Origin: a virus
Lineage: Duplodnaviria; Caudoviricetes
Reading direction: 5' to 3' (one strand)
DNA length: 52,785 bases
IMG/VR virus record: IMGVR_UViG_3300042291_002130
Span: 1 to 52,785 of that record
Shown here: positions 1 through 52,785 of the stretch, piece by piece
Position numbering within the stretch: position 1 is the stretch's first letter
How the letters are laid out: every line of letters begins with the position of its first letter
Translations under genes and position numbers: made by a program
The notes under the pieces: model-generated
The model's database searches: none
Told to the model about the DNA's origin: nothing
What the model saw: the letters and a program-made list of their open reading frames with translations, nothing else

Positions 1-267
1 AGTACTTATTGGGTTGACTGCTATATGGCAACCAAATCGCCAGAAGGTGTAATTACTAAATGGATTATTGAAGTAAAGCCTAATAAGTATTTGACTCCTC
101 CTGAACCACCAAAAAGATTAACTGAGAAATCTACTCTAAATTATGCTAGGCATGCTAAAGCATATATTATAAATGATGCTAAATTTAAAGCAGCTAAAGT
201 ATATGCTAAAGAGAATAATATGCGATTTGGTATAATCACTGAAAACTTTCTATTCAATAAGGTGTAG
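1..267 (+). CDS. Head completion nuclease, T4 gp4-like (PD-(D/E)xK/TnsA-like); 5'-truncated by the window edge
   Basis: Frame is open from base 1 (STYWVDCYM...). YWVD...IIEVKP...NDAKFKAA...FGIITE matches the gp4 pattern YFPD...IEVKP...NxAKW.AA...F.IITE. Confidence 0.8.
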   Translation, partial: STYWVDCYMATKSPEGVITKWIIEVKPNKYLTPPEPPKRLTEKSTLNYARHAKAYIINDAKFKAAKVYAKENNMRFGIITENFLFNKV

Positions 268-278
268 AATATTAAACG

Positions 279-896
279 ATGGATTTCAATAAACTAGAAA
301 AGAATAATGGTACTCTTCCACTAAATGTAGTGTCTGACCAGTATGGGATAACACAAACTAGAGGTCAAGTTATACCAGGTAGATTTTATTCACTCAAAGT
401 AGTTGCGGAAGTTCCAGCTATTACTGAATCGTATGTATACCAAAAGACTGGTAAAGCTTATTTAGATCTAAATCCAACTGGCTTACTCCTGTTTCATGAT
501 AATTGGAAAGAAGTTGCACTGATTTTAAATATTAAGATTATTCCGCCAGTCATACAATCGAAAGTAATGGAAGCATATTGGGCTTTTTCTAAGTTAAATG
601 GATTAAATCATCTATTTGATAAAGAGGATAAATTAAAAGATCTAAATGAACGAAGATTACTTGATCATCGATTTTATTTGATTACTCCAACTGCTCTTAG
701 CAATTTCATTGGAGTAAATAACTTAAACTATGCAATAAATAACTATAATATGGACACTATCGCTGAAGCCAAATTAATTGATTGGGATAACTTTGGAATG
801 TTAGTTAATCCAAAAATATCAACACATGGATTCTATCCAGATCCAATAAATCTGGCTAAAGTTTATGAAAACTTTTTAACAAATACCCTAGTATAA
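279..896 (+). CDS. Putative DNA end protector, T4 gp2-like
   Basis: PGRFY...YLDLNP.GL...LNIKIIPP resembles gp2 PG..Y...YDxxP...NLHYLPP; lies next to the gp4-like gene. Confidence 0.45.
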   Translation: MDFNKLEKNNGTLPLNVVSDQYGITQTRGQVIPGRFYSLKVVAEVPAITESYVYQKTGKAYLDLNPTGLLLFHDNWKEVALILNIKIIPPVIQSKVMEAYWAFSKLNGLNHLFDKEDKLKDLNERRLLDHRFYLITPTALSNFIGVNNLNYAINNYNMDTIAEAKLIDWDNFGMLVNPKISTHGFYPDPINLAKVYENFLTNTLV

Positions 897-897
897 T

Positions 898-2610
898 ATG
901 GCAGGATTTTTAAATACATCAAGTGCAAGAGTAGGAAGCGCACTATCTAATTTAAGTAAGTTTGGAACTCGACATGAAGACCTTCTACTTAAAAATTCAC
1001 AAGCGATAGGTTTTATTGAGAGTCAGCTACAAGCAAGGGCAGGTCGATCAAGTATGAATGATGACCTGATGAAATTCTCAATGGCAATTTCAGATACGAC
1101 ATCACAATTGAGAACAAAGGCATTGGCTTTTTTCCAATTAGACTATGTTGTAAAGAGGGAACGCCTTCGTGATATTGCTGCAAATGGTGAAATTGAATTT
1201 GTATTAGAAACAATCGTTGACGATATGATTGTATACGATGATGAAAATCGATTCGTATATCCAAAGGATCTTACTGGTAAAATGTTATATCGTGGAGATA
1301 CTAAAGAGGAGCGTTTAAACTTTCAAGAAAAAGTAGTTAGAAAGTATAATGATAACTTTGAAAAAATTTATAATGCTTGGGGATTTGCCGATGGTATTGC
1401 ATCATGGCAATATGCATTTCAATACTTAATTGAAGGCCATCTTACTTTTGAAATTATTTATGATAATCTAGAAAAACCTAAAGAGATTATTGGATTTAAA
1501 GAATTAGATCCTGCAAGTATTGCTCCACAATTACAAAAGGATGCTAAAGGTAAAATCTTTATGCAATGGTTACAATACGATCAATTGACAGGATCAACTC
1601 GAGTACTTAATGACTCTCAAGTAATTTACATATCTTATTCAAATCATTTTAGAACAAAAAGAATATCTTTTGTTGAAAGATTAATTAGATCATTTAACTT
1701 ACTTAGAATTATTGAACATAGTAAAGTTATTTGGCACGTAATGAATGCACCAATCAGATTAACAACGTCTGTTCCGATTGGAAGTAAAAGTTTTCAAAAA
1801 GGTCAAGAGGATGTTCGAGAATTCTTAAATATGTTTAAAGAAGATATTATCTTTAATGGAGATACTGGAGAACTTCAAGTAGATGGTAAACCAAATGTAT
1901 TATTCTATAAAAACTATGTAACTCCAATTAATGATCAAAACCAGCAAGTTAAAATTGAGCCATTAGCTATGCCTGGCCCAAACCTTTCTGGTTCTGAATT
2001 ACTTAATTATTTCTATAAAAAATTAAAAATGGATTCCAAAATTCCATATTCTCGTTGGGAAGGTCAATCTGGAATGGGTGCATTTACTCTTAATGCTGAA
2101 GGTATTACTAGAGAGGAAATTAGATATCAAAAATTTGTTAATCGACTAAGATCTGCTTTTTCTGAATTACTAGTTAAACCTTGGTATTTACAAATGTGTT
2201 TAGATTTTCCAGAATTAGGAGATGACTATAAATTTAATAATGCAATCGGTCTTACTTATAATAACGATAATGTATTTGAAGAGATGAAGAAGAATGAAAT
2301 TGAAGCTAAGCGAATAGCTGCATTCCAAGCTAAGAAAGGAGTAATGAATGATGATGGAACTCCATACTTTGCTACTGAATACTTAATTAGAGAAGAACTT
2401 AAAATGACTGAATCTGAAATCAAATCAAATCAACAGTGGTTTGATCAGGAGATAGATGAAGAGGTTGAAGAGCCTGCAGCTGGTGCTGCTCCTGCCGCTG
2501 GTGCTGCTCCTGTCGGCGGAGCCGCTGTTCAACCGACTGAAGCCGCTCCTACTGAAGGAAGTAGTGAAACTATTGAAGGTGGTGAAACTAAAGGTGAAGG
2601 CGGCTTATAA
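898..2610 (+). CDS. Portal protein, T4 gp20-like
   Basis: 570 aa; SFVERLIRSFNLLRIIE.S.VIW...AP.R, LNYFYKKL...KIPYSR, ITREEIRYQKFVNRLR..FS, NNDN.FEEMK..E; acidic Ala/Pro/Gly tail. Confidence 0.9.
   Translation: MAGFLNTSSARVGSALSNLSKFGTRHEDLLLKNSQAIGFIESQLQARAGRSSMNDDLMKFSMAISDTTSQLRTKALAFFQLDYVVKRERLRDIAANGEIEFVLETIVDDMIVYDDENRFVYPKDLTGKMLYRGDTKEERLNFQEKVVRKYNDNFEKIYNAWGFADGIASWQYAFQYLIEGHLTFEIIYDNLEKPKEIIGFKELDPASIAPQLQKDAKGKIFMQWLQYDQLTGSTRVLNDSQVIYISYSNHFRTKRISFVERLIRSFNLLRIIEHSKVIWHVMNAPIRLTTSVPIGSKSFQKGQEDVREFLNMFKEDIIFNGDTGELQVDGKPNVLFYKNYVTPINDQNQQVKIEPLAMPGPNLSGSELLNYFYKKLKMDSKIPYSRWEGQSGMGAFTLNAEGITREEIRYQKFVNRLRSAFSELLVKPWYLQMCLDFPELGDDYKFNNAIGLTYNNDNVFEEMKKNEIEAKRIAAFQAKKGVMNDDGTPYFATEYLIREELKMTESEIKSNQQWFDQEIDEEVEEPAAGAAPAAGAAPVGGAAVQPTEAAPTEGSSETIEGGETKGEGGL
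2478..2513 (+). repeat. Short in-frame tandem repeat (GCTGGTGCTGCTCCT x2; AGAAP) in the portal tail
   Basis: Directly visible; encodes AAGAAPAAGAAP. Confidence 0.7.
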
Positions 2611-2674
2611 AAAGCTAAAATTAATTTAATATTATAGAATGGTTTAGTATCTTATTACTAAACCATTTTTTATT

Positions 2675-3058
2675 ATGAAAGAAAAAATAAAAGAATTTTC
2701 AGAAAGGTTATTAAGTTTACCTAATGAGATCGCTACCCTACAGGAATCCCTGATTGAATTCAATGATGAATTACAGAAAGTAGATAATGAAATATCTGAA
2801 CGCACTTCTGAGATTAAGACCATTATCAACAACGCATTAGATGATAATGGCAAGAAACTATATTCAAATGCTGAGATGAGAGAATCTGCATTTATCTCTG
2901 ATTCTAAAAATGATATATTGTTGCCTTCTCTATATGTAGAACACAGTAATATTCAAAAAAGAATTCAAAAGGTAAAAATAGGAATTGAGAACCTAAGTAA
3001 CTATCAAAGAAACTTACGAACCCTAATTGCGTATATGACTGAACAGACGATTGATTAA
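2675..3058 (+). CDS. Coiled-coil protein, possibly a UvsY-like recombination mediator
   Basis: 127 aa, all-helical heptad pattern; size and pattern recall UvsY, no diagnostic motif. Confidence 0.3.
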   Translation: MKEKIKEFSERLLSLPNEIATLQESLIEFNDELQKVDNEISERTSEIKTIINNALDDNGKKLYSNAEMRESAFISDSKNDILLPSLYVEHSNIQKRIQKVKIGIENLSNYQRNLRTLIAYMTEQTID

Positions 3059-3432
3059 TCGTAGAACATTGCAATACTATTCTTAAGTTCAGGTATGTCG
3101 ATTAGTAGAACTAAGATGTCACGATTTGATTTATCATCTGGATATAGTGATGGTGATGCTGTGATTTGACGTTTTCGTGCTTCAGCGACATACTTGTTTA
3201 TTTGACTAGTAGCTTCATCACTTAGGTTAAATGGGTCTACTGAGTATTCAAATAAGTAACTATCTAAATTTAATCCAAAATCAGGTTCGCCTAATACTTC
3301 TCCTTTTTGTGTAAAAAGAGTCATCTTTACTTGCTGTATTGCTGATTCTAATTCGTCTCCAATTTCAACTCGATCATTTAAATATCGTGGATCCCCATCA
3401 GTTCGTGTATAAAAATCTCTAAGATTTGCCAT
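3055..3432 (-). CDS. Baseplate wedge protein, gp25/GPW family
   Basis: SAIQQVKMTLFTQKGEVLGEPDFG.NL..YLFE is the GPW_gp25 signature. Confidence 0.85.
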   Translation of the reverse strand: MANLRDFYTRTDGDPRYLNDRVEIGDELESAIQQVKMTLFTQKGEVLGEPDFGLNLDSYLFEYSVDPFNLSDEATSQINKYVAEARKRQITASPSLYPDDKSNRDILVLLIDIPELKNSIAMFYD

Positions 3433-3444
3433 AATTGTCTTATT

Positions 3445-4179
3445 TTAATAGTGGGCAAGGAACATCCAATCTGTAGTATTCTCACCTTTCATCATTGTCT
3501 TAACATCCTCCATTTCCTTTTCAGCAGTTGCAACAATATTTTGATAGTTTACTGTAACTCCTCCAGGAAGAGTATAATTAAATGTTTGAAGCATATGTGA
3601 TAATCTTACTTTTGCATGAGCTCTGACGTATCTTTGAAATAGCTCATCTTCATACAATTTACTAGGATCAAGCTTTTTAAATACTCTCAATACTGCTGCA
3701 GTTTTAGGCGTTCTTCCTAATACCCCAAGCTGTTTAGTATTTTTATTATAGTCATATGCAATAGTATCAATTAACATTGATTTGGTTAAATCTAAGAAAG
3801 AAAACATTACTGTTCGATACATGATACTCTCCCCAATAAAAGGAGTTAAGAATATTTCAGCACCAATAAATTTTTGTTCTGAAAAATCTCTATCTAATGT
3901 ACCAAAAATAGTTCCTCCCTTCGCCTCTTTAAAATCAACAACAAATTGTACACAGTCTGGTAATTGAATCTGCCTAAGTTTTTTAAAATTAGGGTGATCA
4001 AATACTTCAGTTGGAAGTAATAAATATTGACTCTCTACTGCATGTTTCCAGTTGTCCCAGAAAAATTTACAGTCATTTGCTATTATACGCTTAACTTCTT
4101 TTTCAGGAAGGCCATATGGTAATGCTCCTGAGAAAGTAATTTCGTCATTTATGTCCTGGATAAGTTCTAATTCGGTCAT
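3445..4179 (-). CDS. Neck/head-tail connector, T4 gp13-like (start moved to ATG 4179)
   Basis: C-terminal LYEDELFQRYVRAHAK...L..F..TLPGGVTVNY..I...AEKE is typical of gp13 homologs. Confidence 0.75.
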   Translation of the reverse strand: MTELELIQDINDEITFSGALPYGLPEKEVKRIIANDCKFFWDNWKHAVESQYLLLPTEVFDHPNFKKLRQIQLPDCVQFVVDFKEAKGGTIFGTLDRDFSEQKFIGAEIFLTPFIGESIMYRTVMFSFLDLTKSMLIDTIAYDYNKNTKQLGVLGRTPKTAAVLRVFKKLDPSKLYEDELFQRYVRAHAKVRLSHMLQTFNYTLPGGVTVNYQNIVATAEKEMEDVKTMMKGENTTDWMFLAHY

Positions 4180-4186
4180 GGTTATA

Positions 4187-4630
4187 TTATTGATTTGATC
4201 CAGAGCCTGCGCCCTTAGTATCACTAAATCTTACACTTGATTTATCGATATCTACATTAAATTCTTTATCTCCCATCGATCTTCCTAAAGCTCTTTGGTT
4301 TTTCTTAGCAACCATATCATCTTGTTTTCCAGCACGGTCAACTGATAACCTCATTACTTGATCAAGAGATTGAGCTTTCATCTTCTTCTTCCAATCACTA
4401 TGAAAAATCATATTCATTGCTCGAGTAATATCAACTTCTTGTATTTCTCCACTGTATCTGCTTGGATTTCTTGCAGCTTTTTCATTAGCTAATTCTCTAG
4501 CTATTGCAATAACCGCAGTATATAGTCCGCTAAGTGCGCTTTGCACCATACCCTTAAAATTAGTTGGGTATACCACCTCTTTAGTAGATTCATTGATAAA
4601 TTGACGATATGTTTTTATGTTTCTTTCCAT
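4187..4630 (-). CDS. Probable virion-internal protein with capsid-targeting N-terminus
   Basis: Starts MERNIKTYRQFINES (T4 CTS is MKTYQEFIAE); late operon. Confidence 0.6.
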   Translation of the reverse strand: MERNIKTYRQFINESTKEVVYPTNFKGMVQSALSGLYTAVIAIARELANEKAARNPSRYSGEIQEVDITRAMNMIFHSDWKKKMKAQSLDQVMRLSVDRAGKQDDMVAKKNQRALGRSMGDKEFNVDIDKSSVRFSDTKGAGSGSNQ

Positions 4631-5004
4631 TATTTGGAAGTAGCTGCTTTTTGTAATGCTCCATTTAATGCAGTTGTTGCATTATTAACTACTACGTTTT
4701 GGTCTGATTTTAATTTTTCAAGTTCAGCTTGCTTTGCTGCTACTGCTCTATCTCTATTTGCAGAGGCAGTCGCTAATGCAGATCTTGCTGCAATTACTGC
4801 AGGATCAGCTTCAACCATTGGCGGTTCAGCTGGAGTTGTTGCAGGATCTGCTTGATTTTGAGTAGTATCAGTTGGAGTAGCTGGTGCAGCAGCTGGAGCA
4901 GTTTGCTCAGTAACTACTGGGTTCGCACCTGATTCAACACTAATTTCTTCAGATGCTTTCTTTTCAGCATTTTGAAAACTCTTAAAAGATTTTACATATG
5001 ACAT
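4630..5004 (-). CDS. Low-complexity Ala/Pro/Thr protein with CTS-like N-terminus
   Basis: Starts MSYVKSFKSFQNAE; late operon. Confidence 0.55.
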   Translation of the reverse strand: MSYVKSFKSFQNAEKKASEEISVESGANPVVTEQTAPAAAPATPTDTTQNQADPATTPAEPPMVEADPAVIAARSALATASANRDRAVAAKQAELEKLKSDQNVVVNNATTALNGALQKAATSK

Positions 5005-5012
5005 ATCTTTAA

Positions 5013-5291
5013 TTATTTAGTTTTATTAAATTCGTTTGAAGTTTTTACAAATTCCTCATACGAAAGTATTTTAATCTTTTTATCCATTCTAGGATTAGAG
5101 CCAAATGCACTAGTTATTCTTCCACCAGTTAAGAAAGGAGAATTATTCCAGTGTGTTGGAATAGTACCCGACGCGCCAGCATAAAACATCATTGCGTTTG
5201 CTCGTTTAGTGTCAGGTCTCAATATTCGTTCAGTATTATCTAACTCAATCGAATTTGCCCCAATTCCTTCAACTAATCTCTTTAATTTCAT
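5013..5291 (-). CDS. Small late protein (start moved to 5291)
   Basis: MKLKRLVEG...; C-terminal ILSYEEFVK is CTS-like. Confidence 0.5.
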   Translation of the reverse strand: MKLKRLVEGIGANSIELDNTERILRPDTKRANAMMFYAGASGTIPTHWNNSPFLTGGRITSAFGSNPRMDKKIKILSYEEFVKTSNEFNKTK

Positions 5292-5292
5292 A

Positions 5293-5760
5293 TTATTCTT
5301 GTGGAAATTGTAAATCGTCAACTGGTTGATCTAATGAGAATTCAGGAGCCTTTGGTTCCATTTGTTTTGAAAAATTAATATCTTCTTCACCATCGATTGG
5401 TGCATCATTAGGGGTCTCTTCTGGTGTTCCTCCACTAGGTATCGCAAGTAGTTGATCTCTATTTGAATCAATAAATTGTTGTAATCCCATACAAACTAAT
5501 GGATTTACTTGTTGACATCTATCCATTAACTCTTGAACAGTTAATGTCATTACATCAGATTGAGGTAATAGGTTTTGATCTTGTGGCTGTTCTTGTTGAG
5601 CTTGAACTTGGTCAAAACTTGGAATTTCTTCAATATTTGTTACCACATGTACAGGCGCTTCTTGCGCAGGTGGCATTTGAATATCTGGCGCGTGTTGCAT
5701 TGGAGCAGGTTGTTGAATATCATCCGCTTCATATAATCTTTTAATAGAAGTCTTTTGCAT
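5293..5760 (-). CDS. Acidic Gln/Pro-rich late protein (start moved to 5760)
   Basis: MQKTSIKRLYEA; GATAAATA lies 27 nt upstream. Confidence 0.6.
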   Translation of the reverse strand: MQKTSIKRLYEADDIQQPAPMQHAPDIQMPPAQEAPVHVVTNIEEIPSFDQVQAQQEQPQDQNLLPQSDVMTLTVQELMDRCQQVNPLVCMGLQQFIDSNRDQLLAIPSGGTPEETPNDAPIDGEEDINFSKQMEPKAPEFSLDQPVDDLQFPQE

Positions 5761-5786
5761 CTTTTTAAATTTATTTTTTATAGTAT

Positions 5787-5794
5787 TATTTATC
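5787..5794 (-). promoter_or_regulatory. Late promoter motif GATAAATA (T4 late TATAAATA-like)
   Basis: Also at 7377-7384(-), 10323-10330(-), 10344-10351(+), 19057-19064(-), 24839-24846(+), 26394-26401(-), 32312-32319(-), 32369-32376(+), 43545-43552(+), 44296-44303(+). AATAAATA variants at 24830-24837(-), 42710-42717(-), ~43156-43167(-). Each sits just upstream of a gene start. Confidence 0.75.
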
Positions 5795-5830
5795 CAGAAA
5801 CCAAGTATACGTTTTAAGATATAAAGAAAC

Positions 5831-6076
5831 ATGAAAGAAAAAGATATTAATGCTGCCGCTGTTGCTCTTGAAGAAGAGTTAAGAAAATCAATTATTAAAA
5901 AATTGGATACAATTAAAGAATCTGTAGTATTGCAAAAAGGTTCAAACCAATCTTCATATTATCAAATGTTAATGATGATTGACGATGATCTTGATGATGT
6001 GTTACTTAATTGGGAATATGATTCAATCGATCCGTCTCTTTCATTTAATAGAGAAGATGATGGTGATGATTATTGA
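5831..6076 (+). CDS. Hypothetical acidic protein
   Basis: Clean ORF filling the gap between minus-strand operons. Confidence 0.6.
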   Translation: MKEKDINAAAVALEEELRKSIIKKLDTIKESVVLQKGSNQSSYYQMLMMIDDDLDDVLLNWEYDSIDPSLSFNREDDGDDY

Positions 6077-6095
6077 TTTAGGTCAAAGTGATATA

Positions 6096-6701
6096 TTAGT
6101 GAGTACTAATTAATACTCCACCTAATGCAGTTGCATGATTAGTAATATGATTTAAATCATCTGGACTTAATTTAGTTTTTCTTTTAGTATAGTCCAATCC
6201 TAGTACACCAATAAATTTTTCATCAATTGTTTTTATAGCAAATAAGTAACCTGCTTTACACCCAGTATCTTCTGCAATGTATTTTAATCCATATGTTGCT
6301 ATCTCTTCATCAGTAAAATCTGAAATTGCAATTAAATCTTTTTCAAGTAATCTATTCATTGACTTTGAAAATAAATTAATTGGTATATTTTGGAAATTCG
6401 ATTGAATTGAAGTAGTGTTTAATGCAACAGTTTCATATATTACACTAAATTTAGCAATTGATTTTCCAGTAGGATAAAAGTGTCCGCCGTTATGGAATTG
6501 AGTAATCCATACACGATCTGCTTTAAACTCTTCTCTAATCTGGTCAATTTTTGATGTAACCCTTTCTCCTATTCTAAGAGAATCAGATAACATATCTGGA
6601 GCAGCTGCCTTCTTATCTAATTTATTTTTAATAATAATAATTAAAATAGGCCCAAGTACTCCTGTAATAAAAGCAATTATAATTGGTATGATTGATTCCA
6701 A
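6096..6701 (-). CDS. Single-TM + GAF-domain protein; candidate T4 T-like holin
   Basis: N-terminal hydrophobic helix (IIPIIIAFITGVLGPILIIII). ADRVWITQFHNG...GYLFAIK...FIGVLGLDY...L...DLNHI is a GAF pattern. TTG start. Confidence 0.55.
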   Translation of the reverse strand: MESIIPIIIAFITGVLGPILIIIIKNKLDKKAAAPDMLSDSLRIGERVTSKIDQIREEFKADRVWITQFHNGGHFYPTGKSIAKFSVIYETVALNTTSIQSNFQNIPINLFSKSMNRLLEKDLIAISDFTDEEIATYGLKYIAEDTGCKAGYLFAIKTIDEKFIGVLGLDYTKRKTKLSPDDLNHITNHATALGGVLISTH

Positions 6702-6718
6702 AATAGTATTAATTAATT

Positions 6719-7357
6719 TTACATATTACACCCACATGAATACCCGTATTCATTACTAAGATATTCTTCTCCACATTCTTTACATGTATCTTCCTCTTCG
6801 GCATATTTATCACCATTCATATATTCTGAATCTCCGCAAGTATCACACTCAACATCTTCATTAATAAATTGAATAAAGCTTTTAACTAGAGTAATACCTT
6901 CGTCTACTTTCTTTTTAGGATTTGCTCCAGCTTCAGGATTTCCTTCCTCACGCTCTTCATCATCTTCCTCTTCATTAGATTCTTCCTCTTCGTCAGACTC
7001 TTCATCATCATCTTCAGAACTAGGAGCAGGTAGTGGTTCATCTTCTTCAGTTGATTCATCTTCTAAATCTTCTTCAGTTGTATCCATTGTAATATTATCA
7101 GTTGGTGCTTTCATATCGTCTGAATTATCTGATGAAAATGAAGGAGCTCCCTCCTCTCCAGGACCAGCCGGTACCATTTCATAGTTTCCAGAGATTGGAC
7201 GGTTTGGGCTAATTTGCGGTTGGTCATATGTTTCATCATCAAAACCTTCTTCAAAATTAGCTGCAGCATTTTTCATATCATCTAAACTAACTGGCTCGTC
7301 GCTTCCATTAGAATATTTATCAGAAAATTCCACAAAATTTAAAACTCTACCTGGCAT
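6719..7357 (-). CDS. Highly acidic late protein (scaffold/internal-head-like) with Cys-rich tail
   Basis: D/E tract; internal LVKSFIQFINED; CDTC, CKEC, CGC near the C-terminus; GATAAATA upstream. Confidence 0.55.
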   Translation of the reverse strand: MPGRVLNFVEFSDKYSNGSDEPVSLDDMKNAAANFEEGFDDETYDQPQISPNRPISGNYEMVPAGPGEEGAPSFSSDNSDDMKAPTDNITMDTTEEDLEDESTEEDEPLPAPSSEDDDEESDEEEESNEEEDDEEREEGNPEAGANPKKKVDEGITLVKSFIQFINEDVECDTCGDSEYMNGDKYAEEEDTCKECGEEYLSNEYGYSCGCNM

Positions 7358-7434
7358 TGTGTATAATTATTTTAGTTATTTATCTCAACGAAATAATCGT
7401 TTTGAGCAGGTAACATAAAAATAAAAAATTCGAT

Positions 7435-7638
7435 ATGTTAGTAAAAGATCAATTTAGAAAAAATGGGTTAAGCTTGGCTCCAGGAGGATCAACTTTAACT
7501 GCAATTACAAAAGACGGTAGGGAGTTTTCGTATGATAAAATTAAGAATGTCGATGCATATTGTAGAAAACTTGCATCCGATCTTAATGTTATTGAAATAA
7601 TGGAAGGTACAACAAGTTTGTGGAAACGTAACAACTAA
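7435..7638 (+). CDS. Hypothetical protein
   Basis: First ORF of a short plus-strand operon, A-rich leader. Confidence 0.6.
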   Translation: MLVKDQFRKNGLSLAPGGSTLTAITKDGREFSYDKIKNVDAYCRKLASDLNVIEIMEGTTSLWKRNN

Positions 7639-7649
7639 AAACTAGAAAT

Positions 7650-8042
7650 ATGACAGCTCAACTCGAAGCATTAGTAGACTCATATTATGAGGATTCTATT
7701 GAATTATACGATGGACGATTCTTATGTTTTAAAAGACTATTTGACTATCGATGTACTAATCGACATGCAATAGAAGTTTCAATTGAAGATATTGAAAATC
7801 AAACTATCACGAGTATCTCTACCTATTTTGATGGCAGATGGGTATTTTCAACTCCTCTTCATGAAAGCATGTTTTGGACATATATTAAACCAAATTTTGA
7901 TAGAGTTAAAGCAATTACTACTCGAATGAAAGAGGCAGGTCAAAGTAAAGATATGTTTGCATATCGTATACAATTAAATAAAGCAGCACAATCAATAGCA
8001 AGTCCAATCTCTAAGTTATTTGAAATTTTTAAAGGAAAATAA
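7650..8042 (+). CDS. Hypothetical protein
   Basis: Tightly packed ORF. Confidence 0.6.
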   Translation: MTAQLEALVDSYYEDSIELYDGRFLCFKRLFDYRCTNRHAIEVSIEDIENQTITSISTYFDGRWVFSTPLHESMFWTYIKPNFDRVKAITTRMKEAGQSKDMFAYRIQLNKAAQSIASPISKLFEIFKGK

Positions 8043-8043
8043 T

Positions 8044-8325
8044 ATGGCAAAATATACATATAATACTGAAGTTTTCGTAGACGTTGAAATTACAGTAGAT
8101 GAAGTAGTCGAATTTATTGAAGACTATGCAGATCGTAATGATCTTGAAATGATAAAAACAGCTATTAAAAATGCAGGTTGGAGTTTACCCAATAGTCATA
8201 CATTTAAAAGCGCAGATGGTACTTATATCAAAGATGAAAAATTACAATTATTATCTAAAGCATTTTCAAGATATACACTAGAAGAGCTTGAACAAAGACT
8301 TGGAAATAAATTTAATTTAATATAA
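8044..8325 (+). CDS. Hypothetical protein (start moved to 8044)
   Basis: TAATATG coupling to the upstream stop. Confidence 0.6.
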   Translation: MAKYTYNTEVFVDVEITVDEVVEFIEDYADRNDLEMIKTAIKNAGWSLPNSHTFKSADGTYIKDEKLQLLSKAFSRYTLEELEQRLGNKFNLI

Positions 8326-8353
8326 AAAAAGCCGAATAATAACTCGGCTTTTT
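8325..8353. terminator. Bidirectional rho-independent terminator
   Basis: AAAAAAGCCGA-loop-TCGGCTTTTT between convergent genes. Confidence 0.8.
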
Positions 8354-8366
8354 AGTTATTCTAGAT

Positions 8367-8693
8367 TTACTTATTAATAAAACTTTCAAATGTTTTTATA
8401 AAACTCTCTTTTTCTTCAAATGGGTCCTTTTGGATATTTGGAGAATCTGAAATATTTGTTAAAAAATTATATACTTCTTGGATGTCGTCTGCTGATGATG
8501 CAATATGATCAACTGCCCATTCATGACCATTCTTTAAAACTTGATCTACTTGAGTATGGTCCATTTCAATAAGTTCATCAATCATTCTTTTTATAGTTTT
8601 AAGATTTCCAAAAAACATATAATTTATTTCTGAATTTTTTCTACATGAATTAGAGGATCCTCCGCATCCACATGAACATTTATAATCTTCCAT
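8367..8693 (-). CDS. Late protein with Cys-rich N-terminus and C-terminal CTS-like motif
   Basis: CSCGCGG...; ends FIKTFESFINK. Confidence 0.55.
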   Translation of the reverse strand: MEDYKCSCGCGGSSNSCRKNSEINYMFFGNLKTIKRMIDELIEMDHTQVDQVLKNGHEWAVDHIASSADDIQEVYNFLTNISDSPNIQKDPFEEKESFIKTFESFINK

Positions 8694-8695
8694 AA

Positions 8696-9547
8696 TTATT
8701 TTTTCTTTTTTTGAGCATTTAATAAATTAAGAGCTAACGTATTGCGTTTATGAGTCTTTGCATCCTTAGCATCGAGTTGAAGTCCAGGCTTCTTTTTATC
8801 TTTGTCTTTCTTTGTAAGTTCAGCTTCCTTCTTTGCAATTTTAGTTTTAGTAACTTTTCCACCTAATTCTTTTTTAAGAGCTCCTTTTTTAACATCCTTA
8901 AGTACATCAGCAATCCAGTCTCCTTTTTTACCTTCATTTACAAATTGATCAAAACTCATAATTTTTTTAGGGGATACTGATTCATTTGGTATAGTATTGA
9001 TATTTCCACTAACTGCTTCTGGTGTAACTGCTCCCATTTCCACTTGTTCATCTGATGCTGGTTTAACTACTTGTGAATCCTCAGTTGAAAGTTCGTTTGA
9101 CTTAATAAAGTTTATAGTAATTCCATTAATAATTTTAGGACTAATTGCAGAGAGGCTTTCAGTAACCGTTCCTCCATCTTTAATTCCATCAATTATTCTA
9201 TTTGCAGTATCAGTATCAATTTTAAAGATAATCGAATCATCTCCTTGAGAAACTTGGTGATCGCCTACATTAATAATTAGAGATTTAATATCTTTAATAT
9301 CAGTTTGGTTTTCAGCTTTTTTCCACTTAGCCTCATTTGTTGAATATTCTCCATCATTTATTAAATTATCCATATCAGCTTGAGTTAGCATTATTTCGAT
9401 TTGATATCCAGCATTTTTAAGTGCCTCAAAATCTTCAAGCTTAGGCTCAGTTAACTCAGTCGCTGACATTCCCATTTCTTCTGGGTTTAATGGAGCGCCC
9501 GTCTGTTCAGCTTCATATATTTTTGAAAAATTATAATATTTATGCAT
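8696..9547 (-). CDS. Late protein: acidic N-part, then a Lys-rich basic tail after an internal CTS-like motif
   Basis: MHKYYNFSKIYEAE; internal IMSFDQFVNEG followed by ~75 very basic residues. Confidence 0.6.
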   Translation of the reverse strand: MHKYYNFSKIYEAEQTGAPLNPEEMGMSATELTEPKLEDFEALKNAGYQIEIMLTQADMDNLINDGEYSTNEAKWKKAENQTDIKDIKSLIINVGDHQVSQGDDSIIFKIDTDTANRIIDGIKDGGTVTESLSAISPKIINGITINFIKSNELSTEDSQVVKPASDEQVEMGAVTPEAVSGNINTIPNESVSPKKIMSFDQFVNEGKKGDWIADVLKDVKKGALKKELGGKVTKTKIAKKEAELTKKDKDKKKPGLQLDAKDAKTHKRNTLALNLLNAQKKKK

Positions 9548-9561
9548 AGTTCTTTATTTTT

Positions 9562-10302
9562 TTATTCTGAATATATTTTAGAGTATAGATCAGACATTGT
9601 TTCAATAATATCCTCAATTGTTCCATCTCTTCTTAGTTCCTTAAATACTAGATTTTCAACTGAAAACTCTCCGCCACTAGCTAATCCTTCTTTTCTAGAT
9701 TGCATGACTTTCTTCTTTAGTCTCTCTAGATAATCATACAGTTGTTGCGCAGCCATTCCATCAGCAGATCTCATCTTTTTCTTAATTAGTCTAAGTTCTG
9801 CTTTAATTACTCTCATCTTTTCATTAATATCCTTTTGATCAATTTCAGGTTCATTCCATTTAGGAACAATAATCCATTTATTATTAAGGACTGAGAAGAG
9901 ACCGGAGGCAATATGTTGTTCATCTTTATGTTGTACGTAACACTCTACATCATGTCCTCTAAGAACAACGTGATGGCGTTGATTCCACATAAAGCGCTGA
10001 CCGTCTAATGCTTTGCGAACAAGTTCAACATTTGTATCGATTGATGCAAAGTCAATAATTATGTGTACATCTAAATCTGAATCTGCATTCCAATTAAAAT
10101 TAGCCAATGATCCAGTTAATTGAATATCTAAAATAGGTACTTCTAATTTTAGAGTATTCCAAAAGTCTTGTGCAATTGCAAGTAACTTTGTTCTAATTTC
10201 AGGATCCATTTTACCCTCTTCCCAAAATTTAGAAGAGAGATCTTTATGATATTCAACGTCTTCATTAATCCATGAAATAAACGTTTTTGCTCTATTTTTC
10301 AA
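9562..10302 (-). CDS. Pol-beta-family nucleotidyltransferase with CTS-like N-terminus
   Basis: LTGSLANFNW..DSDLDVHI (hGS...DxD), third acid in DVECY; starts MKNRAKTFISWINED. Confidence 0.8.
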   Translation of the reverse strand: MKNRAKTFISWINEDVEYHKDLSSKFWEEGKMDPEIRTKLLAIAQDFWNTLKLEVPILDIQLTGSLANFNWNADSDLDVHIIIDFASIDTNVELVRKALDGQRFMWNQRHHVVLRGHDVECYVQHKDEQHIASGLFSVLNNKWIIVPKWNEPEIDQKDINEKMRVIKAELRLIKKKMRSADGMAAQQLYDYLERLKKKVMQSRKEGLASGGEFSVENLVFKELRRDGTIEDIIETMSDLYSKIYSE

Positions 10303-10356
10303 AGGTTGATAGTAATTTATGTTATTTATCTTATCAATATTCAGATAAATATTATT

Positions 10357-11259
10357 ATGAACAAGTATATTAAATCATACATTCCAATTAATGAATCAGT
10401 CCAACAACATGGAATAATCTTAATTAAAGGAAAACCAAAAGGAAAATCTGGAGATCAAATGCTCTATGCAACTCATGTTAATTCATCAGTCGAGATTAGA
10501 CCAGGTGCAACCATGTTACTTTTATCTGATACTTTTTATCGAATAATTAAGGGTGATTCTGGGAAGTTAAAAGGGGTTAAAATAAATTGGCGAGATGAAG
10601 ACTCTTTAAAGTCTGTACTTAATTTTAAATCTCCAGGTAAATTAAGCGTTGTTAGAAATAATAATAAGACTCCATATCATTGGAAGACCTTAAAGCATAC
10701 TAATTTGACGGCTGCTCTATCTGCAGTTGATGGAGATATTAATACTTCATCGTATATTTTTGAATCAGTTGAACAGATTAGTCCTAAATTAACTACTCAA
10801 CTTCTTTCAGATACACTCAATTCAATTTTTTTAGGAACAGATAACTCAGTTATTCTACTTGATTGTCACGTACCTACTAGTGCATTAGAAGATTCTCTTT
10901 CAGGAGATGATGATCGAGGCCATCATGAAACAGAGTGGGAATTTTCACTAGATTGTTTATATATCGGTCGACCTGAACTAGACCAAGAATTAAAATCGAC
11001 AGGTATGCGGCGATTTACCGTAGAATTTCAACTAACTACTGAATTTAATTATAATTCATGGTATGATCCAGGAGACAGAGATACTCCTGGAGATGGTGGG
11101 ACTGACCTTGAGGATTTCCGTACATCAATTAATATGATATATTTAGATGGCGAAGAAACAAATTTTGAACCGTCTGAAAAGTTTATTACTACTATCTCTG
11201 AATATTCTGATGGTGATGTTGATTCATGGATAAAAAAGAATAATGTAACATTTATTTAA
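10357..11259 (+). CDS. Late/virion protein with CTS-like N-terminus (start moved to 10357)
   Basis: MNKYIKSYIPINES directly after GATAAATA at 10344. Confidence 0.6.
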   Translation: MNKYIKSYIPINESVQQHGIILIKGKPKGKSGDQMLYATHVNSSVEIRPGATMLLLSDTFYRIIKGDSGKLKGVKINWRDEDSLKSVLNFKSPGKLSVVRNNNKTPYHWKTLKHTNLTAALSAVDGDINTSSYIFESVEQISPKLTTQLLSDTLNSIFLGTDNSVILLDCHVPTSALEDSLSGDDDRGHHETEWEFSLDCLYIGRPELDQELKSTGMRRFTVEFQLTTEFNYNSWYDPGDRDTPGDGGTDLEDFRTSINMIYLDGEETNFEPSEKFITTISEYSDGDVDSWIKKNNVTFI

Positions 11260-11313
11260 TCTAAAATTTTTAATTAATCCAAATAATTGTGTATTTTAAT
11301 AAAAAATATAATT

Positions 11314-11691
11314 ATGGATTCTTCTTTAGCTAGTTCCGATTTTAATAAATTTTTAAAATCAATCAGTGGTCTAGAAAACGGATTTTTTTCTGGGCGCGCG
11401 CCTATTATGGATCGTGGATTTTTTCAAGTTAGTGATGGGTGGTTACCTCTTATCCAATTACTAATTGAAGATCTAATAAAATTAGGTTGGGATAAACAAT
11501 TATGCGACTCCAAAGAAAAATTCGGCGGTCTGCGATTTTATATTAATTCAGGAAGTGATGAAATTCACCAGCGAATAAGTCAAGCTGAACGTGAAAGTTA
11601 TCTGATTTGTGAAAAATGTGGTAAACCTGGAGAATTACGAAAGGATTCTGGCTGGTGGACTACTCTATGCGATACTCACCATAAACATTAA
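11314..11691 (+). CDS. Conserved phage hypothetical protein, Zn-binding C-terminus
   Basis: GW..LI...KEKFGGLRFY...CEKCGKPG...WWTTLCDTH. Confidence 0.65.
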   Translation: MDSSLASSDFNKFLKSISGLENGFFSGRAPIMDRGFFQVSDGWLPLIQLLIEDLIKLGWDKQLCDSKEKFGGLRFYINSGSDEIHQRISQAERESYLICEKCGKPGELRKDSGWWTTLCDTHHKH

Positions 11692-11699
11692 TACAAACA

Positions 11700-12095
11700 A
11701 TGAAAAATTTATTTTTAGATGATTTTCGACAACCTCGGGATGCATGTTATATTGTTAGCAATCCTAAGATTTATTGGGATGGAGAATGGGAAATAGTAAA
11801 AAACTATTTAGAATTTTGTGGATGGATAAAGAGACATGGCTTACCTAAAATAGTAAGCTTTGACCATGATCTCGCTGATATACATTATGAAATTGACTTT
11901 AACGATTGGAATGATGCGACTGCTGACCAACTTGGAGTTGAAGAAACTGGTTTAGATTGTGCAAAATGGCTAGTCAATTACTGCATGGACAATGGTTTTA
12001 AATTACCTGAGTATTATGTACACTCAGCAAACCCAGTTGGAAGAAAGAATATTCAACTATATTTAGATAATTCAAAACAACACTTAGATTTATGA
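11700..12095 (+). CDS. Cyclic-phosphate-processing receiver (cREC) domain protein
   Basis: LFLDD.R.P...VSFDHDL...TGLDCAKWL...VHSANPVG. Confidence 0.75.
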   Translation: MKNLFLDDFRQPRDACYIVSNPKIYWDGEWEIVKNYLEFCGWIKRHGLPKIVSFDHDLADIHYEIDFNDWNDATADQLGVEETGLDCAKWLVNYCMDNGFKLPEYYVHSANPVGRKNIQLYLDNSKQHLDL

Positions 12096-12502
12096 TAGAG
12101 GTAAATAAAAAACTAGAGAAATTAAAAGCTTTCCTAGCTTCAGAAGAAGGACAAAAAAAATTAGAAGAGCTTGCCATTACGATGGACCTTGATAATAAAC
12201 ATAGACTTCGTTGGGTTGAACGCTTTAAAAAATATTCAGAAGGAAGATTAGATGAAGTACTTGAAAAAATAATTAACAAGTATGGCTCAGACGAGTATGT
12301 TAGATCGGAATACAGTAGAGGATATCAACCGCGTGAAGAACTTTTATGGGTGGCTTATGAATTTGCAACACATTATTGTCTTCCATGCGAAGATGAAAAA
12401 TACTTAAATTCATTTACCGCAGACGCATATTATATTGGATCGTATGTAATTCAATTAATGAATGGCCAGGGATCAGTAATTAAAATACAAAATATATGTT
12501 AA
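12092..12502 (+). CDS. Hypothetical protein
   Basis: ATGA overlap within the operon. Confidence 0.6.
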   Translation: MIEVNKKLEKLKAFLASEEGQKKLEELAITMDLDNKHRLRWVERFKKYSEGRLDEVLEKIINKYGSDEYVRSEYSRGYQPREELLWVAYEFATHYCLPCEDEKYLNSFTADAYYIGSYVIQLMNGQGSVIKIQNIC

Positions 12503-12903
12503 GAGAACAAATTTATGCAGATTATATGACATCCTTTAAAGAGAGAGATACTGTCAAGAAAAATCTATTATCCGTAGTTAAAGGAGAGATCCAAACACTC
12601 GAGAAAAATTTAGGAGTTGACTCGCTAGATGATAATGAAGTAACTAAGATTTTAAATAAAGTTGCAAAATCATTACGTGAAGTTTTAATAACTGATAGTG
12701 CAACCGTTATTTCAGATGTTAGAGTTGAATTAGATATTATCGAAGCTTATTTACCAAAGCAAATGACTGAAGAAGAAATCAAATCTAAGATCAATGAATT
12801 AATTAATAATGGTGCTGGAAATGTTGCAGAAATTATGAGAGCTTTTGCTACTCTTCCAGCTGACCGAAAACAAGTTTCACAAATTTATCAAACTTTAAAA
12901 TAA
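12496..12903 (+). CDS. GatB/YqeY domain protein
   Basis: LREQI..D...K..D..K..LL..VKGEI...EL.IIEAYLPKQMTEEEI...IM. Confidence 0.8.
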   Translation: MLREQIYADYMTSFKERDTVKKNLLSVVKGEIQTLEKNLGVDSLDDNEVTKILNKVAKSLREVLITDSATVISDVRVELDIIEAYLPKQMTEEEIKSKINELINNGAGNVAEIMRAFATLPADRKQVSQIYQTLK

Positions 12904-12904
12904 T

Positions 12905-13822
12905 ATGAGTAACGTATATCTTCTTAATTTAGCATATCCTGAAAAATCGAAAGTTTCCTTTGAAAAAACTAAATTTCCAGACGGACAGCAATCCATTCGG
13001 ATAACTTCTGATATTTCATCAGCTGTTGCAGTTAAAATCTATTCTAGATTTAATAACTTTAAAGATCTTGAATTAATACTATGTGCGACTTCTGCTTTAA
13101 AGAATTTAGGATTAACTGATATCTTTCTCTATATTCCATATTTCTTAGGTGGACGTAGTGATCGTAAATTTGAAGACGGCTCAATTAATTATATTAAAGA
13201 TATTATTGCCCCAATTATTAATGCACAACATTATAAGGGAGTTATTGTCTTAGATCCTCATTCTGACGTTATTGAGGCATGTATTGATAACTTAGATAAA
13301 ATAGACAATACTTCACTAGTTAAGGCTGCTCTTGGTGAAATAGTAGACTCTTTGTCTAAATTTCAATTTGATATATCATCTACTTCTCAAATTTGCATGG
13401 TTTCTCCAGATGCTGGCGCACTTAAGAAAATATATTCAGTTGCTAAGGACTGTGGAGTATCAAATGTTATAACTGCATCAAAGGTCAGAGATCTCTCTAC
13501 TGGTAAAATATTACATACTGAGGTTCCATTAGTGAATATCAAGTCTAGTCCTACCGTTTTTGTAATCGTTGATGATATTTGTGATGGAGGTAGAACTTTT
13601 ATTGAAGTGGCAAAAGCAATTCGTACACGCCGACCTATGCCAGAATATCAAGATAAAATATTCTTAATCGTTAGTCATGGAATATTTTCAAATGGGCTAT
13701 ATGACTTATCCAAATGGGTCGATGGAATATATTCGACTAATAGTCGCGCTGATATTAAAGCTGACGAGTTTTCAGAATACACAGTTCCTTCTACTTTTTT
13801 AACTCAATTTAACATATATTAA
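12905..13822 (+). CDS. PRPP synthetase-like protein (possible ADPR-PP synthetase, Adps)
   Basis: KFPDGQ, PYF.G.RSDRKF, LDPHS, VSPDAGA, K.RD..TG, IVDDICDGGRTF, SHGIFS. Confidence 0.9.
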   Translation: MSNVYLLNLAYPEKSKVSFEKTKFPDGQQSIRITSDISSAVAVKIYSRFNNFKDLELILCATSALKNLGLTDIFLYIPYFLGGRSDRKFEDGSINYIKDIIAPIINAQHYKGVIVLDPHSDVIEACIDNLDKIDNTSLVKAALGEIVDSLSKFQFDISSTSQICMVSPDAGALKKIYSVAKDCGVSNVITASKVRDLSTGKILHTEVPLVNIKSSPTVFVIVDDICDGGRTFIEVAKAIRTRRPMPEYQDKIFLIVSHGIFSNGLYDLSKWVDGIYSTNSRADIKADEFSEYTVPSTFLTQFNIY

Positions 13823-13823
13823 T

Positions 13824-14291
13824 ATGAGAGTAATTAAACCGCCACACTCTTTATCTAAAGCTGGTGCAAATATTTCAACAATATTTTTAGCAGGAAGTAT
13901 TGAAATGGGATCGTCCGAAGATTGGCAATCTAAAATTGAAGAACGCCTTAATTCTCGCGGAGATGAACTAGTTATTTTAAATCCACGTAGGGATAGTTGG
14001 GATTCAAGTTGGACTCAAGAGTTTACAAATCCTCAGTTTTATCAACAAGTAAATTGGGAACTCTCTTGTTTAGATACAGCTAGCTTAATTATTATGTATT
14101 TTTCGCCAGATACAAAATCCCCAATCTCTTTACTTGAACTTGGATTATATGCAAGCTCTGGAAAAATAGTAGTATGCTGCCCTGATGGTTTTTGGAGAAA
14201 GGGTAATGTTGAAATAGTTTGTGAAAATTATGGAATTCCTTTATATGAAACATTTGAAGATCTTTTAACTTTTATTGAAACGGTAGTATAA
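13824..14291 (+). CDS. Nucleoside 2-deoxyribosyltransferase-like protein
   Basis: IFLAGSIEMG..EDWQ...NPRR..W...QVNWEL..L...SPISLLELGL. Confidence 0.8.
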   Translation: MRVIKPPHSLSKAGANISTIFLAGSIEMGSSEDWQSKIEERLNSRGDELVILNPRRDSWDSSWTQEFTNPQFYQQVNWELSCLDTASLIIMYFSPDTKSPISLLELGLYASSGKIVVCCPDGFWRKGNVEIVCENYGIPLYETFEDLLTFIETVV

Positions 14292-14307
14292 TAATAATAA
14301 TAATAAT

Positions 14308-14481
14308 ATGGAATACTTAAAATTTATATTTTCAGGAGTTTGGATATTTTTAGGAATCTTGATATTGGTGGTAACTATCTTAAATTTCGTATATGATTGT
14401 TGGAATTCCTTTTGGAAGTATATTACTTCTGGAATGAGAGAACCTAAAACTAAAAATGATAATTTAACTAATATCGATTAA
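14308..14481 (+). CDS. Small membrane protein (57 aa; below the ORF-track cutoff)
   Basis: Translated by hand: MEYLKFIFSGVWIFLGILILVVTILNFV...; follows TAGTATAATA and an (AAT)n run. Confidence 0.6.
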   Translation: MEYLKFIFSGVWIFLGILILVVTILNFVYDCWNSFWKYITSGMREPKTKNDNLTNID

Positions 14482-14482
14482 T

Positions 14483-14920
14483 ATGAAACTTGAAGATATT
14501 TCCCAAGAAATAAAAAACTTACCTACTTATATTGGTACCGGTTTTAGAACCATGGCAGAAGGTAGAAACATTATTGAAAATACTAAAGAGTATACTTCAA
14601 ATATGAAAGACTCTACTAAAAAATACTATGGACGCGGTGGAGCTGGCGGATTTATCTGTAAGCATGGAATCTATAATCAGTTTATTGATCTCTCTAAACA
14701 GGATGGCAAATGGGATAATCGATTTATTGGAGACCGTTTTATTGAATCTTGGAAAAATCCAAATGATGTTGAAGAAATTGATGAATGGAAAGAAGGTAAA
14801 AAAGATATGATTATTCGACTATTTATAAAAGAAGTCAGCGAATCAAAATATATGGGCCAAGGAATTTATTATTATAATGGCTCTTCTCAAACTGGGGTAA
14901 TGTGGTCCCTTTTAAAATAA
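14483..14920 (+). CDS. Hypothetical protein
   Basis: ORF within the operon. Confidence 0.55.
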   Translation: MKLEDISQEIKNLPTYIGTGFRTMAEGRNIIENTKEYTSNMKDSTKKYYGRGGAGGFICKHGIYNQFIDLSKQDGKWDNRFIGDRFIESWKNPNDVEEIDEWKEGKKDMIIRLFIKEVSESKYMGQGIYYYNGSSQTGVMWSLLK

Positions 14921-14925
14921 AATAT

Positions 14926-15501
14926 ATGATACTTAACAGAACAAGAATTAGACAATTACTAGACGAAACTCGAATGGGTTCAGCTAGAACTGACTTTAAC
15001 CAAGTAGATAGACTATATGGTTTAAAAATGTTAATTGATGACCATGTAACTCGGGACTCAGTTATTGTTGAGATCGGATCATTTTCAGGAAAGAGCAGTG
15101 AACTATTTGCATTACATTGTAAGCAATTAATGTGTGTTGATGTTTGGCAAGAATATTGGGAACTTGATGGAGTTACTTTAAGTAACGCTGAATTAGTTTT
15201 TGATGAAATGCTTAAGAATTATGATAACATTCATAAATTAAAGATGAATAGTGTAGCCGGCTCTATGGAATTTGATAATGAATCACTAGATCTTGTCTAT
15301 ATTGATGCTGCTCATGATTATGAGAATACTATGAATGATATTCGCTCATGGTTTCCAAAAGTAAAAAAGGGTGGAATTGTTGCAGGTCATGATTATCGAT
15401 ATGATCCAAATATTAAAGTATATGAGGTCGTAAATGAAGTATTTGGGCAAGATTATAAAATAGAAACTTATCCAGATAGTAGCTGGACTATTCGAAAATA
15501 A
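14926..15501 (+). CDS. Class I SAM-dependent methyltransferase (Methyltransf_24-like)
   Basis: IVEIGSFSGKS, CVDVW, LDLVYIDAAHDYE, PKVKKGGIVAGHDY. Confidence 0.85.
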   Translation: MILNRTRIRQLLDETRMGSARTDFNQVDRLYGLKMLIDDHVTRDSVIVEIGSFSGKSSELFALHCKQLMCVDVWQEYWELDGVTLSNAELVFDEMLKNYDNIHKLKMNSVAGSMEFDNESLDLVYIDAAHDYENTMNDIRSWFPKVKKGGIVAGHDYRYDPNIKVYEVVNEVFGQDYKIETYPDSSWTIRK

Positions 15502-15506
15502 TTTAT

Positions 15507-15755
15507 ATGGAAAGTCCAGGATCTTACATCGGCGCAATAATCGGTATGATTATTGTTGGTGTTTTAGGAACACTTATGGTAATTGATATTCGCAAAGACA
15601 TGACAGTAATTGATACTCGAGTTGAAACTGTGGATGGAAAAACATATGATTGTACTGAAGCAAACTCAAGTGATAATGGTATGACTTATATCAGAAAGCC
15701 TTATTACATAACAATGCCTTCAAGAAACATTAAACTAATTAAAAGAATAAAATGA
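15507..15755 (+). CDS. Small single-TM protein
   Basis: N-terminal hydrophobic helix. Confidence 0.55.
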   Translation: MESPGSYIGAIIGMIIVGVLGTLMVIDIRKDMTVIDTRVETVDGKTYDCTEANSSDNGMTYIRKPYYITMPSRNIKLIKRIK

Positions 15756-16225
15756 ATTATCAAGAAGTAGACGGAGACTTAATTACACTTGCTACGGCTG
15801 GTACATTTGATGTTATTGCTCATGGGTGTAATTGTCATTCAACCATGGGTGCAGGGATTGCTCCACAGATGGCAAAGGCTTTTGGATGTGATCGTTTTAT
15901 AATGGAACGTATAGGATCCGATGTTAACAAATTAGGTAACATTGATTACCAAACATTAAATTATAATGAAAAGGAACTTACTGTTGTAAATGCCTATACT
16001 CAATTTAACTATGGAAGGAATCATGCTGATGGTGATGCTAAACCTTTAAGCTATGAAGCACTTACACTGTGTATGAAAAAGATAAACATGCTATTTGCAG
16101 GAAAACATATAGGTCTACCTAAAATCGGTGCTGGTCTTGCTGGTGGCGATTGGGAAAAGATTAAAGCAATCATTCAAAGAGAACTTAGAGATTGTCAAGT
16201 AACTATTGTAAACTATAAGAAATAA
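15752..16225 (+). CDS. Macro domain protein (ADP-ribose binding/hydrolase; T4 tk.4-like)
   Basis: GDL...IAHGCNC..TMGAGIA...VNAYTQ...PKIGAGLAGGDW. Confidence 0.9.
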   Translation: MNYQEVDGDLITLATAGTFDVIAHGCNCHSTMGAGIAPQMAKAFGCDRFIMERIGSDVNKLGNIDYQTLNYNEKELTVVNAYTQFNYGRNHADGDAKPLSYEALTLCMKKINMLFAGKHIGLPKIGAGLAGGDWEKIKAIIQRELRDCQVTIVNYKK

Positions 16226-16656
16226 TGAGAACTATTGATTTTGACGTTAGTCTTATAAATAAGATTCATTTTAGACCTTCATATCATGATACAGATTATG
16301 TATGGAAAGCTGATTTAACTAAACCTAAATACAAAATAATTTTCTTTGGCCTATTTACTGTTAAAGACGGGTTTTACTCCCGTACTGAAGGCTTTTATAG
16401 GCTTGACTATCAGTATGGCAGCGACACTTATATATGGGATCATGTGAGTCTTGAAGACTTTGAAAAACTCGGCTACCTCATAAAAATTGTTAATCATACA
16501 AAAGAAGCTTGGAAAAAAGCTTATGTTGAAGTAGATTTAGGTTATCGATCTGCGATAAGTAGACTTTTTGATACTGATGAAGAAGCAAATGCTTGGATTC
16601 GACGACTAACAAATTTGTCAAATAAGACATTTGAAACAATTGAATATGAAAACTAG
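16225..16656 (+). CDS. Hypothetical protein
   Basis: TAATG coupling. Confidence 0.55.
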   Translation: MRTIDFDVSLINKIHFRPSYHDTDYVWKADLTKPKYKIIFFGLFTVKDGFYSRTEGFYRLDYQYGSDTYIWDHVSLEDFEKLGYLIKIVNHTKEAWKKAYVEVDLGYRSAISRLFDTDEEANAWIRRLTNLSNKTFETIEYEN

Positions 16657-17038
16657 AAAAATACCGAGTTTAACTAATTCATTACTATTTTTTATGAAAG
16701 ATCAGTCCAATTTTTCTATTGAAGAATATGAAAAAACTATGATTAAGTTAGAAAAGAAGATTGAACAGTCTTTAATAAAATTACTTTCTAAAGTAGATAT
16801 TCAAGCTATTGTTAAAACTGATAGATACTCACTTCCATACACTGAAGAAATCATATACACTGCATTTGGTTACTCATATTTAAATGGAGCATTTGAATCT
16901 GCTCCATTTAAAAGAAAAATATTAACTACTCTTCTTAATGAAGATTTATATAAATTAAGATTTTATGTTTTTGCAGAAATTGAAGACCACTTTCCTATGG
17001 GAAAAGTGAGATACTGTTTTAGATACTATAAACATTAA
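16646..17038 (+). CDS. Hypothetical protein (start moved to 16646)
   Basis: ORF within the operon. Confidence 0.55.
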   Translation: MKTRKIPSLTNSLLFFMKDQSNFSIEEYEKTMIKLEKKIEQSLIKLLSKVDIQAIVKTDRYSLPYTEEIIYTAFGYSYLNGAFESAPFKRKILTTLLNEDLYKLRFYVFAEIEDHFPMGKVRYCFRYYKH

Positions 17039-17053
17039 AAAATATAATTAATT

Positions 17054-17242
17054 ATGGAAGATAATATAGAAAATTTATACGATAGCTCGGTACCTGAACA
17101 TATAACTAGGTATGAATTTGATTTTGATAAAATCAAAACAATTGATGATGTTATTAGGATAATTAAAGGATTACAAATATCCTTCACTGATCAATATACT
17201 GCATTCGAAGAAATTAAGGACCTTTTAAAAATAAAAGAATAA
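17054..17242 (+). CDS. Hypothetical protein
   Basis: Last ORF before the hairpin. Confidence 0.55.
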   Translation: MEDNIENLYDSSVPEHITRYEFDFDKIKTIDDVIRIIKGLQISFTDQYTAFEEIKDLLKIKE

Positions 17243-17276
17243 TAAAGAGACTCTAATGTACTAGAGTCTCTTTATT
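17241..17276. terminator. Perfect 15-bp inverted repeat between convergent genes
   Basis: AATAAAGAGACTCTA-ATGTAC-TAGAGTCTCTTTATT. Confidence 0.7.
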
Positions 17277-17852
17277 AATTGTCTTTAAAATATGATCGTT
17301 AATCTCTTCAATTTTCTTTAAATTTAAAGAGCTTACTTCTGATCTAATTTTAGTGATATGATTTTTTATATGAGTAAGATCAGTTATTTCTAAATATCTT
17401 GATTTAACTGGGTTAGCTGAAATATTGTTATTTTTTAAGATATTATTTAATTTCATTATTGCAAAACGATCAGCTACTTGTTCAACTCTTAATAATTTTC
17501 GAGCAGCTTTATCTATATTTAAGTCATTTAAATATACATCTAGTACAATATTTTTACCATGTTTAGTATATTGATATTGGTGTGAAACTTCATGCAAGAT
17601 TACATATATTAAATAGTGTAGCGGTAGATCAAGTATTTTTGTGCTAATTACACATTTATCAGTTTTTGAAATTCCAAGTGCTCTATTTGACATTCGTTCA
17701 AATCCTATCTGTTTACAGCCTGACTTTTTAATAAATTCTCCAAGTTCATTTAATAATTTACTTGATACATCCAATCGATTTAGGTGTATTCCATAAAGAA
17801 AGTCTTCAAGTCCTCTAGTATTATATCTCTTGGGTTTTAAAGTTATCTCCAT
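17253..17852 (-). CDS. HExxH zincin-like metallopeptidase domain protein
   Basis: VILHEVSHQYQY...EQVADRFA. Confidence 0.6.
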   Translation of the reverse strand: MEITLKPKRYNTRGLEDFLYGIHLNRLDVSSKLLNELGEFIKKSGCKQIGFERMSNRALGISKTDKCVISTKILDLPLHYLIYVILHEVSHQYQYTKHGKNIVLDVYLNDLNIDKAARKLLRVEQVADRFAIMKLNNILKNNNISANPVKSRYLEITDLTHIKNHITKIRSEVSSLNLKKIEEINDHILKTINKETLVH

Positions 17853-18210
17853 CTAATATACTTAATAGTTTTCTAACTGAATACATTAATGCATCTAGTG
17901 CATCTGAATAAGTTTTATGCTGCTCATTAGTTAAGTTCCCAGCAATTAGCCCATTCCAAAAAATAACACCAGCAGCCGTGAGAATACCTTTATTATCAAA
18001 GTATTCTTGCTTTAATACTTGTATTCTATCTGAACACGGTGATTCACATATTTCAGAAGTTGGTATCCACTCTTCAAATGCTTTAAAGAAAGCATCACGA
18101 GTTGCTCCATATGCGGTTGCATTATTTTCCCAGGTTTGTGGACTTAATGGACTAACTTGGTTAATTCCAATTACTCCATCATTATAATAATCTTCTAAAT
18201 CAAATAACAT
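17821..18210 (-). CDS. Hypothetical late protein
   Basis: In a minus-strand operon behind GATAAATA. Confidence 0.55.
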   Translation of the reverse strand: MLFDLEDYYNDGVIGINQVSPLSPQTWENNATAYGATRDAFFKAFEEWIPTSEICESPCSDRIQVLKQEYFDNKGILTAAGVIFWNGLIAGNLTNEQHKTYSDALDALMYSVRKLLSILDGDNFKTQEI

Positions 18211-18211
18211 A

Positions 18212-19036
18212 TTATAAATTATCTTTTTTTATTCTAAATTCCGGTATGTATTTTGCAGCCCAAAGAAATGGTTGCAATGAAAGTGCTAATTCATTTTTAG
18301 CTTTAATTGCAGCATCACGTTGAGCCGCCATTGCTAAATGAGTAAATGATATTGTATCAAGATAGAAGCTAATAGAAAATTCACTTTCTGCTGGATCCCA
18401 TGCATACCATGCAATATCATTAATTACATAAATAATATCTCCAGGTAATCCAACCAACGGAATATCACCTACACTTGAAACTGCAGGTAGTGTTCTTAAC
18501 TCAGTAACTCCAGGTAAAGCAATATCTGCTGCATGAATAGACCATTCTTCATATTCATTAACCTTTTTACAAAAGTATGTAGTCGGCGTATCGATCACTA
18601 AATTTGTTTTATAAAAAAGAGTAGATGCTGGGACTGGTGCTGGCAACTCCTGATAAGCTGGTCGATTTTCAAAATTAATCGCTAATATATTTTCACTATT
18701 TTTCTTAATCCAATCATCTCTAAATGCACGAAAAGTAGTATCTGAGTTACCGTTGTCTGATACCCAAGTATCTAGATCTTCATATGTTGGTTGATATAAT
18801 TTATCTAGTAATACATCGAATCCCCAATGTCTAAAGATTGGCCGAAGTTTATCTCCTCCACAATATCCTGGTCTACTTTCTCCAGGTAAACTTGCACCAG
18901 CTGCTGCTCCGCCAGAAAGGGATCCGGTTGTTCTAGACATTCTAACTGCTTGTTCAAATAACATTTGCTCTTCTTCAAAGCGTCTTCGATTTTCTTTTTG
19001 GTTAGGAGATTCTTCTCCCCAATTAATAAATGACAT
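18212..19036 (-). CDS. Hypothetical late/virion protein
   Basis: GATAAATA at 19057-19064; PGDIIYV...YAWD resembles beta-repeat segments of virion fibres. Confidence 0.55.
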   Translation of the reverse strand: MSFINWGEESPNQKENRRRFEEEQMLFEQAVRMSRTTGSLSGGAAAGASLPGESRPGYCGGDKLRPIFRHWGFDVLLDKLYQPTYEDLDTWVSDNGNSDTTFRAFRDDWIKKNSENILAINFENRPAYQELPAPVPASTLFYKTNLVIDTPTTYFCKKVNEYEEWSIHAADIALPGVTELRTLPAVSSVGDIPLVGLPGDIIYVINDIAWYAWDPAESEFSISFYLDTISFTHLAMAAQRDAAIKAKNELALSLQPFLWAAKYIPEFRIKKDNL

Positions 19037-19120
19037 ATTATTTCAAATATTTTAATTATTTATCTGAATAAAATTTTAATATCTATATTAAATATAGTAG
19101 AATAGTTAAAAATATAAATT

Positions 19121-20845
19121 ATGTTTAAACCAAATCCTTTAGGCTTAACCGATGGTTACAAAGTCGGACATAAGTCAATGTTAGCACCAGGCACAGATTT
19201 CTTATATGGAACGTGGATTCCTAGAAGTTTAAAGTATGCTGCTCCGGGAATCGAAAAAATACTTTCATCAGGTCAACAACTTGCATGGATGTGGCTTCAT
19301 GATCAATTTGAAGATAACTTCTTTAATCAATCAATTGAAATTGCTCAGAAATTTGGTAGAGATATGTCAAAATATTTAGGATTAACTTATGATTCTACCC
19401 ATTTTGAAGACCTTCACAAGTTAGGTTACTTACCAATAAAAGTTAAAGCTCTTCCTGAAGGATGTGAGACTTTACCTAATATTCCACATCAAACATTTGT
19501 TAATACTGTCCCCGGATATGCCTGGTTAACTCTATACTTGGAAACTCCAGTTTCATATGCTTCTTGGAAAACTCCAACTAATGCAACTTTAGCATTACAG
19601 TATCGTAGGAATGCAACTGATTGGGTAATGAAAACAGATTCAGATAATGCATGGTTTATTGATTATTCATGTCACGATTTTGCTTCTCGAGGATTAGATC
19701 CATTCTCAGTAATTTCTTCTGGCCTGGCTCACTCATTCTCTTTTATTGGATCAGATACCCTTATTGTAATTGACGCTGCTCGTTATTTCTATGGAGTTGG
19801 TGAAGATGAAGTATGTATCGCATCAGTTAATGCATCCGAACATAGCGTAACGTGCACAGGGATTTTCTACTTCTTAGATAAATTAAAATCTGGTGAACTA
19901 GATCATGAAATCGATACTTATTACTCTTATGATATTTCAGCGACTGCTTCAACTCAAGAGAATCCAGATTTTATGGCAATTGCTGAATGGTTAAATTTAA
20001 AGAGATGGTTAGAGATATTTCCAGTTGGAATCCTATCAGTCGTATCTGATACCTTTGACCTATTCCGAGTTATTTCTGAAATCTTACCTCGTTTAAAAGA
20101 TCAAATTATGGCACGTGATGGCAAATTAGTTATCCGTCCTGATTCTGGTGATCCGGTTGATATTACTTGCGGAATTAATACGCAAGATAATATTTCAATT
20201 CGAATACAAGGTTTAGGCGAATATTATTCAAGAACTAATAAAAGTGGCCAAACTATATCAGACTGGACTAAAACAGCTGTTACTGAATGTAAAGGAGTAA
20301 TTGAATTACTTTGGGATATTTTTGGAGGTACCATTAGTAAAGAAGGATTTAGAGTTTTAGACTCGCATATTGGTGCAATTTATGGAGACTCAATTAATTT
20401 AGAGAGACAAGTCCAAATTTATAAAAGGCTTGCATCAAAAAGATTTGCAGCAACAAATATTGTTTTAGGAGTCGGTTCATTTACATACCAATTTAATACT
20501 CGAGATACAAATGGTTATGCTGCAAAAGGTGCTCAATTTGAAGCAAATGGCGTATCGTTTGATATCTTCAAAGATCCTGTAACTGATGATGGTACTAAGA
20601 AATCTTTAAAAGGATACTGTCAAGTTATTAATACTCGACCAGATGCAAAATCTGATGAATTATTATATGATGGATTAGATCAAATAGAAGTTCGAATTAG
20701 TTGTACTAAAGAAGAGGAAGATTGCGGATTATTACAAACTATTTATGAAAATGGTAAATTCTATAATCAAGTAACTCTAGATGAAATTAGAAATAGAGTT
20801 CGTACCTTATCTACTGTACGCCAATTAGAAACTGCACACCAATGA
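19121..20845 (+). CDS. nadV: Nicotinamide phosphoribosyltransferase-like protein (NadV/Namat)
   Basis: TDGYKVGH, LPI.VKALPEG, HDF.SRG, ASEHSV, SVVSDTFD, VIRPDSGDP, IYGDSI, GVGSFTYQ..TRDT, KDPVTDDGTKKS.KG. Confidence 0.92.
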   Translation: MFKPNPLGLTDGYKVGHKSMLAPGTDFLYGTWIPRSLKYAAPGIEKILSSGQQLAWMWLHDQFEDNFFNQSIEIAQKFGRDMSKYLGLTYDSTHFEDLHKLGYLPIKVKALPEGCETLPNIPHQTFVNTVPGYAWLTLYLETPVSYASWKTPTNATLALQYRRNATDWVMKTDSDNAWFIDYSCHDFASRGLDPFSVISSGLAHSFSFIGSDTLIVIDAARYFYGVGEDEVCIASVNASEHSVTCTGIFYFLDKLKSGELDHEIDTYYSYDISATASTQENPDFMAIAEWLNLKRWLEIFPVGILSVVSDTFDLFRVISEILPRLKDQIMARDGKLVIRPDSGDPVDITCGINTQDNISIRIQGLGEYYSRTNKSGQTISDWTKTAVTECKGVIELLWDIFGGTISKEGFRVLDSHIGAIYGDSINLERQVQIYKRLASKRFAATNIVLGVGSFTYQFNTRDTNGYAAKGAQFEANGVSFDIFKDPVTDDGTKKSLKGYCQVINTRPDAKSDELLYDGLDQIEVRISCTKEEEDCGLLQTIYENGKFYNQVTLDEIRNRVRTLSTVRQLETAHQ

Positions 20846-21222
20846 AGCATTTAATATTCTTAATTGATATTGATGGCACAATATGCGAAGATATTAAAAA
20901 TGAAGATTCCCACTTATATTCAACTGCAAAAGCTCTGCCTGGAGCAGTTGAAAGGTGTAATCAATGGCATAAGAGTGGAGCTCAAATCCATTTCTTCACT
21001 GCTCGAGAATCTAAAGATCGTGAAGTAACTGAATCATGGCTAACTGATAATGGTTTCAAATATCATGGTCTTATAATGGATAAACCTAGAATTAAAGATG
21101 GCCAAGAGTATATTTGGGTAGATAATCGAAAAGTACGAGCTATTACTTTTAAAGGTATCTGGTCAGACTTAGTTAAATATACCAAGAATATTTTATCTTT
21201 TCGAGAAGACTACCATGATTAA
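20842..21222 (+). CDS. HAD-superfamily phosphatase (capless)
   Basis: LIDIDGTI, FFTAR, MDKPR, WVDN. Confidence 0.8.
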   Translation: MKHLIFLIDIDGTICEDIKNEDSHLYSTAKALPGAVERCNQWHKSGAQIHFFTARESKDREVTESWLTDNGFKYHGLIMDKPRIKDGQEYIWVDNRKVRAITFKGIWSDLVKYTKNILSFREDYHD

Positions 21223-21565
21223 AGTAATTATTGCAGGTGGTCGAGATTTTAAAGATTACGAAAAACTTAAAAACATTTGTGATATTGCATTTAAGAGTTA
21301 TCCTCAAGTTGAGATCGTTAGTGGCACAGCACACGGAGCTGACTTGCTAGGGGAACAGTATGCTAATGATAGAGGACACCTGATAAAACGATTCCCTGCA
21401 GATTGGGATAATTATGGCAAGGGAGCAGGGTTTCGCAGGAATGTCGAGATGGCCGAATATGCTGGTGCACTATTAGCCTTTTGGGATGGGTCAAGTCGAG
21501 GTACACAACATATGATTAACACAGCAAAGAAAAAAGGATTAAAGATAAAAATAATAAAATATTAA
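21215..21565 (+). CDS. SLOG/YspA-like protein (DUF2493)
   Basis: KVIIAGGRDF.DY...IVSGTAHGAD...FPADW..YGK.AG..RN..MA...FWDG.SRGT.HMI. Confidence 0.85.
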   Translation: MIKVIIAGGRDFKDYEKLKNICDIAFKSYPQVEIVSGTAHGADLLGEQYANDRGHLIKRFPADWDNYGKGAGFRRNVEMAEYAGALLAFWDGSSRGTQHMINTAKKKGLKIKIIKY

Positions 21566-21573
21566 ATTTAATT

Positions 21574-21583
21574 TAGTATAATA
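21574..21583 (+). promoter_or_regulatory. Recurrent TAGTATAATA promoter-like motif (probable middle class)
   Basis: Also near 889, 14284, 27289, 37157, 41103 (+) and 47545, 51875 (-). Variants TAGTAGAATA (~19095) and TAGTATTATA (~33913, ~46235). Found upstream of non-structural operons. Confidence 0.55.
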
Positions 21584-21591
21584 ATATTAAG

Positions 21592-22002
21592 ATGAAAGTA
21601 TATTGTAAAAGTTGTAAGAAACCTACAGAACACCGTCAAAAGTTAGGAGGAACTGTTTGTAATTCTTGTGATGTTATAAACTATCCAGTTTATCTTGAAA
21701 GAATTAATGATGGTAGAAGTAATATTGGAAACACTGCTATTTGGATAGAGTGGACCGACGACGGTAGAGGTAAAGCAAGTCATCCTGATCCGCGGATAGG
21801 ATATAGCCTATGTTTAGATCCATATGTAATCAAACCGGATTTTCCTGGATTAGAGGATCATATAACTACTCCAGGATATGGCTGGCTTACTACATCAGTT
21901 ACTGAAATAATTGAAGATAAAAAAATAAAGTCAGTTCGTCAAATTCACTTTAAAACTAAAAATTCAGAATATATTTTACACTATAGTACACCAAAATCAT
22001 GA
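21592..22002 (+). CDS. Hypothetical protein with N-terminal Zn ribbon
   Basis: CKSC...H...CNSC. Confidence 0.6.
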   Translation: MKVYCKSCKKPTEHRQKLGGTVCNSCDVINYPVYLERINDGRSNIGNTAIWIEWTDDGRGKASHPDPRIGYSLCLDPYVIKPDFPGLEDHITTPGYGWLTTSVTEIIEDKKIKSVRQIHFKTKNSEYILHYSTPKS

Positions 22003-22178
22003 CAAAAGTAGCACTCATAATCGTCCTGTTAATATGTTCAATACTTTGTTGGTTATTTGCAACAACCGCTCGAGTAAATAATGAACATAATAAGACAGCA
22101 TTTATTATTAAATCAATTTTCTATTGGCTTGCGATCACTATTGCATTTTCAATAGGTTACTTAATATCTAGCATATGA
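21999..22178 (+). CDS. Small two-TM protein (59 aa; below the ORF-track cutoff)
   Basis: Translated by hand: MTKVALIIVLLICSILCWLF...FYWLAITIAFSIGYLISSI; ATGA overlaps at both ends. Confidence 0.65.
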   Translation: MTKVALIIVLLICSILCWLFATTARVNNEHNKTAFIIKSIFYWLAITIAFSIGYLISSI

Positions 22179-22381
22179 AACAATTAGAATGGAAAGAAAT
22201 TAAAAGCACAGTTCAATGCTTTCAGCTTGATGGTGAACCTGAACTGATTCATGTTATTAAGACAGGATTTAATGATATGTATATGATAGTGCATGAAGAT
22301 GCGTATGAGTTTTCTCTAGGTCTAGTTGAGTATGGGACTAGAGAATTAATTGAACACAAATATAATATAAAATTAAATTAA
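22175..22381 (+). CDS. Hypothetical protein
   Basis: ORF within the operon. Confidence 0.55.
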   Translation: MKQLEWKEIKSTVQCFQLDGEPELIHVIKTGFNDMYMIVHEDAYEFSLGLVEYGTRELIEHKYNIKLN

Positions 22382-22383
22382 TT

Positions 22384-22866
22384 ATGGAAAAAGAAATTAT
22401 CTTAAATCAAATTAAAACACCAGATGGAACTATCCTAATGTCTATGCATCGTCACGATTATGTAACGTATGATGATGCAAATGGATTAACTTATATGGTA
22501 GATGGAGGTAGTGAATATCTACGTAGAAATATTCATAGAACTGAGTTAACTCCGATTAACCGTATTATAGTTAAGATTAAATCAATGCTTGGTATAAAAT
22601 GGCGTGATCCATTAGAATATACTGAACTTTCAATATTTAGTGATGCCCCATTTGAAGTAATTCGTGAGAGCTTTCATAGAGGAGGTCGTGGAAAGGATGG
22701 CACTGAACCTTTAACTTGGGTACCAATGGATAAGATGAGTGACGATTGGTTATTAGCGTGTATTAAGTATAATAATGATCATGGTAGAATGGATTGCTTT
22801 GCAAATACATTATATTCAAAGGAATTAGAATATCGCCAAGAAAATAATATACATATTGCAGATTAA
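22384..22866 (+). CDS. Conserved phage hypothetical protein
   Basis: S.HRHDY...VDGG.EYLRR motif. Confidence 0.6.
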   Translation: MEKEIILNQIKTPDGTILMSMHRHDYVTYDDANGLTYMVDGGSEYLRRNIHRTELTPINRIIVKIKSMLGIKWRDPLEYTELSIFSDAPFEVIRESFHRGGRGKDGTEPLTWVPMDKMSDDWLLACIKYNNDHGRMDCFANTLYSKELEYRQENNIHIAD

Positions 22867-23426
22867 TCTACCTCAGTATCTACTGAGGTTTCAGTTGAAG
22901 TAGTAGCAATCGGTGGTTCCATTTGTGTATCCTGTTGAGAAATATATTCATCGTATATTTCTCTAGCACTAGCAGTACGTAGTATACTTGATGCAGCACC
23001 TTCATATTTAATAGCAATAATCGATGCTGCTGACTCAACAGTTGGAGCCGCTTCTACTAATTGTTTAATAGGTTTAGTTACAGTAAAATATTTACTATTT
23101 AATTCAATATTAATAAATTCAAGTTGACCATCAATTGATTGCCACTTAGGTAACTTCTTTAAGCTACTTAATCTTGAATCTCCCCATTGAACTAATCCGT
23201 AGTGGCCAGAAGTAGCCTTTAGATTAGGTTCAAATTTAGATTCTGCAAAAATATTTCCACAAAGAGCTGCTGCTAGCTTTGGAGAATATTCATATTTAGT
23301 AACGAGTTTATCCATTATAGATAACGCAATATTAAAAAGGTGGGAGTATTTCCCACCTTTTTCTTTATTAAAATATGAAGCTTCATTTAGTCGCTTCCAT
23401 TGTTTAAATTCTAAAATATATCCCAT
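22863..23426 (-). CDS. Phage tail lysozyme (Phage_lysozyme2-like), virion-associated
   Basis: AAALCGNIFAES.F.P...YGLVQW...R...QLEFI..EL...YE...R...A; N-terminus ILEFKQWKRLNEA. Confidence 0.8.
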   Translation of the reverse strand: MGYILEFKQWKRLNEASYFNKEKGGKYSHLFNIALSIMDKLVTKYEYSPKLAAALCGNIFAESKFEPNLKATSGHYGLVQWGDSRLSSLKKLPKWQSIDGQLEFINIELNSKYFTVTKPIKQLVEAAPTVESAASIIAIKYEGAASSILRTASAREIYDEYISQQDTQMEPPIATTSTETSVDTEVD

Positions 23427-23432
23427 TAGTTA

Positions 23433-24812
23433 TTAGAATAACCAGCTTTCTGAATCTTCTTCAGGTCCAGTGGCTGATGATTTTTTAAATATGTTGTCAG
23501 TGTCAGCTGATTTAATTCCTAATGCACCTGCAATACTTACATTTGGTGTTTTAATTTTACTAGTAACTAAAAATGCTGCAAATTTATCAATTACTCCATC
23601 TAATGTGTGTTTAGCAATCATACTTGGAATTGATGCATAGTCACCAGCCGTAGGTAAGTCCCTTCTGTATTTTTCAGGCTGAGCTTCTCTAAATCCTGTT
23701 TCAGGTGATCTGCTCTCTTCATCTGGACTAAATTTCTTACGTTGAACCGTGTATCGACCTGTCCATGAAATACCTACCTCATTCTCTTGTTCTAATTCAA
23801 AACCTGAAGTTTTTTTATATGCACTCGGAGCTCCTTCTACTCCACCTCTACCTTCATTGTATAATTCTTTTCTAAAATCTCTAAATTTTGAAAATAACCA
23901 AGCCTGTACTTTAGCAGGATTCCCGCCGATCGCAGTAGATAATTCATTTATTTCAGGGAATAGTGCACCTCTAAAACCATTTTCATTATTAGCGTCAGCT
24001 TCAATCTTATTCTTAATTTGAGTATTTAATTTAGGAACGATCTTTGAAAAACGATTAGCAAAAACTCTTAAAAAGTCAGGTGATAATACTTGACCTTTAG
24101 CAGACGTCCTAGTTTCCCGAGTAACTCTAGGTTCTTCTTGTGGTGCAACTGGGATATTATATATAAATAACGGTTTTTCTAGAGAAGGTGCATACTTTTT
24201 CTCTCCTTGTCTAGTCATTGCTCTTACAAACTCTTGGATCTTACCATTAGTGTTTCCGCCTTTAGTATCATGTACTCCTCGTAATTGTAAACGGTCAACT
24301 CCACTAGTTGTTAATTCAGAATATCCATAATCAACTGCTTTCTTTTTTTCAGGATCCCATGCAATGACAGCATACTGTTCTCCAGTTGCACCTTTACTTG
24401 GTTGTTTATGATAAAGAAACATAAAGAAATCGATCTCTGGATTTACTACAAAGATTCTGATTTCACCAAATGGAATTGATTGAAGATACCAAGCAAAATC
24501 AGTATATTCACTTTTAACCTCCTTGTTTTGGAATGGGCTACTATTTGATTTACGACCTCTTAATTTAATTGGATCAGGTATTTCAACATTTGGTGAAGGA
24601 ATAAAATAATTATATGGCATTGGAACAGCTGCTCTAGATTTATAAGTATGTCCCATTTGAGGATATTGATTACTATAGTGTTCCTCCTTTGTGTGGATAG
24701 TCCTAATCATTTCTTTAGGTAATCCAATTTGACTTAAATTTGAATCTTCAAAAATCGCATTGTTTACATACGATTCAAATTCTTTAATTAATCCGCCTTC
24801 TTTATTAAGCAT
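23433..24812 (-). CDS. Virion-internal protein candidate
   Basis: N-terminal LIKEFESYVNNAIFED; AATAAATA upstream. Confidence 0.55.
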   Translation of the reverse strand: MLNKEGGLIKEFESYVNNAIFEDSNLSQIGLPKEMIRTIHTKEEHYSNQYPQMGHTYKSRAAVPMPYNYFIPSPNVEIPDPIKLRGRKSNSSPFQNKEVKSEYTDFAWYLQSIPFGEIRIFVVNPEIDFFMFLYHKQPSKGATGEQYAVIAWDPEKKKAVDYGYSELTTSGVDRLQLRGVHDTKGGNTNGKIQEFVRAMTRQGEKKYAPSLEKPLFIYNIPVAPQEEPRVTRETRTSAKGQVLSPDFLRVFANRFSKIVPKLNTQIKNKIEADANNENGFRGALFPEINELSTAIGGNPAKVQAWLFSKFRDFRKELYNEGRGGVEGAPSAYKKTSGFELEQENEVGISWTGRYTVQRKKFSPDEESRSPETGFREAQPEKYRRDLPTAGDYASIPSMIAKHTLDGVIDKFAAFLVTSKIKTPNVSIAGALGIKSADTDNIFKKSSATGPEEDSESWLF

Positions 24813-24865
24813 TATTCAAAGTTTTTTATTATTTATTCGATAAATAATAAAAAATATTTTATATT

Positions 24866-26074
24866 TTGATAAAGGATTTTAAAAATTTCATATTAGAAGC
24901 CCTAACTTTAAAGAAGAGTGGTGGTGCACACTACTTGGAAAGAGTAGATACTCGATTATCTAATCTTAAAATAGTTGGATTTACTGATTCTGCTGGAAAA
25001 AAAGTAAACGTTTCTAATGAGGAAACTCTTGCAGCTCAATCATTTTATCGAAAGGCTCTTGCTAAGATTGCTAATCCTGAAGAGAGTAAAATATTTAGTG
25101 AATTAGATATTAAACCTGGGCATATTGGAATTATTCGATTAGGTAAATCTAAAGTGACACTATCTTCTGGCGAAATAGTTGAACCTGTGTTTAAAGTATA
25201 TGAACGCACTGATAAAATAACTGGTGCCCCTATTTCAAGAACAGGTAAATGTTTTTGGTTATTTACAATAGGTTCACAAGTATCAACTATTAAATTATAT
25301 AATATTGACGGTAACTCCCCATCTGAAAAGGAATACTTAGTTAATAAATCAATTGAGCATTTAAAATCAGATCGTGAAGCTGAACTTGCTAAAATATCTA
25401 GAGTATTTTCAGTTAGTATTGATTCAGTTGAAGATCTTGCTAAAAGACACAGCATTGTTTTAACTCCAGCCGGAATATCAATTATTGGATTGCATCTTAA
25501 TTCAGATGAATCAATTGATACTCAACTTAAATCATTTTTCTCAGGTTCATTAAATAAGAAAGAGGAAAAAGTTACACTTATTCCTAATATAGATTTAGAT
25601 GCTGACTTTAGTCTTGAAATGGTTCCTAAGCAAATGAATATTACTCCTGATAAAGTATGGCTGCTTGAGAAAAATACTAAATTTAATACTTGGGGAGCAA
25701 TGCCTATTATAGGATCTAAGCAAACTAAAGGACTATCTGGAAATGAAATTCAAATTAAAGTGGGTAAAAAATGGCTACATTGGCTAGATAACCCAAGCTT
25801 TAATACTCCTATGCAAATTGATAGAATTATTAAAAAAGGAGATTCTATTTCATTAGGCAAAGAATTAGGAAATGGGGACTGGCTTATTAATACTGGAGTT
25901 ATTACAGATATTGCAACTGACTCTCGATCAATAGATCCATATGTAAAAACTAATGGTTGGGCATCAACTGATATAATTAATAAAGAGGATGCTGCAATAA
26001 TCTTTAAAGATTATCGAGCAACTAATGAGGCTGAGAATCCTTTGTTAGACTTTAATAGTTTTATTAATCTCTAA
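24866..26074 (+). CDS. Virion-internal protein candidate (CTS-like motif at both ends)
   Basis: MIKDFKNFILEA...LLDFNSFINL; GATAAATA at 24839. Confidence 0.6.
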   Translation: MIKDFKNFILEALTLKKSGGAHYLERVDTRLSNLKIVGFTDSAGKKVNVSNEETLAAQSFYRKALAKIANPEESKIFSELDIKPGHIGIIRLGKSKVTLSSGEIVEPVFKVYERTDKITGAPISRTGKCFWLFTIGSQVSTIKLYNIDGNSPSEKEYLVNKSIEHLKSDREAELAKISRVFSVSIDSVEDLAKRHSIVLTPAGISIIGLHLNSDESIDTQLKSFFSGSLNKKEEKVTLIPNIDLDADFSLEMVPKQMNITPDKVWLLEKNTKFNTWGAMPIIGSKQTKGLSGNEIQIKVGKKWLHWLDNPSFNTPMQIDRIIKKGDSISLGKELGNGDWLINTGVITDIATDSRSIDPYVKTNGWASTDIINKEDAAIIFKDYRATNEAENPLLDFNSFINL

Positions 26075-26387
26075 ACTTTCCAGGATAAAATCTTCTTAAT
26101 GGATCTCCTTGTGGAATATATTTAGTTTTAATTCCAAAAATCTTTTTATCTTCACCAGAATAATTTGAATCTTCTATTTTAAAACCATGACGATTTGCCC
26201 ATCCTTTAATAAAAGGTAATTGTAAAGGTTGACCTATTGTAAAATCAGGTTTAAGCTGAGTTCTATTATCAATTGATTGTATTGCACCATGTTCAACACG
26301 TAATATAATCTTACCTTTAATTGGAGATGTAAGTGTAATTGTTTGTGACCTTTGCCAGCTTTCATATAATTGAATATATTGTTTCAT
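26064..26387 (-). CDS. Small late protein with CTS-like N-terminus
   Basis: MKQYIQLYES; GATAAATA at 26394-26401. Confidence 0.6.
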   Translation of the reverse strand: MKQYIQLYESWQRSQTITLTSPIKGKIILRVEHGAIQSIDNRTQLKPDFTIGQPLQLPFIKGWANRHGFKIEDSNYSGEDKKIFGIKTKYIPQGDPLRRFYPGKFRD

Positions 26388-26410
26388 ATACTTTATTTAT
26401 CTCAATAAAC

Positions 26411-26436
26411 AAAAAAGGATCTCAATGGAGATCCTT
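26411..26436 (-). terminator. Rho-independent terminator
   Basis: AAGGATCTC/GAGATCCTT stem with a U-tract on the minus strand. Confidence 0.7.
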
Positions 26437-26456
26437 AGTAAGCCTGACATTAAAAG

Positions 26457-27143
26457 TTATATTTTAGTTCCACACGCTGGACAAAACTTCCAGTTTGATT
26501 TTTTATGACGTTGACCACAATTTGAACAATAGTTTCGAATATTATTAGATTCGATTGGAACCATGCCTTCCGGTAGAATTTGTAAATTCACTAGATTTAT
26601 CGGCCATGTATTATACTTTGAAAATTCACTAGAGAATTTTTGATTTGAATTCTCACCTTTTTCAGTTCTTCCAGTTTCAACGTATGATGCATTTGCTCCA
26701 ATAATAGTTGTACTTAAATTATTGACTGTTGTTCCTCCAAATGAAGGCATTTGAGTACTACCATATGTCCAAACCATTGGCATTGGTGCAACATTCGTTA
26801 ATTCACTATAGAAAGAAACATCCACCTTTCCATTATGTTCAATTACTTTACTTGAAGCAGTAGATTCATATGTTTCAAATAGAAATTTATGTGGAGAATC
26901 TATCCACCGATCAAGGAAAACTCTTTCCCCTGGTCGAATACTTATTCCAGTTTGAGAAACATCAGCTCCATCAATTTTAATCTGAGCTAATACTTTAGTT
27001 TGAGTTGGATTAAATAATTCTATTTCAAAATGAGTTCCGCCTTTTAAATAGACTATTCCATTTGTGTAATGTTTTAATCGATTACGATTTACTGCAATAT
27101 TTGCAGATGGGCTCGAATAGCCAGTAGTTAAAGAATGATACAT
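26457..27143 (-). CDS. Hypothetical protein with C-terminal double-CxxC zinc ribbon
   Basis: YCSNCG...WKFCPACGTKI. Confidence 0.7.
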   Translation of the reverse strand: MYHSLTTGYSSPSANIAVNRNRLKHYTNGIVYLKGGTHFEIELFNPTQTKVLAQIKIDGADVSQTGISIRPGERVFLDRWIDSPHKFLFETYESTASSKVIEHNGKVDVSFYSELTNVAPMPMVWTYGSTQMPSFGGTTVNNLSTTIIGANASYVETGRTEKGENSNQKFSSEFSKYNTWPINLVNLQILPEGMVPIESNNIRNYCSNCGQRHKKSNWKFCPACGTKI

Positions 27144-27167
27144 AGTTTTACCTGTTATTTTTTATTA

Positions 27168-27241
27168 AGTTGACGTCATTATGGCGATTAAACCATTCGA
27201 AAGTTACATTAACTCGACGCCAACTAGAGTGCCAGGCTCTA
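27168..27241 (-). ncRNA. Candidate structured cis-regulatory RNA (hairpin + 3-way junction) in a 5' leader
   Basis: Minus strand: UAGAG/CUCUA hairpin, then a 10-bp stem AGUUGGCGUC/GACGUCAACU enclosing GAGUUA/UAACUU and AUGG/CCAU hairpins. The two G-U pairs only form on the minus strand. Confidence 0.5.
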
Positions 27242-27330
27242 ATAAATTAAACTATTGATCCTAATAAAGTTTTAAAAAATATTTTTTATAGTATAATATC
27301 AGCATATTGTTAAACCTAAAAACTTAAATT

Positions 27331-27888
27331 ATGTTATACAAATTTGATAAACGTAAATCTAGATACGTTGTTGCTACTAAATTTTATGTTAGGGCAGCCT
27401 TTAGTCTTGGACTAATTTGTTTTATAACTTATTTACTTACATCATTTCATATATCTAGAAAGCTAACTGACTCTGGCAATATTTCTGAGGAGATCCGAAC
27501 ACTTGTCATAAATTCTGAATATAAGTTTAGTCGAGCTAAATTAAAGGAATACTTAGTTGAACTAAATGTTCGATTCCCACATATTGTTTTTGCACAAGCT
27601 CAACTTGAGTCAGGTAATTTTAAATCCAATATCTTTTTAGAAAATAATAATCTCTTTGGAATGAAGGTGGCTAAACGAAGACCTACTACAAATAAAGGAG
27701 AAAATAGAGGACACGCTTATTTTAATTCATGGAAAGAGTGTGTAGTCGATTATGCTTTTTATCAAGCTGCTTATTTACATGATTTAAAAAATGAACAGGA
27801 TTACTTACAATACCTTAAGTCAAATTATGCAGAGGACCCTAATTATTATCAACGACTTACTGAATTATTAAAAAAGAGAAAGCGATGA
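27331..27888 (+). CDS. GH73 glucosaminidase with N-terminal TM anchor (endolysin candidate)
   Basis: AQAQLESGNF.S...NNLFGMK...YF.SW...DY...YAEDPNY. Confidence 0.85.
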   Translation: MLYKFDKRKSRYVVATKFYVRAAFSLGLICFITYLLTSFHISRKLTDSGNISEEIRTLVINSEYKFSRAKLKEYLVELNVRFPHIVFAQAQLESGNFKSNIFLENNNLFGMKVAKRRPTTNKGENRGHAYFNSWKECVVDYAFYQAAYLHDLKNEQDYLQYLKSNYAEDPNYYQRLTELLKKRKR

Positions 27889-28271
27889 AGGTATCATTTG
27901 ATTTCGACTCAACATTAAGTAGAAGGGACGTTCAGGAATATGCAACTTCTCTAGTTAATAGTAACTATGAAGTATGGATAGTAACCTCACGGTGTGCAAC
28001 TGAACCAGCTCTTGAGAAGGGTTGGCATTGGGTGACTAAACAGAATCAAGAACTATATGATGTTGCAGAAGCTTGCGGAATTCTTAAAGAAAGAATTGTA
28101 TTTACTGATCATGTAGATAAGATAGTTTACTTAAAAGGAAAAGGTTTTGCTTTTCACTTAGATGACGATCCTGATGAACTTATTTATATCTTTGAAAGCG
28201 GCGATCCATGTATTCCAATAAACGTTGATTACTTTGCATGGAAAGAAGAATGTGATAAAATATTAAAATAA
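27885..28271 (+). CDS. HAD-like protein
   Basis: VSFDFDSTL, IVTSR, FHLDDD. Confidence 0.75.
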   Translation: MKVSFDFDSTLSRRDVQEYATSLVNSNYEVWIVTSRCATEPALEKGWHWVTKQNQELYDVAEACGILKERIVFTDHVDKIVYLKGKGFAFHLDDDPDELIYIFESGDPCIPINVDYFAWKEECDKILK

Positions 28272-28279
28272 AAAGTAAC

Positions 28280-29068
28280 ATGACTGAAGAAGAATTAAAA
28301 ATGAATCATTCAATTGCATTATTCATGGATGATTATTATGATACTGGTTTAGAACCTGCATATTATATTAGAAACAACAAAGTGTATTCTTTAAATGATG
28401 CACAATATCACTCTTCTTGGGACTGGCTAATGACCGTAGTTGATAAAATAGAGGATCTTGGGTTCAGAGTATATATTACTCAGTATTCATGTCAGATTTA
28501 TCAAGTTGATAAAACATTCCCTGATAGTTTTATTATAGATGCAGATTTTAAACTAACTCGATTAGAAAATGCAATCGACGGAATTTCCTCTTTTGCTGAA
28601 TGGTGGAATAAAAAAGCGATTCAGCCTGCAATTGACAAACGATCAAATCTTATTGGAGACGTGAATGAATTTATTGATGATTGGTTACTTGACAAAATAA
28701 GATTCGATGAGGATCATATTTTTGAAAAGGAAATACGACCTGGAAAGACCAGAAAATATTATGAGATCTATCCTAAAGGTTCGTCAACTCGTAAATATCT
28801 TGAAGAAAGAATGAGAAATAGTATCGAAAGACTTTTTAAAATCAGAGGAAATGAGTATAATAATCTAAAGGAAGATGAAATGGTTTTTATTCTAGATTCT
28901 GATCAAGTTGCAGCATATCGTGAATGGGCAAAAAATAAAACTCTGCCATCTACTACAATCGGCGGAGCATATGAAATATGTTTTACTCAAACAGATATAG
29001 GCACTTTTGCTGAAGTCAAATGTGTAGATGGAACTACATTACAACTTACTGATTATTCTAAGCTTTAA
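28280..29068 (+). CDS. Hypothetical multi-module protein
   Basis: YHSSWDWLM.VVDKIE module fused to unrelated C-terminal segments. Confidence 0.6.
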   Translation: MTEEELKMNHSIALFMDDYYDTGLEPAYYIRNNKVYSLNDAQYHSSWDWLMTVVDKIEDLGFRVYITQYSCQIYQVDKTFPDSFIIDADFKLTRLENAIDGISSFAEWWNKKAIQPAIDKRSNLIGDVNEFIDDWLLDKIRFDEDHIFEKEIRPGKTRKYYEIYPKGSSTRKYLEERMRNSIERLFKIRGNEYNNLKEDEMVFILDSDQVAAYREWAKNKTLPSTTIGGAYEICFTQTDIGTFAEVKCVDGTTLQLTDYSKL

Positions 29069-29085
29069 TTTAAAACCCAAATAAT

Positions 29086-29979
29086 ATGAGCCACTTTTGT
29101 GTACTAGTTGTGTCAACGATTAATGATGACATTGATGAAATTTTAGAACCATATAATGAAAACCGTCGAGTTGATAGGTATGTCAGCCAAACTAAAGCTG
29201 AAGTTATTAAATTAGCAGTTGATCGACGTGAAGAATATAAAAACGGAAGATATGCTGAGTTCTTAGCTGACCCTATAAAATATGAAGAGGGCTGCACCAA
29301 CCCAGGTCACATTGAATTTATTAAAGTAACTTTTCCTAAGCTTCTTGAAATGAATGATGAAGAGCTATATCAAGATGAAATAAAATACTATGAGCCTAGT
29401 GATATTGGACCAAATGGAGAAATATATTCAACTTATAATCCAGACTCTAAATGGGATTGGTATGAAGTCGGAGGCAGATATGCAGGTATGCTTAGAGTAA
29501 AAGATGGAACTCCTTTCCATGAACCTAATTTTTCTTGGGATGTTGAGCCTGATGAGCAAGAAAAAGTAATTGGTGATTTTGGAACGGATGTTGCTGTTGC
29601 CGGAACAGTTGATTTTACTAAGATACATAGAACTGACGAAAGTTATACAGCTTCGCTAAGATACTGGGAATTAATGGTAGAAGGTGCTAAACCTAAAACT
29701 GAAGATGAAAATGAAATGGTCAGCCATAGCTTTTATACTCCAGAATTTTATATTGAACGTTATGGAAATAAAGAGACTTATGCAAAGTGTCAATCATCAT
29801 TTTCAACTTGGGCAGTCTTAATGGATGGAGCATGGTATGAAAAAGGTAGCATGGGAATGTTTGCGCTATCTGATGAGACCCATGACGAGGCAATTGACTG
29901 GGAAATAAATTATTACGATCGTTTTATTAAAAACCTTCCTGAAAAGTCGATATTAACCATTATTGATTGCCATATATAA
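29086..29979 (+). CDS. Conserved phage hypothetical protein
   Basis: MSHF.VLV...NPDSKWDWYEVGGRY...DG.WYEKG.MG...IDCHI. Confidence 0.7.
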   Translation: MSHFCVLVVSTINDDIDEILEPYNENRRVDRYVSQTKAEVIKLAVDRREEYKNGRYAEFLADPIKYEEGCTNPGHIEFIKVTFPKLLEMNDEELYQDEIKYYEPSDIGPNGEIYSTYNPDSKWDWYEVGGRYAGMLRVKDGTPFHEPNFSWDVEPDEQEKVIGDFGTDVAVAGTVDFTKIHRTDESYTASLRYWELMVEGAKPKTEDENEMVSHSFYTPEFYIERYGNKETYAKCQSSFSTWAVLMDGAWYEKGSMGMFALSDETHDEAIDWEINYYDRFIKNLPEKSILTIIDCHI

Positions 29980-29980
29980 A

Positions 29981-30301
29981 ATGAAAAAAGCAACTATCTC
30001 ACTTAAAATGAAAATTGGAATTGTTGAATATGATTTCAAAAAAATAATTAAAGAATGGATAAAAAAAGAGTGTCGGTCAGAGGCAGAAGAGATAATTGGC
30101 TTGATCTTGCGTTGGGATACTCGATATACTTATACTCTACTGGTAGAATTTATTATCTATCATGAAAATAAAATGGGTAATCAAGTTTGCAGTCAACTAG
30201 ATTTTATGAAATATAAACTTGTTGATCATGGCCGTATGAAACACGAAGGATGCTTTGGTGCACCATTCATTGAAGTTAATGATCATGACTATGAAAAATA
30301 A
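29981..30301 (+). CDS. Hypothetical protein (start moved to 29981)
   Basis: ORF within the operon. Confidence 0.5.
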   Translation: MKKATISLKMKIGIVEYDFKKIIKEWIKKECRSEAEEIIGLILRWDTRYTYTLLVEFIIYHENKMGNQVCSQLDFMKYKLVDHGRMKHEGCFGAPFIEVNDHDYEK

Positions 30302-30548
30302 TTACCTTGGCCCTAAGAAAAGAGAAGCTCGAGAAAGAGCAGTTAACCTCTATAAAGCTAATATAAAAACATTACGTGAACGTGGATTTGAAGTATTTCC
30401 AGTTAACTATCATGGAAAGGTTCCAATGGGATGGACATTTGCTCTTAATGGAAATAGATCAGTTTATGCTTGGGATTGTGAATCGTCAGTTATTAACTAT
30501 CTATTAGAATTAAAAGAAGGTGAATTGCCAGCTGGATTAACAGTATGA
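30291..30548 (+). CDS. Hypothetical protein (start moved to 30291)
   Basis: ORF within the operon. Confidence 0.5.
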   Translation: MKNNYLGPKKREARERAVNLYKANIKTLRERGFEVFPVNYHGKVPMGWTFALNGNRSVYAWDCESSVINYLLELKEGELPAGLTV

Positions 30549-30549
30549 T

Positions 30550-30585
30550 AGAATATTAAACAGTAAATTAGCTGTTTAATATTCT
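30550..30585. terminator. Perfect 14-bp inverted repeat between convergent genes
   Basis: AGAATATTAAACAG-N8-CTGTTTAATATTCT. Confidence 0.65.
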
Positions 30586-32025
30586 CCAAACTTTATATGA
30601 AAGAATCATTGATTCTCCTAAGTATTCTTTACGTAATCTTTTAACTTCTTCCATATCTCCTTTTTCGTATGCATCAATAATTGCGTTACTTACTTCCGCT
30701 TTAGAAAGATCAGATCTATTTTGAATATCTGTACCCATTTTTGGTTCTTCTTCATAATTAGGTGAAGAATAGTCAGAGTCTCCTTTTAAAGATCTTTGAT
30801 ATTCATCCTCTTGATTAAGATCATTTAAAACTTCTTCTATAATTGGATCACAAAGCTCAACTGATTCTGGTGATTCAGAAAGAATAGCATTTACTACGTC
30901 TAACATTTCTTTAGCATCTTCTTGTCCAAGCATTGCAATTTTACCAAAGAATAAGAAATTTACTTTTTCTTGAAATGATGCAATTTCTACATCACTAGAA
31001 TCAGTGTCAATTAATGACTCAACAACCGCTTTTACTTTAGGATGTTCTGCAACGACAGTAAAGAATGCATTTTGCATTTGACGACCGTATTTAATTTCTT
31101 GTAATTCATCAAATAAAGTATCAGTATTCATTACAACTTTTTCAGCATCACCTCCATATAGAGATTCAAGACTTGCTTGAGTAACTAACATATAAATACC
31201 TTTAATTGATTCATGAATAAGAACAGATAAGTCAACTCCTCGAGCTCTAACTGTTACTCCTACTCCTGATACTAAATCCTCAGCATCTTCATTATTTAAG
31301 ATATCATCACCGTTTGCTAAATTGTCTAATACTTTTTGTGCAATATCTTCTTTTTCTTCTCCTTGCTCTTCTTCAAATTCAATAGCACAACTTCCACTAA
31401 ATCCTTCACGATTTTGCCACATTCCTTTTTGCATTTCTTCAGGTATTGTCCAATCAAAGAATTGAGCAACCGCTGATATTTTATTTAATGTAGCTAAATA
31501 CTCAGTTGCATTAGATCCCATTATTTTGGAAATACCATCCTTAAAGATTGAAAGATTTAGGATTGATTTAACACTAAGTCCTTTTCCTTGTTGAATAGTT
31601 CTTAGGATCTTTCTTTTATTAATTTGATTAATTAAGTCAGTGTCTAAAATCTCTTCAAGCTCAGGTTGTTCAGTTGGAGTCTCTTCCATTTCTTGTTTAA
31701 CTCCTCGGCGATCTTCAATTTTAAGATCAAGAGTCACATCATCAAGTAGAGAACCGTATAGTTCTTGAAGTGCAGCTGTTACTAAATCAGATAGATCCGC
31801 TTCATTACCTCTCTGTAATTGTTGAGATCGTTGAACTAATCCCATAAAATTTTGAATATCTTGGCGATTCTGCATTGCAAAATCTCTTGATTCTCTATCA
31901 GATCCTTGTGAAATCTTATTTAACCATGATTCTTTACTAGATCCCTCTTCTCCTGGGATACCGATATTTCCTCTAAGATCAGCTTCAGCGATAAATGATT
32001 TAAAATCGAATACTTTATTTTGCAT
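30568..32025 (-). CDS. Acidic virion-internal protein candidate
   Basis: MQNKVFDFKSFIAEA; LIHESIKG (HExxK); C-terminal ESMILSYKVW. Confidence 0.6.
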   Translation of the reverse strand: MQNKVFDFKSFIAEADLRGNIGIPGEEGSSKESWLNKISQGSDRESRDFAMQNRQDIQNFMGLVQRSQQLQRGNEADLSDLVTAALQELYGSLLDDVTLDLKIEDRRGVKQEMEETPTEQPELEEILDTDLINQINKRKILRTIQQGKGLSVKSILNLSIFKDGISKIMGSNATEYLATLNKISAVAQFFDWTIPEEMQKGMWQNREGFSGSCAIEFEEEQGEEKEDIAQKVLDNLANGDDILNNEDAEDLVSGVGVTVRARGVDLSVLIHESIKGIYMLVTQASLESLYGGDAEKVVMNTDTLFDELQEIKYGRQMQNAFFTVVAEHPKVKAVVESLIDTDSSDVEIASFQEKVNFLFFGKIAMLGQEDAKEMLDVVNAILSESPESVELCDPIIEEVLNDLNQEDEYQRSLKGDSDYSSPNYEEEPKMGTDIQNRSDLSKAEVSNAIIDAYEKGDMEEVKRLRKEYLGESMILSYKVWRILNS

Positions 32026-32290
32026 ATTTGTTATATAAATTTTTAATAATTTTAGTACCTTCTGGTGTATCTTTAATCTCTGCTAATGTTTCAAAGAATA
32101 GATCTATCATCTCTTGATATTCTGCCATTGGTTTACCCTGTTCCTTTTCTCCAGGTCTCTTAGTTGGAATAGGTCTTCCTGGTCGAGTGATTGGAGTTGC
32201 AGGTTTAACTGGTGTTTGTATTCCAGGTCTAGTCTGAGTATCGTCCATTACAAATCGTTCATAGATTGATTGTATATGTCTTTTCATCAT
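32015..32290 (-). CDS. Small Pro/Thr/Arg-rich late protein
   Basis: MMKRHIQSIYE; TRPG repeats; GATAAATA upstream. Confidence 0.55.
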   Translation of the reverse strand: MMKRHIQSIYERFVMDDTQTRPGIQTPVKPATPITRPGRPIPTKRPGEKEQGKPMAEYQEMIDLFFETLAEIKDTPEGTKIIKNLYNKYAK

Positions 32291-32402
32291 AAATATTTAA
32301 TTTATTTTAGTTATTTATCTTAATATTTACTATAATTATAGTTTTAATTGAGAGAATGTTAATTTAGAGATAAATAAGTATATAAAACAATTTATTTTAA
32401 AT

Positions 32403-33896
32403 ATGAGTACAATATTATCTTTTTCTAATTGGTCTAGAGACAATCAATTAAATGAAAATATCCAAGCAGCAAAAGCCTTTTTATTAAAAAAAGCAGCTGA
32501 TCACCGTGGATTGGGAGTATCCGATATCTCAGTTGAGGATCAACAAAAGATTTTAAATAATCCTGATTATAAAGCTATTCTTGAATTATTAAAGAGCAAT
32601 CACGGATATGTATTTCCATTTGTTAAATTTAGATTTGAGCATGGCGCAGACTTATCTCAACTTAGAGAACTATATCAAAAAATAAAAGATAATGCTGGGT
32701 CACTTTCTTCTTTGTCAATGACCATTGAAGAATATTCAAATCAATCTACTGTTAATGGAGTCCCTTCAATTGAAGCACTGATTGATGAATTTTATAAGAT
32801 TGAATCTCGTAGAAAACATAAATGGGTTATTGATAAAGTAAATGGAGATCTTCGTAGAAGTATTAAAGCCTTACCTCTAGATCAAATTGATCGATTATAT
32901 AGAGCCGCTGCACTTATTGATAAAGCAGATGCGGACGCTGGAGATTTTACTGATCCTGAAACTGGCCGAGTTACAAATAATCGACTTGCTCTACTTTCTA
33001 AAACTAATGCATTTAGTGATGGTGCTAAATATATTACTTGGGTTGAAGAATATACACAAGGAGTAGCAAATTCTGATGTAACTGCAAAGATTGCTGAACT
33101 TAGAAAACTCGAGCCTGAAGCAGGGCTTATTTATAATAAAGATGGATACGTAGTACTTGGTATTCGAACTGAAAGTGCTCAAAAGGCATTGTGTTCAGTA
33201 GGTATATGGTGTATTAATCGCGGTGCGTGGTCAAGTTATGGCGGAAAACCGAAGGCTATTCAAATTAATATATTTAATTTTAATAAACCTATCACCGATG
33301 TTATGCATATATCTGGTACTACAATTACGGATGATCGAGTTACTGCCTCTCATGATAAAAATGATGATTCGATTATAAGATCTACTAATCCGAGAGATCA
33401 TTTCTTAGGATTAGGATATTCTCAAGAGTTAGTTGATGCAATTGTTTTAAATATCCCAAGGGAATATGCAATAAAAAAACTGGTTACTGACTTTAATATT
33501 GATACTAGCAATCCTGAAAAACTATTAACTGATTTAATTAAAGCTAGTTATCAATTAGACAATACTTCAGATAATTCAATTACTCGTATAATTGATCTTG
33601 TAAAAAATAATATATTAAATAACTTATCTGAGGATCAAATTATTGAAATATATAAATCAATTGGTATACTTTCTCAAGTGTCAGCGATGTTTCTAAATAA
33701 TGCGATTCCTAATTTATCACTTGATACTAAAAATAAATTAATTGAAATAAATGATAAAAAAGTATCTCAATTAAAAGCTATTTTTTCAAGAGTTGGTGCA
33801 GATTTTAATAAAGCTCTTACTTCAGTCATATCAAATGAGGAAAATATTAAAAATATATTAATGTCTGGCGATACTATTTCTAATGATAGTAATTAA
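32403..33896 (+). CDS. Virion-internal protein candidate (possible PcfJ-like segment)
   Basis: MSTILSFSNW...LNEN; ESAQKALC...WCI; GATAAATA at 32369. Confidence 0.55.
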   Translation: MSTILSFSNWSRDNQLNENIQAAKAFLLKKAADHRGLGVSDISVEDQQKILNNPDYKAILELLKSNHGYVFPFVKFRFEHGADLSQLRELYQKIKDNAGSLSSLSMTIEEYSNQSTVNGVPSIEALIDEFYKIESRRKHKWVIDKVNGDLRRSIKALPLDQIDRLYRAAALIDKADADAGDFTDPETGRVTNNRLALLSKTNAFSDGAKYITWVEEYTQGVANSDVTAKIAELRKLEPEAGLIYNKDGYVVLGIRTESAQKALCSVGIWCINRGAWSSYGGKPKAIQINIFNFNKPITDVMHISGTTITDDRVTASHDKNDDSIIRSTNPRDHFLGLGYSQELVDAIVLNIPREYAIKKLVTDFNIDTSNPEKLLTDLIKASYQLDNTSDNSITRIIDLVKNNILNNLSEDQIIEIYKSIGILSQVSAMFLNNAIPNLSLDTKNKLIEINDKKVSQLKAIFSRVGADFNKALTSVISNEENIKNILMSGDTISNDSN

Positions 33897-33947
33897 ACTT
33901 TTTTATTTTAATTAGTATTATAGTTAATATTACTAAACTAAACTAAA

Positions 33948-34238
33948 ATGAAACAGAGTAAAATTGATGAAGCTCTATTCGATTGTTATCGAGAGCTTTT
34001 TGCTAATTCAACACCAAAGGGAGATTTTGATAAACTTGTTGAGACTGCTGAGATCAATGACCGAGGCCAAAAAGAGATTCCTTTTAGGGATTATGAGTTA
34101 CCTGAAGAAAAGTTTCAGCAGATCATAAAAGATACTTTAACTAAGCATAAGGTACCTAAAAGTTTACATAGATCCTTCAGTGTAGCAATACATTTAGGTT
34201 GTTCTCCAAAATTTACTAGGAAAGATGCAGCACTCTAA
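33948..34238 (+). CDS. Conserved phage hypothetical protein
   Basis: CYRELFANSTPKGDFD...LGCSP. Confidence 0.6.
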   Translation: MKQSKIDEALFDCYRELFANSTPKGDFDKLVETAEINDRGQKEIPFRDYELPEEKFQQIIKDTLTKHKVPKSLHRSFSVAIHLGCSPKFTRKDAAL

Positions 34239-34416
34239 TTTTATCTTACCTAATTATACTGAGAGTAAACCTACCCCTGGTCCAAAATCAGGTGGAGTCG
34301 TTTTACCTGAATTCATAGTTCGCTGGGAATATGATGGAGATGGCAAAATTGTAGTTTATCTAAATGATGAAAACGAAAATCAGCTTGATAAAATAGTCTG
34401 GCATGAGAGACATTAA
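34225..34416 (+). CDS. Hypothetical protein
   Basis: Overlapping ORF within the operon. Confidence 0.5.
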   Translation: MQHSNFILPNYTESKPTPGPKSGGVVLPEFIVRWEYDGDGKIVVYLNDENENQLDKIVWHERH

Positions 34417-34440
34417 AGTAGCATAATTAAAAAATTTGAG

Positions 34441-35136
34441 ATGAGTAAAAACTACATTATATGGAAGGCAATTGACGTCGATCAGATAGAAAACATAAAA
34501 CATCTGATTGAGGTTGGTGAGTGGCATCCAGGATATAAGACTTTTCCAAATATGGATCCTATTACAGGTATTTCGATGGCATCAAACAAAGAATACTCAC
34601 AAAGCAATCATAACTACCAAATAGTTGCAAAAATTGTCTATGATGCAATGGACAAATCGGAAGATTTTGATATTTTTTGTTTTCCAAAAACAAGCAGTCC
34701 TATTCTGATATCAAAATACGATGTTGGCGAGAAGATGAGTATACATGAGGATAATCCAAAAAACGGAGATTTTAGCACCACACTATTCCTAAACGATCCT
34801 TCCACCTATGAAGGCGGTGAGCTGTGTCTCTACATCAATGGAAAAGAAGAGAAAATAAAATTAGACGCAGGGTACGCTATAACTTATGAGACTGGAATAC
34901 CTCATCGAGTCAACCGACTGGAGAATGGGCAGAGACTAGTTATTGCATTGTGGTCGAAAAGTTATACGATTGACCCGTTACATAGAGATATTTTAAATGA
35001 TATATTCAAACTTGAAAAAATGATACAGGACGATGATCAAGTTTACTCAGATTTTGAATTATATCTAAATTCACCAAGGAAAATAATAAAATCTATAAAA
35101 AATAAAATTCTCAGGAAATACCAATTATCTAGCTAG
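34441..35136 (+). CDS. 2OG-Fe(II) oxygenase, PKHD/PiuC-like
   Basis: SKY..G....HED...DFSTTLFLNDP.TYEGGEL...KLDAG...Y..G.PHRV....G.RL. Confidence 0.85.
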   Translation: MSKNYIIWKAIDVDQIENIKHLIEVGEWHPGYKTFPNMDPITGISMASNKEYSQSNHNYQIVAKIVYDAMDKSEDFDIFCFPKTSSPILISKYDVGEKMSIHEDNPKNGDFSTTLFLNDPSTYEGGELCLYINGKEEKIKLDAGYAITYETGIPHRVNRLENGQRLVIALWSKSYTIDPLHRDILNDIFKLEKMIQDDDQVYSDFELYLNSPRKIIKSIKNKILRKYQLSS

Positions 35137-35226
35137 CGAATGGGTCTATGTTAGTTATCGTAAAACCAGTTGCTCACATTTAATAATTAAATCTATTTGT
35201 GTATAATATAATTAAAATCAATACAC

Positions 35227-35967
35227 ATGTACGATAAAATATTTGAATTCTGCAAAGTTAAAAATCAAGGAACCGTTTATAAAAATGGTACTTCGGTTAC
35301 GCCAAGAGTTAAATTTTTAATTAATTTACTTAATGATCTTGATTTACCATATGAACTTGACTCTTTTCCTGTTGATGAAGATACTATGGGATATAATCTT
35401 GTTCTTAGAGGAACTTCAAAAAAGATGATAACTGCACATCATGATATCGTAAATCCAAATATTGATAATGCAAACGATAATTCAGCATCCGTAATTAATG
35501 CAATTGCGACCAAACTTCTTCATCCGGGACTACATGTAGTTTTATTAGATGGCGAAGAAGTTGGAGGATTGGGATCACAGAGATTATCTGAAGAGATTAA
35601 TGAAGGCTCATTTGGAACAATTGACTGGATTCTTAATCTTGAATTGACTGGTCGAGGTGGAGATACTTTCTTTATTGGCAACTATCCTGGTAAATTAACA
35701 GATCACATTAGAGGGATCTTTGATTGTCCAATAGTAAATACTCCATTTAATGATTCATCAATCTTTAGAAATAATGGAATTGATTCAGTCGTAATTAATC
35801 CATTACCTATCTTAGAAAGCGGTGAGAGTCCAGTAAAATGGGGAGATCAATATTTAGATTTCTCAATGCTTCACAACTGCCATAATGAAAAAGATACACT
35901 CGATACAATTAGTGTAGGGGATATGAAATTATTTGTTGAAAATGTAATTAGTCCAATTATTAAATAA
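35227..35967 (+). CDS. M28 family metallopeptidase
   Basis: TAHHD, ANDNSAS, DGEEVGGLGS, LNLEL, ND, HNCH..KD. Confidence 0.8.
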   Translation: MYDKIFEFCKVKNQGTVYKNGTSVTPRVKFLINLLNDLDLPYELDSFPVDEDTMGYNLVLRGTSKKMITAHHDIVNPNIDNANDNSASVINAIATKLLHPGLHVVLLDGEEVGGLGSQRLSEEINEGSFGTIDWILNLELTGRGGDTFFIGNYPGKLTDHIRGIFDCPIVNTPFNDSSIFRNNGIDSVVINPLPILESGESPVKWGDQYLDFSMLHNCHNEKDTLDTISVGDMKLFVENVISPIIK

Positions 35968-35976
35968 TAAAGTATT

Positions 35977-36261
35977 ATGGAAAATCTAGAAGAATTATCT
36001 AAGAAATACCCAAATGATATGGATTTTGGGAGAGTCGTACGTCAATTAAAACCTTCAGATCAGGCAATTGAGCTCTTAAAAGAAATTATTGCTCTTCATG
36101 GATTTGGTGGGTATGGGTATGAAAATGCTCTATTAGAGAGAGGAAAAACTCATTATATGGATGAGGATGGAAAACCATTAGTTTATCGACATTCAATTGA
36201 TGCAAATAAGATGAATGAAGTTGATGATAAAATTATTGCATATTTAAAATCATTAAAATGA
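35977..36261 (+). CDS. Hypothetical protein
   Basis: KKYPNDMDFG motif. Confidence 0.55.
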   Translation: MENLEELSKKYPNDMDFGRVVRQLKPSDQAIELLKEIIALHGFGGYGYENALLERGKTHYMDEDGKPLVYRHSIDANKMNEVDDKIIAYLKSLK

Positions 36262-36902
36262 TTGAAAACTTAGAATTAATCAAACCTTTACTTAACTTTT
36301 CAGAAAAAGGAGATTTCTATATGCTTTATGTCTTTAAACGTAAAAAGGACCAGCCTGAAGAAGAACGTTCTAATCATCAATCAGTAAGAACTATTAAATC
36401 TTATTGTATCGAAAGCCTTGATCACTTAGAGAGAAGGTATGCCGAAATCAAACAGCTTTGTGAGATGTTTAAAGCTCGAGCTTATATTCATGTACAAAAA
36501 CAAAATCATACTGATGTCGGTTTAAATATGTTGGCTGGATTAGCTGAGAGAATTAGAGACGGTGTCACAAATCAAAAGGGTCTATTTGATTCAGTTGTTG
36601 GCCAATTAAAAACCAATGAAAAACGTTGGATTATTGATGTTGACGGAATGAGTGAACCTAGTCCATTAATGATGGCATTTATTGAGTATCACTGTGAGCC
36701 TATTACTATAATAAACTTTGATGAAATAGGGATTCCGATTGAGTATATAAATGGTCCAAAAATAGAAGCGATTATTCCAACTAAGAATGGACATCATCTA
36801 ATCACAAAAAAGTTTAATGTAATGGCCTTTAAAAAAGAATATCCAGAGATTGATATTCAAAAAAAGAATCCTACTTTATTATATTATCCTAATTCACTAT
36901 AA
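36258..36902 (+). CDS. Putative AEP (primase-polymerase) superfamily protein
   Basis: WIIDVD (hhhDhD) and PTKNGHHLI (sxxGhH). Confidence 0.45.
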   Translation: MIENLELIKPLLNFSEKGDFYMLYVFKRKKDQPEEERSNHQSVRTIKSYCIESLDHLERRYAEIKQLCEMFKARAYIHVQKQNHTDVGLNMLAGLAERIRDGVTNQKGLFDSVVGQLKTNEKRWIIDVDGMSEPSPLMMAFIEYHCEPITIINFDEIGIPIEYINGPKIEAIIPTKNGHHLITKKFNVMAFKKEYPEIDIQKKNPTLLYYPNSL

Positions 36903-36903
36903 T

Positions 36904-37140
36904 ATGTCACCAGAAAAAAGTTATATTTCAATGGTTAAACGCATTGGGATTCCATGGAAGATAGAATTAGCTGAGAGTCAAGATATCCAATCTCATCTTG
37001 ACTATATTGAAAGTATTAAAGAGGATCCTGTCATTGAAGAAGCAAAAATATTAAAGTTTAATAAAATTGCAGGATTCACAATATTAACTGAAACAGATGA
37101 CCTCTTTTTTGAGGGAACAATATTACCTAAATATTATTAA
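36904..37140 (+). CDS. Hypothetical protein (start moved to 36904)
   Basis: TAATATG coupling. Confidence 0.5.
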   Translation: MSPEKSYISMVKRIGIPWKIELAESQDIQSHLDYIESIKEDPVIEEAKILKFNKIAGFTILTETDDLFFEGTILPKYY

Positions 37141-37184
37141 AACTATTAAAAATTAATAGTATAATAATTTAAAACTTATATACT

Positions 37185-37505
37185 ATGAAAATATTTTATA
37201 TTTTACTTGCATGTACTTTAGCAAGTTGCGTAACTGATAGAAATATCCTAACTAGTGTTGAAAAAAGTGAATGGACTAATCGACATGACACTATTTTTCA
37301 TAAAAACATACCAGTTGCAGTATTCACCCATTTTGAATATGAATTATATAAGGGTGATCAAACAATTGAATTATGTTTATCCCAAATCAATGATACTTTA
37401 AATGATATTGATGGCTTAATTAATTATGTGCATACTGTTCATTCAAAGGAAAAAGTTCAGATACGTGCAATGTATCCAAATACAATGTTTAATCGTAAAC
37501 CATAA
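37185..37505 (+). CDS. Putative lipoprotein
   Basis: MKIFYILLACTLASC lipobox. Confidence 0.65.
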   Translation: MKIFYILLACTLASCVTDRNILTSVEKSEWTNRHDTIFHKNIPVAVFTHFEYELYKGDQTIELCLSQINDTLNDIDGLINYVHTVHSKEKVQIRAMYPNTMFNRKP

Positions 37506-37510
37506 GTGAT

Positions 37511-37889
37511 ATGAAAAAGAAAATTAAAGTGCAATTTGATACTAAAATCATTGAAGCGATTTATCCAGGTGCAAAAGCATTAGATTATTTGCCTAGAAAA
37601 AAGAAGAAAGCACTTAAGAAAAAAGTAGCACAAACAATTATCGATATCGCTGGTGATGAAGTACTTAGGCTTAAATTAATCGATAGATTATCAAATGACT
37701 CAATTTAATGAAATGAAGAAAGCTATTATTGAACATCTTAATTCAGTTCAATATGAGCATGGTGATACTTCAGATATTGGCAATGAGATAGGATATGCAA
37801 TAGGTAAATGGTTAGACCACGATAATAAAGATGCATTCATTATAGGTTTAAATCATGGCATATCACTAATTGATGGAACTCATTTTTAA
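37511..37889 (+). CDS. Two small hypothetical proteins (37511-37708, 37695-37889)
   Basis: Overlapping ORFs within the operon. Confidence 0.5.
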
Positions 37890-37898
37890 ATATTAATT

Positions 37899-38510
37899 AT
37901 GAAATCGCTTATACATATAGTTTTACTATTTATTACAACTCTTGCCTTTTCTCAATGGAGTAGAAGCTTTAGATTTAGTGATGATGTATATTATGAAAAT
38001 CATATTTATAAAACGGTTGAGATAGCCTTTGAAAATAGTTATGATAACACAATTGAGTGGAAAGTATGGATGTTGTCAGATATTTTAATAGAACATGAAC
38101 TAGATAATTTACTTGACTATCGAACTCAACGTGGACAAGTCGGACTAGGTAATATAATTAGTCCAGTATTGGATAGCATATATTTTAATGTCGCGGCTGC
38201 ACATAAAGTATGTCCACTAGATTGGAGGTTACCTAGGATAGGAGAATGGGATACGTTAATGATATCTACGAGTCGATCTCAAAAGGAGTTTATGTTTCCA
38301 AATCTTCTTGGATATCGATCATATTCAATAGAAAATGTTGGAGATGCAGTATACAAAAGAAATAAATATCTAATCGGTGGATATTGGTGGGCAGAACCGA
38401 ATGAATTAAATACTAATTCAATTCAATTAGATACTAATTACAATTATAATAAAGGTAGTGGCGACGCTTGGGATAGAGCGACCGTCCGGTGCATTAGAGA
38501 AAAATATTAA
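37899..38510 (+). CDS. Secreted FISUMP (Fibrobacter succinogenes major paralogous domain)-like protein
   Basis: Bacteroidota-type signal peptide (...LAFSQ); YFN..AA..VCP.DWRLP...EW..L, GGYWW, VRCI. Confidence 0.7.
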   Translation: MKSLIHIVLLFITTLAFSQWSRSFRFSDDVYYENHIYKTVEIAFENSYDNTIEWKVWMLSDILIEHELDNLLDYRTQRGQVGLGNIISPVLDSIYFNVAAAHKVCPLDWRLPRIGEWDTLMISTSRSQKEFMFPNLLGYRSYSIENVGDAVYKRNKYLIGGYWWAEPNELNTNSIQLDTNYNYNKGSGDAWDRATVRCIREKY

Positions 38511-38607
38511 ATACTATACTATGAAAAAGACTATTATTGGATTGCTTGCATTTTTAGCTGGATTTATTATTACTCAAATTATTTTTTACTATTTACTAAA
38601 ATAATTT

Positions 38608-38853
38608 ATGACTACTGAAATGTTAGAAGAGGTTGCTGCAAACTTAGCAAACCCAAATGTATGTAAAACTCAAAATTGGATTGAAGGAGCTCAATGGGCA
38701 TTAACTAATCAATTCAGTAAAGAAGAAATTAAACTTATTAAAAAATCTCTTGATTTTTATTGGGACCAATGGAATGCTTCTCATGACAGCAATAAAAAGG
38801 ATTGGGATACTACTCAAGTATTATTTAAAAAAATAAAAGAAAATGAAAGATAA
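38608..38853 (+). CDS. 'LEE(A/V)A...GAxW' family paralog 1
   Basis: EMLEEVAA...WIEGAQWA...FSKEE. Confidence 0.55.
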   Translation: MTTEMLEEVAANLANPNVCKTQNWIEGAQWALTNQFSKEEIKLIKKSLDFYWDQWNASHDSNKKDWDTTQVLFKKIKENER

Positions 38854-39004
38854 TCCATTTGTAGATAAGTGCATTGCTCAATCAAAATTAATTGAGTTAT
38901 ATGAACAACAGCTTGTAGATTTAAGTATGCTGTCTAAAATTGAATTGGGTGATGATGTAATTGCAGAGATCATACGATTAAAAGCAGATATTAATATAGT
39001 ATAA
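38843..39004 (+). CDS. Small hypothetical protein (53 aa; below the ORF-track cutoff)
   Basis: Translated by hand: MKDNPFVDKCIAQSKLIELYEQQ... Confidence 0.5.
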   Translation: MKDNPFVDKCIAQSKLIELYEQQLVDLSMLSKIELGDDVIAEIIRLKADINIV

Positions 39005-39028
39005 CAATAATACATAAATATTATTGTT

Positions 39029-39286
39029 ATGAAACAAGAAACATTAGAAGAAGCAGCTGAAAATTATGGATGGAGAATCAAAACAAATACATTCTCTGAT
39101 CCAGTAAAAGCAAATGACTTAGCCAATTCTGCTAAACACGACTTTATAAATGGTGCTAATTACCAAGCTGAAGGAATGTATAGTGAGGAAGATTTAAGGC
39201 GAGCATATACAGTTGGAAAACATGGTGGAGTAAATCAAACGTATTATGATTTTGATGATTGGTTTAAACAAATTAAAAAGAAATAG
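39029..39286 (+). CDS. 'KETLEEAAE' family paralog 2
   Basis: KQETLEEAAE...FINGANYQAEGMYSEED...WFKQIKKK. Confidence 0.65.
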   Translation: MKQETLEEAAENYGWRIKTNTFSDPVKANDLANSAKHDFINGANYQAEGMYSEEDLRRAYTVGKHGGVNQTYYDFDDWFKQIKKK

Positions 39287-39288
39287 TT

Positions 39289-39603
39289 ATGGAAAAAGTA
39301 ATTAGAGATGGTAAAGTAGCTGTTCTTATTTCAAGAGGATTTGGTGCAGGCTGGTCTACTTGGAATACTGAATTTCCAGAACTTATATTCCACCCTAAAA
39401 TTGTTGAATTAGTTGAACAAGATAAAGCTACGACTATACTTGAAGATGACTGGATAGCAGAGAACTTAGGTCACCGTGTCTATACTGGTGGTGCACTCGA
39501 TTTAGAGATCGTATGGTTACCTGAAGGAACCAAATTTATGATTAATGAATATGACGGGTCTGAAAGTATTATTACCTTAGATGATTTAGTATTTACTGCA
39601 TAA
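39289..39603 (+). CDS. Conserved phage hypothetical protein
   Basis: VAVLIS.GFGAGWSTWN...F.P...L.I.WLPEGTKF.I.EYDGSE. Confidence 0.7.
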   Translation: MEKVIRDGKVAVLISRGFGAGWSTWNTEFPELIFHPKIVELVEQDKATTILEDDWIAENLGHRVYTGGALDLEIVWLPEGTKFMINEYDGSESIITLDDLVFTA

Positions 39604-39646
39604 CTACTTGAGGTAACTCAGTTATATTATTATAAAAAGAAATAGT

Positions 39647-40357
39647 ATGAAAAATATATTTATATTACCAACAGACCAACCAAGTAGATTGAGATTTTTT
39701 TGCGGTAGATTAGAGTTAATGAGATTAGTACCTAAAAAATCTGATATAATTTTTCAACACATCTATATCACATCTGATGAAGAGATTAAAGATGGAGATT
39801 GGATGATTAGAGGTAATGAACAACCAACATTAGTTACTCCTAATTTCTTTTGGGATTTTGGGGTTAGATATTATAAAATCATCCTAACAACAGACCCAAC
39901 TCTAATTGCAGATGGTGTACAAGCTATTGATGATGAGTTCTTAGAATGGTTTGTAAAGAATCCTACTTGTGATTTTGTTGAAGTTGATAGAGACGAAAGA
40001 GAAGTTGGAAATCACTTAGGTGGAATTGCTACTGAATATGGTTATTACAAAATCATCATACCAGAAGAAGAACCTAAAAAAGAAACATTAGAAGAAGCTG
40101 CTGAAAAGTATGCTAATAAAGAATTAAATAATGAAGTAACTTCAAAAGTTGGAAATTTCTATGGGTTTAGTAGTTCATTTATGGAAGGTGCTAAATGGCA
40201 ATCTGAAAAACTGTATAATGAAGAAGATGTCAGAGAATTACTTATGAAAGCTTTAACACATAATGACCATAATCTTTGTGGTTCATTGGTTACAGTAGAA
40301 GGTGAAATAAGAACTGCAAATTTTGGAGTTTGGTTTGAAGAAAATAAAAAGAAATAG
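39647..40357 (+). CDS. Two-module protein ending in a 'KETLEEAAE' module
   Basis: N-module KIILTTD..LI.DGVQAIDDEFLEWFVKNP; C-module KETLEEAAE...FMEGAKWQ...YNEED...WFEENKKK. Confidence 0.65.
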   Translation: MKNIFILPTDQPSRLRFFCGRLELMRLVPKKSDIIFQHIYITSDEEIKDGDWMIRGNEQPTLVTPNFFWDFGVRYYKIILTTDPTLIADGVQAIDDEFLEWFVKNPTCDFVEVDRDEREVGNHLGGIATEYGYYKIIIPEEEPKKETLEEAAEKYANKELNNEVTSKVGNFYGFSSSFMEGAKWQSEKLYNEEDVRELLMKALTHNDHNLCGSLVTVEGEIRTANFGVWFEENKKK

Positions 40358-40358
40358 C

Positions 40359-40568
40359 ATGGAAAAAGAAACATTAGACGAAGCTGCTGAACGACATGAC
40401 TCAGATAGAGATTCATTTATATCTGGTGCTAATTGGCAAGCCCAAAGAATGTACAGTAGGCAAGATATAATCGACTTTGTGTACTTCATTAATAGTAGAC
40501 ACTTCAATAGGTATACAGTAGATACCGATGAAGTTGATTTATTTATTGAACAATTTAAAAAAGGATAA
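40359..40568 (+). CDS. 'KETLEEAAE' family paralog 4 (start moved to 40359)
   Basis: MEKETLDEAAE...FISGANWQAQRMYS...FIEQFKKG. Confidence 0.65.
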   Translation: MEKETLDEAAERHDSDRDSFISGANWQAQRMYSRQDIIDFVYFINSRHFNRYTVDTDEVDLFIEQFKKG

Positions 40569-40588
40569 ATTTTTAGTAAGTGGTATTT

Positions 40589-40705
40589 AGTCAGGTGGCG
40601 GAATGGAGTGGGGTGTCCTCGCTCGTTGGTAGACGCACATATCCATACAGGGATGACACAGTACTGTATTACTGTGTCTTACAAGTTCGAATCTTGTCCT
40701 GACTA
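40589..40705 (+). tRNA. tRNA-like RNA 1 (Leu-like scaffold, D-loop insertion, non-canonical anticodon arm)
   Basis: Acceptor AGTCAGG/CCTGACT-A; T arm ACAAG-TTCGAAT-CTTGT; D arm GCG...AGACGC with an inserted GAGTGGGG/CCTCGCTC hairpin; 9-bp variable arm GACACAGTA/TACTGTGTC. Confidence 0.7.
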
Positions 40706-40725
40706 CAAAAATTAAGTAGAGAAAA

Positions 40726-40923
40726 ATGAAGTTATTAAAGGTTGAAGAGTGGAATTATCATATCATATACATAAATGACAATGAAAATTACCAGGTATAT
40801 CGAAGAATAGACCAAACCCGTTGGGAAAAGTACCATAAGAATCAATGGAGACCGATTACTGACTACTCAGCATTAGAAAAACTATTTACCCAAAGGGATA
40901 CCACAAGAGACCAGGTAAAATAA
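40726..40923 (+). CDS. Hypothetical protein following tRNA-like RNA 1
   Basis: AGAGAAAAATG start context. Confidence 0.55.
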   Translation: MKLLKVEEWNYHIIYINDNENYQVYRRIDQTRWEKYHKNQWRPITDYSALEKLFTQRDTTRDQVK

Positions 40924-41014
40924 TCTGATTATGGACCATCACCCTACCTATTGGGGTTCACCGGCCACTCTACTTGATCCCCAAACTAGAAAAAATTGAA
41001 CCCTAAATAGACAA

Positions 41015-41040
41015 CTAGTCTCGGGACTACGGAGTCCAGC
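41015..41040 (+). repeat. ACTACGGAGT hairpin/palindrome site, first copy (CTAGTC-N-GGGACTACGGAGTCCAGC)
   Basis: Exact core at 41026, 41901, 43435, 43762, 44953, 47249, 50480, 52755; one mismatch at 42729 and 43199; all on the + strand. Confidence 0.85.
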
Positions 41041-41132
41041 GTTAGACTCACACTTAAAATATAAACAAGTAATCCTAGAGACTTTTTATTGTCTAAAATC
41101 TTTAGTATAATAGTTTTATAAATGATAACTTT

Positions 41133-41208
41133 AGTCAGGTGAATGGTAATTGGTAACCGAAACCGTCCAGGTGATGTTGAGATGCAGGTTCGAATCCTGT
41201 CCTGACTA
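41133..41208 (+). tRNA. tRNA-like RNA 2 (acceptor + T arm intact; D/anticodon region unrecognisable)
   Basis: AGTCAGG...GCAGG-TTCGAAT-CCTGT-CCTGACT-A; TAGTATAATA ~20 nt upstream. Confidence 0.65.
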
Positions 41209-41233
41209 CTAACTTAAAATAAAAATAAAAATT

Positions 41234-41506
41234 ATGAAAAAATTTGAAGACTTAGAGTTTGAAAAAATTGAAAACGATACATTCAAAACCGGTGTGACTA
41301 GTAGAATGGTGTTTGAAAATGGGTATGGAGTATCTGTCGTTTCGCACACATATTCATATGGTGGTAAGGAAGGTTTATATGAAGTTGCGGTATTAGGTAA
41401 AGATGGAGACTTAACTTATGATACACCAGTAACAAATGACGTAATTGGATATTTAGAACCAGTAGAAGTTACTGATATTATGAAACAAGTTCAAGAGTTA
41501 AAATAA
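41234..41506 (+). CDS. Conserved phage hypothetical protein
   Basis: FENGYGVSVV...SYGG..GLYEVAVL...YDTPVTNDVIGYL. Confidence 0.7.
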   Translation: MKKFEDLEFEKIENDTFKTGVTSRMVFENGYGVSVVSHTYSYGGKEGLYEVAVLGKDGDLTYDTPVTNDVIGYLEPVEVTDIMKQVQELK

Positions 41507-41510
41507 CATC

Positions 41511-41596
41511 AGTCAGGTGGCGGAATGGTAGACGCTATACTTAAGCAGTTGAAGCTGGGTAATTCAACGATACAGGTTCGAATCCTGTCCTGACTA
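41511..41596 (+). tRNA. tRNA-like RNA 3 (Leu-like D arm, no canonical anticodon stem)
   Basis: AGTCAGG-TG-GCGGAATGGTAGACGC...GTTGAA/TTCAAC...ACAGG-TTCGAAT-CCTGT-CCTGACT-A. Confidence 0.7.
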
Positions 41597-41615
41597 CTCT
41601 AATATCGAGAGAAAA

Positions 41616-41882
41616 ATGATAAACCTAGAAGAGATCAAGGAGATCCGAGCCTACACCAGTGGTATTGTTGAAATGGGCTCAGTAACTATTATTATCAATA
41701 ACCGGGAATGGCAGTTTGATATAGAGGAATGGGCAGTACACGGCAACTTGGAATTTCGGGTCTACTTAGCTAGATGGCAAGACTCTAAAGACCTAGCACT
41801 AGAATTAGAAGAAGGTAGAGTAGTAGACAACCACTTTTGCAGATTTATCCAAGATGAATATTACAGGATTACAGCCAAATAA
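41616..41882 (+). CDS. Hypothetical protein following tRNA-like RNA 3
   Basis: AGAGAAAAATG start context, as at 40726. Confidence 0.55.
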   Translation: MINLEEIKEIRAYTSGIVEMGSVTIIINNREWQFDIEEWAVHGNLEFRVYLARWQDSKDLALELEEGRVVDNHFCRFIQDEYYRITAK

Positions 41883-41897
41883 TCACTAGTCTATACC

Positions 41898-42031
41898 GGG
41901 ACTACGGAGTCCAGCTACTAATACTACTATACTAAATAACTAGAGATAAAGATAAGAGAAAAGATCTCTAGATAGAAGAGACCCCAATAGAGATACGCAA
42001 TAACCAGGAACGGAGATCCTAGAGACCCCAA
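41898..42031 (+). repeat. ~135-bp imperfect direct repeat, copy A
   Basis: GGACTAC(G/A)GAGTCCAGCTAC...TCTCTA.ATAGA.GAGACCCCAA.AGAGAT...CCAGGAAC.GAGATCCTAGAGACCCCAA, shared with 43196-43332. Confidence 0.85.
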
Positions 42032-42050
42032 CCAACCAGTCAGCTATACA

Positions 42051-42692
42051 TCAGCCGTGCATCAGCCGTACATCAGCCCATGCCCTAAACCCATCAATAT
42101 CTGCTCTCGACCCAAGTATATGTATGTCCTTTGGATCAAATACCGCTAACTCTACCCGGTCTCTACGATTTGCTTTCAAATGACTAAGATCGACTTCAAT
42201 GCCGCCTCCTTGTTCTAAACTCTTCTTGACAGAATCAAGTTCTCCCTCGTCTTTTAGTTCATTTGGATAACCCAATATTGAATCATATTGACTCATATCA
42301 AAGTGCTGCTTAAGTTTTGCAACGCTCTGAGTAGTCAAACCGGTCTTTTTAAGTATTTCAGCAGCGTTCTCCCTGTTAATTATTAGAGGATTTTTTACGT
42401 TTACTTTAGCAAGTAGTGTTCTTGTTTTAAGAAGTTTTTCAATAAACTTGGGAAGATTGCTCTGCACATCGTAAAAAGAAAAGTAGGCACCTCCTAAATA
42501 GCTCAGTCTAAACTCATCAAACTTTTTAGCGCTTGTTTTGTGAAACATGACCTGTTTTATCCTACTTTCTGGAAATACTGTTTCAAGATATTCCAAATAA
42601 TCTTGATCAGTGCCTATTTCTCGAAGGATATCATCAATTTCTTCTAACTTTATGTGATTTTCATTAATAAATTCATTAAAGCTAACTAACAT
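42051..42692 (-). CDS. ADP-ribosyltransferase-like protein (ART-PolyVal type) with CTS N-terminus
   Basis: MFHKT...FDEF...GAYFS...VNVKNP...YDSI...ELAVFDPKDI (H-Y-E ART pattern); starts MLVSFNEFINE. Confidence 0.6.
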   Translation of the reverse strand: MLVSFNEFINENHIKLEEIDDILREIGTDQDYLEYLETVFPESRIKQVMFHKTSAKKFDEFRLSYLGGAYFSFYDVQSNLPKFIEKLLKTRTLLAKVNVKNPLIINRENAAEILKKTGLTTQSVAKLKQHFDMSQYDSILGYPNELKDEGELDSVKKSLEQGGGIEVDLSHLKANRRDRVELAVFDPKDIHILGSRADIDGFRAWADVRLMHG

Positions 42693-42758
42693 GTTTTCTC
42701 TTTTTTAGTTATTTATTCTAGTCACGGGACTACGGAATCCAGCTCTAGCTATACTAAA

Positions 42759-42786
42759 AGAGTCTCTACTATTGGGCAGAGACTCT
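42759..42786. terminator. Hairpin AGAGTCTCT-N10-AGAGACTCT, probable terminator for 42800-43135
   Basis: Perfect 9-bp stem with a short U-run on the minus strand. Confidence 0.55.
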
Positions 42787-42799
42787 ATTATAATTAGTA

Positions 42800-43135
42800 T
42801 TAGTTAAACTGAACTCTAGCAGTTCCTAATTGTATTTTGTTAGCCCACTTCTTAACTTCAGCTTTAGATCCTGTAAAAGAAACCTCGAACTCAGCATCAT
42901 ATGGTTCATCGTATTTTGGAGTACTGCCTCTTCTTCCCCAACCAGTAAGAGCAGGTTTGCCTACTAATTTTAATCCTTCCGGAAAACCTATTCTATCAAA
43001 GTCTTCTTTAAGAGCTTTAGCTGCTTCTGATTTACTCATTTGATCAGCCCAAGTCCAGTCAAACTCTAATTCAATAGTAGCTTTTCCAAGGGTCTCTTTG
43101 CTTTCATTAAGCCATTCAGTAAATTGTTTAATCAT
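42800..43135 (-). CDS. Small virion-internal protein candidate
   Basis: MIKQFTEWLNES; AATAAATA upstream. Confidence 0.6.
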   Translation of the reverse strand: MIKQFTEWLNESKETLGKATIELEFDWTWADQMSKSEAAKALKEDFDRIGFPEGLKLVGKPALTGWGRRGSTPKYDEPYDAEFEVSFTGSKAEVKKWANKIQLGTARVQFN

Positions 43136-43195
43136 CTTCTAAAAATTTTTTATTTTATTTATTTATTATACTATATTTATTTATTATACTACAAC

Positions 43196-43332
43196 AGGAC
43201 TACAGAGTCCAGCTACCCAGTATCAGTATACCAGAGAATCAAGATAAAAAGAAATAGGTGAAGAGTCTCTAAATAGACGAGACCCCAACAGAGATGCCTA
43301 ATCACCAGGAACAGAGATCCTAGAGACCCCAA
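43196..43332 (+). repeat. ~135-bp imperfect direct repeat, copy B
   Basis: See copy A at 41898-42031. Confidence 0.85.
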
Positions 43333-43463
43333 TCTACTACCTGACTACCCATGCCCCTGATCTAGAACAGTCTTTACCCCTGACCCAGAACTACTTTTAA
43401 ATGCGCCGTCATGTCGCTCCGGCCACCTACGTTTACTACGGAGTCCCGAACGGGAACTTCTCG

Positions 43464-43538
43464 AGGGGCTCAACTTAGGGGTTCAACTTGCCAATTGGGT
43501 ATCACACCGGTGCCACCAACTTTCAAATGAACCCCTAA
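43464..43538. repeat. 13-bp tandem repeat plus 11-bp inverted repeat upstream of the recombinase
   Basis: AGGGG(C/T)TCAACTT x2 at 43464-43489; TTAGGGGTTCA (43475) / TGAACCCCTAA (43528). Confidence 0.7.
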
Positions 43539-43569
43539 TCTCGGGATAAATAATTAAAAAAGTTAAACT

Positions 43570-44259
43570 ATGTGGAGACCAGAGGCACTTGAAGTTCTTG
43601 GATGCAGTATCAGCACATTCAAGAGATATGTAAAAGCTGGCAAGATCAGGTATGATCAAGTCGGGAACCGTTACTTATATTGGGACGATGACGTCTATAA
43701 GCTTAAAGGAAAGCACCTAATCAGGGGTCACTGGTCAGTAGCTTATTGCAGAGTAGCCGGGACTACGGAGTCCGACCGGAGGCTTATGCTCCAACAGCAG
43801 CAGCTAGTCAGGAACTGGTGTGCACAGCGAGGTATCTCTCTAGATAAGTTGTACGATGACTGGGCTCCCGCTACAGACTTCTCGCTAGACTGGAGACCCG
43901 CTCTGCATGACCTGATCCAGGACGTGATCAAAAAGAGGGTGTCAGTAATTATAGTAGAGACTACTGACAGACTGGCCCGAGTTGGCTGGGAGCTCTTTCC
44001 TGCCTGGTTCCAATATTATGGGGTAGAGGTAGTAGTAATCAACTCGGCCATCACCGTGCCAGAATATCAGCTAGAACAGGAAAAGGATCTCACGAATCTC
44101 TTACTTAAAGCTGGTGTAGATCGACTAGACAAGCTTGGTGCTGACTCCTTGCCTAAACCTAAGAAGAGGGAGAAGCGTGAACATCCTGGCAAGATAACTC
44201 CAAACTGGGAAGGAAAACCAGAGGAGCCAACTAAACGGGATCTTTCAGATCTAATGTAA
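43570..44259 (+). CDS. IS607 TnpA-like serine recombinase (N-terminal HTH + resolvase domain), catalytic Ser replaced by Ala
   Basis: EALEVLGCSISTFKRYVKAGKI HTH; AYCRVA instead of Y.RVS; RPAL..L; DRLARVG.E...GVEVVVIN. No tnpB and no IS ends seen. Confidence 0.85.
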   Translation: MWRPEALEVLGCSISTFKRYVKAGKIRYDQVGNRYLYWDDDVYKLKGKHLIRGHWSVAYCRVAGTTESDRRLMLQQQQLVRNWCAQRGISLDKLYDDWAPATDFSLDWRPALHDLIQDVIKKRVSVIIVETTDRLARVGWELFPAWFQYYGVEVVVINSAITVPEYQLEQEKDLTNLLLKAGVDRLDKLGADSLPKPKKREKREHPGKITPNWEGKPEEPTKRDLSDLM

Positions 44260-44309
44260 TTCTTCAGTTCTTTAGCAGAGACACTCGCCAGCCAAGATAA
44301 ATAAACAAT

Positions 44310-44729
44310 ATGAAATCATTTATAGAATTTATAGCAGAGAGTCGGGCATTTGACCTAGACCACTTGCCTAGACTAGGGGAGATTCTTAGCTCGGCTGAAA
44401 GGAACATGCGGGCTCCATACACTTGGGCATTTGTAAGATTTATAGCAGATCAACTAAGGCTGAGCCAAACCGGAGATATTGTAGAGATTGGACCTAGCCA
44501 CTTTAGATTTAGAGACATGCAGGAGATCTACGCCAAGGATCCTCTTTCTTGGGGTCAAAAATCATACAATAATTCATGGTTTAAATATTTTACCGCAAAG
44601 ATAAGATATGTCTGCGAGATGAGTGAAGGCTTAAGATCGGAGGCTATAACTTTCTGGCTCTCTACAGAGGAATATGAAAAGGTATTTGGTATGCCCCAGG
44701 AAATAGATACTATATTCGCTGATTTTTAA
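44310..44729 (+). CDS. Internal head protein with near-canonical T4 capsid-targeting sequence
   Basis: MKSFIEFIAES versus T4 IPII/IPIII MKTYQEFIAE; GATAAATA at 44296. Confidence 0.7.
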   Translation: MKSFIEFIAESRAFDLDHLPRLGEILSSAERNMRAPYTWAFVRFIADQLRLSQTGDIVEIGPSHFRFRDMQEIYAKDPLSWGQKSYNNSWFKYFTAKIRYVCEMSEGLRSEAITFWLSTEEYEKVFGMPQEIDTIFADF

Positions 44730-44976
44730 ATAGGTCCTCCTAAGGGACTCTCCCTTTCTGGATATTAGAATATACTAGTGAGATGAGCTAGCCTCGCCAT
44801 AGGAAAGAGTACCTCTCTAGATTGGGCTCCGGATTCCATGGCATACTAGGCACCCAAACGTCCCAGCGGGCAGGGAAATCCAGAGACTCGGCTCGCTCCC
44901 GTGTACAGGCGGGTGTCACGACGACGCGCGATAGCAGAGACTCGGTAGGGTTACTACGGAGTAAACCCCTTAACCC

Positions 44977-45004
44977 AAAAAATGGGAACCTACTGGCTCC
45001 CATT
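44977..45004 (-). terminator. Rho-independent terminator of the minus-strand block
   Basis: AATGGGA/TCCCATT stem with a U-tract on the minus strand. Confidence 0.65.
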
Positions 45005-45024
45005 CCTAGTCGTCAAACTACCTC

Positions 45025-46200
45025 TTATAATTGCGCGTACTGAGCGAATTGAAGGTCGTAACCTGCATTTACGCCTTTAGCGAAAAGTTCTCCTGCTTGT
45101 GCTTTCAATTCCCACTGATCGGCTAATTCAATTCCTGAATTGTTTGAACCTAGGTAGGTAAGTGAATTTACAACATCCCATATTGACATTCCTGTCTTGA
45201 TAAAACTTTTTTGTTTTTCATTTAACTTGTATGGGTCTTGGCCTTTTTGCATAATGCGGGCCATTGTATCTCTGTGTCCATCAAAGTAGTTACGTTCGAT
45301 AGTATCAATAAAGTTCTTTTTATATTGTGGGTCAGACTCTCTTACTTTACGTTGAGCCAACATCATAGCACTGTCAACTTCAAATAAGCTTGCCTTAGTG
45401 CCAACAGCTGTTGCTAGGGATCCGGCGAATGCAGCAGGTACGAAGCCAGACTTTTTCATAGTATCTACTTTATTTAAGAAGATTCGGATATCGTCGCCAC
45501 TAGTTCCACCTAGTTTAAACTTTTCTTCAAAGTGTAGGTCACGGTTAGAACCAATAGATCCGCTACCGAAACTTACTCTTAATCCATTAGAGCATACTAG
45601 GCGGGTATTATAAGTCTCAATAATAGTATCTTTACTCGACTGGGTAATTGAGAACCCAAATTTAAAGAACTCGTCTTTGCCTGCTCCTGGGAAACCTACC
45701 TCTTCTGAGTTTAGGAAGTTAATGGATGAGGTTCCGCCATTTGGACTGTGGTCAACCGTCTCTATAATTAGGGAAGGGTGTTCGTTCATGATTTTACTAG
45801 TCATATCGAATAGTGAATCATTAGTCAATCGTCGGTATCTCTTAGGATCGCAGATATCAATTACTTCTCGAGTTTGGGTATTAGCAATCAGCAAGACATC
45901 CTTTGCTCCAATACCTCGACGGTATTCGTTTAGTGCATTCATAAATGCTGCAGCCACTTTACCATTGTCGTTCTTAATAAACTCTCTAGTCAAGGAAGCA
46001 TTCATCTTCAGCATGCCAGCAAGTTTCAAGAAAAAGTTAGGGCCAACCTTTACTAGTGTTCCGCCGATTTCAAGTTCATTACGGCTGAACGAAGTGTCAG
46101 TTAATTTAAGTGCAGAAATTGGCACCTGTTTTGTTGCGTGCTCATTAGCTACCATTACTTCTCTGATTGCATCGAACTGGGAATTTGTTACTTCTTTCAT
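45025..46200 (-). CDS. DUF932/DUF945-like protein
   Basis: FGFSIT.S...RLVCSNGL; C-terminal SIWDVVNSLTY. Confidence 0.6.
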   Translation of the reverse strand: MKEVTNSQFDAIREVMVANEHATKQVPISALKLTDTSFSRNELEIGGTLVKVGPNFFLKLAGMLKMNASLTREFIKNDNGKVAAAFMNALNEYRRGIGAKDVLLIANTQTREVIDICDPKRYRRLTNDSLFDMTSKIMNEHPSLIIETVDHSPNGGTSSINFLNSEEVGFPGAGKDEFFKFGFSITQSSKDTIIETYNTRLVCSNGLRVSFGSGSIGSNRDLHFEEKFKLGGTSGDDIRIFLNKVDTMKKSGFVPAAFAGSLATAVGTKASLFEVDSAMMLAQRKVRESDPQYKKNFIDTIERNYFDGHRDTMARIMQKGQDPYKLNEKQKSFIKTGMSIWDVVNSLTYLGSNNSGIELADQWELKAQAGELFAKGVNAGYDLQFAQYAQL

Positions 46201-46265
46201 AATTAAATTTTTTTTAGGTTAGTTTGACTAATATTATAATACTATTTTGGTTTTAACTTTTAAAA

Positions 46266-46295
46266 TTTGGGGAGCATTATTTTTAACTCCCCAAA
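46266..46295. terminator. Hairpin terminator after the RadA-like gene
   Basis: TTTGGGGAG/CTCCCCAAA. Confidence 0.65.
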
Positions 46296-46302
46296 GATAT
46301 TT

Positions 46303-47508
46303 TTATCGACCCATTGAGATAGCTACGTCTGTTCCTAAGTCATCGCTCTCGCCATTGATATAATCAATTATTTCAACCATCTCATCAGTTACCTCTTCTA
46401 CGGAGTGATCTTCTTCGACTGCTCGTGAACCGCCTAGGAAGATATTCTCAAACTCGCGAGTCAAGTCTTGTTGACGTAGGGTTTCAGTATTCTCAAAGCT
46501 TCTAATCTCTTCAGTCTCTTGGAATCGAGCAGTATCGTATACTACTGCACCAGTCTCGTCCAGCTTGTAGTAGAGTCTCTTGCCAGTGCCGCTACCTCCT
46601 CGTCTGTTCTTTGAGAACTCAATATAACGTTGGCCAGCCAAGTCGAAGCGTATCTCTAGCATGGCAGTAGTTGCGTGCTTAAGATAAGTAGAACCTACAT
46701 ACTGACCACCTTTAGTCATGTGTTGAATTGCCAAGACTGCGTTACCGCATTTCTCTGCAGCGTCTATCATCATGTTAGTTAACCAGCTTTCTGCTTTAGT
46801 TGACTTCCAGCCATGCACCTCTTTTAATTTTACTAAGACATCTTGGTAAGAATCTAATAGGATAATATCATGGTCGCCATTGAAACTCTTCTCTAAGACT
46901 TGGGATAATTGACCGTTCTTAACATAGTCCATTAGGAGTAGGGTAGGAACCTTGCCAATAGCTGGGGTCTTGCGGTAATAGAACATAATATCGTTACGTG
47001 TCATCTCGCTAGAAATGTAGAGTATCTTCGCCTCTGGATTTTGGTCTACGATAGAAGCTAAGAGATCTAGCATGACAGTTGACTTGCCGACGCCTGACTC
47101 TCCAATTACAATATTAACTGTTCCGCCATAGAGTCCACCACCTTCTTCGTGATCAGAAAAGAGATCGTCGATCTTCTTGCCTGCCTTGAATAATCCAAAG
47201 CTTGGGAATTCCATGTCCTCTACTCGGATAATATTAGGCTCGTCAGTTACTACGGAGTGACCTATGCGTGGCTCAGCAGGTGTCTCTACAACCGGCGTAC
47301 TTGCTACTGAACTTGCACCATGACCCTCTGCCTGAATCTTTTTGATTACTCCATTAAATAGTCCATAAGAGATATCTTCGTCTTTAGGCACCTTATCAAA
47401 TGCTGTGAATAGATCCAATACCTTAGCTCTTGGTACAACTCCTTCATGGGTATCGTTAAACCATTGACGAACTTCTTGCTCTTTCTTTCCTCCTTTAATC
47501 TCAATCAT
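46303..47508 (-). CDS. RadA/Sms-like RecA-superfamily ATPase
   Basis: GESGVGKST, LYISSE, ILLDSYQ, HMTKGG..VGS..LKH, KNRRG; no N-terminal Zn finger and no Lon-like C-domain. Confidence 0.8.
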   Translation of the reverse strand: MIEIKGGKKEQEVRQWFNDTHEGVVPRAKVLDLFTAFDKVPKDEDISYGLFNGVIKKIQAEGHGASSVASTPVVETPAEPRIGHSVVTDEPNIIRVEDMEFPSFGLFKAGKKIDDLFSDHEEGGGLYGGTVNIVIGESGVGKSTVMLDLLASIVDQNPEAKILYISSEMTRNDIMFYYRKTPAIGKVPTLLLMDYVKNGQLSQVLEKSFNGDHDIILLDSYQDVLVKLKEVHGWKSTKAESWLTNMMIDAAEKCGNAVLAIQHMTKGGQYVGSTYLKHATTAMLEIRFDLAGQRYIEFSKNRRGGSGTGKRLYYKLDETGAVVYDTARFQETEEIRSFENTETLRQQDLTREFENIFLGGSRAVEEDHSVEEVTDEMVEIIDYINGESDDLGTDVAISMGR

Positions 47509-47567
47509 AATTTCTAATTTTTTTAGGTTAGTTTGACTTAATTATTATACTAAAAAACTGTTGTACT

Positions 47568-48005
47568 TTAAAACTTATTACGACTTAATTCATGTAATCT
47601 TGTTAGTTCTTCAGCGGTTAAACTTTCGACTCCTCCTCTGTCACTGATAAGCTCTAACAACTCGTCTAGGTTAAGAGTACACTGCTCGTCTCCATACAGG
47701 TGGTCAAAGTCTGCATTTGCTTGAGCAAAAGCTGGAAACATCAGGTGGCATAGGTGTACGCCGGTGTCTCCAGCTGGGTCCCATACAATTACAGGTAGTG
47801 AGTCTCCATGCTCGTCAGCAACCTTTTTATAGAGGTCTACTATCTCGTCAGGTGTAAAGTCTGTTTTAATAATAGATATCACGCCAAATGGAGTACCGCA
47901 TCCTACACCTTTTTGGGAACGCCCGCTGATAGTCTGAATAATTGCGTATTCTTTTTGAGTTGGCATATTAGAACCAAAGCGAAAGATAACTAATTTCTTT
48001 TTCAT
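47568..48005 (-). CDS. Hypothetical early protein with DUF6576-like C-terminal helix pair
   Basis: LDELLELISDRGGVESLTAEELTRL. Confidence 0.55.
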   Translation of the reverse strand: MKKKLVIFRFGSNMPTQKEYAIIQTISGRSQKGVGCGTPFGVISIIKTDFTPDEIVDLYKKVADEHGDSLPVIVWDPAGDTGVHLCHLMFPAFAQANADFDHLYGDEQCTLNLDELLELISDRGGVESLTAEELTRLHELSRNKF

Positions 48006-48030
48006 AATCGTTTTGTTTTTAAGTTATATA

Positions 48031-48063
48031 GTAAATATAACCAATCACTATTAATCTTGACAA
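48031..48063 (-). promoter_or_regulatory. Repeated early promoter, Bacteroidota-type (-33 TTG, -7 TAnnTTT(G/A))
   Basis: Minus strand TTGT(C/A)...GGTTATATTT(A/G). Copies at 48031-48063, 48816-48848, 49060-49092, 49418-49450 (exact TATATTTG), 51242-51274, 52690-52722; each is 20-30 nt before an ATG. Confidence 0.8.
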
Positions 48064-48118
48064 TTGGGTGAAAATCTTTTTGCACAAAAGTCCAGAGACA
48101 CTTGGCCTGTCTGCATGA

Positions 48119-48146
48119 AAAAAGCCAGTCTCCTTAGAAACTGGCT
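48119..48146 (-). terminator. Rho-independent terminator
   Basis: AGCCAGT/ACTGGCT stem with a U-tract on the minus strand. Confidence 0.65.
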
Positions 48147-48172
48147 CGACTCGGAAAAGCAGCAACCTTAGT

Positions 48173-48586
48173 CTAAATTTTTATTTCATGGTTAATTTCT
48201 TTTGCTAATTCAAATGGAGATCCTCCGTGACTTGCTGCCCACCATCTCCCATCTAATCCAATCACATAACCGTACTCTTCATAGTCTGATTTAAAAAAGT
48301 CTTCGACACTGTTATCGATATGGAAGGTTAGGTCTTCTCCACGGTCTCTGTGATATGCGACAGTTACTCCACCTTGAGGAGACCCGAATGAGTGGGGTCC
48401 ATTTGGCTCTACCTGCTCGTCTAATGAAGCGAGATCTCCCAACTCCACCAAGGCTAGAGTCTTTGCTCTATCATAACACTCTAATAGGATCTTACCATTA
48501 TGTGAGACGTATCCATCAAAGTGACAGTAAACTGATTTTACTGTGCCGTCTTCTAATTCGATTCCAATTCTGCTTCTAGTTGCCAT
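48173..48586 (-). CDS. Conserved phage early hypothetical protein
   Basis: MATRSRIG...SVYCHFDGY..HNG..L...LGDL.SL...AYHRDRGE...EEYGY. Confidence 0.7.
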   Translation of the reverse strand: MATRSRIGIELEDGTVKSVYCHFDGYVSHNGKILLECYDRAKTLALVELGDLASLDEQVEPNGPHSFGSPQGGVTVAYHRDRGEDLTFHIDNSVEDFFKSDYEEYGYVIGLDGRWWAASHGGSPFELAKEINHEIKI

Positions 48587-48597
48587 AGTATCTCTTT

Positions 48598-49651
48598 TTA
48601 TTGGTTAGGTAATTTCTTTTTTAAGGTTCTTAATCGAGCCTTTAATTTTTTAATCTCTAATTTACGAAAGTAAGGTCCGTGATTCCATGGTGTACATCCT
48701 TCAGGCTGTGCCCAGACACTAACTATTTTAGTCTTGTCGTTTTTAAGAAATTCAATTCTTTCTTCGATGGCTTTGATTTGTTCAAGTATCATAGGTTATT
48801 GGGTTAAGTGCTTAAGTAAATATAACCATTATTCTTTAATCTTGACAATCCTGTGAAAGATTTTTTTGCTTTTGATATTCTTCATGGCACTGTTCAAATT
48901 CTTCAGTTGTGAATACCTTTACTATACTTCCTCCTTCAATCGTTTTAAGACGCTCTCTTAATTGAACCGATTCTACTATTTCAAAGTGTCGGTCTCCTCT
49001 TGGTGAGATGATTAACACAATTCTGATTTCTTCCATGATTTGTATGTTTTAGGTTATAAGTAAATATAACCATTACTTTTTAATCTTGACAATTCTATTA
49101 AAACTATTTTTTAAAAACTTCCAGCACGTTCTACTGCAAATGTTAACTCTATTCCCCATGGAAACTTGTATGCTCTGAAACCACCAGTACCTGCGTTTGA
49201 ACTTGGCTCTTCACTCTCTATTACTGTGGCTAAACTGAATCTAGCAGTACCTCTTAATTCAAAGATAGTCGGTCTTCTGTACTCGTCAGAGGATTGCCAT
49301 TTCCAATCAACTTGATCCATGTGAGCTAACACCTTTTCAAAATCAAAGCGATCCATTATCTTGTCTCTCTGTTCGTATAATTCTTCTTTAGTCATAATAA
49401 GATATTTAAGTTATAATACAAATATAACCAACTCTTTTTAATCTTGACAATCTAGCTGGATAAAAAGTCTAGAGACCCTCGTCCTCGGTGATTGCGGATA
49501 TTGAATCCAATAAGGAGATAAGTTCGGCCCATACAAAGCGTTCAACGTCGGTCTCTGCCGTGCTCAACTCTTGTTGGTACATTTCTTTGCGGTTAGCTAC
49601 AAATTCAGAGACGCGCTCTAGCTTAGTTACACTTAAATCTTTTACTATCAT
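48598..49651 (-). CDS. Four small early hypothetical proteins (48598-48792, 48836-49036, 49111-49395, 49469-49651)
   Basis: The first three each have their own copy of the early promoter. Confidence 0.6.
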
Positions 49652-49652
49652 A

Positions 49653-49910
49653 TTAATAATGTTTTACTTTTACAATGGTTGCCGCTTGCTGGCCACCTAC
49701 TTGTTTAATGGTATAAGCACCTTTTACTTTAATCCATTCTAATGTTTTGCGATACGTTGAGTCAGGTTTACTTATCTCTCCAAGAAAGAGAGCGATTTGA
49801 TATGCTTGTTTTACTGTATGACAAACGCCGAGTGTTTCTCTCAGCGCTTGCTCCCATTCAATATCGGGTTCTTTATTACTCATTACAAGATACTTATCCC
49901 TTCTTTCCAT
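49653..49910 (-). CDS. Hypothetical protein
   Basis: ORF within the operon. Confidence 0.5.
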   Translation of the reverse strand: MERRDKYLVMSNKEPDIEWEQALRETLGVCHTVKQAYQIALFLGEISKPDSTYRKTLEWIKVKGAYTIKQVGGQQAATIVKVKHY

Positions 49911-50151
49911 CCTCTATCTTTTTTTGAAGGTCGAGAATAAACGCGCAATCTTCGTAGTCTTCCTTCTCTTCTAAATGGTTTAAGATTACTTTCATTGCTG
50001 TTAATTTATTCTCTATTGGTGCATCATCTTCTACTGCAAAGTCAGGAAAAGTTTTTAGAGATGTCAAGACTAGATCCATAAATTTATCGTAGTCTCGATC
50101 CCGAACTTCCATCAACATTTGAATAAACTCTTGCTCGCTAAAATCATCCAT
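49894..50151 (-). CDS. Small acidic protein with UVR-like C-terminal motif
   Basis: EEKEDYEDCAFILD resembles the UvrB/C motif E.YE.AA.LRD. Confidence 0.5.
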   Translation of the reverse strand: MDDFSEQEFIQMLMEVRDRDYDKFMDLVLTSLKTFPDFAVEDDAPIENKLTAMKVILNHLEEKEDYEDCAFILDLQKKIEDGKKG

Positions 50152-50473
50152 TCTTTTCTAGGTTTATTGAGTTATGTGCATCTACTATAATCAAGCAAGC
50201 GGTATCCTCGCCAAATGTCTCCATCAATTGATTGACTAACATATGGTATCCGCTATTAACAAGCTCTATTCGTAGGTCAGTTAACTCTTCATCATTAACG
50301 GTCAGCACAGATTTGCCGTGGTCGTCGATGAGGTCCCTCATAACATCTCTATAAATAGCTGTTGCATGAAAATATTGCACTAATTGTTTTGGAGATACTT
50401 TCCCAATCTCCTTTACCTGGTCAACAGTTAAAACTACCTCATCTTCACTGTTAAATATAATTCCCTGTTTCAT
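50144..50473 (-). CDS. Hypothetical protein
   Basis: Downstream of the sigma factor; an ACTACGGAGT site lies in its leader. Confidence 0.55.
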   Translation of the reverse strand: MKQGIIFNSEDEVVLTVDQVKEIGKVSPKQLVQYFHATAIYRDVMRDLIDDHGKSVLTVNDEELTDLRIELVNSGYHMLVNQLMETFGEDTACLIIVDAHNSINLEKNG

Positions 50474-50494
50474 ATCGTTACTACGGAGTAAAAT

Positions 50495-51214
50495 TTATAA
50501 TACTTCTAATTTCATTTTTTGAATCGATGCCTTTACGATTTGAGAAACTCGGACGTTAGTCATCTCGTATTTTTCTGCAATAATATCGGTTGGCATCTCA
50601 TAGTCTCGGCCTATTCCAAAGTAATCCATAATAATTGCTCGGTCTCGGTCTTTAAGAAGGTTTAACGCACACTTAACTTTAAATCGGATTGAATCCATCT
50701 CTATATTGAACTCAACTTCTGATCCAGATTTTAAGACAATATCTCCAATGGTATTTCCACCTTCATCTCCAATTGGTGCATCGATGTCTACCTTACGCGG
50801 AATCTCAATGTCTTCGCCTTTCATCTTTGCTTTATAGATAGCATACTCTTGATTGTGAGGCAGTCTTACAATACGACCAGTCTTAGCAACAGACTCGTTT
50901 AGTTTTTTACGAATCCACAACTGAGCATAGTTAATGAATCGCTGACCGTCTCTAGGTTTGAAATTAAGAGCTGCTTCAAGTAGACCCATGTTTCCTTCTT
51001 GGATTAAGTCATCGATTGGCACACCTTGTCCAATGTGGCGATTTGCAAGCTTAACGACAAACTTTAAGTTTGCGCTTACTAATTTTTCTACTGCTTTAGC
51101 GTCTCCCTCTTGGATTGCTACTACTAATTGTTTCTCTTCGCCGATAGTAAGGGGCGCGTTCTTTTGTATTGTTTTAAAATACTTAGGTAGGTTTTCTGAT
51201 GTTTCGAATTTCAT
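50495..51214 (-). CDS. RNA polymerase sigma-70 family factor (RpoD/SigA-like, no region 1.1)
   Basis: KLVSANLKFVV, DLIQEGNMGL..AA..F, RFINYA..WIRK, RIVRLP, region 4 L..RDR.I...FGI...RVSQI. Confidence 0.92.
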   Translation of the reverse strand: MKFETSENLPKYFKTIQKNAPLTIGEEKQLVVAIQEGDAKAVEKLVSANLKFVVKLANRHIGQGVPIDDLIQEGNMGLLEAALNFKPRDGQRFINYAQLWIRKKLNESVAKTGRIVRLPHNQEYAIYKAKMKGEDIEIPRKVDIDAPIGDEGGNTIGDIVLKSGSEVEFNIEMDSIRFKVKCALNLLKDRDRAIIMDYFGIGRDYEMPTDIIAEKYEMTNVRVSQIVKASIQKMKLEVL

Positions 51215-51330
51215 AAGTTCTATTTGTTTTTAAGTTATATAGTAAATATATCTATAAGTTTAATAAAAGTACAATCCTGGTGAAAACTTTTTTAAAATAA
51301 TTCCAGAGACTCCAAACCAGCAGACAAAGA

Positions 51331-51349
51331 AAAAGCGGATTGCTCCGCT
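51331..51349 (-). terminator. Rho-independent terminator
   Basis: AGCGGA-TTGC-TCCGCT with a U-tract on the minus strand. Confidence 0.65.
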
Positions 51350-51355
51350 CTTTAC

Positions 51356-51568
51356 CTATTCTTCTTCATCTGAAGTACAGGTTATTAGCTTTCCGTGCTT
51401 GACGGCTTCCCAATATTCTGACTCTGTCATGGAGTATCCACCATTTAAATCTTTTTGTACACAGTCTGAGCAAGTAATTGCATCTGCATCGATGTCAACA
51501 TTACTAACTACTTCTCCACAACACTTGCATGCGAGATTTTTAAATCCTAATGTTCTCTTCTTACTCAT
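51356..51568 (-). CDS. Small Zn-finger protein
   Basis: CKCC...CSDC. Confidence 0.6.
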   Translation of the reverse strand: MSKKRTLGFKNLACKCCGEVVSNVDIDADAITCSDCVQKDLNGGYSMTESEYWEAVKHGKLITCTSDEEE

Positions 51569-51870
51569 AACCTAGATTTTAATTGTGATAACTCAGAGCA
51601 TAATTCATACTCCTCTATTTCTGTGTAATATTCAATACATCCGTCAACTGCGGTTGCCATTGCTGGTCGGTCTAACATAAAGACAGACTCGGTCTCTTCT
51701 ATCATAAATACTGGAATCTCGTCCAGTTCATGCTCAATCATTCGGCATACAGCTAGGAACACGGCATCTGCTATCTCTGCACGATAGTGTATTGCAAAAG
51801 CATCCCCATCTGTTAGGCCTTCCGCGCTAAACGTTGGGAAAGATAATTCTATGTTTTCATCCTCTTCCAT
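51565..51870 (-). CDS. Acidic protein with UVR-like C-terminal motif
   Basis: YYTEIEEYELCSEL. Confidence 0.5.
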   Translation of the reverse strand: MEEDENIELSFPTFSAEGLTDGDAFAIHYRAEIADAVFLAVCRMIEHELDEIPVFMIEETESVFMLDRPAMATAVDGCIEYYTEIEEYELCSELSQLKSRL

Positions 51871-51889
51871 TACTATATTATACTATTGA

Positions 51890-52666
51890 TTAGTCTTGGG
51901 TTTTTATTAGACCTATTTTTTGTGCAGCATAGAATCTTTCTAATTCAATCTCGGCTCTTAGCTTGGCTCCGTCCAGCGTCTCTTCAAACTGGTCAGCTGG
52001 CAAGAACTTAGATACTTCAGTAATCTTAAGATAGATGCCCAATACTTTTTCCTTGTGATTAAGGAGAAGCCAGACTTTATCCTGCCCGGCTCTTCCCTCG
52101 ACTATCCTGTCTCTAAGCGGTCCCCACTCCATTAGAGAACAGTTTGTAAGAATCCACGATGGTCGTATACTCGAGAGCGGCCATCCGACTCTCTAACAAC
52201 AACATTACTTCCACTCCAGCGAACAGTTAATCCATCTCGACTATAGACATTATCCACTGTTTGTAAGTGTCCTACTAGCGACTCGACTGTCCCATCTCTC
52301 CTTACCACCAGCCATTCACCTAATTGACTATTATAGTCAGCATCAATAACTCCTCGAGTAATTGCAACTTCCTGAATCCTACGATTTGGGTCTAACCAAG
52401 TAAGTAGCTCTCCATCTTTAATCCAATATTCCATAGCTTTTGTTTTTAAGTTCTTAAGTAAATATAAAGTCTGTGTGGAAATAGCCTCCATCACTTTGGC
52501 GACCCCATTCTCCTTGAGCTAACTCGTCAGTCCACTTAACTTTTACTAGGCGTGTCTCAGACGTATCGCAATCTTCGATTACCGTTACCTTAGCTCCTGG
52601 CGATGCTGCGTAATATTGCGGAATTAGAGTATTCCATTCTCCAATCGTTCCTGTCTTAATTATCAT
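51890..52666 (-). CDS. Three early hypothetical proteins (51890-52132, 52132-52434, 52454-52666)
   Basis: Operon behind the promoter at 52690-52722. Confidence 0.55.
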
Positions 52667-52785
52667 ATCGTTTTGTTTTTAAGTTATAAGTAAATATAAC
52701 CATTACATTTAAACAAGTACAATCTTATTGAAACTTTTTTACTAGAGACTCTTTACTACGGAGTAAAAAGAAAAGGGTCAGCTTG

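Follow-up and report, generated by a model that had tools for sequence, protein, structure and literature searches.

A strictly polar 10-base motif in the early gene block of lake jumbo phages adjoins a transposase-derived protein that has lost its catalytic serine

What connects the tRNA-like elements, the small ORFs and the repeated short sites that surround a serine recombinase homolog in this phage DNA? An earlier note had described them as an undescribed system at positions 40589-45024, being either an integron-like cassette array or a nucleoprotein structure assembled by a transposase that has been domesticated. The window, meaning the whole 52.8-kb stretch analysed here, is a fragment of a virus record estimated to be 21% complete. 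It comes from a family of uncultured freshwater (lake) jumbo phages, and these phages have no relative among the cultured phages of the GenBank phage collection. All strings and coordinates reported earlier were present when positions 40300-45400 were read (Table 1), and the interpretation as a whole is partly supported. The locus had been placed at the strand switch of the genome; there is a local switch, and it is called local because the window is a fragment of an incomplete record.

Table 1. Positions of the features discussed in the text, in window coordinates.
Feature	Position	Strand	Remarks
tRNA-like element 1	40589..40706	+	family-type acceptor stem and T arm; 23-nt D-loop insertion, expanded core
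Small ORF 1, 65 aa	40726..40923	+	no family match
Motif A, exact, within GGGACTACGGAGTCCAGC	41026..41035	+
tRNA-like element 2	41133..41209	+	Rfam tRNA, 32 bits
Small ORF 2, 90 aa	41234..41506	+	phrog_4074
tRNA-like element 3	41511..41597	+	ARAGORN tRNA-Leu(AAG), weak anticodon stem
Small ORF 3, 88 aa	41616..41882	+	no family match
Motif A, exact	41901..41910	+
R repeat copy A	41916..42040	.	core 41965-42036, 86% identical to 43266-43337
Variable cargo gene, 213 aa	42051..42692	-	no family match; no homolog in 17 compared relatives
Motif A, one mismatch, ACTACGGAAT	42729..42738	+
Variable cargo gene, 111 aa	42800..43135	-	no family match
Motif A, one mismatch, ACTACAGAGT	43199..43208	+
R repeat copy B	43214..43340	.
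Motif A	43435..43444	+	135 nt 5' of the start codon of the recombinase homolog
IS607-TnpA-derived protein, 229 aa	43570..44259	+	HTH_17 and resolvase catalytic fold, nucleophile Ser missing
Motif A inside gene	43762..43771	+	192 nt after ATG; encodes TTE of the loop AGTTES
Variable ORF, 139 aa	44310..44729	+	no family match
Conserved GC-rich non-coding stretch after F4 gene	44735..44950	-	no match to known RNA families; little covariation
Motif A	44953..44962	+	just past hairpin and T-run ending the minus-strand F4 gene
F4, conserved 391-aa protein	45025..46200	-	syntenic neighbour of the recombinase homolog
F5, RecA/DnaB-like ATPase	46303..47508	-	motif A at 47249-47258, encodes invariant S-V-V
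Motif A	50480..50489	+	21-nt gap between sigma-factor gene (50495-51214) and next gene
Motif A	52755..52764	+	between terminator-like hairpin and early promoter module

The three tRNA-like elements have the form AGTCAGG...CCTGACTA. Two of them, at 41.7 and 32 bits, score above the Rfam tRNA cut-off of 29. Element 3, with three of five anticodon-stem pairs, is the sole default ARAGORN call, whereas element 1 is missed by both default ARAGORN and Rfam and called at relaxed ARAGORN settings. Units 1 and 3 share AGAGAAAAATG upstream of the ORF starts 40726 and 41616, AAATAATC at the ends of both ORFs, and ACTAGTCT..GGGACTACGGAGTCCAGC at 41015-41040 and 41887-41915. The elements had been read as cassette boundaries of this locus; instead they belong to a set of degenerate tRNA-like genes that the whole family shares.

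The core of the repeated sites, motif A, is no hairpin but a strictly polar 10-mer, ACTACGGAGT, which reads ACTCCSTAGT along the early-gene direction, the central G/C being its only variable part; the sister clade has the form ACTAGGGAGT. With at most one mismatch it has 12 matches in the window, against a mean of 1.24 and a largest value of 6 in 100 shuffles. All nine exact copies are on the plus strand within 41026-52764, and those at 47249, 50480 and 52755 lie beyond the end first proposed for the system. The locus is one end, or core, of a larger conserved cis-element system. In five relatives found via the recombinase homolog, one strand holds 59 of 60 copies, and the blocks that they form span about 20-25 kb wherever the contig extends over them. 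Furthermore, 33 related lake-metagenome loci (592 kb, several near-duplicates included), picked through the F5 ATPase and independently of both motif and recombinase homolog, hold 291 forward copies and 1 reverse copy, while variants with A or T as the central base occur there 1 and 2 times. All ten copies of a complete relative (270,962 bp) are confined to 8 kb, at 255,208-263,395, and the rest of that genome has none. Some copies in the window have hairpin flanks (GGACT/AGTCC, TTACT/AGTAA), as their earlier description as hairpin sites implied, but the flanks of the 166 sites in 18 genomes are complementary in 70 cases against 68.0 with shuffled partners, which is no excess.

The 229-aa protein matches Pfam HTH_17 and Resolvase, and its best Foldseek matches are 6dgc, 3lhk and 6dgb, in agreement with its identification as an IS607-like recombinase; the NCBIfam score of 80 bits is under the cut-off of 110. 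A63 occupies the Ser position of R-x-S, and homologs have A, P, G or N there. No Ser/Thr column is invariant across both clades; Y59, R61, R134 and R137 are, and T65, T66 and S68 show 90% conservation or more in the clade of the window. Among the library representatives that the regex parsed, R-x-S is present in 2 of 18 from ranks 1-30 (the phage clade) and in 58 of 65 from ranks 31-150 (more distant IS607-like proteins); the regex left 57 of 140 proteins unparsed. Judged from these alignments, the homolog has lost its nucleophile serine across the clade, as its description as catalytically dead had it. No TnpB partner was found for it, and the adjoining 139-aa ORF is not TnpB. The gene runs antisense to the co-directional early/replication genes of the block that surrounds it. 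In all 29 loci that extend far enough it is the neighbour of F4, on the other strand; the remaining 4 of the 33 end short of this place. The motif occurs together with the gene in each of the 29, a check that had been set beforehand, and is thus linked to it.

The motif is also found at set distances around and inside this gene. Of 18 non-redundant genomes, 11 carry a copy 124-151 nt ahead of the first ATG and 9 carry one 191-203 nt into the gene; in three genomes, L047, L053 and L054, no copy precedes the gene in the sequence covered. Both distances are kept across clades of just 29-35% protein identity. Between clades, the in-gene copy is in a different reading frame and a different part of the protein, encoding GTTES of the catalytic loop in one and LLGS at the end of the HTH in the other. 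The codons GGG ACT ACG GAG TCC are invariant in 6/6 genomes and the flanking codons vary synonymously; in F5 the motif fixes S-V-V within a hypervariable linker. This pattern shows selection at the DNA level, with the motif overriding codon choice in the recombinase homolog and a neighbouring gene.

We tentatively favour the reading that the 10-mers are binding sites of a domesticated, inactive transposase, which coincides with the nucleoprotein structure proposed in the earlier note; both the identity of the binder and the outcome of binding we infer. IS607 TnpA cooperatively coats several ~10-bp subterminal motifs near its own gene, forms a filament, pairs the ends in parallel and has GG as its exchange site (PMC6188088). 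The centre of motif A is GG or GGG. A descendant of an IS607-type serine transposase, its nucleophile gone and its N-terminal HTH and arginine-lined active-site pocket kept, would bind the asymmetric 10 bp, whose copies occur immediately 5' of the gene as a cluster or tandem array, within the gene itself, and dispersed but co-oriented over 8-27 kb of the block. By analogy with IS607 TnpA the protein would bridge sites, looping its own promoter region via sites separated by ~330-350 bp, and possibly the block as a whole, and the outcome would be regulatory or architectural, not recombinational. Against such a binder, the motif is near-invariant while the HTH domains have diverged to ~30% identity, protein and site do not covary, the copies in arrays are spaced 57-58 bp apart versus ~10 bp for IS1535 motifs, and L047, L053 and L054 lack an upstream copy in the sequence covered. 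As F5 and the sister-clade sigma-factor gene carry the motif too, a gene holding its own site is not unique to the recombinase homolog. Furthermore, since the block genes all share the motif direction, co-orientation with transcription explains the polarity equally well.

The 10-mer could accordingly be a transcription-coupled signal along the early genes, with the recombinase homolog an unrelated neighbour, although we consider this rather doubtful. It might be an ops-like pause or antitermination signal, a processing site or a non-sigma70 promoter, acting in the non-template DNA strand or in RNA. The motif is co-oriented with nearly all block genes in every genome, 81 of 166 sites are intergenic versus a non-coding share of ~17% of the spans, and 42 of 48 sense-strand coding copies are in one frame. 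In several relatives it stands directly 3' of a hairpin and T-run. Window copies lie in the leaders of two cargo genes, the one at 42729 being 37 nt upstream of the start codon of the 213-aa gene and 21 nt past a terminator-like hairpin (42759-42786), and the copy at 50480 starts 7 nt from the ATG of the gene neighbouring the sigma-factor gene. ACT/AGT may form a mini-hairpin in single-stranded DNA, in the manner in which ops is read. However, the motif is not the block promoter, being upstream of only one of the seven sigma70-like modules (TTGTCA-N18-TATATT) that serve the block in the window, and it has no set place with respect to terminators: some genomes have it after the T-run, others within the hairpin. 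The copies at 41026 and 41901 keep their absolute orientation although the surrounding genes are on the opposite strand. A NusG/RfaH-like gene was found in 0/5 records searched (one complete, one 94% complete), the search control being positive in 10/14 genomes, and the absence of the motif from the rest of the 271-kb genome also argues against such a signal.

That the motif marks strand-specific DNA events in the replication-gene part of the genome (nicks as in T5, loading of a primer or helicase, or a directional DNA entry or packaging signal, for example) seems improbable to us. It would fit the absolute polarity (291 to 1), the restriction to the block with the RecA/DnaB-like ATPase and the DNA-level constraint on coding copies, and the conserved arginine pocket of the recombinase homolog may still hold phosphate. 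The GC skew of the complete relative, however, does not peak or dip to an extremum at the block. Its record ends in a terminal repeat of 127 bp, a length that fits an assembly overlap, so that the repeat may not mark the true genome ends.

Gene content adjoining the sites differs among relatives, which had been set beforehand as a check on variable cargo. One lake-metagenome contig lacks both cargo genes, joining 42087 to 43396 at a depth of 4.46, and both points lie outside the R repeats; a second indel, from 48812 to 49057 (runs X3 and X5), lies within two promoter modules having 19 nt in common. Composite modules consist of a terminator, GTCTCT, an A/T tract, TTGTCA-N18-TATATT and a leader. 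None of the observed indels has its end-points at the 10-mer; these fall in the 125-nt R repeat or in promoter/terminator modules that recur, and in a gene swap between genomes G001 and G002 just one boundary is near a site. On the favoured reading, cassette turnover is a separate process, driven by recombination between repeated regulatory modules.

The integron-like mechanism raised earlier is hence unlikely, and we give very little credence to a recombinase that cuts and rejoins at the central GG of the 10-mer and so moves gene cassettes. The order recombinase, array, variable genes in 18/18 maps does resemble intI-attI-cassettes, each cargo gene in the clade of the window has its own site, the lake contig has lost both cargo genes, T65, T66 and S68 are conserved, and IS607 exchange is at GG (PMC6188088). 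Against this, no nucleophile is conserved family-wide, the T, T and S that are conserved correspond to codons of the DNA motif itself, the sites lack palindromic symmetry and nothing like an attC palindrome is present, and the indel end-points lie elsewhere. Moreover, the copies within F5 and those preceding genes that look essential form direct repeats, and exchange between them would delete those genes. It is also highly improbable that the motif is functionless by itself, a conserved piece of PeSL-like terminator/promoter modules spread by recombination, since, despite the composite modules, the indel between two of them and the PeSL-mediated shuffling described for T4-like phages (PMC4122927), it is missing from 6/7 window modules, persists in coding sequence with synonymous sites frozen and stays the same between clades in which the modules around it are entirely different.

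Several known systems resemble a predicted binder with its sites in part. The PeSL cassettes of T4-like phages (PMC4122927) are likewise composite terminator/early-promoter modules between small early genes where indels end, but they are not known to involve a dedicated protein or a separate invariant polar 10-mer. Integrons (IntI, attI, attC) similarly have a recombinase gene divergent from a site cluster followed by variable genes, whereas the phage fold is serine-type rather than tyrosine-type and is without a nucleophile, there are no attC-like imperfect palindromes, and sites also occur in conserved core genes. ParB/parS compares in having about ten copies of a short site near the gene of the presumed binder, one of them inside the gene, as B. 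subtilis spo0J carries a site within itself; parS, however, is palindromic and without orientation, while the phage motif is polar and the protein family unrelated. The Tn3/gamma-delta resolvase is a repressor at res, between divergent tnpA and tnpR, and in both cases a protein of serine-recombinase fold has a presumed site cluster in the divergent region by its own gene. That resolvase is an active enzyme and res is found at one locus, whereas the phage enzyme looks inactive and its sites are dispersed and strictly co-oriented. IS607-family TnpA (IS607, IS1535, ISC1926) shares the N-terminal MerR/excisionase-type HTH followed by a resolvase catalytic fold, short motifs that recur close to the 5' end of the gene encoding it, and the central GG of the site. 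Unlike it, the phage-clade protein has no nucleophile Ser and scores below the family cut-off, its gene is not mobile, has a fixed syntenic place (29/29) and no TnpB partner, and its sites are 57-58 bp or kilobases apart, reaching 8-27 kb from the gene. The lake jumbo phages, in sum, carry a polar 10-base signal scattered over their early block that always adjoins a transposase-derived protein devoid of the catalytic serine.

The strings quoted in the earlier note were all found in their places when the window sequence was inspected. With up to one mismatch, ACTACGGAGT (the polar 10-base motif, ACTCCSTAGT in the direction of the early genes) occurs 12 times in the window against 1.24 occurrences expected, and none of 100 shuffles reached 12. 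Nine copies are exact, all on the + strand and all within 41026-52764. Since exact copies lie at 47249, 50480 and 52755, the array reaches well past the point at which the earlier note had ended it. Two copies of a composite, consisting of the site and a repeat (R) of 125 nt with an 86% identical core, flank both minus-strand cargo genes. Three tandem 11-nt units, TCAGCCGTRCA, come directly after copy A of R, where they overlap the 213-aa cargo ORF at its 3' end.

A total of 67 close homologs of the recombinase homolog, a protein of 229 amino acids derived from the transposase TnpA of IS607, were found at 49-90% identity. Seven viral loci encode it. Of the 60 motif copies in the five distinct contigs, 59 are on one strand, and the blocks measure approximately 20-25 kb where contig coverage allows. 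To guard against circularity, a second search was seeded with F5, a RecA/DnaB-like ATPase, and yielded 33 loci, near-duplicates among them. All 33 contain ACTCCSTAGT read along F5, with 291 forward occurrences versus a single reverse one in 592 kb; variants with A or T at the central base occur there once and twice, respectively. The central base is G in the clade of the window and C in a sister clade, and some genomes have both. A stretch of 8.2 kb holds all 10 copies of a complete genome (270,962 bases), and one of 11 kb holds 12 copies in a 94% complete genome. All relatives are metagenomic contigs and include near-duplicates.

The sole symmetry of the motif is its internal ACT...AGT. The earlier note had described a hairpin site, but an extended hairpin around the motif was rejected family-wide because, over the 166 sites of 18 non-redundant genomes, the complementarity of the flanks (70/166) is at the shuffled level (mean 68.0). 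Intergenic sites make up 81 of the 166, while a crude ORF call puts the coding share of the spans at about 83%. In the sister clade, at L036 12269 and L053 9139, the motif lies within the stem-loop of the terminator following F4 (the 391-aa neighbour of the recombinase homolog) rather than after the T-run; here the genomic place of the motif is kept and the surrounding element is altered.

A 15-base run of the recombinase gene, GGG ACT ACG GAG TCC, is identical in six out of six genomes of the window's clade, and the codons beside it vary synonymously (TAT/TAC, TGC/TGT, AGA/AGG/CGA and CGG/CGA/CGC). In F5 the motif holds S-V-V constant in the middle of a linker whose remainder is unalignable. 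The sister clade carries the motif in the coding sequence of F5 (twice) and of the sigma-factor gene (once), always in the frame xAC TCC CTA GTx, and in its recombinase gene in another frame (L-G-S) and a different region of the protein. A copy is located 124-151 nt 5' of the first ATG of the recombinase homolog in 11/18 genomes and 191-203 nt into the gene in 9/18, and where both occur they are about 327-354 bp apart. That these distances are kept though frame and protein region differ means that the DNA layout at the 5' end of the gene is conserved, and not the peptide. We count it among the solid results, independent of mechanism, that a DNA signal overrides codon choice.

The recombinase homolog has the domain order of IS607 TnpA, with an HTH at the N-terminus and a resolvase-type catalytic domain after it. 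Pfam Resolvase matches residues 57-161 (E 1.6e-10), HTH_17 matches residues 5-37 at 21.4 bits, under the cut-off of 27, and the IS607 equivalog NF033518 of NCBIfam scores 80.1 bits, short of its cut-off of 110. The best Foldseek matches of the AlphaFold model (pLDDT 67.8) are 6dgc, 3lhk and 6dgb, all catalytic domains of IS607-like TnpA, and the model places a strand at 55-62, a loop at 63-66 (AGTT) and a helix starting at 67. In the alignments to 3lhk and 6dgc, A63 occupies the place of the nucleophilic serine of the Y-x-R-V-S signature. Across 21 aligned homologs this position is A, P, G or N, and G64, T65, T66, E67 and S68, the same five residues that the DNA motif encodes, are at least 90% conserved. 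Residues G24, G47, Y59, R61, Q76, G88, E130, R134, R137, G151, V152 and E169 are invariant in the two-clade alignment, with no Ser or Thr among the invariant columns.

A profile search against 1.84 billion representatives gave 52 proteins at E <=1e-30. Among the best 150 proteins, 140 were of suitable length and 83 could be parsed for R-x-S by regex. R-x-S was present in 2 of the 18 parsed proteins at ranks 1-30, which represent the phage clade, and in 14/14, 22/25 and 22/26 of those in the later rank bins (58/65 distant relatives), where the proteins read YxRVS[ST]xxQK like bona fide TnpA. The description of the protein as catalytically dead is well supported by the alignments at the serine position and by these counts, 57 of the 140 proteins being unparsed. 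The retained arginines suggest that the active-site pocket is still in use.

Protein searches returned no relatives of it other than bona fide IS607 TnpA, at identities of 25-34%, and the sole PADLOC matches were that of the recombinase homolog's HTH to mad1 and one weak CARF match. The ORFs neighbouring the gene, considered for a tnpB-type partner, have no family match. The gene is not mobile; it adjoins F4, on the opposite strand, in all 29 loci that reach that place. F4 itself gave a confident model (pLDDT 79.6) with no match to PDB folds at E <=0.001, and DUF932 matches weakly in 4 of its 16 members. In the window's clade the C-terminus of the recombinase homolog, residues ~190-229, is a disordered tail ending in ...RDLSDLM, with L225, S226 and L228 invariant in 21 sequences. 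This tail, which is missing from the sister clade, resembles a short motif by which a partner protein could dock.

Gene order in the 18 non-redundant genomes runs from the sigma factor to F5, F4, a variable stretch, the antisense recombinase homolog, the motif cluster or array and then variable genes. A motif copy lies within or just past F5 in 17 of these genomes. In the sister clade, 3-5 units of 57-58 bp stand in tandem to form the cluster.

The window is a complete IMG/VR record of 52,785 bases, classed as linear, with a completeness estimate of 21%, and is thus a piece of a jumbo phage whose size is roughly 250 kb. Among its products are a portal protein, a nicotinamide phosphoribosyltransferase, a ribose-phosphate pyrophosphokinase and a sigma factor that has regions 2 and 4. 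Genes are on the + strand until 41882, and every long ORF from 45025 onwards is on the - strand, according to an ORF map based on crude calls. DNA near-identical to the window is contained in lake-water metagenomes, and no match to positions 40000-46500 was found by DNA similarity among 50,697 GenBank phage records. The closest protein relative of F5 in the GenBank phage collection is from an uncultured 484-kb phage (33% identity). An N-terminal segment, ...ETLEEAAE..., is common to four adjacent small ORFs (blastp family F1), and a 29-nt DNA repeat with 97% identical copies lies within this group, a local paralog family.

Coordinates of features in the window and, where named, in related genomes or loci
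Feature	Coordinates	Strand	Remark
ETLEEAAE ORF group	38608-40568	+	
29-nt repeat	40077, 40363		
tRNA-like elements	window 40589-41597; G006 48,327, 263,791, 263,991, 267,940; L048 14239-14845		without default ARAGORN calls
Site + R repeat	41901-42040, 43199-43340		
11-nt tandem units	42040-42078		
Cargo genes	42051-42692, 42800-43135	-	213 and 111 aa
Recombinase homolog	43570-44259	+	229 aa
GC-rich non-coding stretch	44735-44950	-	
F4	45025-46200	-	391 aa
F5	46303-47508	-	
Early-promoter modules	52698, 52466, 51250, 49427, 49068, 48824, 48039	-	near-identical

The tRNA-like elements of the window, three sequences of the form AGTCAGG...CCTGACTA, form an acceptor stem and a T arm when folded. 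Two out of three pass the Rfam tRNA threshold (41.7 and 32 bits) with the anticodon region unaligned; ARAGORN at default settings called one, with three of five pairs in its anticodon stem, and missed element 1. Distant relatives have the identical 22-nt 3' half, GGTTCGAATCCTGTCCTGACTA, usually located just past the motif array, with small ORFs next. They are not locus-specific cassette boundaries; the same elements recur family-wide, with three in the window, four in the complete relative and four in tandem in L048. Across the family the acceptor stem and T arm are constant and the D arm often is, the core is very variable (73-125 nt overall), and most pass the Rfam threshold narrowly, at 30-50 bits. 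They are putative family-wide degenerate tRNA-Leu-like genes retaining the tRNA 'top half'; the Leu ancestry is our assumption from the likeness of the D arm. A 24-nt 3' half matched 18 MAG contigs in GTDB genomes and was within a default ARAGORN tRNA in none of these matches, so the element was not copied from a host tRNA. About 10 of the contigs are labelled Bacteroidota, which is at best a weak hint to the host. One guess is that the elements are processing signals for the ORFs downstream.

A GC-rich non-coding stretch of about 200 nt is conserved in four genomes, with two GGTCTCT boxes and conserved words such as GCTATCGCGCGTCGT, CGTACACGGGA, CCCTGCCCGC and CTACCATGG. Rfam matches in 39500-46000 at E <=1 were two tRNAs only, the GC-rich stretches being without a family, and covariation was slight, with both-side changes in 2 of 37 pairs in RNAalifold on 44735-44965 (-, four genomes); a structured RNA is not claimed.

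It has been described, in PMC6188088, that the N-terminal domain of IS607 TnpA binds several ~10-bp subterminal motifs beside its own gene, that the protein cooperatively coats DNA and captures another DNA in parallel, and that the exchange point is GG. The phage protein has the same architecture, and its presumed sites keep conserved distances in a cluster at the 5' end of its gene, have a central GG or GGG and are all in parallel. Because of this kept architecture and site layout, our most likely reading, at a little under an even chance, is a domesticated, non-cutting TnpA that would bind the 10-mer, make a loop of its own promoter region and perhaps bridge the copies dispersed over the block; we infer both the binding and its consequence. 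More tentative is the wider proposal that a nucleophile-less IS607 transposase, domesticated across a freshwater jumbo phage family, would read a one-directional 10-bp code and fold or gate the early/replication block via 10-15 co-oriented sites. It might do so by a stack of loops paired in parallel, by roadblocks that act in one direction, or by capturing phosphate on one strand at the GG core. The constraint on the code would be so strong that it dictates amino acids of three proteins: the replicative ATPase, the sigma factor and, in its catalytic loop, the reader itself.

A transcription-coupled signal that is independent of the recombinase homolog is a serious contender, though we consider it rather unlikely. 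The block holds seven sigma70-like modules of the form (GTCTCT)-A/T tract-TTGTCA-N18-TATATT-leader, where TATATT(TAC) is followed by the leader TATAACTTAAAAACAAAA and then ATG. GTCTCT stands at about -60 in several, and three of the seven have a hairpin and T-run in front. The motif as the block's sigma70-type promoter was rejected, since it lies upstream of just one of the seven modules and is thus not this promoter, nor a fixed activator site of it; its position relative to terminators also varies among genomes. A NusG paralog (PF02357), as partner of an ops/RfaH-type signal, was found in 0/5 phage records while the control was positive in 10/14 genomes, and a factor encoded by the host may take this role. 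T7-like RNA polymerase (PF00940) was likewise found in 0/5 records, an uninformative result as the control had no match either. Short contigs of the metatranscriptome X24 cover 41987-42197, 43563-43795, 44919-45199 and F5. Strand, starts and ends are not readable from these contigs and DNA carry-over is possible, and expression is therefore not concluded from them.

Strand-specific nicks, or replication or entry signals, seem improbable to us; in the GC skew of the complete relative the position of the block has no landmark. True site-specific cassette exchange is very improbable. ORFs do vary between the conserved elements, as the earlier note had anticipated, and the genes after the array are mostly found in a single genome (18 maps), but the junctions examined are not at the 10-mer. 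Between G001 and G002 a gene swap has one boundary in a 110-nt module around a site and the other at the end of a conserved gene, and a lake contig of depth 4.46 joins 42087 to 43396, so that both cargo genes and one copy of the site and R are missing. That the motif is a functionless part of repeated modules is hardly credible.

If true, the domesticated non-cutting TnpA would be a bacteriophage instance of a transposase recruited to host-genome function, with an unusually clean signature, an invariant and strictly polar site set confined to about 3-10% of a genome of 250-270 kb. It would offer a tractable system for DNA binding and pairing by serine-recombinase folds without cutting, and would bear on the organisation or timing of the jumbo phage early region. 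The motif, the clade-wide loss of the serine and the codon override are solid whatever the mechanism and useful for annotating this uncultured family. In a full-text literature search for the 10-mer on either strand, no description of the motif was among the matches listed, which all looked like primer or unrelated contexts.

The seven promoter modules look like PeSL-type cassettes, with repeated composite terminator and early promoter modules between small early genes in the window. Positions 48813-49056, which include a 66-aa ORF (48836-49036), are missing in two lake metagenome runs, X3 and X5, and the joint, 48812 to 49057, lies inside two promoter modules with 19 letters in common, a natural cassette indel. 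This joint is the one clean case; other joints are short-sided or placed at 85% likeness. Such module-ended indels are described for the PeSL cassettes of T4-like phages in PMC4122927. Integrons share with the present locus a cassette content that differs among relatives. However, their integrase IntI is a tyrosine recombinase whereas the recombinase homolog has a serine-recombinase fold, and their attC sites are imperfect palindromes, whereas the flanks of the 10-mer pair at the shuffled level.

Follow-up and report, generated by a model that had tools for sequence, protein, structure and literature searches.

What is the function of a ten-base word that recurs in one direction through a block of small phage genes, and what reads it? 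The question is raised by the window analysed here, a stretch of 52,785 nucleotides that amounts to ~21% of one jumbo phage from a family of uncultured giant phages. Our data indicate that the word, ACTACGGAGT, is a selected DNA signal and probably a docking site for a protein.

A one-strand word field

Eight exact copies of ACTACGGAGT lie on the + strand of the window and none on the - strand, all of them past 41 kb (Table 1), against a chance expectation of 0.04 and a maximum of one copy in 100 shuffles. Two one-mismatch copies and the variant TCTACGGAGT point the same way. When up to one mismatch was allowed, 12 matches were obtained in the window for 1.24 expected, and the sole further one-mismatch match lay at 23194 on the - strand. 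Moreover, the 7-mer TACGGAG is confined to nine word places in the window, and its complement does not occur there. The initial annotation had reported the exact copies, the two near copies and the partial one, and had placed two copies in genes of opposite strands; its array and strand bias are confirmed, and the covarying stems that it described around the copies are not (see below).

Table 1. Word copies and principal genes in the word field of the window
Feature	Coordinates	Strand	Remarks
Exact word	41026..41035	+	Intergenic, ~100 nt upstream of tRNA-like gene 41133-41208
Exact word	41901..41910	+	18 nt past stop of ORF 41616-41882; opens copy 1 of 140-bp direct repeat (41895-42036)
One-mismatch copy (position 9 G>A)	42729..42738	+	36 nt upstream of start of - strand ORF 42051-42692
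One-mismatch copy (position 6 G>A)	43199..43208	+	Opens copy 2 of 140-bp repeat (43193-43337)
Exact word	43435..43444	+	125 nt upstream of transposase-like gene; place kept in G004, G002 (T variant) and G001
TnpA-like gene, IS607 type	43570..44259	+	Candidate reader of the word; N-terminal winged helix and serine-recombinase catalytic domain; catalytic serine replaced (YCRVAGTTESDR)
Exact word	43762..43771	+	Within TnpA-like gene; codes TTE of GTTES, where the catalytic serine motif should stand
Exact word	44953..44962	+	In - sense, just downstream of terminator-like hairpin behind DUF932-like gene
DUF932-like gene	45025..46200	-	Adjoins ATPase gene in all relatives examined
RecA-fold ATPase gene (AAA_25, RadA/Sms-like)	46303..47508	-	Carries two word copies
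Variant TCTACGGAGT	46397..46406	+	Variable acidic C-terminal tail of ATPase; codes SVE on - strand
Exact word	47249..47258	+	Poorly conserved ATPase linker; codes SVV on - strand
Exact word	50480..50489	+	21-nt gap between sigma-factor gene stop and next - strand ORF start; place kept in G004, G011, G002 and G001
Sigma-70-family factor gene (regions 2 and 4)	50495..51214	-	Inside word field
Exact word	52755..52764	+	21 nt from window end; in - sense after T-run, 14 nt upstream of promoter-like repeat 52677-52740

In related records, 123 of 124 copies are co-oriented (10-11 records; 99 of 100 once the near-duplicates G002 and G006 are set aside), and the word is confined to a single stretch of 22-27 kb with small early-type genes, with 15 copies inside 22.2 kb of 128.5 kb in G004 and 16 inside 25.2 kb of 127.5 kb in G013. 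Copies lie 0.1-6 kb apart (median ~1.4 kb) and are spaced somewhat more evenly than random (coefficient of variation 0.56-0.87). Near-variants are almost absent, except for the co-oriented TCTACGGAGT. A sister clade carries the variant ACTAGGGAGT, with 10-12 copies on one strand within 8-11 kb of complete 253-271 kb genomes; all 52 of 52 copies are one-stranded, and in one complete genome of 271 kb, 10 copies fall inside 8.2 kb. The field takes up less than 10% of the genome. Some genomes have both the C and the G form of the word, so there is no clean covariation of protein and word, a point against the TnpA-like protein as reader.

Words stand in the linker and acidic tail of the ATPase, which align poorly as protein among relatives, and in place of the catalytic-serine codons of the TnpA-like gene, which argues that the word is selected as DNA. 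At the equivalent place in the ATPase tail, TCTACGGAGT is present in G004, G002, G001 and G005. The word family [A/T]CTA(C/G)GGAGT is therefore a selected DNA signal, strictly co-oriented in each genome and restricted to one domain. We found no paper that describes it.

Word direction is independent of transcription

Words in the window are antisense to - strand genes and sense to + strand genes; the ATPase gene, on the - strand, holds the TCTACGGAGT copy besides the exact one, and the + strand TnpA-like gene holds another. In the relative G013, all 16 copies are flipped relative to the same collinear genes, with contigs collinear on both flanks, which argues against a role in RNA or as a promoter. 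The reversed word in the G013 ATPase gene lies ~10 residues upstream of the place equivalent to 47249, and codes GTTES. A polar DNA-level signal whose direction does not depend on local transcription, as the initial annotation had proposed, is supported by the genes on both strands of the window and by this reversal; its further suggestion of a single-stranded hairpin or cruciform is not.

A TnpA-like protein without its catalytic serine

The TnpA-like protein has the domain order of the IS607 family. Pfam assigns HTH_17 to residues 5-37 (E = 3e-4, below cut-off) and Resolvase to residues 57-161 (E = 1.6e-10), and the NCBIfam IS607 transposase model covers residues 5-164 (E = 1.4e-22, 80 bits, short of the curated cut-off of 110). 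A profile search matched the IS607-family TnpA structures 3lhk (1.6e-16), 3lhf, 3ilx, 6dgc (1.7e-11) and 6dgb (7e-6), and the best ten Foldseek matches were chains of the same five entries, for a model with a mean pLDDT of only 64.6; in this model the N-terminal helix-helix-hairpin-helix domain reaches pLDDT 87-91.

The catalytic serine of the YxRVS(S/T)xxQ motif is missing in the window protein, which has YCRVAGTTESDR there instead. Canonical RVS appears in none of the readable catalytic motifs of our locus table, and in a separate alignment only G016 retains nearby serines (RVDSSSQ); RVS is present in every one of the 26 distant canonical homologues. No TnpB-like matches were present among neighbouring ORFs and no transposon ends were recognised, and the gene occupies the same syntenic position in every relative, not the varied insertions of a mobile element. 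The protein has lost its catalytic serine and may have been retained as a DNA-binding protein, a reading that we hold tentatively and jointly with that of the word as its docking site.

Words cluster beside the TnpA-like gene

All 10 loci with a TnpA-like protein of at least 41% identity have word arrays; loci with a canonical YxRVS TnpA at 30-35% identity have none (0 of 26). The locus table has 39 rows, duplicates included, with a TnpA-like match in 36. Among the other three, L338 has no match at E<=1e-5 but gives E = 6e-16 with a closer query, and two loci end before the expected place. In the 700 nt that precede the gene, 30 of the 36 rows have 1-5 sense words, two (both G013) have three antisense words and four have none. 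In sister clades, 4-5 words with 57-58 bp phasing lie 200-400 nt upstream of the gene, and the word is the sole conserved part between these repeats; the cluster spacing in the window's own clade is 68-240 bp. Every word field goes with a serine-less TnpA-like gene and with a word cluster on the 5' side of that gene. A similar motif upstream of tnpA was not seen in canonical IS607-type elements of other phages, which speaks against TnpA as the reader.

A putative docking site for the serine-less TnpA

We tentatively favour the explanation that the word is an oriented docking site on double-stranded DNA for the catalytically dead IS607-type TnpA; both the protein as reader and what binding would achieve are what we infer by analogy. 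According to PMC6188088, the IS607 family (IS1535, IS607, ISC1926) binds short repeated end motifs cooperatively and pairs two DNAs; for IS1535, TnpA dimers are described as binding, spreading and then capturing a second DNA in parallel, with motifs ~10 bp apart and within 60 bp of the element end. Similarly, the TnpA-like protein may nucleate on the dense word cluster directly upstream of its own gene and next engage 10-16 further co-oriented words across the early-gene block. The block could then be marked or organised as one unit, by bridging, compacting or silencing, or by a polar obstacle.

Our system resembles that family in domain order, in its best sequence and fold matches, and in a short asymmetric motif repeated one way on the 5' side of the gene, which is a subterminal feature of the IS607 type. 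It differs in the absent serine, in the lack of a recognised tnpB or transposon ends, in the fixed syntenic place of the gene in a phage family, and in sites that cover a 22-27 kb gene block, coding sequence included. Moreover, neighbouring words are separated by 57 bp to 6 kb across this block, and not by the ~10 bp of motifs crowded into ~60 bp at an element end, which counts against the TnpA reading. Dimer bridging also does not obviously need co-orientation at kilobase distances, which a tracking machine would fit better, and the co-occurrence of TnpA is non-specific, because the ATPase and DUF932 genes accompany the word just as faithfully.

A broader suggestion, which we consider doubtful, is that a transposase and the motif of its element ends were converted to an addressing system that makes the early-gene block one switchable or foldable unit. 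Polarity would then be set only by mutual agreement of the words, so that a lineage could flip them all. If true, phages would have their own version of oriented insulators or boundary elements, and a serine transposase would have found a new fate.

Alternative explanations

The main rivals of TnpA docking are nicking and the guidance of a tracking machine by polar signals. Words may be sites of a phage nicking system that leaves single-strand interruptions on one strand of virion DNA, as in tf, T5 and the phiKMV group. In phage tf, according to PMC3517423, a 9-mer marks 14 sites on one strand only, with hardly any near-variants and with positions alike in relatives, and the nicks are densest in one genome half and show no dependence on the two convergent transcription units. 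The statistics of our word resemble this signature: 9-10-base exact one-strand words, ~14 copies, few near-variants, positions similar among relatives and independence from transcription direction. Strict co-orientation and strictness of the word would also suit a nuclease. However, the field of these putative nick sites is a small part of the genome, their polarity is reversed in one lineage, and no nickase candidate was identified. The phased sets of 4-5 words next to a gene for a DNA-binding protein look more like cooperative binding sites, and we regard nicking as unlikely.

Alternatively, the word may be a polar signal for a replisome, helicase, nuclease or translocase that tracks along DNA, read by the RadA-like ATPase or a host enzyme. 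Chi, KOPS and Ter are genome- or replichore-wide signals, mostly of 5-8 nt (Ter 23 nt), oriented relative to replication. As with these, strand polarity of our word would be essential and the word would be read whatever gene holds it. Near-perfect co-orientation at the spacings above is what tracking imposes; words fall inside long genes where intergenic room is lacking, their spacing is somewhat more regular than random, and a RecA-fold ATPase gene always adjoins. Known polar words of 5-8 nt are, however, host-specific and genome-wide, and ours has 10 nt and is limited to one gene block: every copy lies in one 8-27 kb domain, even in the complete 253-271 kb genomes. The flipped polarity of G013, where gene order and flanks are collinear, means that an external direction would also need to change, and tracking leaves the dense phased words near the TnpA-like gene unexplained. 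This account also seems unlikely.

Rather improbable is a captured replication module in which the TnpA-like protein would be the initiator, the phased words the iteron-like sites and the RadA-like ATPase the helicase, with dispersed words that titrate or pair with the origin cluster. Direct repeats of fixed phase next to a gene for a DNA-binding protein, the AT-rich tract with an 18-bp repeat (43140-43195) near words 43199 and 43435, DnaB-like and RadA-like matches of the neighbouring ATPase, and the GC-content of the module (43%, against 32% in the rest of the window) are consistent with it. On the other hand, no initiator or origin family was matched, the ATPase matches are weak and of a kind that any RecA fold would give, a site spread of 22-27 kb is unusual among iterons, and titration needs no strand co-orientation over kilobases.

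A stand-alone promoter or transcription signal, for instance for the sigma factor encoded in the field, is very improbable. The field coincides with the block containing the sigma gene; with the ATPase gene set to +, the word sense equals the early-gene sense in 28 of 29 rows; 15 of 93 sites are directly preceded on the gene strand by a terminator-like hairpin with a T-run, and several words lie 1-6 nt ahead of a start codon. Nevertheless, the flipped copies of G013 would drive antisense transcription, there is no second box at a fixed distance, the distance to start codons or the repeated promoter ranges from 1 to ~90 nt, and phased arrays of 4-5 copies are not promoter-like. As weak evidence, 36 loci with relatives of the sigma factor (<=40% identity) lack the word. 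T4-type phages have promoter-early stem-loop (PeSL) cassettes. Part of the field resembles these, with a repeated terminator-word-early promoter arrangement between small early genes; it differs from them in that only the 15 sites above abut a terminator, copies of the promoter repeat greatly outnumber those of the word, and the word also stands alone and inside genes.

The word is not a hairpin

The initial annotation had proposed a single-stranded hairpin or cruciform with an ACGG loop and a covarying stem. N4 virion-RNA-polymerase promoters are hairpins of this kind, with short inverted repeats and a small loop on one strand near early genes, and the word resembles them in its 3-bp inverted repeat (ACT/AGT), strandedness and location; a priming site would be another such case. 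In addition, six of the eight exact window copies carry 2-3 additional Watson-Crick pairs outside ACT/AGT. However, covariation is absent over 94 distinct exact sites in 9 records, where flank pairing was 0.44 at offset 1 (shuffled partners 0.38, p = 0.125) and 0.45 at offset 2 (shuffled partners 0.43, p = 0.33), pairing at farther offsets gave no signal and the distribution of stem lengths equalled the shuffle. At six positionally conserved sites just 9 of 27 copies have at least two additional pairs, four of these nine belonging to one codon-constrained site; stems are thus not retained at homologous loci, which the annotation itself had named beforehand as speaking against it. Predicted DNA hairpins are no better than shuffles (-1.6 to -5.2 kcal/mol; z-scores -1.5 to +0.3), and ACTAGGGAGT keeps the outer triplets, yet its flanks are unpaired. 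Flank preferences are symmetric, with A nearly absent at -1/-2 and T rare at +1/+2, and flank bases combine freely (at offset 1, T..C 10 times and G..A 14 times), so that stems appear because of these preferences. The hairpin, with neither stem covariation nor stability and with a direction not tied to transcription, is largely refuted and hardly credible.

Neighbouring sequence

The contrast in GC-content between the TnpA/ATPase module and the rest of the window suggests a foreign origin of the module. The one-mismatch copy at 43199 adjoins the AT-rich tract, and a GC-rich conserved non-coding stretch comes after the word at 44953.

A polar word confined to one genome stretch

The 10-base word ACTACGGAGT was counted eight times in the window of 52,785 bases, always on the + strand and ranging from 41026 to 52764, against a chance expectation of ~0.04 copies and a maximum of one among 100 shuffles. 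Three extra co-oriented copies differ by one mismatch (42729, 43199 and 46397), and a single unrelated one-mismatch match lies at 23194 on the − strand. The 7-mer TACGGAG also occurs nine times on the + strand of the window, at word sites only, with zero occurrences of its complement. By these counts, the coordinates, the strand and the empty first 40 kb in the initial annotation are correct. The word is strict: one-mismatch variants are almost absent except for the co-oriented TCTACGGAGT, the two perfectly palindromic variants together account for one occurrence, and no second conserved box was found beside the word. Eight of its ten core positions form palindromic pairs, the 4/7 pair alone being asymmetric, and such a core fits recognition of duplex DNA by a protein.

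Relatives were recovered by scans with the ATPase, the TnpA-like protein (product of the IS607-type transposase-like gene) and short DNA patterns. Counted over whole records as majority strand/other strand, the word occurs 8/0 times in the window, 14/0 in G001, 9/0 in G002, 13/1 in G003, 15/0 in G004, 4/0 in G005, 15/0 in G006, 8/0 in G011, 16/0 in G013, 6/0 in G015 and 15/0 in G016. In these 11 records 123 of 124 copies are co-oriented, or 99 of 100 when G002 and G006, near-duplicates of G003 and G004 respectively, are set aside. The lone opposite-pointing copy of the family lies at G003 contig position 25475 (composite position 28387). In three contigs of ~125 kb the field of word copies occupies one interior block, with a length of 22.2 kb in G004, 25.2 kb in G013 and 27.3 kb in G016, and the remaining ~100 kb hold zero copies. 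A sister clade, whose ATPase is ~50–55% identical, carries the variant ACTAGGGAGT at 10/0, 10/0, 12/0, 12/0 and 8/0 in five records; among them are genomes, complete or nearly so, that measure 271 kb and 253 kb and have all their ACTAGGGAGT copies inside 8.2 kb and 11 kb. Both variants are found together and co-oriented in some genomes. Six unrelated large phage records met by chance hold 1–2 copies each, and scanning the viral collection twice for 14-mers gave 103 and at least 121 stretches, mostly single chance matches, with further family members as the sole yield. The word field is a genuine and conserved feature, and strongly non-random.

Contigs of the window (at 52785), G011, G005, G002, G015 and G001 end inside the field, 21 to ~650 nt from a word. 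These breaks probably reflect assembly failure at the repeated promoter cassette, and might also be expected from nick-related coverage loss.

Apparent stems around the word

Stems around the ACGG loop, maintained by covarying flanks, had also been proposed from the window, and this part found no support. Among 94 distinct exact sites, flank pairing was 0.44 at offset 1 (0.38 with shuffled partners, p = 0.125) and 0.45 at offset 2 (0.43 with shuffled partners, p = 0.33); beyond offset 2 it was at or below expectation, and stem extensions were distributed as in the shuffle. At six orthologous positions, at least two extra pairs were present in 9 of 27 copies, and 4 of these 9 belong to the codon-constrained site in the TnpA-like gene. 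DNA folding of the eight window sites gave energies between −1.6 and −5.2 kcal/mol (z-scores between −1.5 and +0.3). The apparent stems originate from symmetric single-position flank preferences, which are often stem-like by chance: A is nearly absent at −1 (1/94) and −2 (2/94), and T is rare at +1 (5/94) and +2 (0/94). None of the three tests (flank pairing, orthologous positions and DNA folding) supports stem covariation, and the word is a DNA-level polar word rather than a hairpin.

In some parts of the field the order along the gene strand is a terminator-like hairpin with its T-run, directly behind it the word, and then, at variable distance, the repeated promoter. A role as terminator part was rejected, because by a crude criterion a hairpin and T-run stand directly before the word at only 15 of 93 sites. 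Further copies lie 1–6 nt ahead of a start codon or within genes.

Polarity and selection at the DNA level

The word is antisense to the − strand block of the window and sense to its + strand genes. The G013 contig is collinear with G004 over ~125 kb in the same orientation, including both field flanks and the field itself, and despite this collinearity 16 of 16 word copies stand on the opposite strand. The G013 sites lie 5–300 nt away from those of G004, and hence there was no simple in-place flipping. In the G013 ATPase gene, the word is read in the sense direction and encodes GTTES ~10 residues upstream of the place where others encode SVV, and the tail site is absent. When loci are oriented with the ATPase gene on the + strand, 28 of 29 locus rows share the polarity of the window and G013 is the sole reversal, so the invariant is the agreement among the words of one genome. 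Such polarity, independent of genes, speaks against both an mRNA element and a promoter, and it upholds the earlier proposal of a polar DNA-level signal whose direction is independent of transcription.

At least six word sites are positionally conserved between lineages sharing merely ~67% nucleotide identity. In the ATPase gene, the word lies in a poorly aligned linker (encoding SVV) and in the acidic C-terminal tail (encoding SVE), and the surrounding residues and segment lengths vary among lineages. In the TnpA-like gene of the window, G001, G002, G004 and the locus L278, it encodes TTE of GTTES, exactly at the position of the catalytic serine motif. Selection on the word acts at the DNA level. 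Indel breakpoints between close relatives were compared to see whether the words might be cassette-recombination sites: one homology block begins exactly at the word (G004 33592 / G011 13358), and for other blocks the promoter repeat forms the boundary, with an overlap of 66 nt between G002 and G003 among these cases.

Candidate reader of the word

The reader and the purpose of the word we infer. The NCBIfam IS607 transposase model covers residues 5–164 of the TnpA-like protein (E = 1.4e-22, under the curated cut-off), and a profile search with this protein finds solved catalytic domains of IS607-family TnpA. The structure model of the protein has a mean pLDDT of 64.6 (87–91 in the N-terminal domain), and the ten best fold matches of this predicted structure are the same IS607-family entries. 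None of the readable catalytic motifs in the locus table is the canonical RVS, and a separate alignment shows nearby serines kept in G016 only. Each of the 10 loci with a TnpA-like protein of 41% identity or more has a word array, and none of the 26 loci with canonical YxRVS homologues of 30–35% identity has one. Word density is maximal at the 5′ side of the TnpA-like gene, and 30 of 36 locus rows (duplicates included) have 1–5 sense words within 700 nt upstream of it; two rows, both G013, have three antisense words, and four have none upstream. At one locus initially taken to be without the gene, a divergent copy is present and words stand at the start of it. In sister clades, 4–5 words phased at 57–58 bp lie 200–400 nt upstream of the gene, and the word is the only part conserved between these repeats.

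This association would support the TnpA-like protein as the leading candidate; the ATPase and DUF932 genes co-occur with the word as faithfully. A study on IS1535 describes cooperative binding of TnpA dimers to repeated subterminal motifs, their spreading along the DNA and the capture of a second DNA (PMC6188088), and on this account the serine-less protein may be the most economical predicted reader. Clean covariation of word variant with protein clade was not found, as C and G variants coexist in some genomes. No motif resembling the word was found upstream of canonical tnpA genes; candidates beside distant canonical TnpA genes were rejected as a coding tandem repeat (loci L286–L293, 8/0) and as AT-rich background (L284). 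The sole lineage with reversed polarity, G013, also has a TnpA-like protein (L260:4502-5095) with 4–5 extra residues inserted in the N-terminal DNA-binding domain, a single case.

Strand-specific nicking is an unlikely alternative role for the words, whose nearest published signature is that of phage tf, with 14 nicks at a 9-mer on one strand only and at similar positions in relatives, as here (PMC3517423); however, phased clusters beside the gene of a DNA-binding protein suit binding more than nicking. A polar signal for a DNA-tracking machine gives the best account of co-orientation at kilobase spacing, but it leaves the confinement to one domain and the reversal of G013 unexplained, and we consider it equally improbable. 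Readings of the field as a replication module or of the word as a promoter are weaker still; 36 loci with distant sigma relatives had neither the three-gene module nor the word.

To our knowledge, strand-polar DNA words are rare, and every one known to us (Chi, KOPS, Ter, phage nick sites) exposed a directional DNA-reading machine. The present word stays within a single functional block of the jumbo phage genome, is reversible wholesale, and takes precedence over coding sequence, even over the active site of the adjoining transposase-like gene. If the dead transposase is the reader, an IS607-type serine transposase would have been domesticated as an architectural or regulatory DNA-binding protein, which is undescribed in the literature searched, and it would give a handle on early versus late genome partitioning in large phages. 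Among the matches listed in full-text searches on the word, on IS607 in jumbo phages and on domesticated IS607 transposases, no description of this system or of a domesticated IS607 TnpA in phages was found; the listed hits to the word and its complement had nothing to do with phage signals (they were mostly studies of mouse, human, yeast or fish, and one was a primer correction), and those listed on DUF932 defined no function. With a small protein and a 10-bp site, the system is open to direct testing.

Genome setting

The window is an entire virus record, ~21% complete according to CheckV, and its genes for a portal protein, baseplate and tail proteins, NAD-salvage enzymes and tRNAs mark it as a fragment of a large tailed phage. 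From ~42 kb on, nearly all genes are small and on the − strand, a repeated promoter-like element (six copies in the window) precedes each small − strand gene of the block, and the region looks like an early-gene block. GC is 43% in the module 43340–47510 versus 32% in the first 41 kb. In a distant blastn search with 40500–48000, none of the 50,697 deposited phage records matched.

Features of the window in and near the word field
Feature	Coordinates	Remarks
Three paralogous small ORFs	39029-40568	two conserved segments in common (repeat families D3, D6)
tRNA-like 3′ ends	40682-40706, 41133-41208, 41511-41597	one common 25-nt sequence
140-bp direct repeat	41895-42036 / 43193-43337	~86% identity in distal 72 nt; word copy opens each
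11-bp tandem repeat	42040-42078	three copies; 3′ end of − strand ORF 42051-42692
IS607-type transposase-like gene	43570-44259	+ strand, opposite to the DUF932-like, ATPase and sigma-factor genes
GC-rich conserved non-coding stretch	44740-44950 (− sense)	directly after word 44953; similar copies behind words in G003 and G004
DUF932-like gene	45025-46200	within early-like block; atlas feature score 0.97
RecA-fold ATPase gene	46303-47508	within early-like block; AAA_25, RadA-like
Promoter-like repeat, ~64 nt	48018, 48803, 49047, 49405, 51229, 52677 (span 48018-52740)	~20 more blastn matches in early blocks of G004 and G003
Sigma-70-family factor gene	50495-51214	within early-like block

At E ≤ 1, Rfam gave two tRNA matches and nothing else in 38000–52785, hence no match for the GC-rich stretch, which may represent a small RNA or a region bound by protein. 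ARAGORN called one tRNA (tRNA-Leu), and the third tRNA-like end, at ~40.6 kb, was called by neither program. The promoter-like repeat may resemble a −33/−7 type promoter, and the small − strand genes behind it have start codons without obvious Shine-Dalgarno sequences. The field is enriched for GTCTC/GAGAC on either strand: of 82 copies in the window, 51 lie in the last 22%, and they are densest after 40900. The motif often takes the form GAGTCTCT, 15–40 nt from the word and ~50 nt upstream of the repeated promoter.

Follow-up and report, generated by a model that had tools for sequence, protein, structure and literature searches.

A phage family of IS607 TnpA-like proteins without a conserved nucleophile serine and the oriented 10-bp word within and around its gene

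The window analysed here, 52,785 nt of a Caudoviricetes virus (IMGVR_UViG_3300042291_002130, positions 1-52,785), encodes a 229-residue protein related to the IS607 transposase TnpA. Comparative sequence analysis indicates that its family gave up the nucleophile serine long ago, and that a 10-bp word is repeated in a single orientation both inside the gene and over the neighbouring genes. Since a word that sits at the former active site recurs one-way across a gene block, the protein probably binds DNA rather than cuts it. The reading we favour, with a confidence that stands at about even, is that of a non-catalytic, transposase-derived, putative site-specific DNA binder, which would nucleate a complex over a block holding the genes for a sigma factor, an ATPase and a DUF932 protein. 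More tentatively, the non-cutting protein and the strictly co-oriented 10-bp word could together mark out and organise one 8-25 kb block of a giant phage genome, in the manner of iterons or of a centromere, or by silencing the block as a whole, and would then represent a cis/trans system undescribed for phages. The centre of the word drifts with the lineage, and the word has repeatedly colonised the coding sequence of the protein itself. The features concerned are collected in Table 1.

Table 1. Features of the window discussed in the text
Feature	Position	Strand	Remark
IS607-TnpA-like gene, 229 aa	43570..44259	+	HTH 5-37, resolvase-type domain 57-161
Codon 63, GCC = Ala, at the nucleophile-Ser position	43756..43758	+	varies across the family
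In-gene site GGGACTACGGAGTCC; 10-mer core 43762-43771	43759..43773	+	synonymous positions frozen
Promoter-like motif GATAAATAA, starting 25 nt before the ATG	43545..43553	+	ATAAATAA invariant in relatives
Exact site, first of the array	41026..41037	+	first copy in the window
Exact site, cassette boundary	41901..41912	+	
One-mismatch site ACTACGGAATCC	42729..42740	+	between a - strand terminator-like hairpin and the next - strand promoter-like motif
One-mismatch site ACTACAGAGTCC, cassette boundary	43199..43210	+	
Conserved upstream site, ~135 nt before the ATG	43435..43446	+	
10-mer site ACTACGGAGTaa	44953..44962	+	end of the GC-rich block, beside the - strand terminator of the DUF932-like gene
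One-mismatch 10-mer in the ATPase gene, antisense	46397..46406	+	
Exact 10-mer in the ATPase gene, antisense, encoding part of HSVV	47249..47258	+	
Exact 10-mer that takes up the 21-nt spacer from the sigma-factor gene to the next - strand gene	50480..50489	+	
Exact 10-mer, 21 nt from the window's end	52755..52764	+	
Conserved GC-rich non-coding block, ~230 nt, ending in a site	44735..44965	.	no Rfam match
DUF932-like protein gene, 391 aa, syntenic neighbour	45025..46200	-	
AAA_25-type P-loop ATPase gene, 401 aa, syntenic neighbour	46303..47508	-	
Sigma-factor gene in the site domain, syntenic in relatives	50495..51214	-	

The protein has the domain order of IS607 TnpA, with an N-terminal MerR/excisionase-type HTH followed by a resolvase-type catalytic domain. 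In particular, the latter is matched by Pfam Resolvase over residues 57-161 (E 1.6e-10), and the NCBIfam model of the IS607 transposase (NF033518) aligns over residues 5-164 with 80.1 bits, below its family cut-off of 110. The original prediction had called the HTH intact; the alignment with the IS607 model is in favour, whereas the Pfam match to HTH_17 (residues 5-37, E 3e-4) falls under the Pfam cut-off. The motif Y59-C60-R61-V62-A63 reads YCRVA where the IS607 family has Y-x-R-V-S, the loop D-x-x-S-G is occupied by DWAPA (D97-W98-A99-P100-A101), and DRLAR is found at residues 133-137, all of this in agreement with what had been read from the frame at the outset. Alignments of the family-profile HMM were obtained with the catalytic domains of the IS607-like TnpA proteins 3lhk, 6dgc, 6dgb and 3ilx; in those with 3lhk and 6dgc, A63 falls on the nucleophile Ser and is followed by two extra residues. 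The AlphaFold2 model, which has a moderate mean pLDDT of 71.5, places strand beta1 at 55-62, a loop at 63-66 and the start of helix A at 67, and a Foldseek comparison with the 3lhk and 6dgc chains gives target-normalised TM-scores of 0.70-0.74. The basic C-terminal tail is clade-specific and ends in RDLSDLM. The claimed absence of tnpB also stands: the TnpB zinc-ribbon domain (PF07282) has no match in the 52.8-kb record, in which this gene encodes the only resolvase domain.

Loss of the serine is a trait of the whole family. A search of 5.8 billion proteins returned 67 homologs with 49-90% identity, mostly of 229-230 aa, which together with the window's protein form an alignment of 68 rows (A1). 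Position 63 is occupied in these rows by Ala (41), Asn (8), Pro (7), Gly (5), Ser (4) or Thr (3), and R61, V62, D97, W98, P100, T102, R134 and R137 are invariant. As for more distant relatives, Asn stands at this position in L066 (46% identity) and Gly in L067 (42%), the motif of L113 (31%) is YCRAAR, without Ser at position 63, and those of the L150-L152 lineage (31-33%) are YCRAAG, YCRAST or YTRSAP. The trend was followed further by a profile search over 1.84 billion 50%-identity cluster representatives. Among the best 150 that were inspected, Ser is present at the nucleophile position in 6/26 with E <= 1e-30, in 22/40 of the next band and in 56/71 beyond, with the caveat that these rows were aligned with hmmalign and that a few loop residues may be misplaced; R61 and R134 are near-fixed in all distance bands.

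Selection on the protein was measured on 46 distinct coding sequences from public contigs, which also served for the codon counts given below. At a median dS of about 1.0-1.2, the catalytic domain has a median pairwise dN/dS of 0.13-0.18 and the HTH one of 0.44, and one of the 46 sequences (L037) has an internal stop. Because dN/dS is low, only this one frame is interrupted and distant relatives are also devoid of Ser, the sequence record indicates that the loss is old and that the protein is functional and under purifying selection. The expectation that Ala63 would be conserved under such selection is thus borne out for the protein but not for the residue, which varies among A, N, P, G, S and T; Ser itself is found in a few close homologs and missing from 64 of the 68. 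The gene is not part of an IS and lies instead at a fixed syntenic place. No IS ends, tnpB or mobility were detected, and the gene is a fixed single copy in the phage genomes examined. Its homologs in INPHARED phages all have less than 35% identity, and when genomes from 185,579 cellular species were scanned, the single match was on a 1.6-kb contig of a metagenome-assembled genome, so that this protein family is essentially absent from cellular genomes. The invariance of R61, D97, R134 and R137 would also fit a retained chemistry.

The repeat GGGACTACGGAGTCC begins, as originally noted, at the codon right after Ala63, and the constraint on this stretch is of an unusual kind. Relative codon entropy is 0.14 over codons 64-69 and about 0.8 gene-wide. 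Gly64 is GGG in 40/44 sequences, Thr65 is ACT in 44/44, Thr66 is ACG in 38/40, Glu67 is GAG in 43/44, Ser68 is TCC in 43/43 and Asp69 is GAC in 38/40; in contrast, R61 is written as AGG, CGA, AGA or CGG and V62 with all four of its codons. The exact 12-mer is in register in 38 of the 46 coding sequences. Members that have lost the word (P0044, P0045, P0053, P0056, L022 and L036) have also lost the peptide GTTES, which is replaced by GIGMES, GRTYED, GRDDKA or GTSEL. Since codons 64-69 are frozen and the peptide is free to change where the word is lost, conservation of GTTES (64-68) appears to reflect mostly selection on the DNA word. Further copies lie elsewhere in the gene: a second one over YYGVQ, in another frame, in 19 of the 46 coding sequences, within the clade with ~50% identity, and a third one over LGS (nt 141-149) in the 31-33%-identity lineage, where it is found in all three loci (149 nt from the start) and covers what are, by reading of the alignment, linker residues. 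In-gene copies have thereby arisen at three places and in at least two frames. The scale first attributed to the repeat was therefore too small, as it belongs to an oriented array and imposes a DNA-level constraint on codons 64-69.

The minimal conserved word is the 10-mer ACTACGGAGT, with inverted arms ACT and AGT around an asymmetric centre (ACT-N4-AGT). Co-oriented words of 10-12 nt both surround and enter the gene. The window contains eight exact copies, all on the + strand (41026, 41901, 43435, 43762, 44953, 47249, 50480 and 52755), and none in its first 41 kb. With at most one mismatch there are 12 matches where 1.24 are expected; 11 of them are on the + strand and within 41026-52764, including the one-mismatch copies at 42729, 43199 and 46397, and the remaining one, at 23194 on the - strand, has one mismatch and is the sole match in the first 41 kb on either strand. 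Likewise, the 12-mer ACTACGGAGTCC has six matches with at most one mismatch, all on +, where 0.09 are expected. The array occupies at least 11.7 kb and reaches the end of the window, beyond which it may run on. Terminator-like hairpins of the - strand (42786-42759 and 41985-41961) each lie beside a site, with ATAAATA motifs near, and the totals of promoter-like and terminator-like sites in the window are not above shuffled expectation. A single - strand match resembling -35 and -10 elements (TGGACT, 17 nt, TATAAT) is seen at 43211-43183.

Several simple accounts of the word were considered and rejected. As a hairpin, GGACT-ACGG-AGTCC, it would need outer arms that are missing in most intergenic copies (TT/TC/CT-ACTACGG), only ACT...AGT being constant, and as a -35 box it would stand at a distance from TATTTAT that varies from 0 to 19 nt. 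Spacings between the copy at -135 and the in-gene copy are 326-339 nt and not always multiples of 3, which does not suit an in-frame deletion between them, and the short spacings (48, 57, 58, 60, 63, 68 and 85-88 nt) fit no 10.5-nt rule of helical phasing.

Polarity and confinement of the array are also evident in related phages. In 46 loci covering 329 kb, all 146 exact copies of the 12-mer are on the gene strand. In nine related contigs of 12-128 kb, 88 of 89 copies of the 10-mer are on one strand per contig, with forward/reverse counts of 0/15, 6/0, 1/13, 0/11, 14/0, 7/0, 16/0, 2/0 and 0/4. The domain of copies measures 8-25 kb in relatives and opens just upstream of the TnpA-like gene: the first copies are ~2.5 kb upstream, those around and inside the gene are 60-900 bp apart, and past this dense cluster a copy is met every 1-3 kb for ~20 kb over a convergent block with the DUF932-like, ATPase and sigma-factor genes. 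In six domains, those of the window and of relatives, 48/77 copies are intergenic and 29/77 are within called ORFs, although some of these frames are short and doubtful. The clearest case of confinement is a 271-kb contig, 100% complete according to CheckV, in which all 10 copies of a lineage variant are on one strand within 8.2 kb, with two of them at ~190 and 250 nt before the gene and a further one within it.

Distant lineages keep this layout and have the centre of the word changed or flipped (ACTAGGGAGT; ACTCCGTAGT). Near the gene, the lineage with 31-33% identity most often has the 10-mer ACTCCCTAGT, as read on the DUF932 strand; on the gene strand it reads ACTAGGGAGT and differs from the window's word in one central base. 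One relative (G012) has both centres, in the same orientation. Across lineages the centre is ACGG, AGGG or CCGT and the arms are constant. In G007, which has 42% identity and an HTH almost identical to the window's, 16/16 copies are on the strand opposite to the gene, and the order NAMPT - recombinase - DUF932 - sigma is the mirror image of that in the window. As the word is flipped there with the gene order kept, polarity is uniform per genome and not fixed relative to the genes. L113, in turn, shares the window's word and has a different putative recognition helix. This mismatch, together with the flip in G007 in spite of its near-identical HTH, means that the HTH does not account for the polarity of the centre. 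The link with the gene was also followed in 63 IMG/VR loci with ACTACGGAGTCCCG, six of which encode a homolog and 57 do not: five of the six have at least three cores and the sixth has one, and the 57 homolog-less loci have one each. The locus of P0070 is that of G007, and no locus was found for P0077 in which co-variation of the word with the homolog could be followed.

The favoured reading can be laid out as a series of steps. A protein that keeps the IS607-TnpA fold and has lost the conserved nucleophile would no longer cut DNA. Its dimers would recognise ACT-N4-AGT, here ACTACGGAGT, and would assemble cooperatively on co-oriented copies, in the way that IS607 TnpA assembles on direct repeats in its left end. 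Indeed, the available text of PMC6188088 describes IS607-family TnpA as binding cooperatively to short directly repeated motifs and then spreading. Nucleation would take place at the dense cluster of copies in and immediately before the protein's own gene, which would give autoregulation, and the complex would extend from there, or form bridges, over the block of sigma-factor, ATPase and DUF932 genes. The outcome may be that the block is controlled or organised, either through transcription or through an iteron-like origin function. Both the assignment of the TnpA-like protein as the binder and the role of the complex are what we infer. The original suggestion of a non-catalytic DNA-binding or bridging protein is thereby strengthened in its first half, as nucleophile loss is a family trait, and DNA binding remains putative, as does a role in packaging. 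Among the observations against this reading are the reach of the sites, which extend to 20-25 kb from the gene and so farther than a local regulator would lead one to expect, and the evolution of the HTH, which is faster than that of the invariant word.

The alternative that survives best, although we consider it unlikely, is that a different factor reads the word (the phage transcription machinery, for instance, or the ATPase or DUF932 protein), or that the word serves as terminator or promoter punctuation, with the TnpA-like gene merely co-located and the in-gene copies arising as by-products. This would be consistent with the position of intergenic copies between - strand terminator-like hairpins and the start or ATAAATA motif of the next gene, with the varying distance of 0 to 19 nt between word and ATAAATA, and with the 29 copies of 77 that fall in called ORFs. 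Moreover, the same neighbours (DUF932, AAA_25 ATPase and sigma factor) are found beside homologs from 77% down to 31% identity, so that they are as syntenic with the array as the TnpA-like gene is. An array without this gene was sought via the DUF932 neighbour, and every locus with enough flank carries the gene. Because the genes of the block are equally syntenic and no gene-less array was found, linkage cannot single out the binder. The distribution of the word is more difficult to accommodate: in the complete 271-kb genome it is confined to 8.2 kb, which would be odd for a sigma-type promoter element, it has one orientation even where the flanking genes are on the other strand, and in G007 it is flipped with gene order unchanged. 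In addition, copies are in every case densest at and within the TnpA-like gene, in which they arose three times.

It is improbable, in our view, that the protein is still a recombinase or nickase using another nucleophile (Thr65, Thr66, Ser68 or a residue of a partner), with the words as crossover or nick sites and an integron-like cassette array upstream. Such an activity would account for the invariance of R61, D97, R134 and R137, and the inverted arms with an asymmetric centre are reminiscent of a crossover site. By reading of the alignment, a register counted from helix A (M73, Q76) places Thr65 at the canonical Ser. As for the structural check first proposed for Thr65, Thr66 and Ser68, the loop register of the AlphaFold2 model sets A63 at the Ser position. 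Furthermore, the family shares no single Ser or Thr: P0056 is without either at 63-68, L022 and P0044 lack Thr65, and L066, L067 and the L150-L152 lineage have other residues at those positions. The comparison with an integron-like cassette array gives a mixed picture. The upstream copies bracket single ORFs (gaps of 5-87 nt) and one indel starts from a site edge: the alignment of L007 with L042 ends at the 3' edge of a site, after which L042 has an extra AT-rich ORF between two sites. The recombinase is nevertheless without a nucleophile and no moved cassette was found; the five candidate HSPs are all constant segments, with no site-bounded cassette in an unrelated background, and the similarity of shared cassettes does not exceed that of the recombinase. 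Active direct repeats over 8-25 kb would also be expected to delete conserved genes.

Two signatures of cassette exchange were set aside on their own terms. As for mobility, there is no high-identity site-bounded segment in unrelated backgrounds, and the identity of shared cassettes, 33-61%, is much the same as in the rest of the locus. As for mosaic breakpoints, BLAST HSP ends fall within 25 nt of a site 370 times where 109 are expected (maximum 142), an excess that is confounded by the intergenic position of the sites.

It is very doubtful that the word acts in RNA, by signalling processing or pairing in long transcripts of the block or in connection with the ribosome. The + strand word contains GGAG, one copy in G007 precedes an ATG by 4 nt, as a ribosome-binding site would, and the complement precedes - strand ATGs by 1-6 nt in other genomes. 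On the other hand, orientation relative to the genes is reversed in G007 as compared with the rest, with the same gene order, the outer arms that would form a hairpin are missing from many copies, copies are found in three reading frames and antisense of coding genes, and no Rfam family matches. Within 40000-46000, a search at E <= 1 gave two tRNAs and nothing else. The GC-rich block that ends in a site shows compensatory changes in 4 of its 37 predicted pairs. Finally, the proposal that Ala63 stems from a misread base, or from a recent mutation in an ordinary IS607 copy that is now decaying, can be rejected with near certainty: one substitution does separate GCC from TCC, and 4/68 homologs do carry Ser, but 41/68 have Ala and the others N, P, G or T, homologs of 30-45% identity are Ser-less as well, 45/46 coding sequences have no internal stop, dN/dS of the catalytic domain is about 0.15 at saturated dS, synteny is fixed with tnpB absent, and genomes of 185,579 species yield one match on a 1.6-kb contig.

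The protein and word of the favoured reading can be compared with several known systems. Domain order and fold are shared with the IS607-family TnpA proteins (IS607, IS1535, ISC1926; PDB 6dgc, 6dgb, 3ilx, 3lhk), and the short word directly repeated around the gene recalls the direct repeats on which these proteins bind cooperatively in the available text of PMC6188088. In contrast with them, the family of the 229-residue protein has no conserved Ser, its D-x-x-S-G loop has become DW[AC]P[AS]T and it has an extra conserved C-terminal tail. Unlike IS607 elements, the gene has neither tnpB nor IS ends or mobility and is a fixed single copy in phage genomes, and its sites spread over 8-25 kb rather than the ~60 bp of IS607. 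Tn3/gamma-delta resolvase is a serine recombinase that represses its own gene via adjacent res sites, some of which, the accessory sites, are uncut, and regulation of its own gene from adjacent sites is what is proposed here. Resolvase, however, is catalytically active, has its DNA-binding domain at the C terminus and acts at res, one compact three-site locus, whereas the protein described here lacks the nucleophile, has its HTH at the N terminus and has sites spread over kilobases. Phage lambda O and its ori iterons offer direct co-oriented binding sites in or beside an initiator gene, near replication genes. The likeness lies in co-oriented repeats in and beside the protein's own gene and in the nearby AAA_25 ATPase gene; the protein families are unrelated, an origin role is here purely a proposal, and iterons are clustered within a few hundred bp whereas the words are 60 bp to 3 kb apart over many kb. 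The upstream part of the array may also resemble the PeSL cassettes of T4-type phages, in which, in the available text of PMC2839356 and PMC4122927, an intergenic terminator hairpin and a promoter mark the borders of variable small genes. PeSLs are described there as points of homologous exchange without a dedicated protein, whereas the word is tied to one gene, and as compared with the PeSLs of those texts the 10-mer is exact across lineages at saturated dS, strictly co-oriented and also present in coding regions.

What makes the system of interest is that a whole clade of phage proteins gave up a recombinase nucleophile and yet remains under strong selection, and that an exact polar word is kept at saturated divergence, in coding sequence at three places and, in one complete genome, within 8 of 271 kb. 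Domesticated transposases are well documented in eukaryotes; to our knowledge, those of phages in which the cis sites and the trans factor are both still visible are rare. With one protein and one 10-bp word the question is directly testable, and the answer would show how a large phage sets apart or controls one block of its genome and which role the 'catalytic' domain of a serine recombinase can take once cutting is lost. In the papers searched, the word was not found in a relevant context, its five matches being unrelated primers, and a serine-less IS607 TnpA in phages was not found either, including in the available text of PMC4058570.

The region upstream of the gene carries a further conserved element. 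GATAAATA is present at 43545-43552 as originally reported, and ATAAATAA (43546-43553) is unchanged in 6/6 aligned upstream regions and recurs in L113 and the L150-L152 lineage. Over the whole window GATAAATA is weakly enriched, with 13 copies where 7.3 are expected, a number reached by 3 of 100 shuffles. In parallel, ATAAATA lies 8-70 nt upstream on the same strand of 12/98 ORFs, where random placement gives 2.3 (maximum 7), and mostly at 24-28 nt from the ATG. This type of motif may resemble the T4 late promoter, TATAAATA, and 'late' is a putative designation for it. The portal protein of the window is of a type common to T4-like and very large uncultured phages, with less than 40% identity.

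The array of sites, short co-oriented DNA words, begins exactly where the GC skew changes sign. The switch falls within 40700-41900, with a cumulative skew maximum near 41.6 kb, at the junction between mostly + strand genes and the - strand block. A cluster of tRNA-like genes is also found in the window, at 40589-41597; besides its two detected members (see table), it may include a third related copy near 40589-40726, to which repeats D1 and D15 point. Further along, the upstream array carries a duplicated module, each copy consisting of a site followed by a 72-nt GC-rich repeat (86% identity between copies) that holds a - strand terminator-like hairpin. Since this module is present twice, growth of the array has in part proceeded via module duplication.

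Features at the site array and the recombinase gene (window positions)
Feature	Position	Remark
tRNA	41133-41208	Rfam, 32 bits
tRNA-Leu(aag)	41511-41597	ARAGORN
Module, ~160 nt, two copies	41880-42036 and 43178-43337	inside upstream array
Clade-specific C-terminal tail, residues 186-229	44125-44256	
GC-rich non-coding block, ~230 nt	44735-44965	
21-nt gap, sigma-factor gene / next - strand gene	50474-50494	nearly all taken up by site

Sites can also lie just before - strand start codons. As a site almost fills the gap that follows the sigma-factor gene, the downstream gene has the site complement, ACTCCGTAGT, 6 nt before its ATG instead of a Shine-Dalgarno-like sequence. Similarly placed copies are found 1-3 nt before some - strand ATG codons in the related contigs G001, G003 and G004.

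At least 10 loci, among them the related loci L001 (7827-8075) and L019 (7965-8215), conserve the GC-rich non-coding block, with 70-80% identity. Its invariant stretches are CCATGG, GGCAGGG, CCCGTGTAC and ACGACGCGCGATA, and its end is usually formed by ACTACGGAGTAA. A partial second copy is present 13-16 kb off in three related contigs. In G001 and G005 it adjoins another site, and in G003 the nearest site follows it after ~560 nt. The block has no match in Rfam and shows weak covariation, with compensatory changes at 4 of 37 predicted pairs.

In the recombinase-like protein, the C-terminal tail runs from a basic stretch through a conserved PGKI[TV]P[ND]W to RDLSDLM at the extreme C-terminus, and is missing from the shorter relatives at loci L066 and L067. 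The tail looks like a candidate short docking peptide for a partner. Among homologs of the protein, the only match in cellular genome collections is an 82%-identical copy (L132). It lies on a very short contig (1.6 kb) of a metagenome-assembled genome, which binning placed with a candidate-phylum bacterium; this copy is probably a piece of phage DNA put in the wrong bin. The homolog at L037 (1817-2491) has an in-frame stop (STE*SLEE) in the region of the DW-P-ST motif, the family version of the recombinase D-x-x-S-G loop. Pseudogene status, stop-codon recoding or a sequencing error could each account for this stop.
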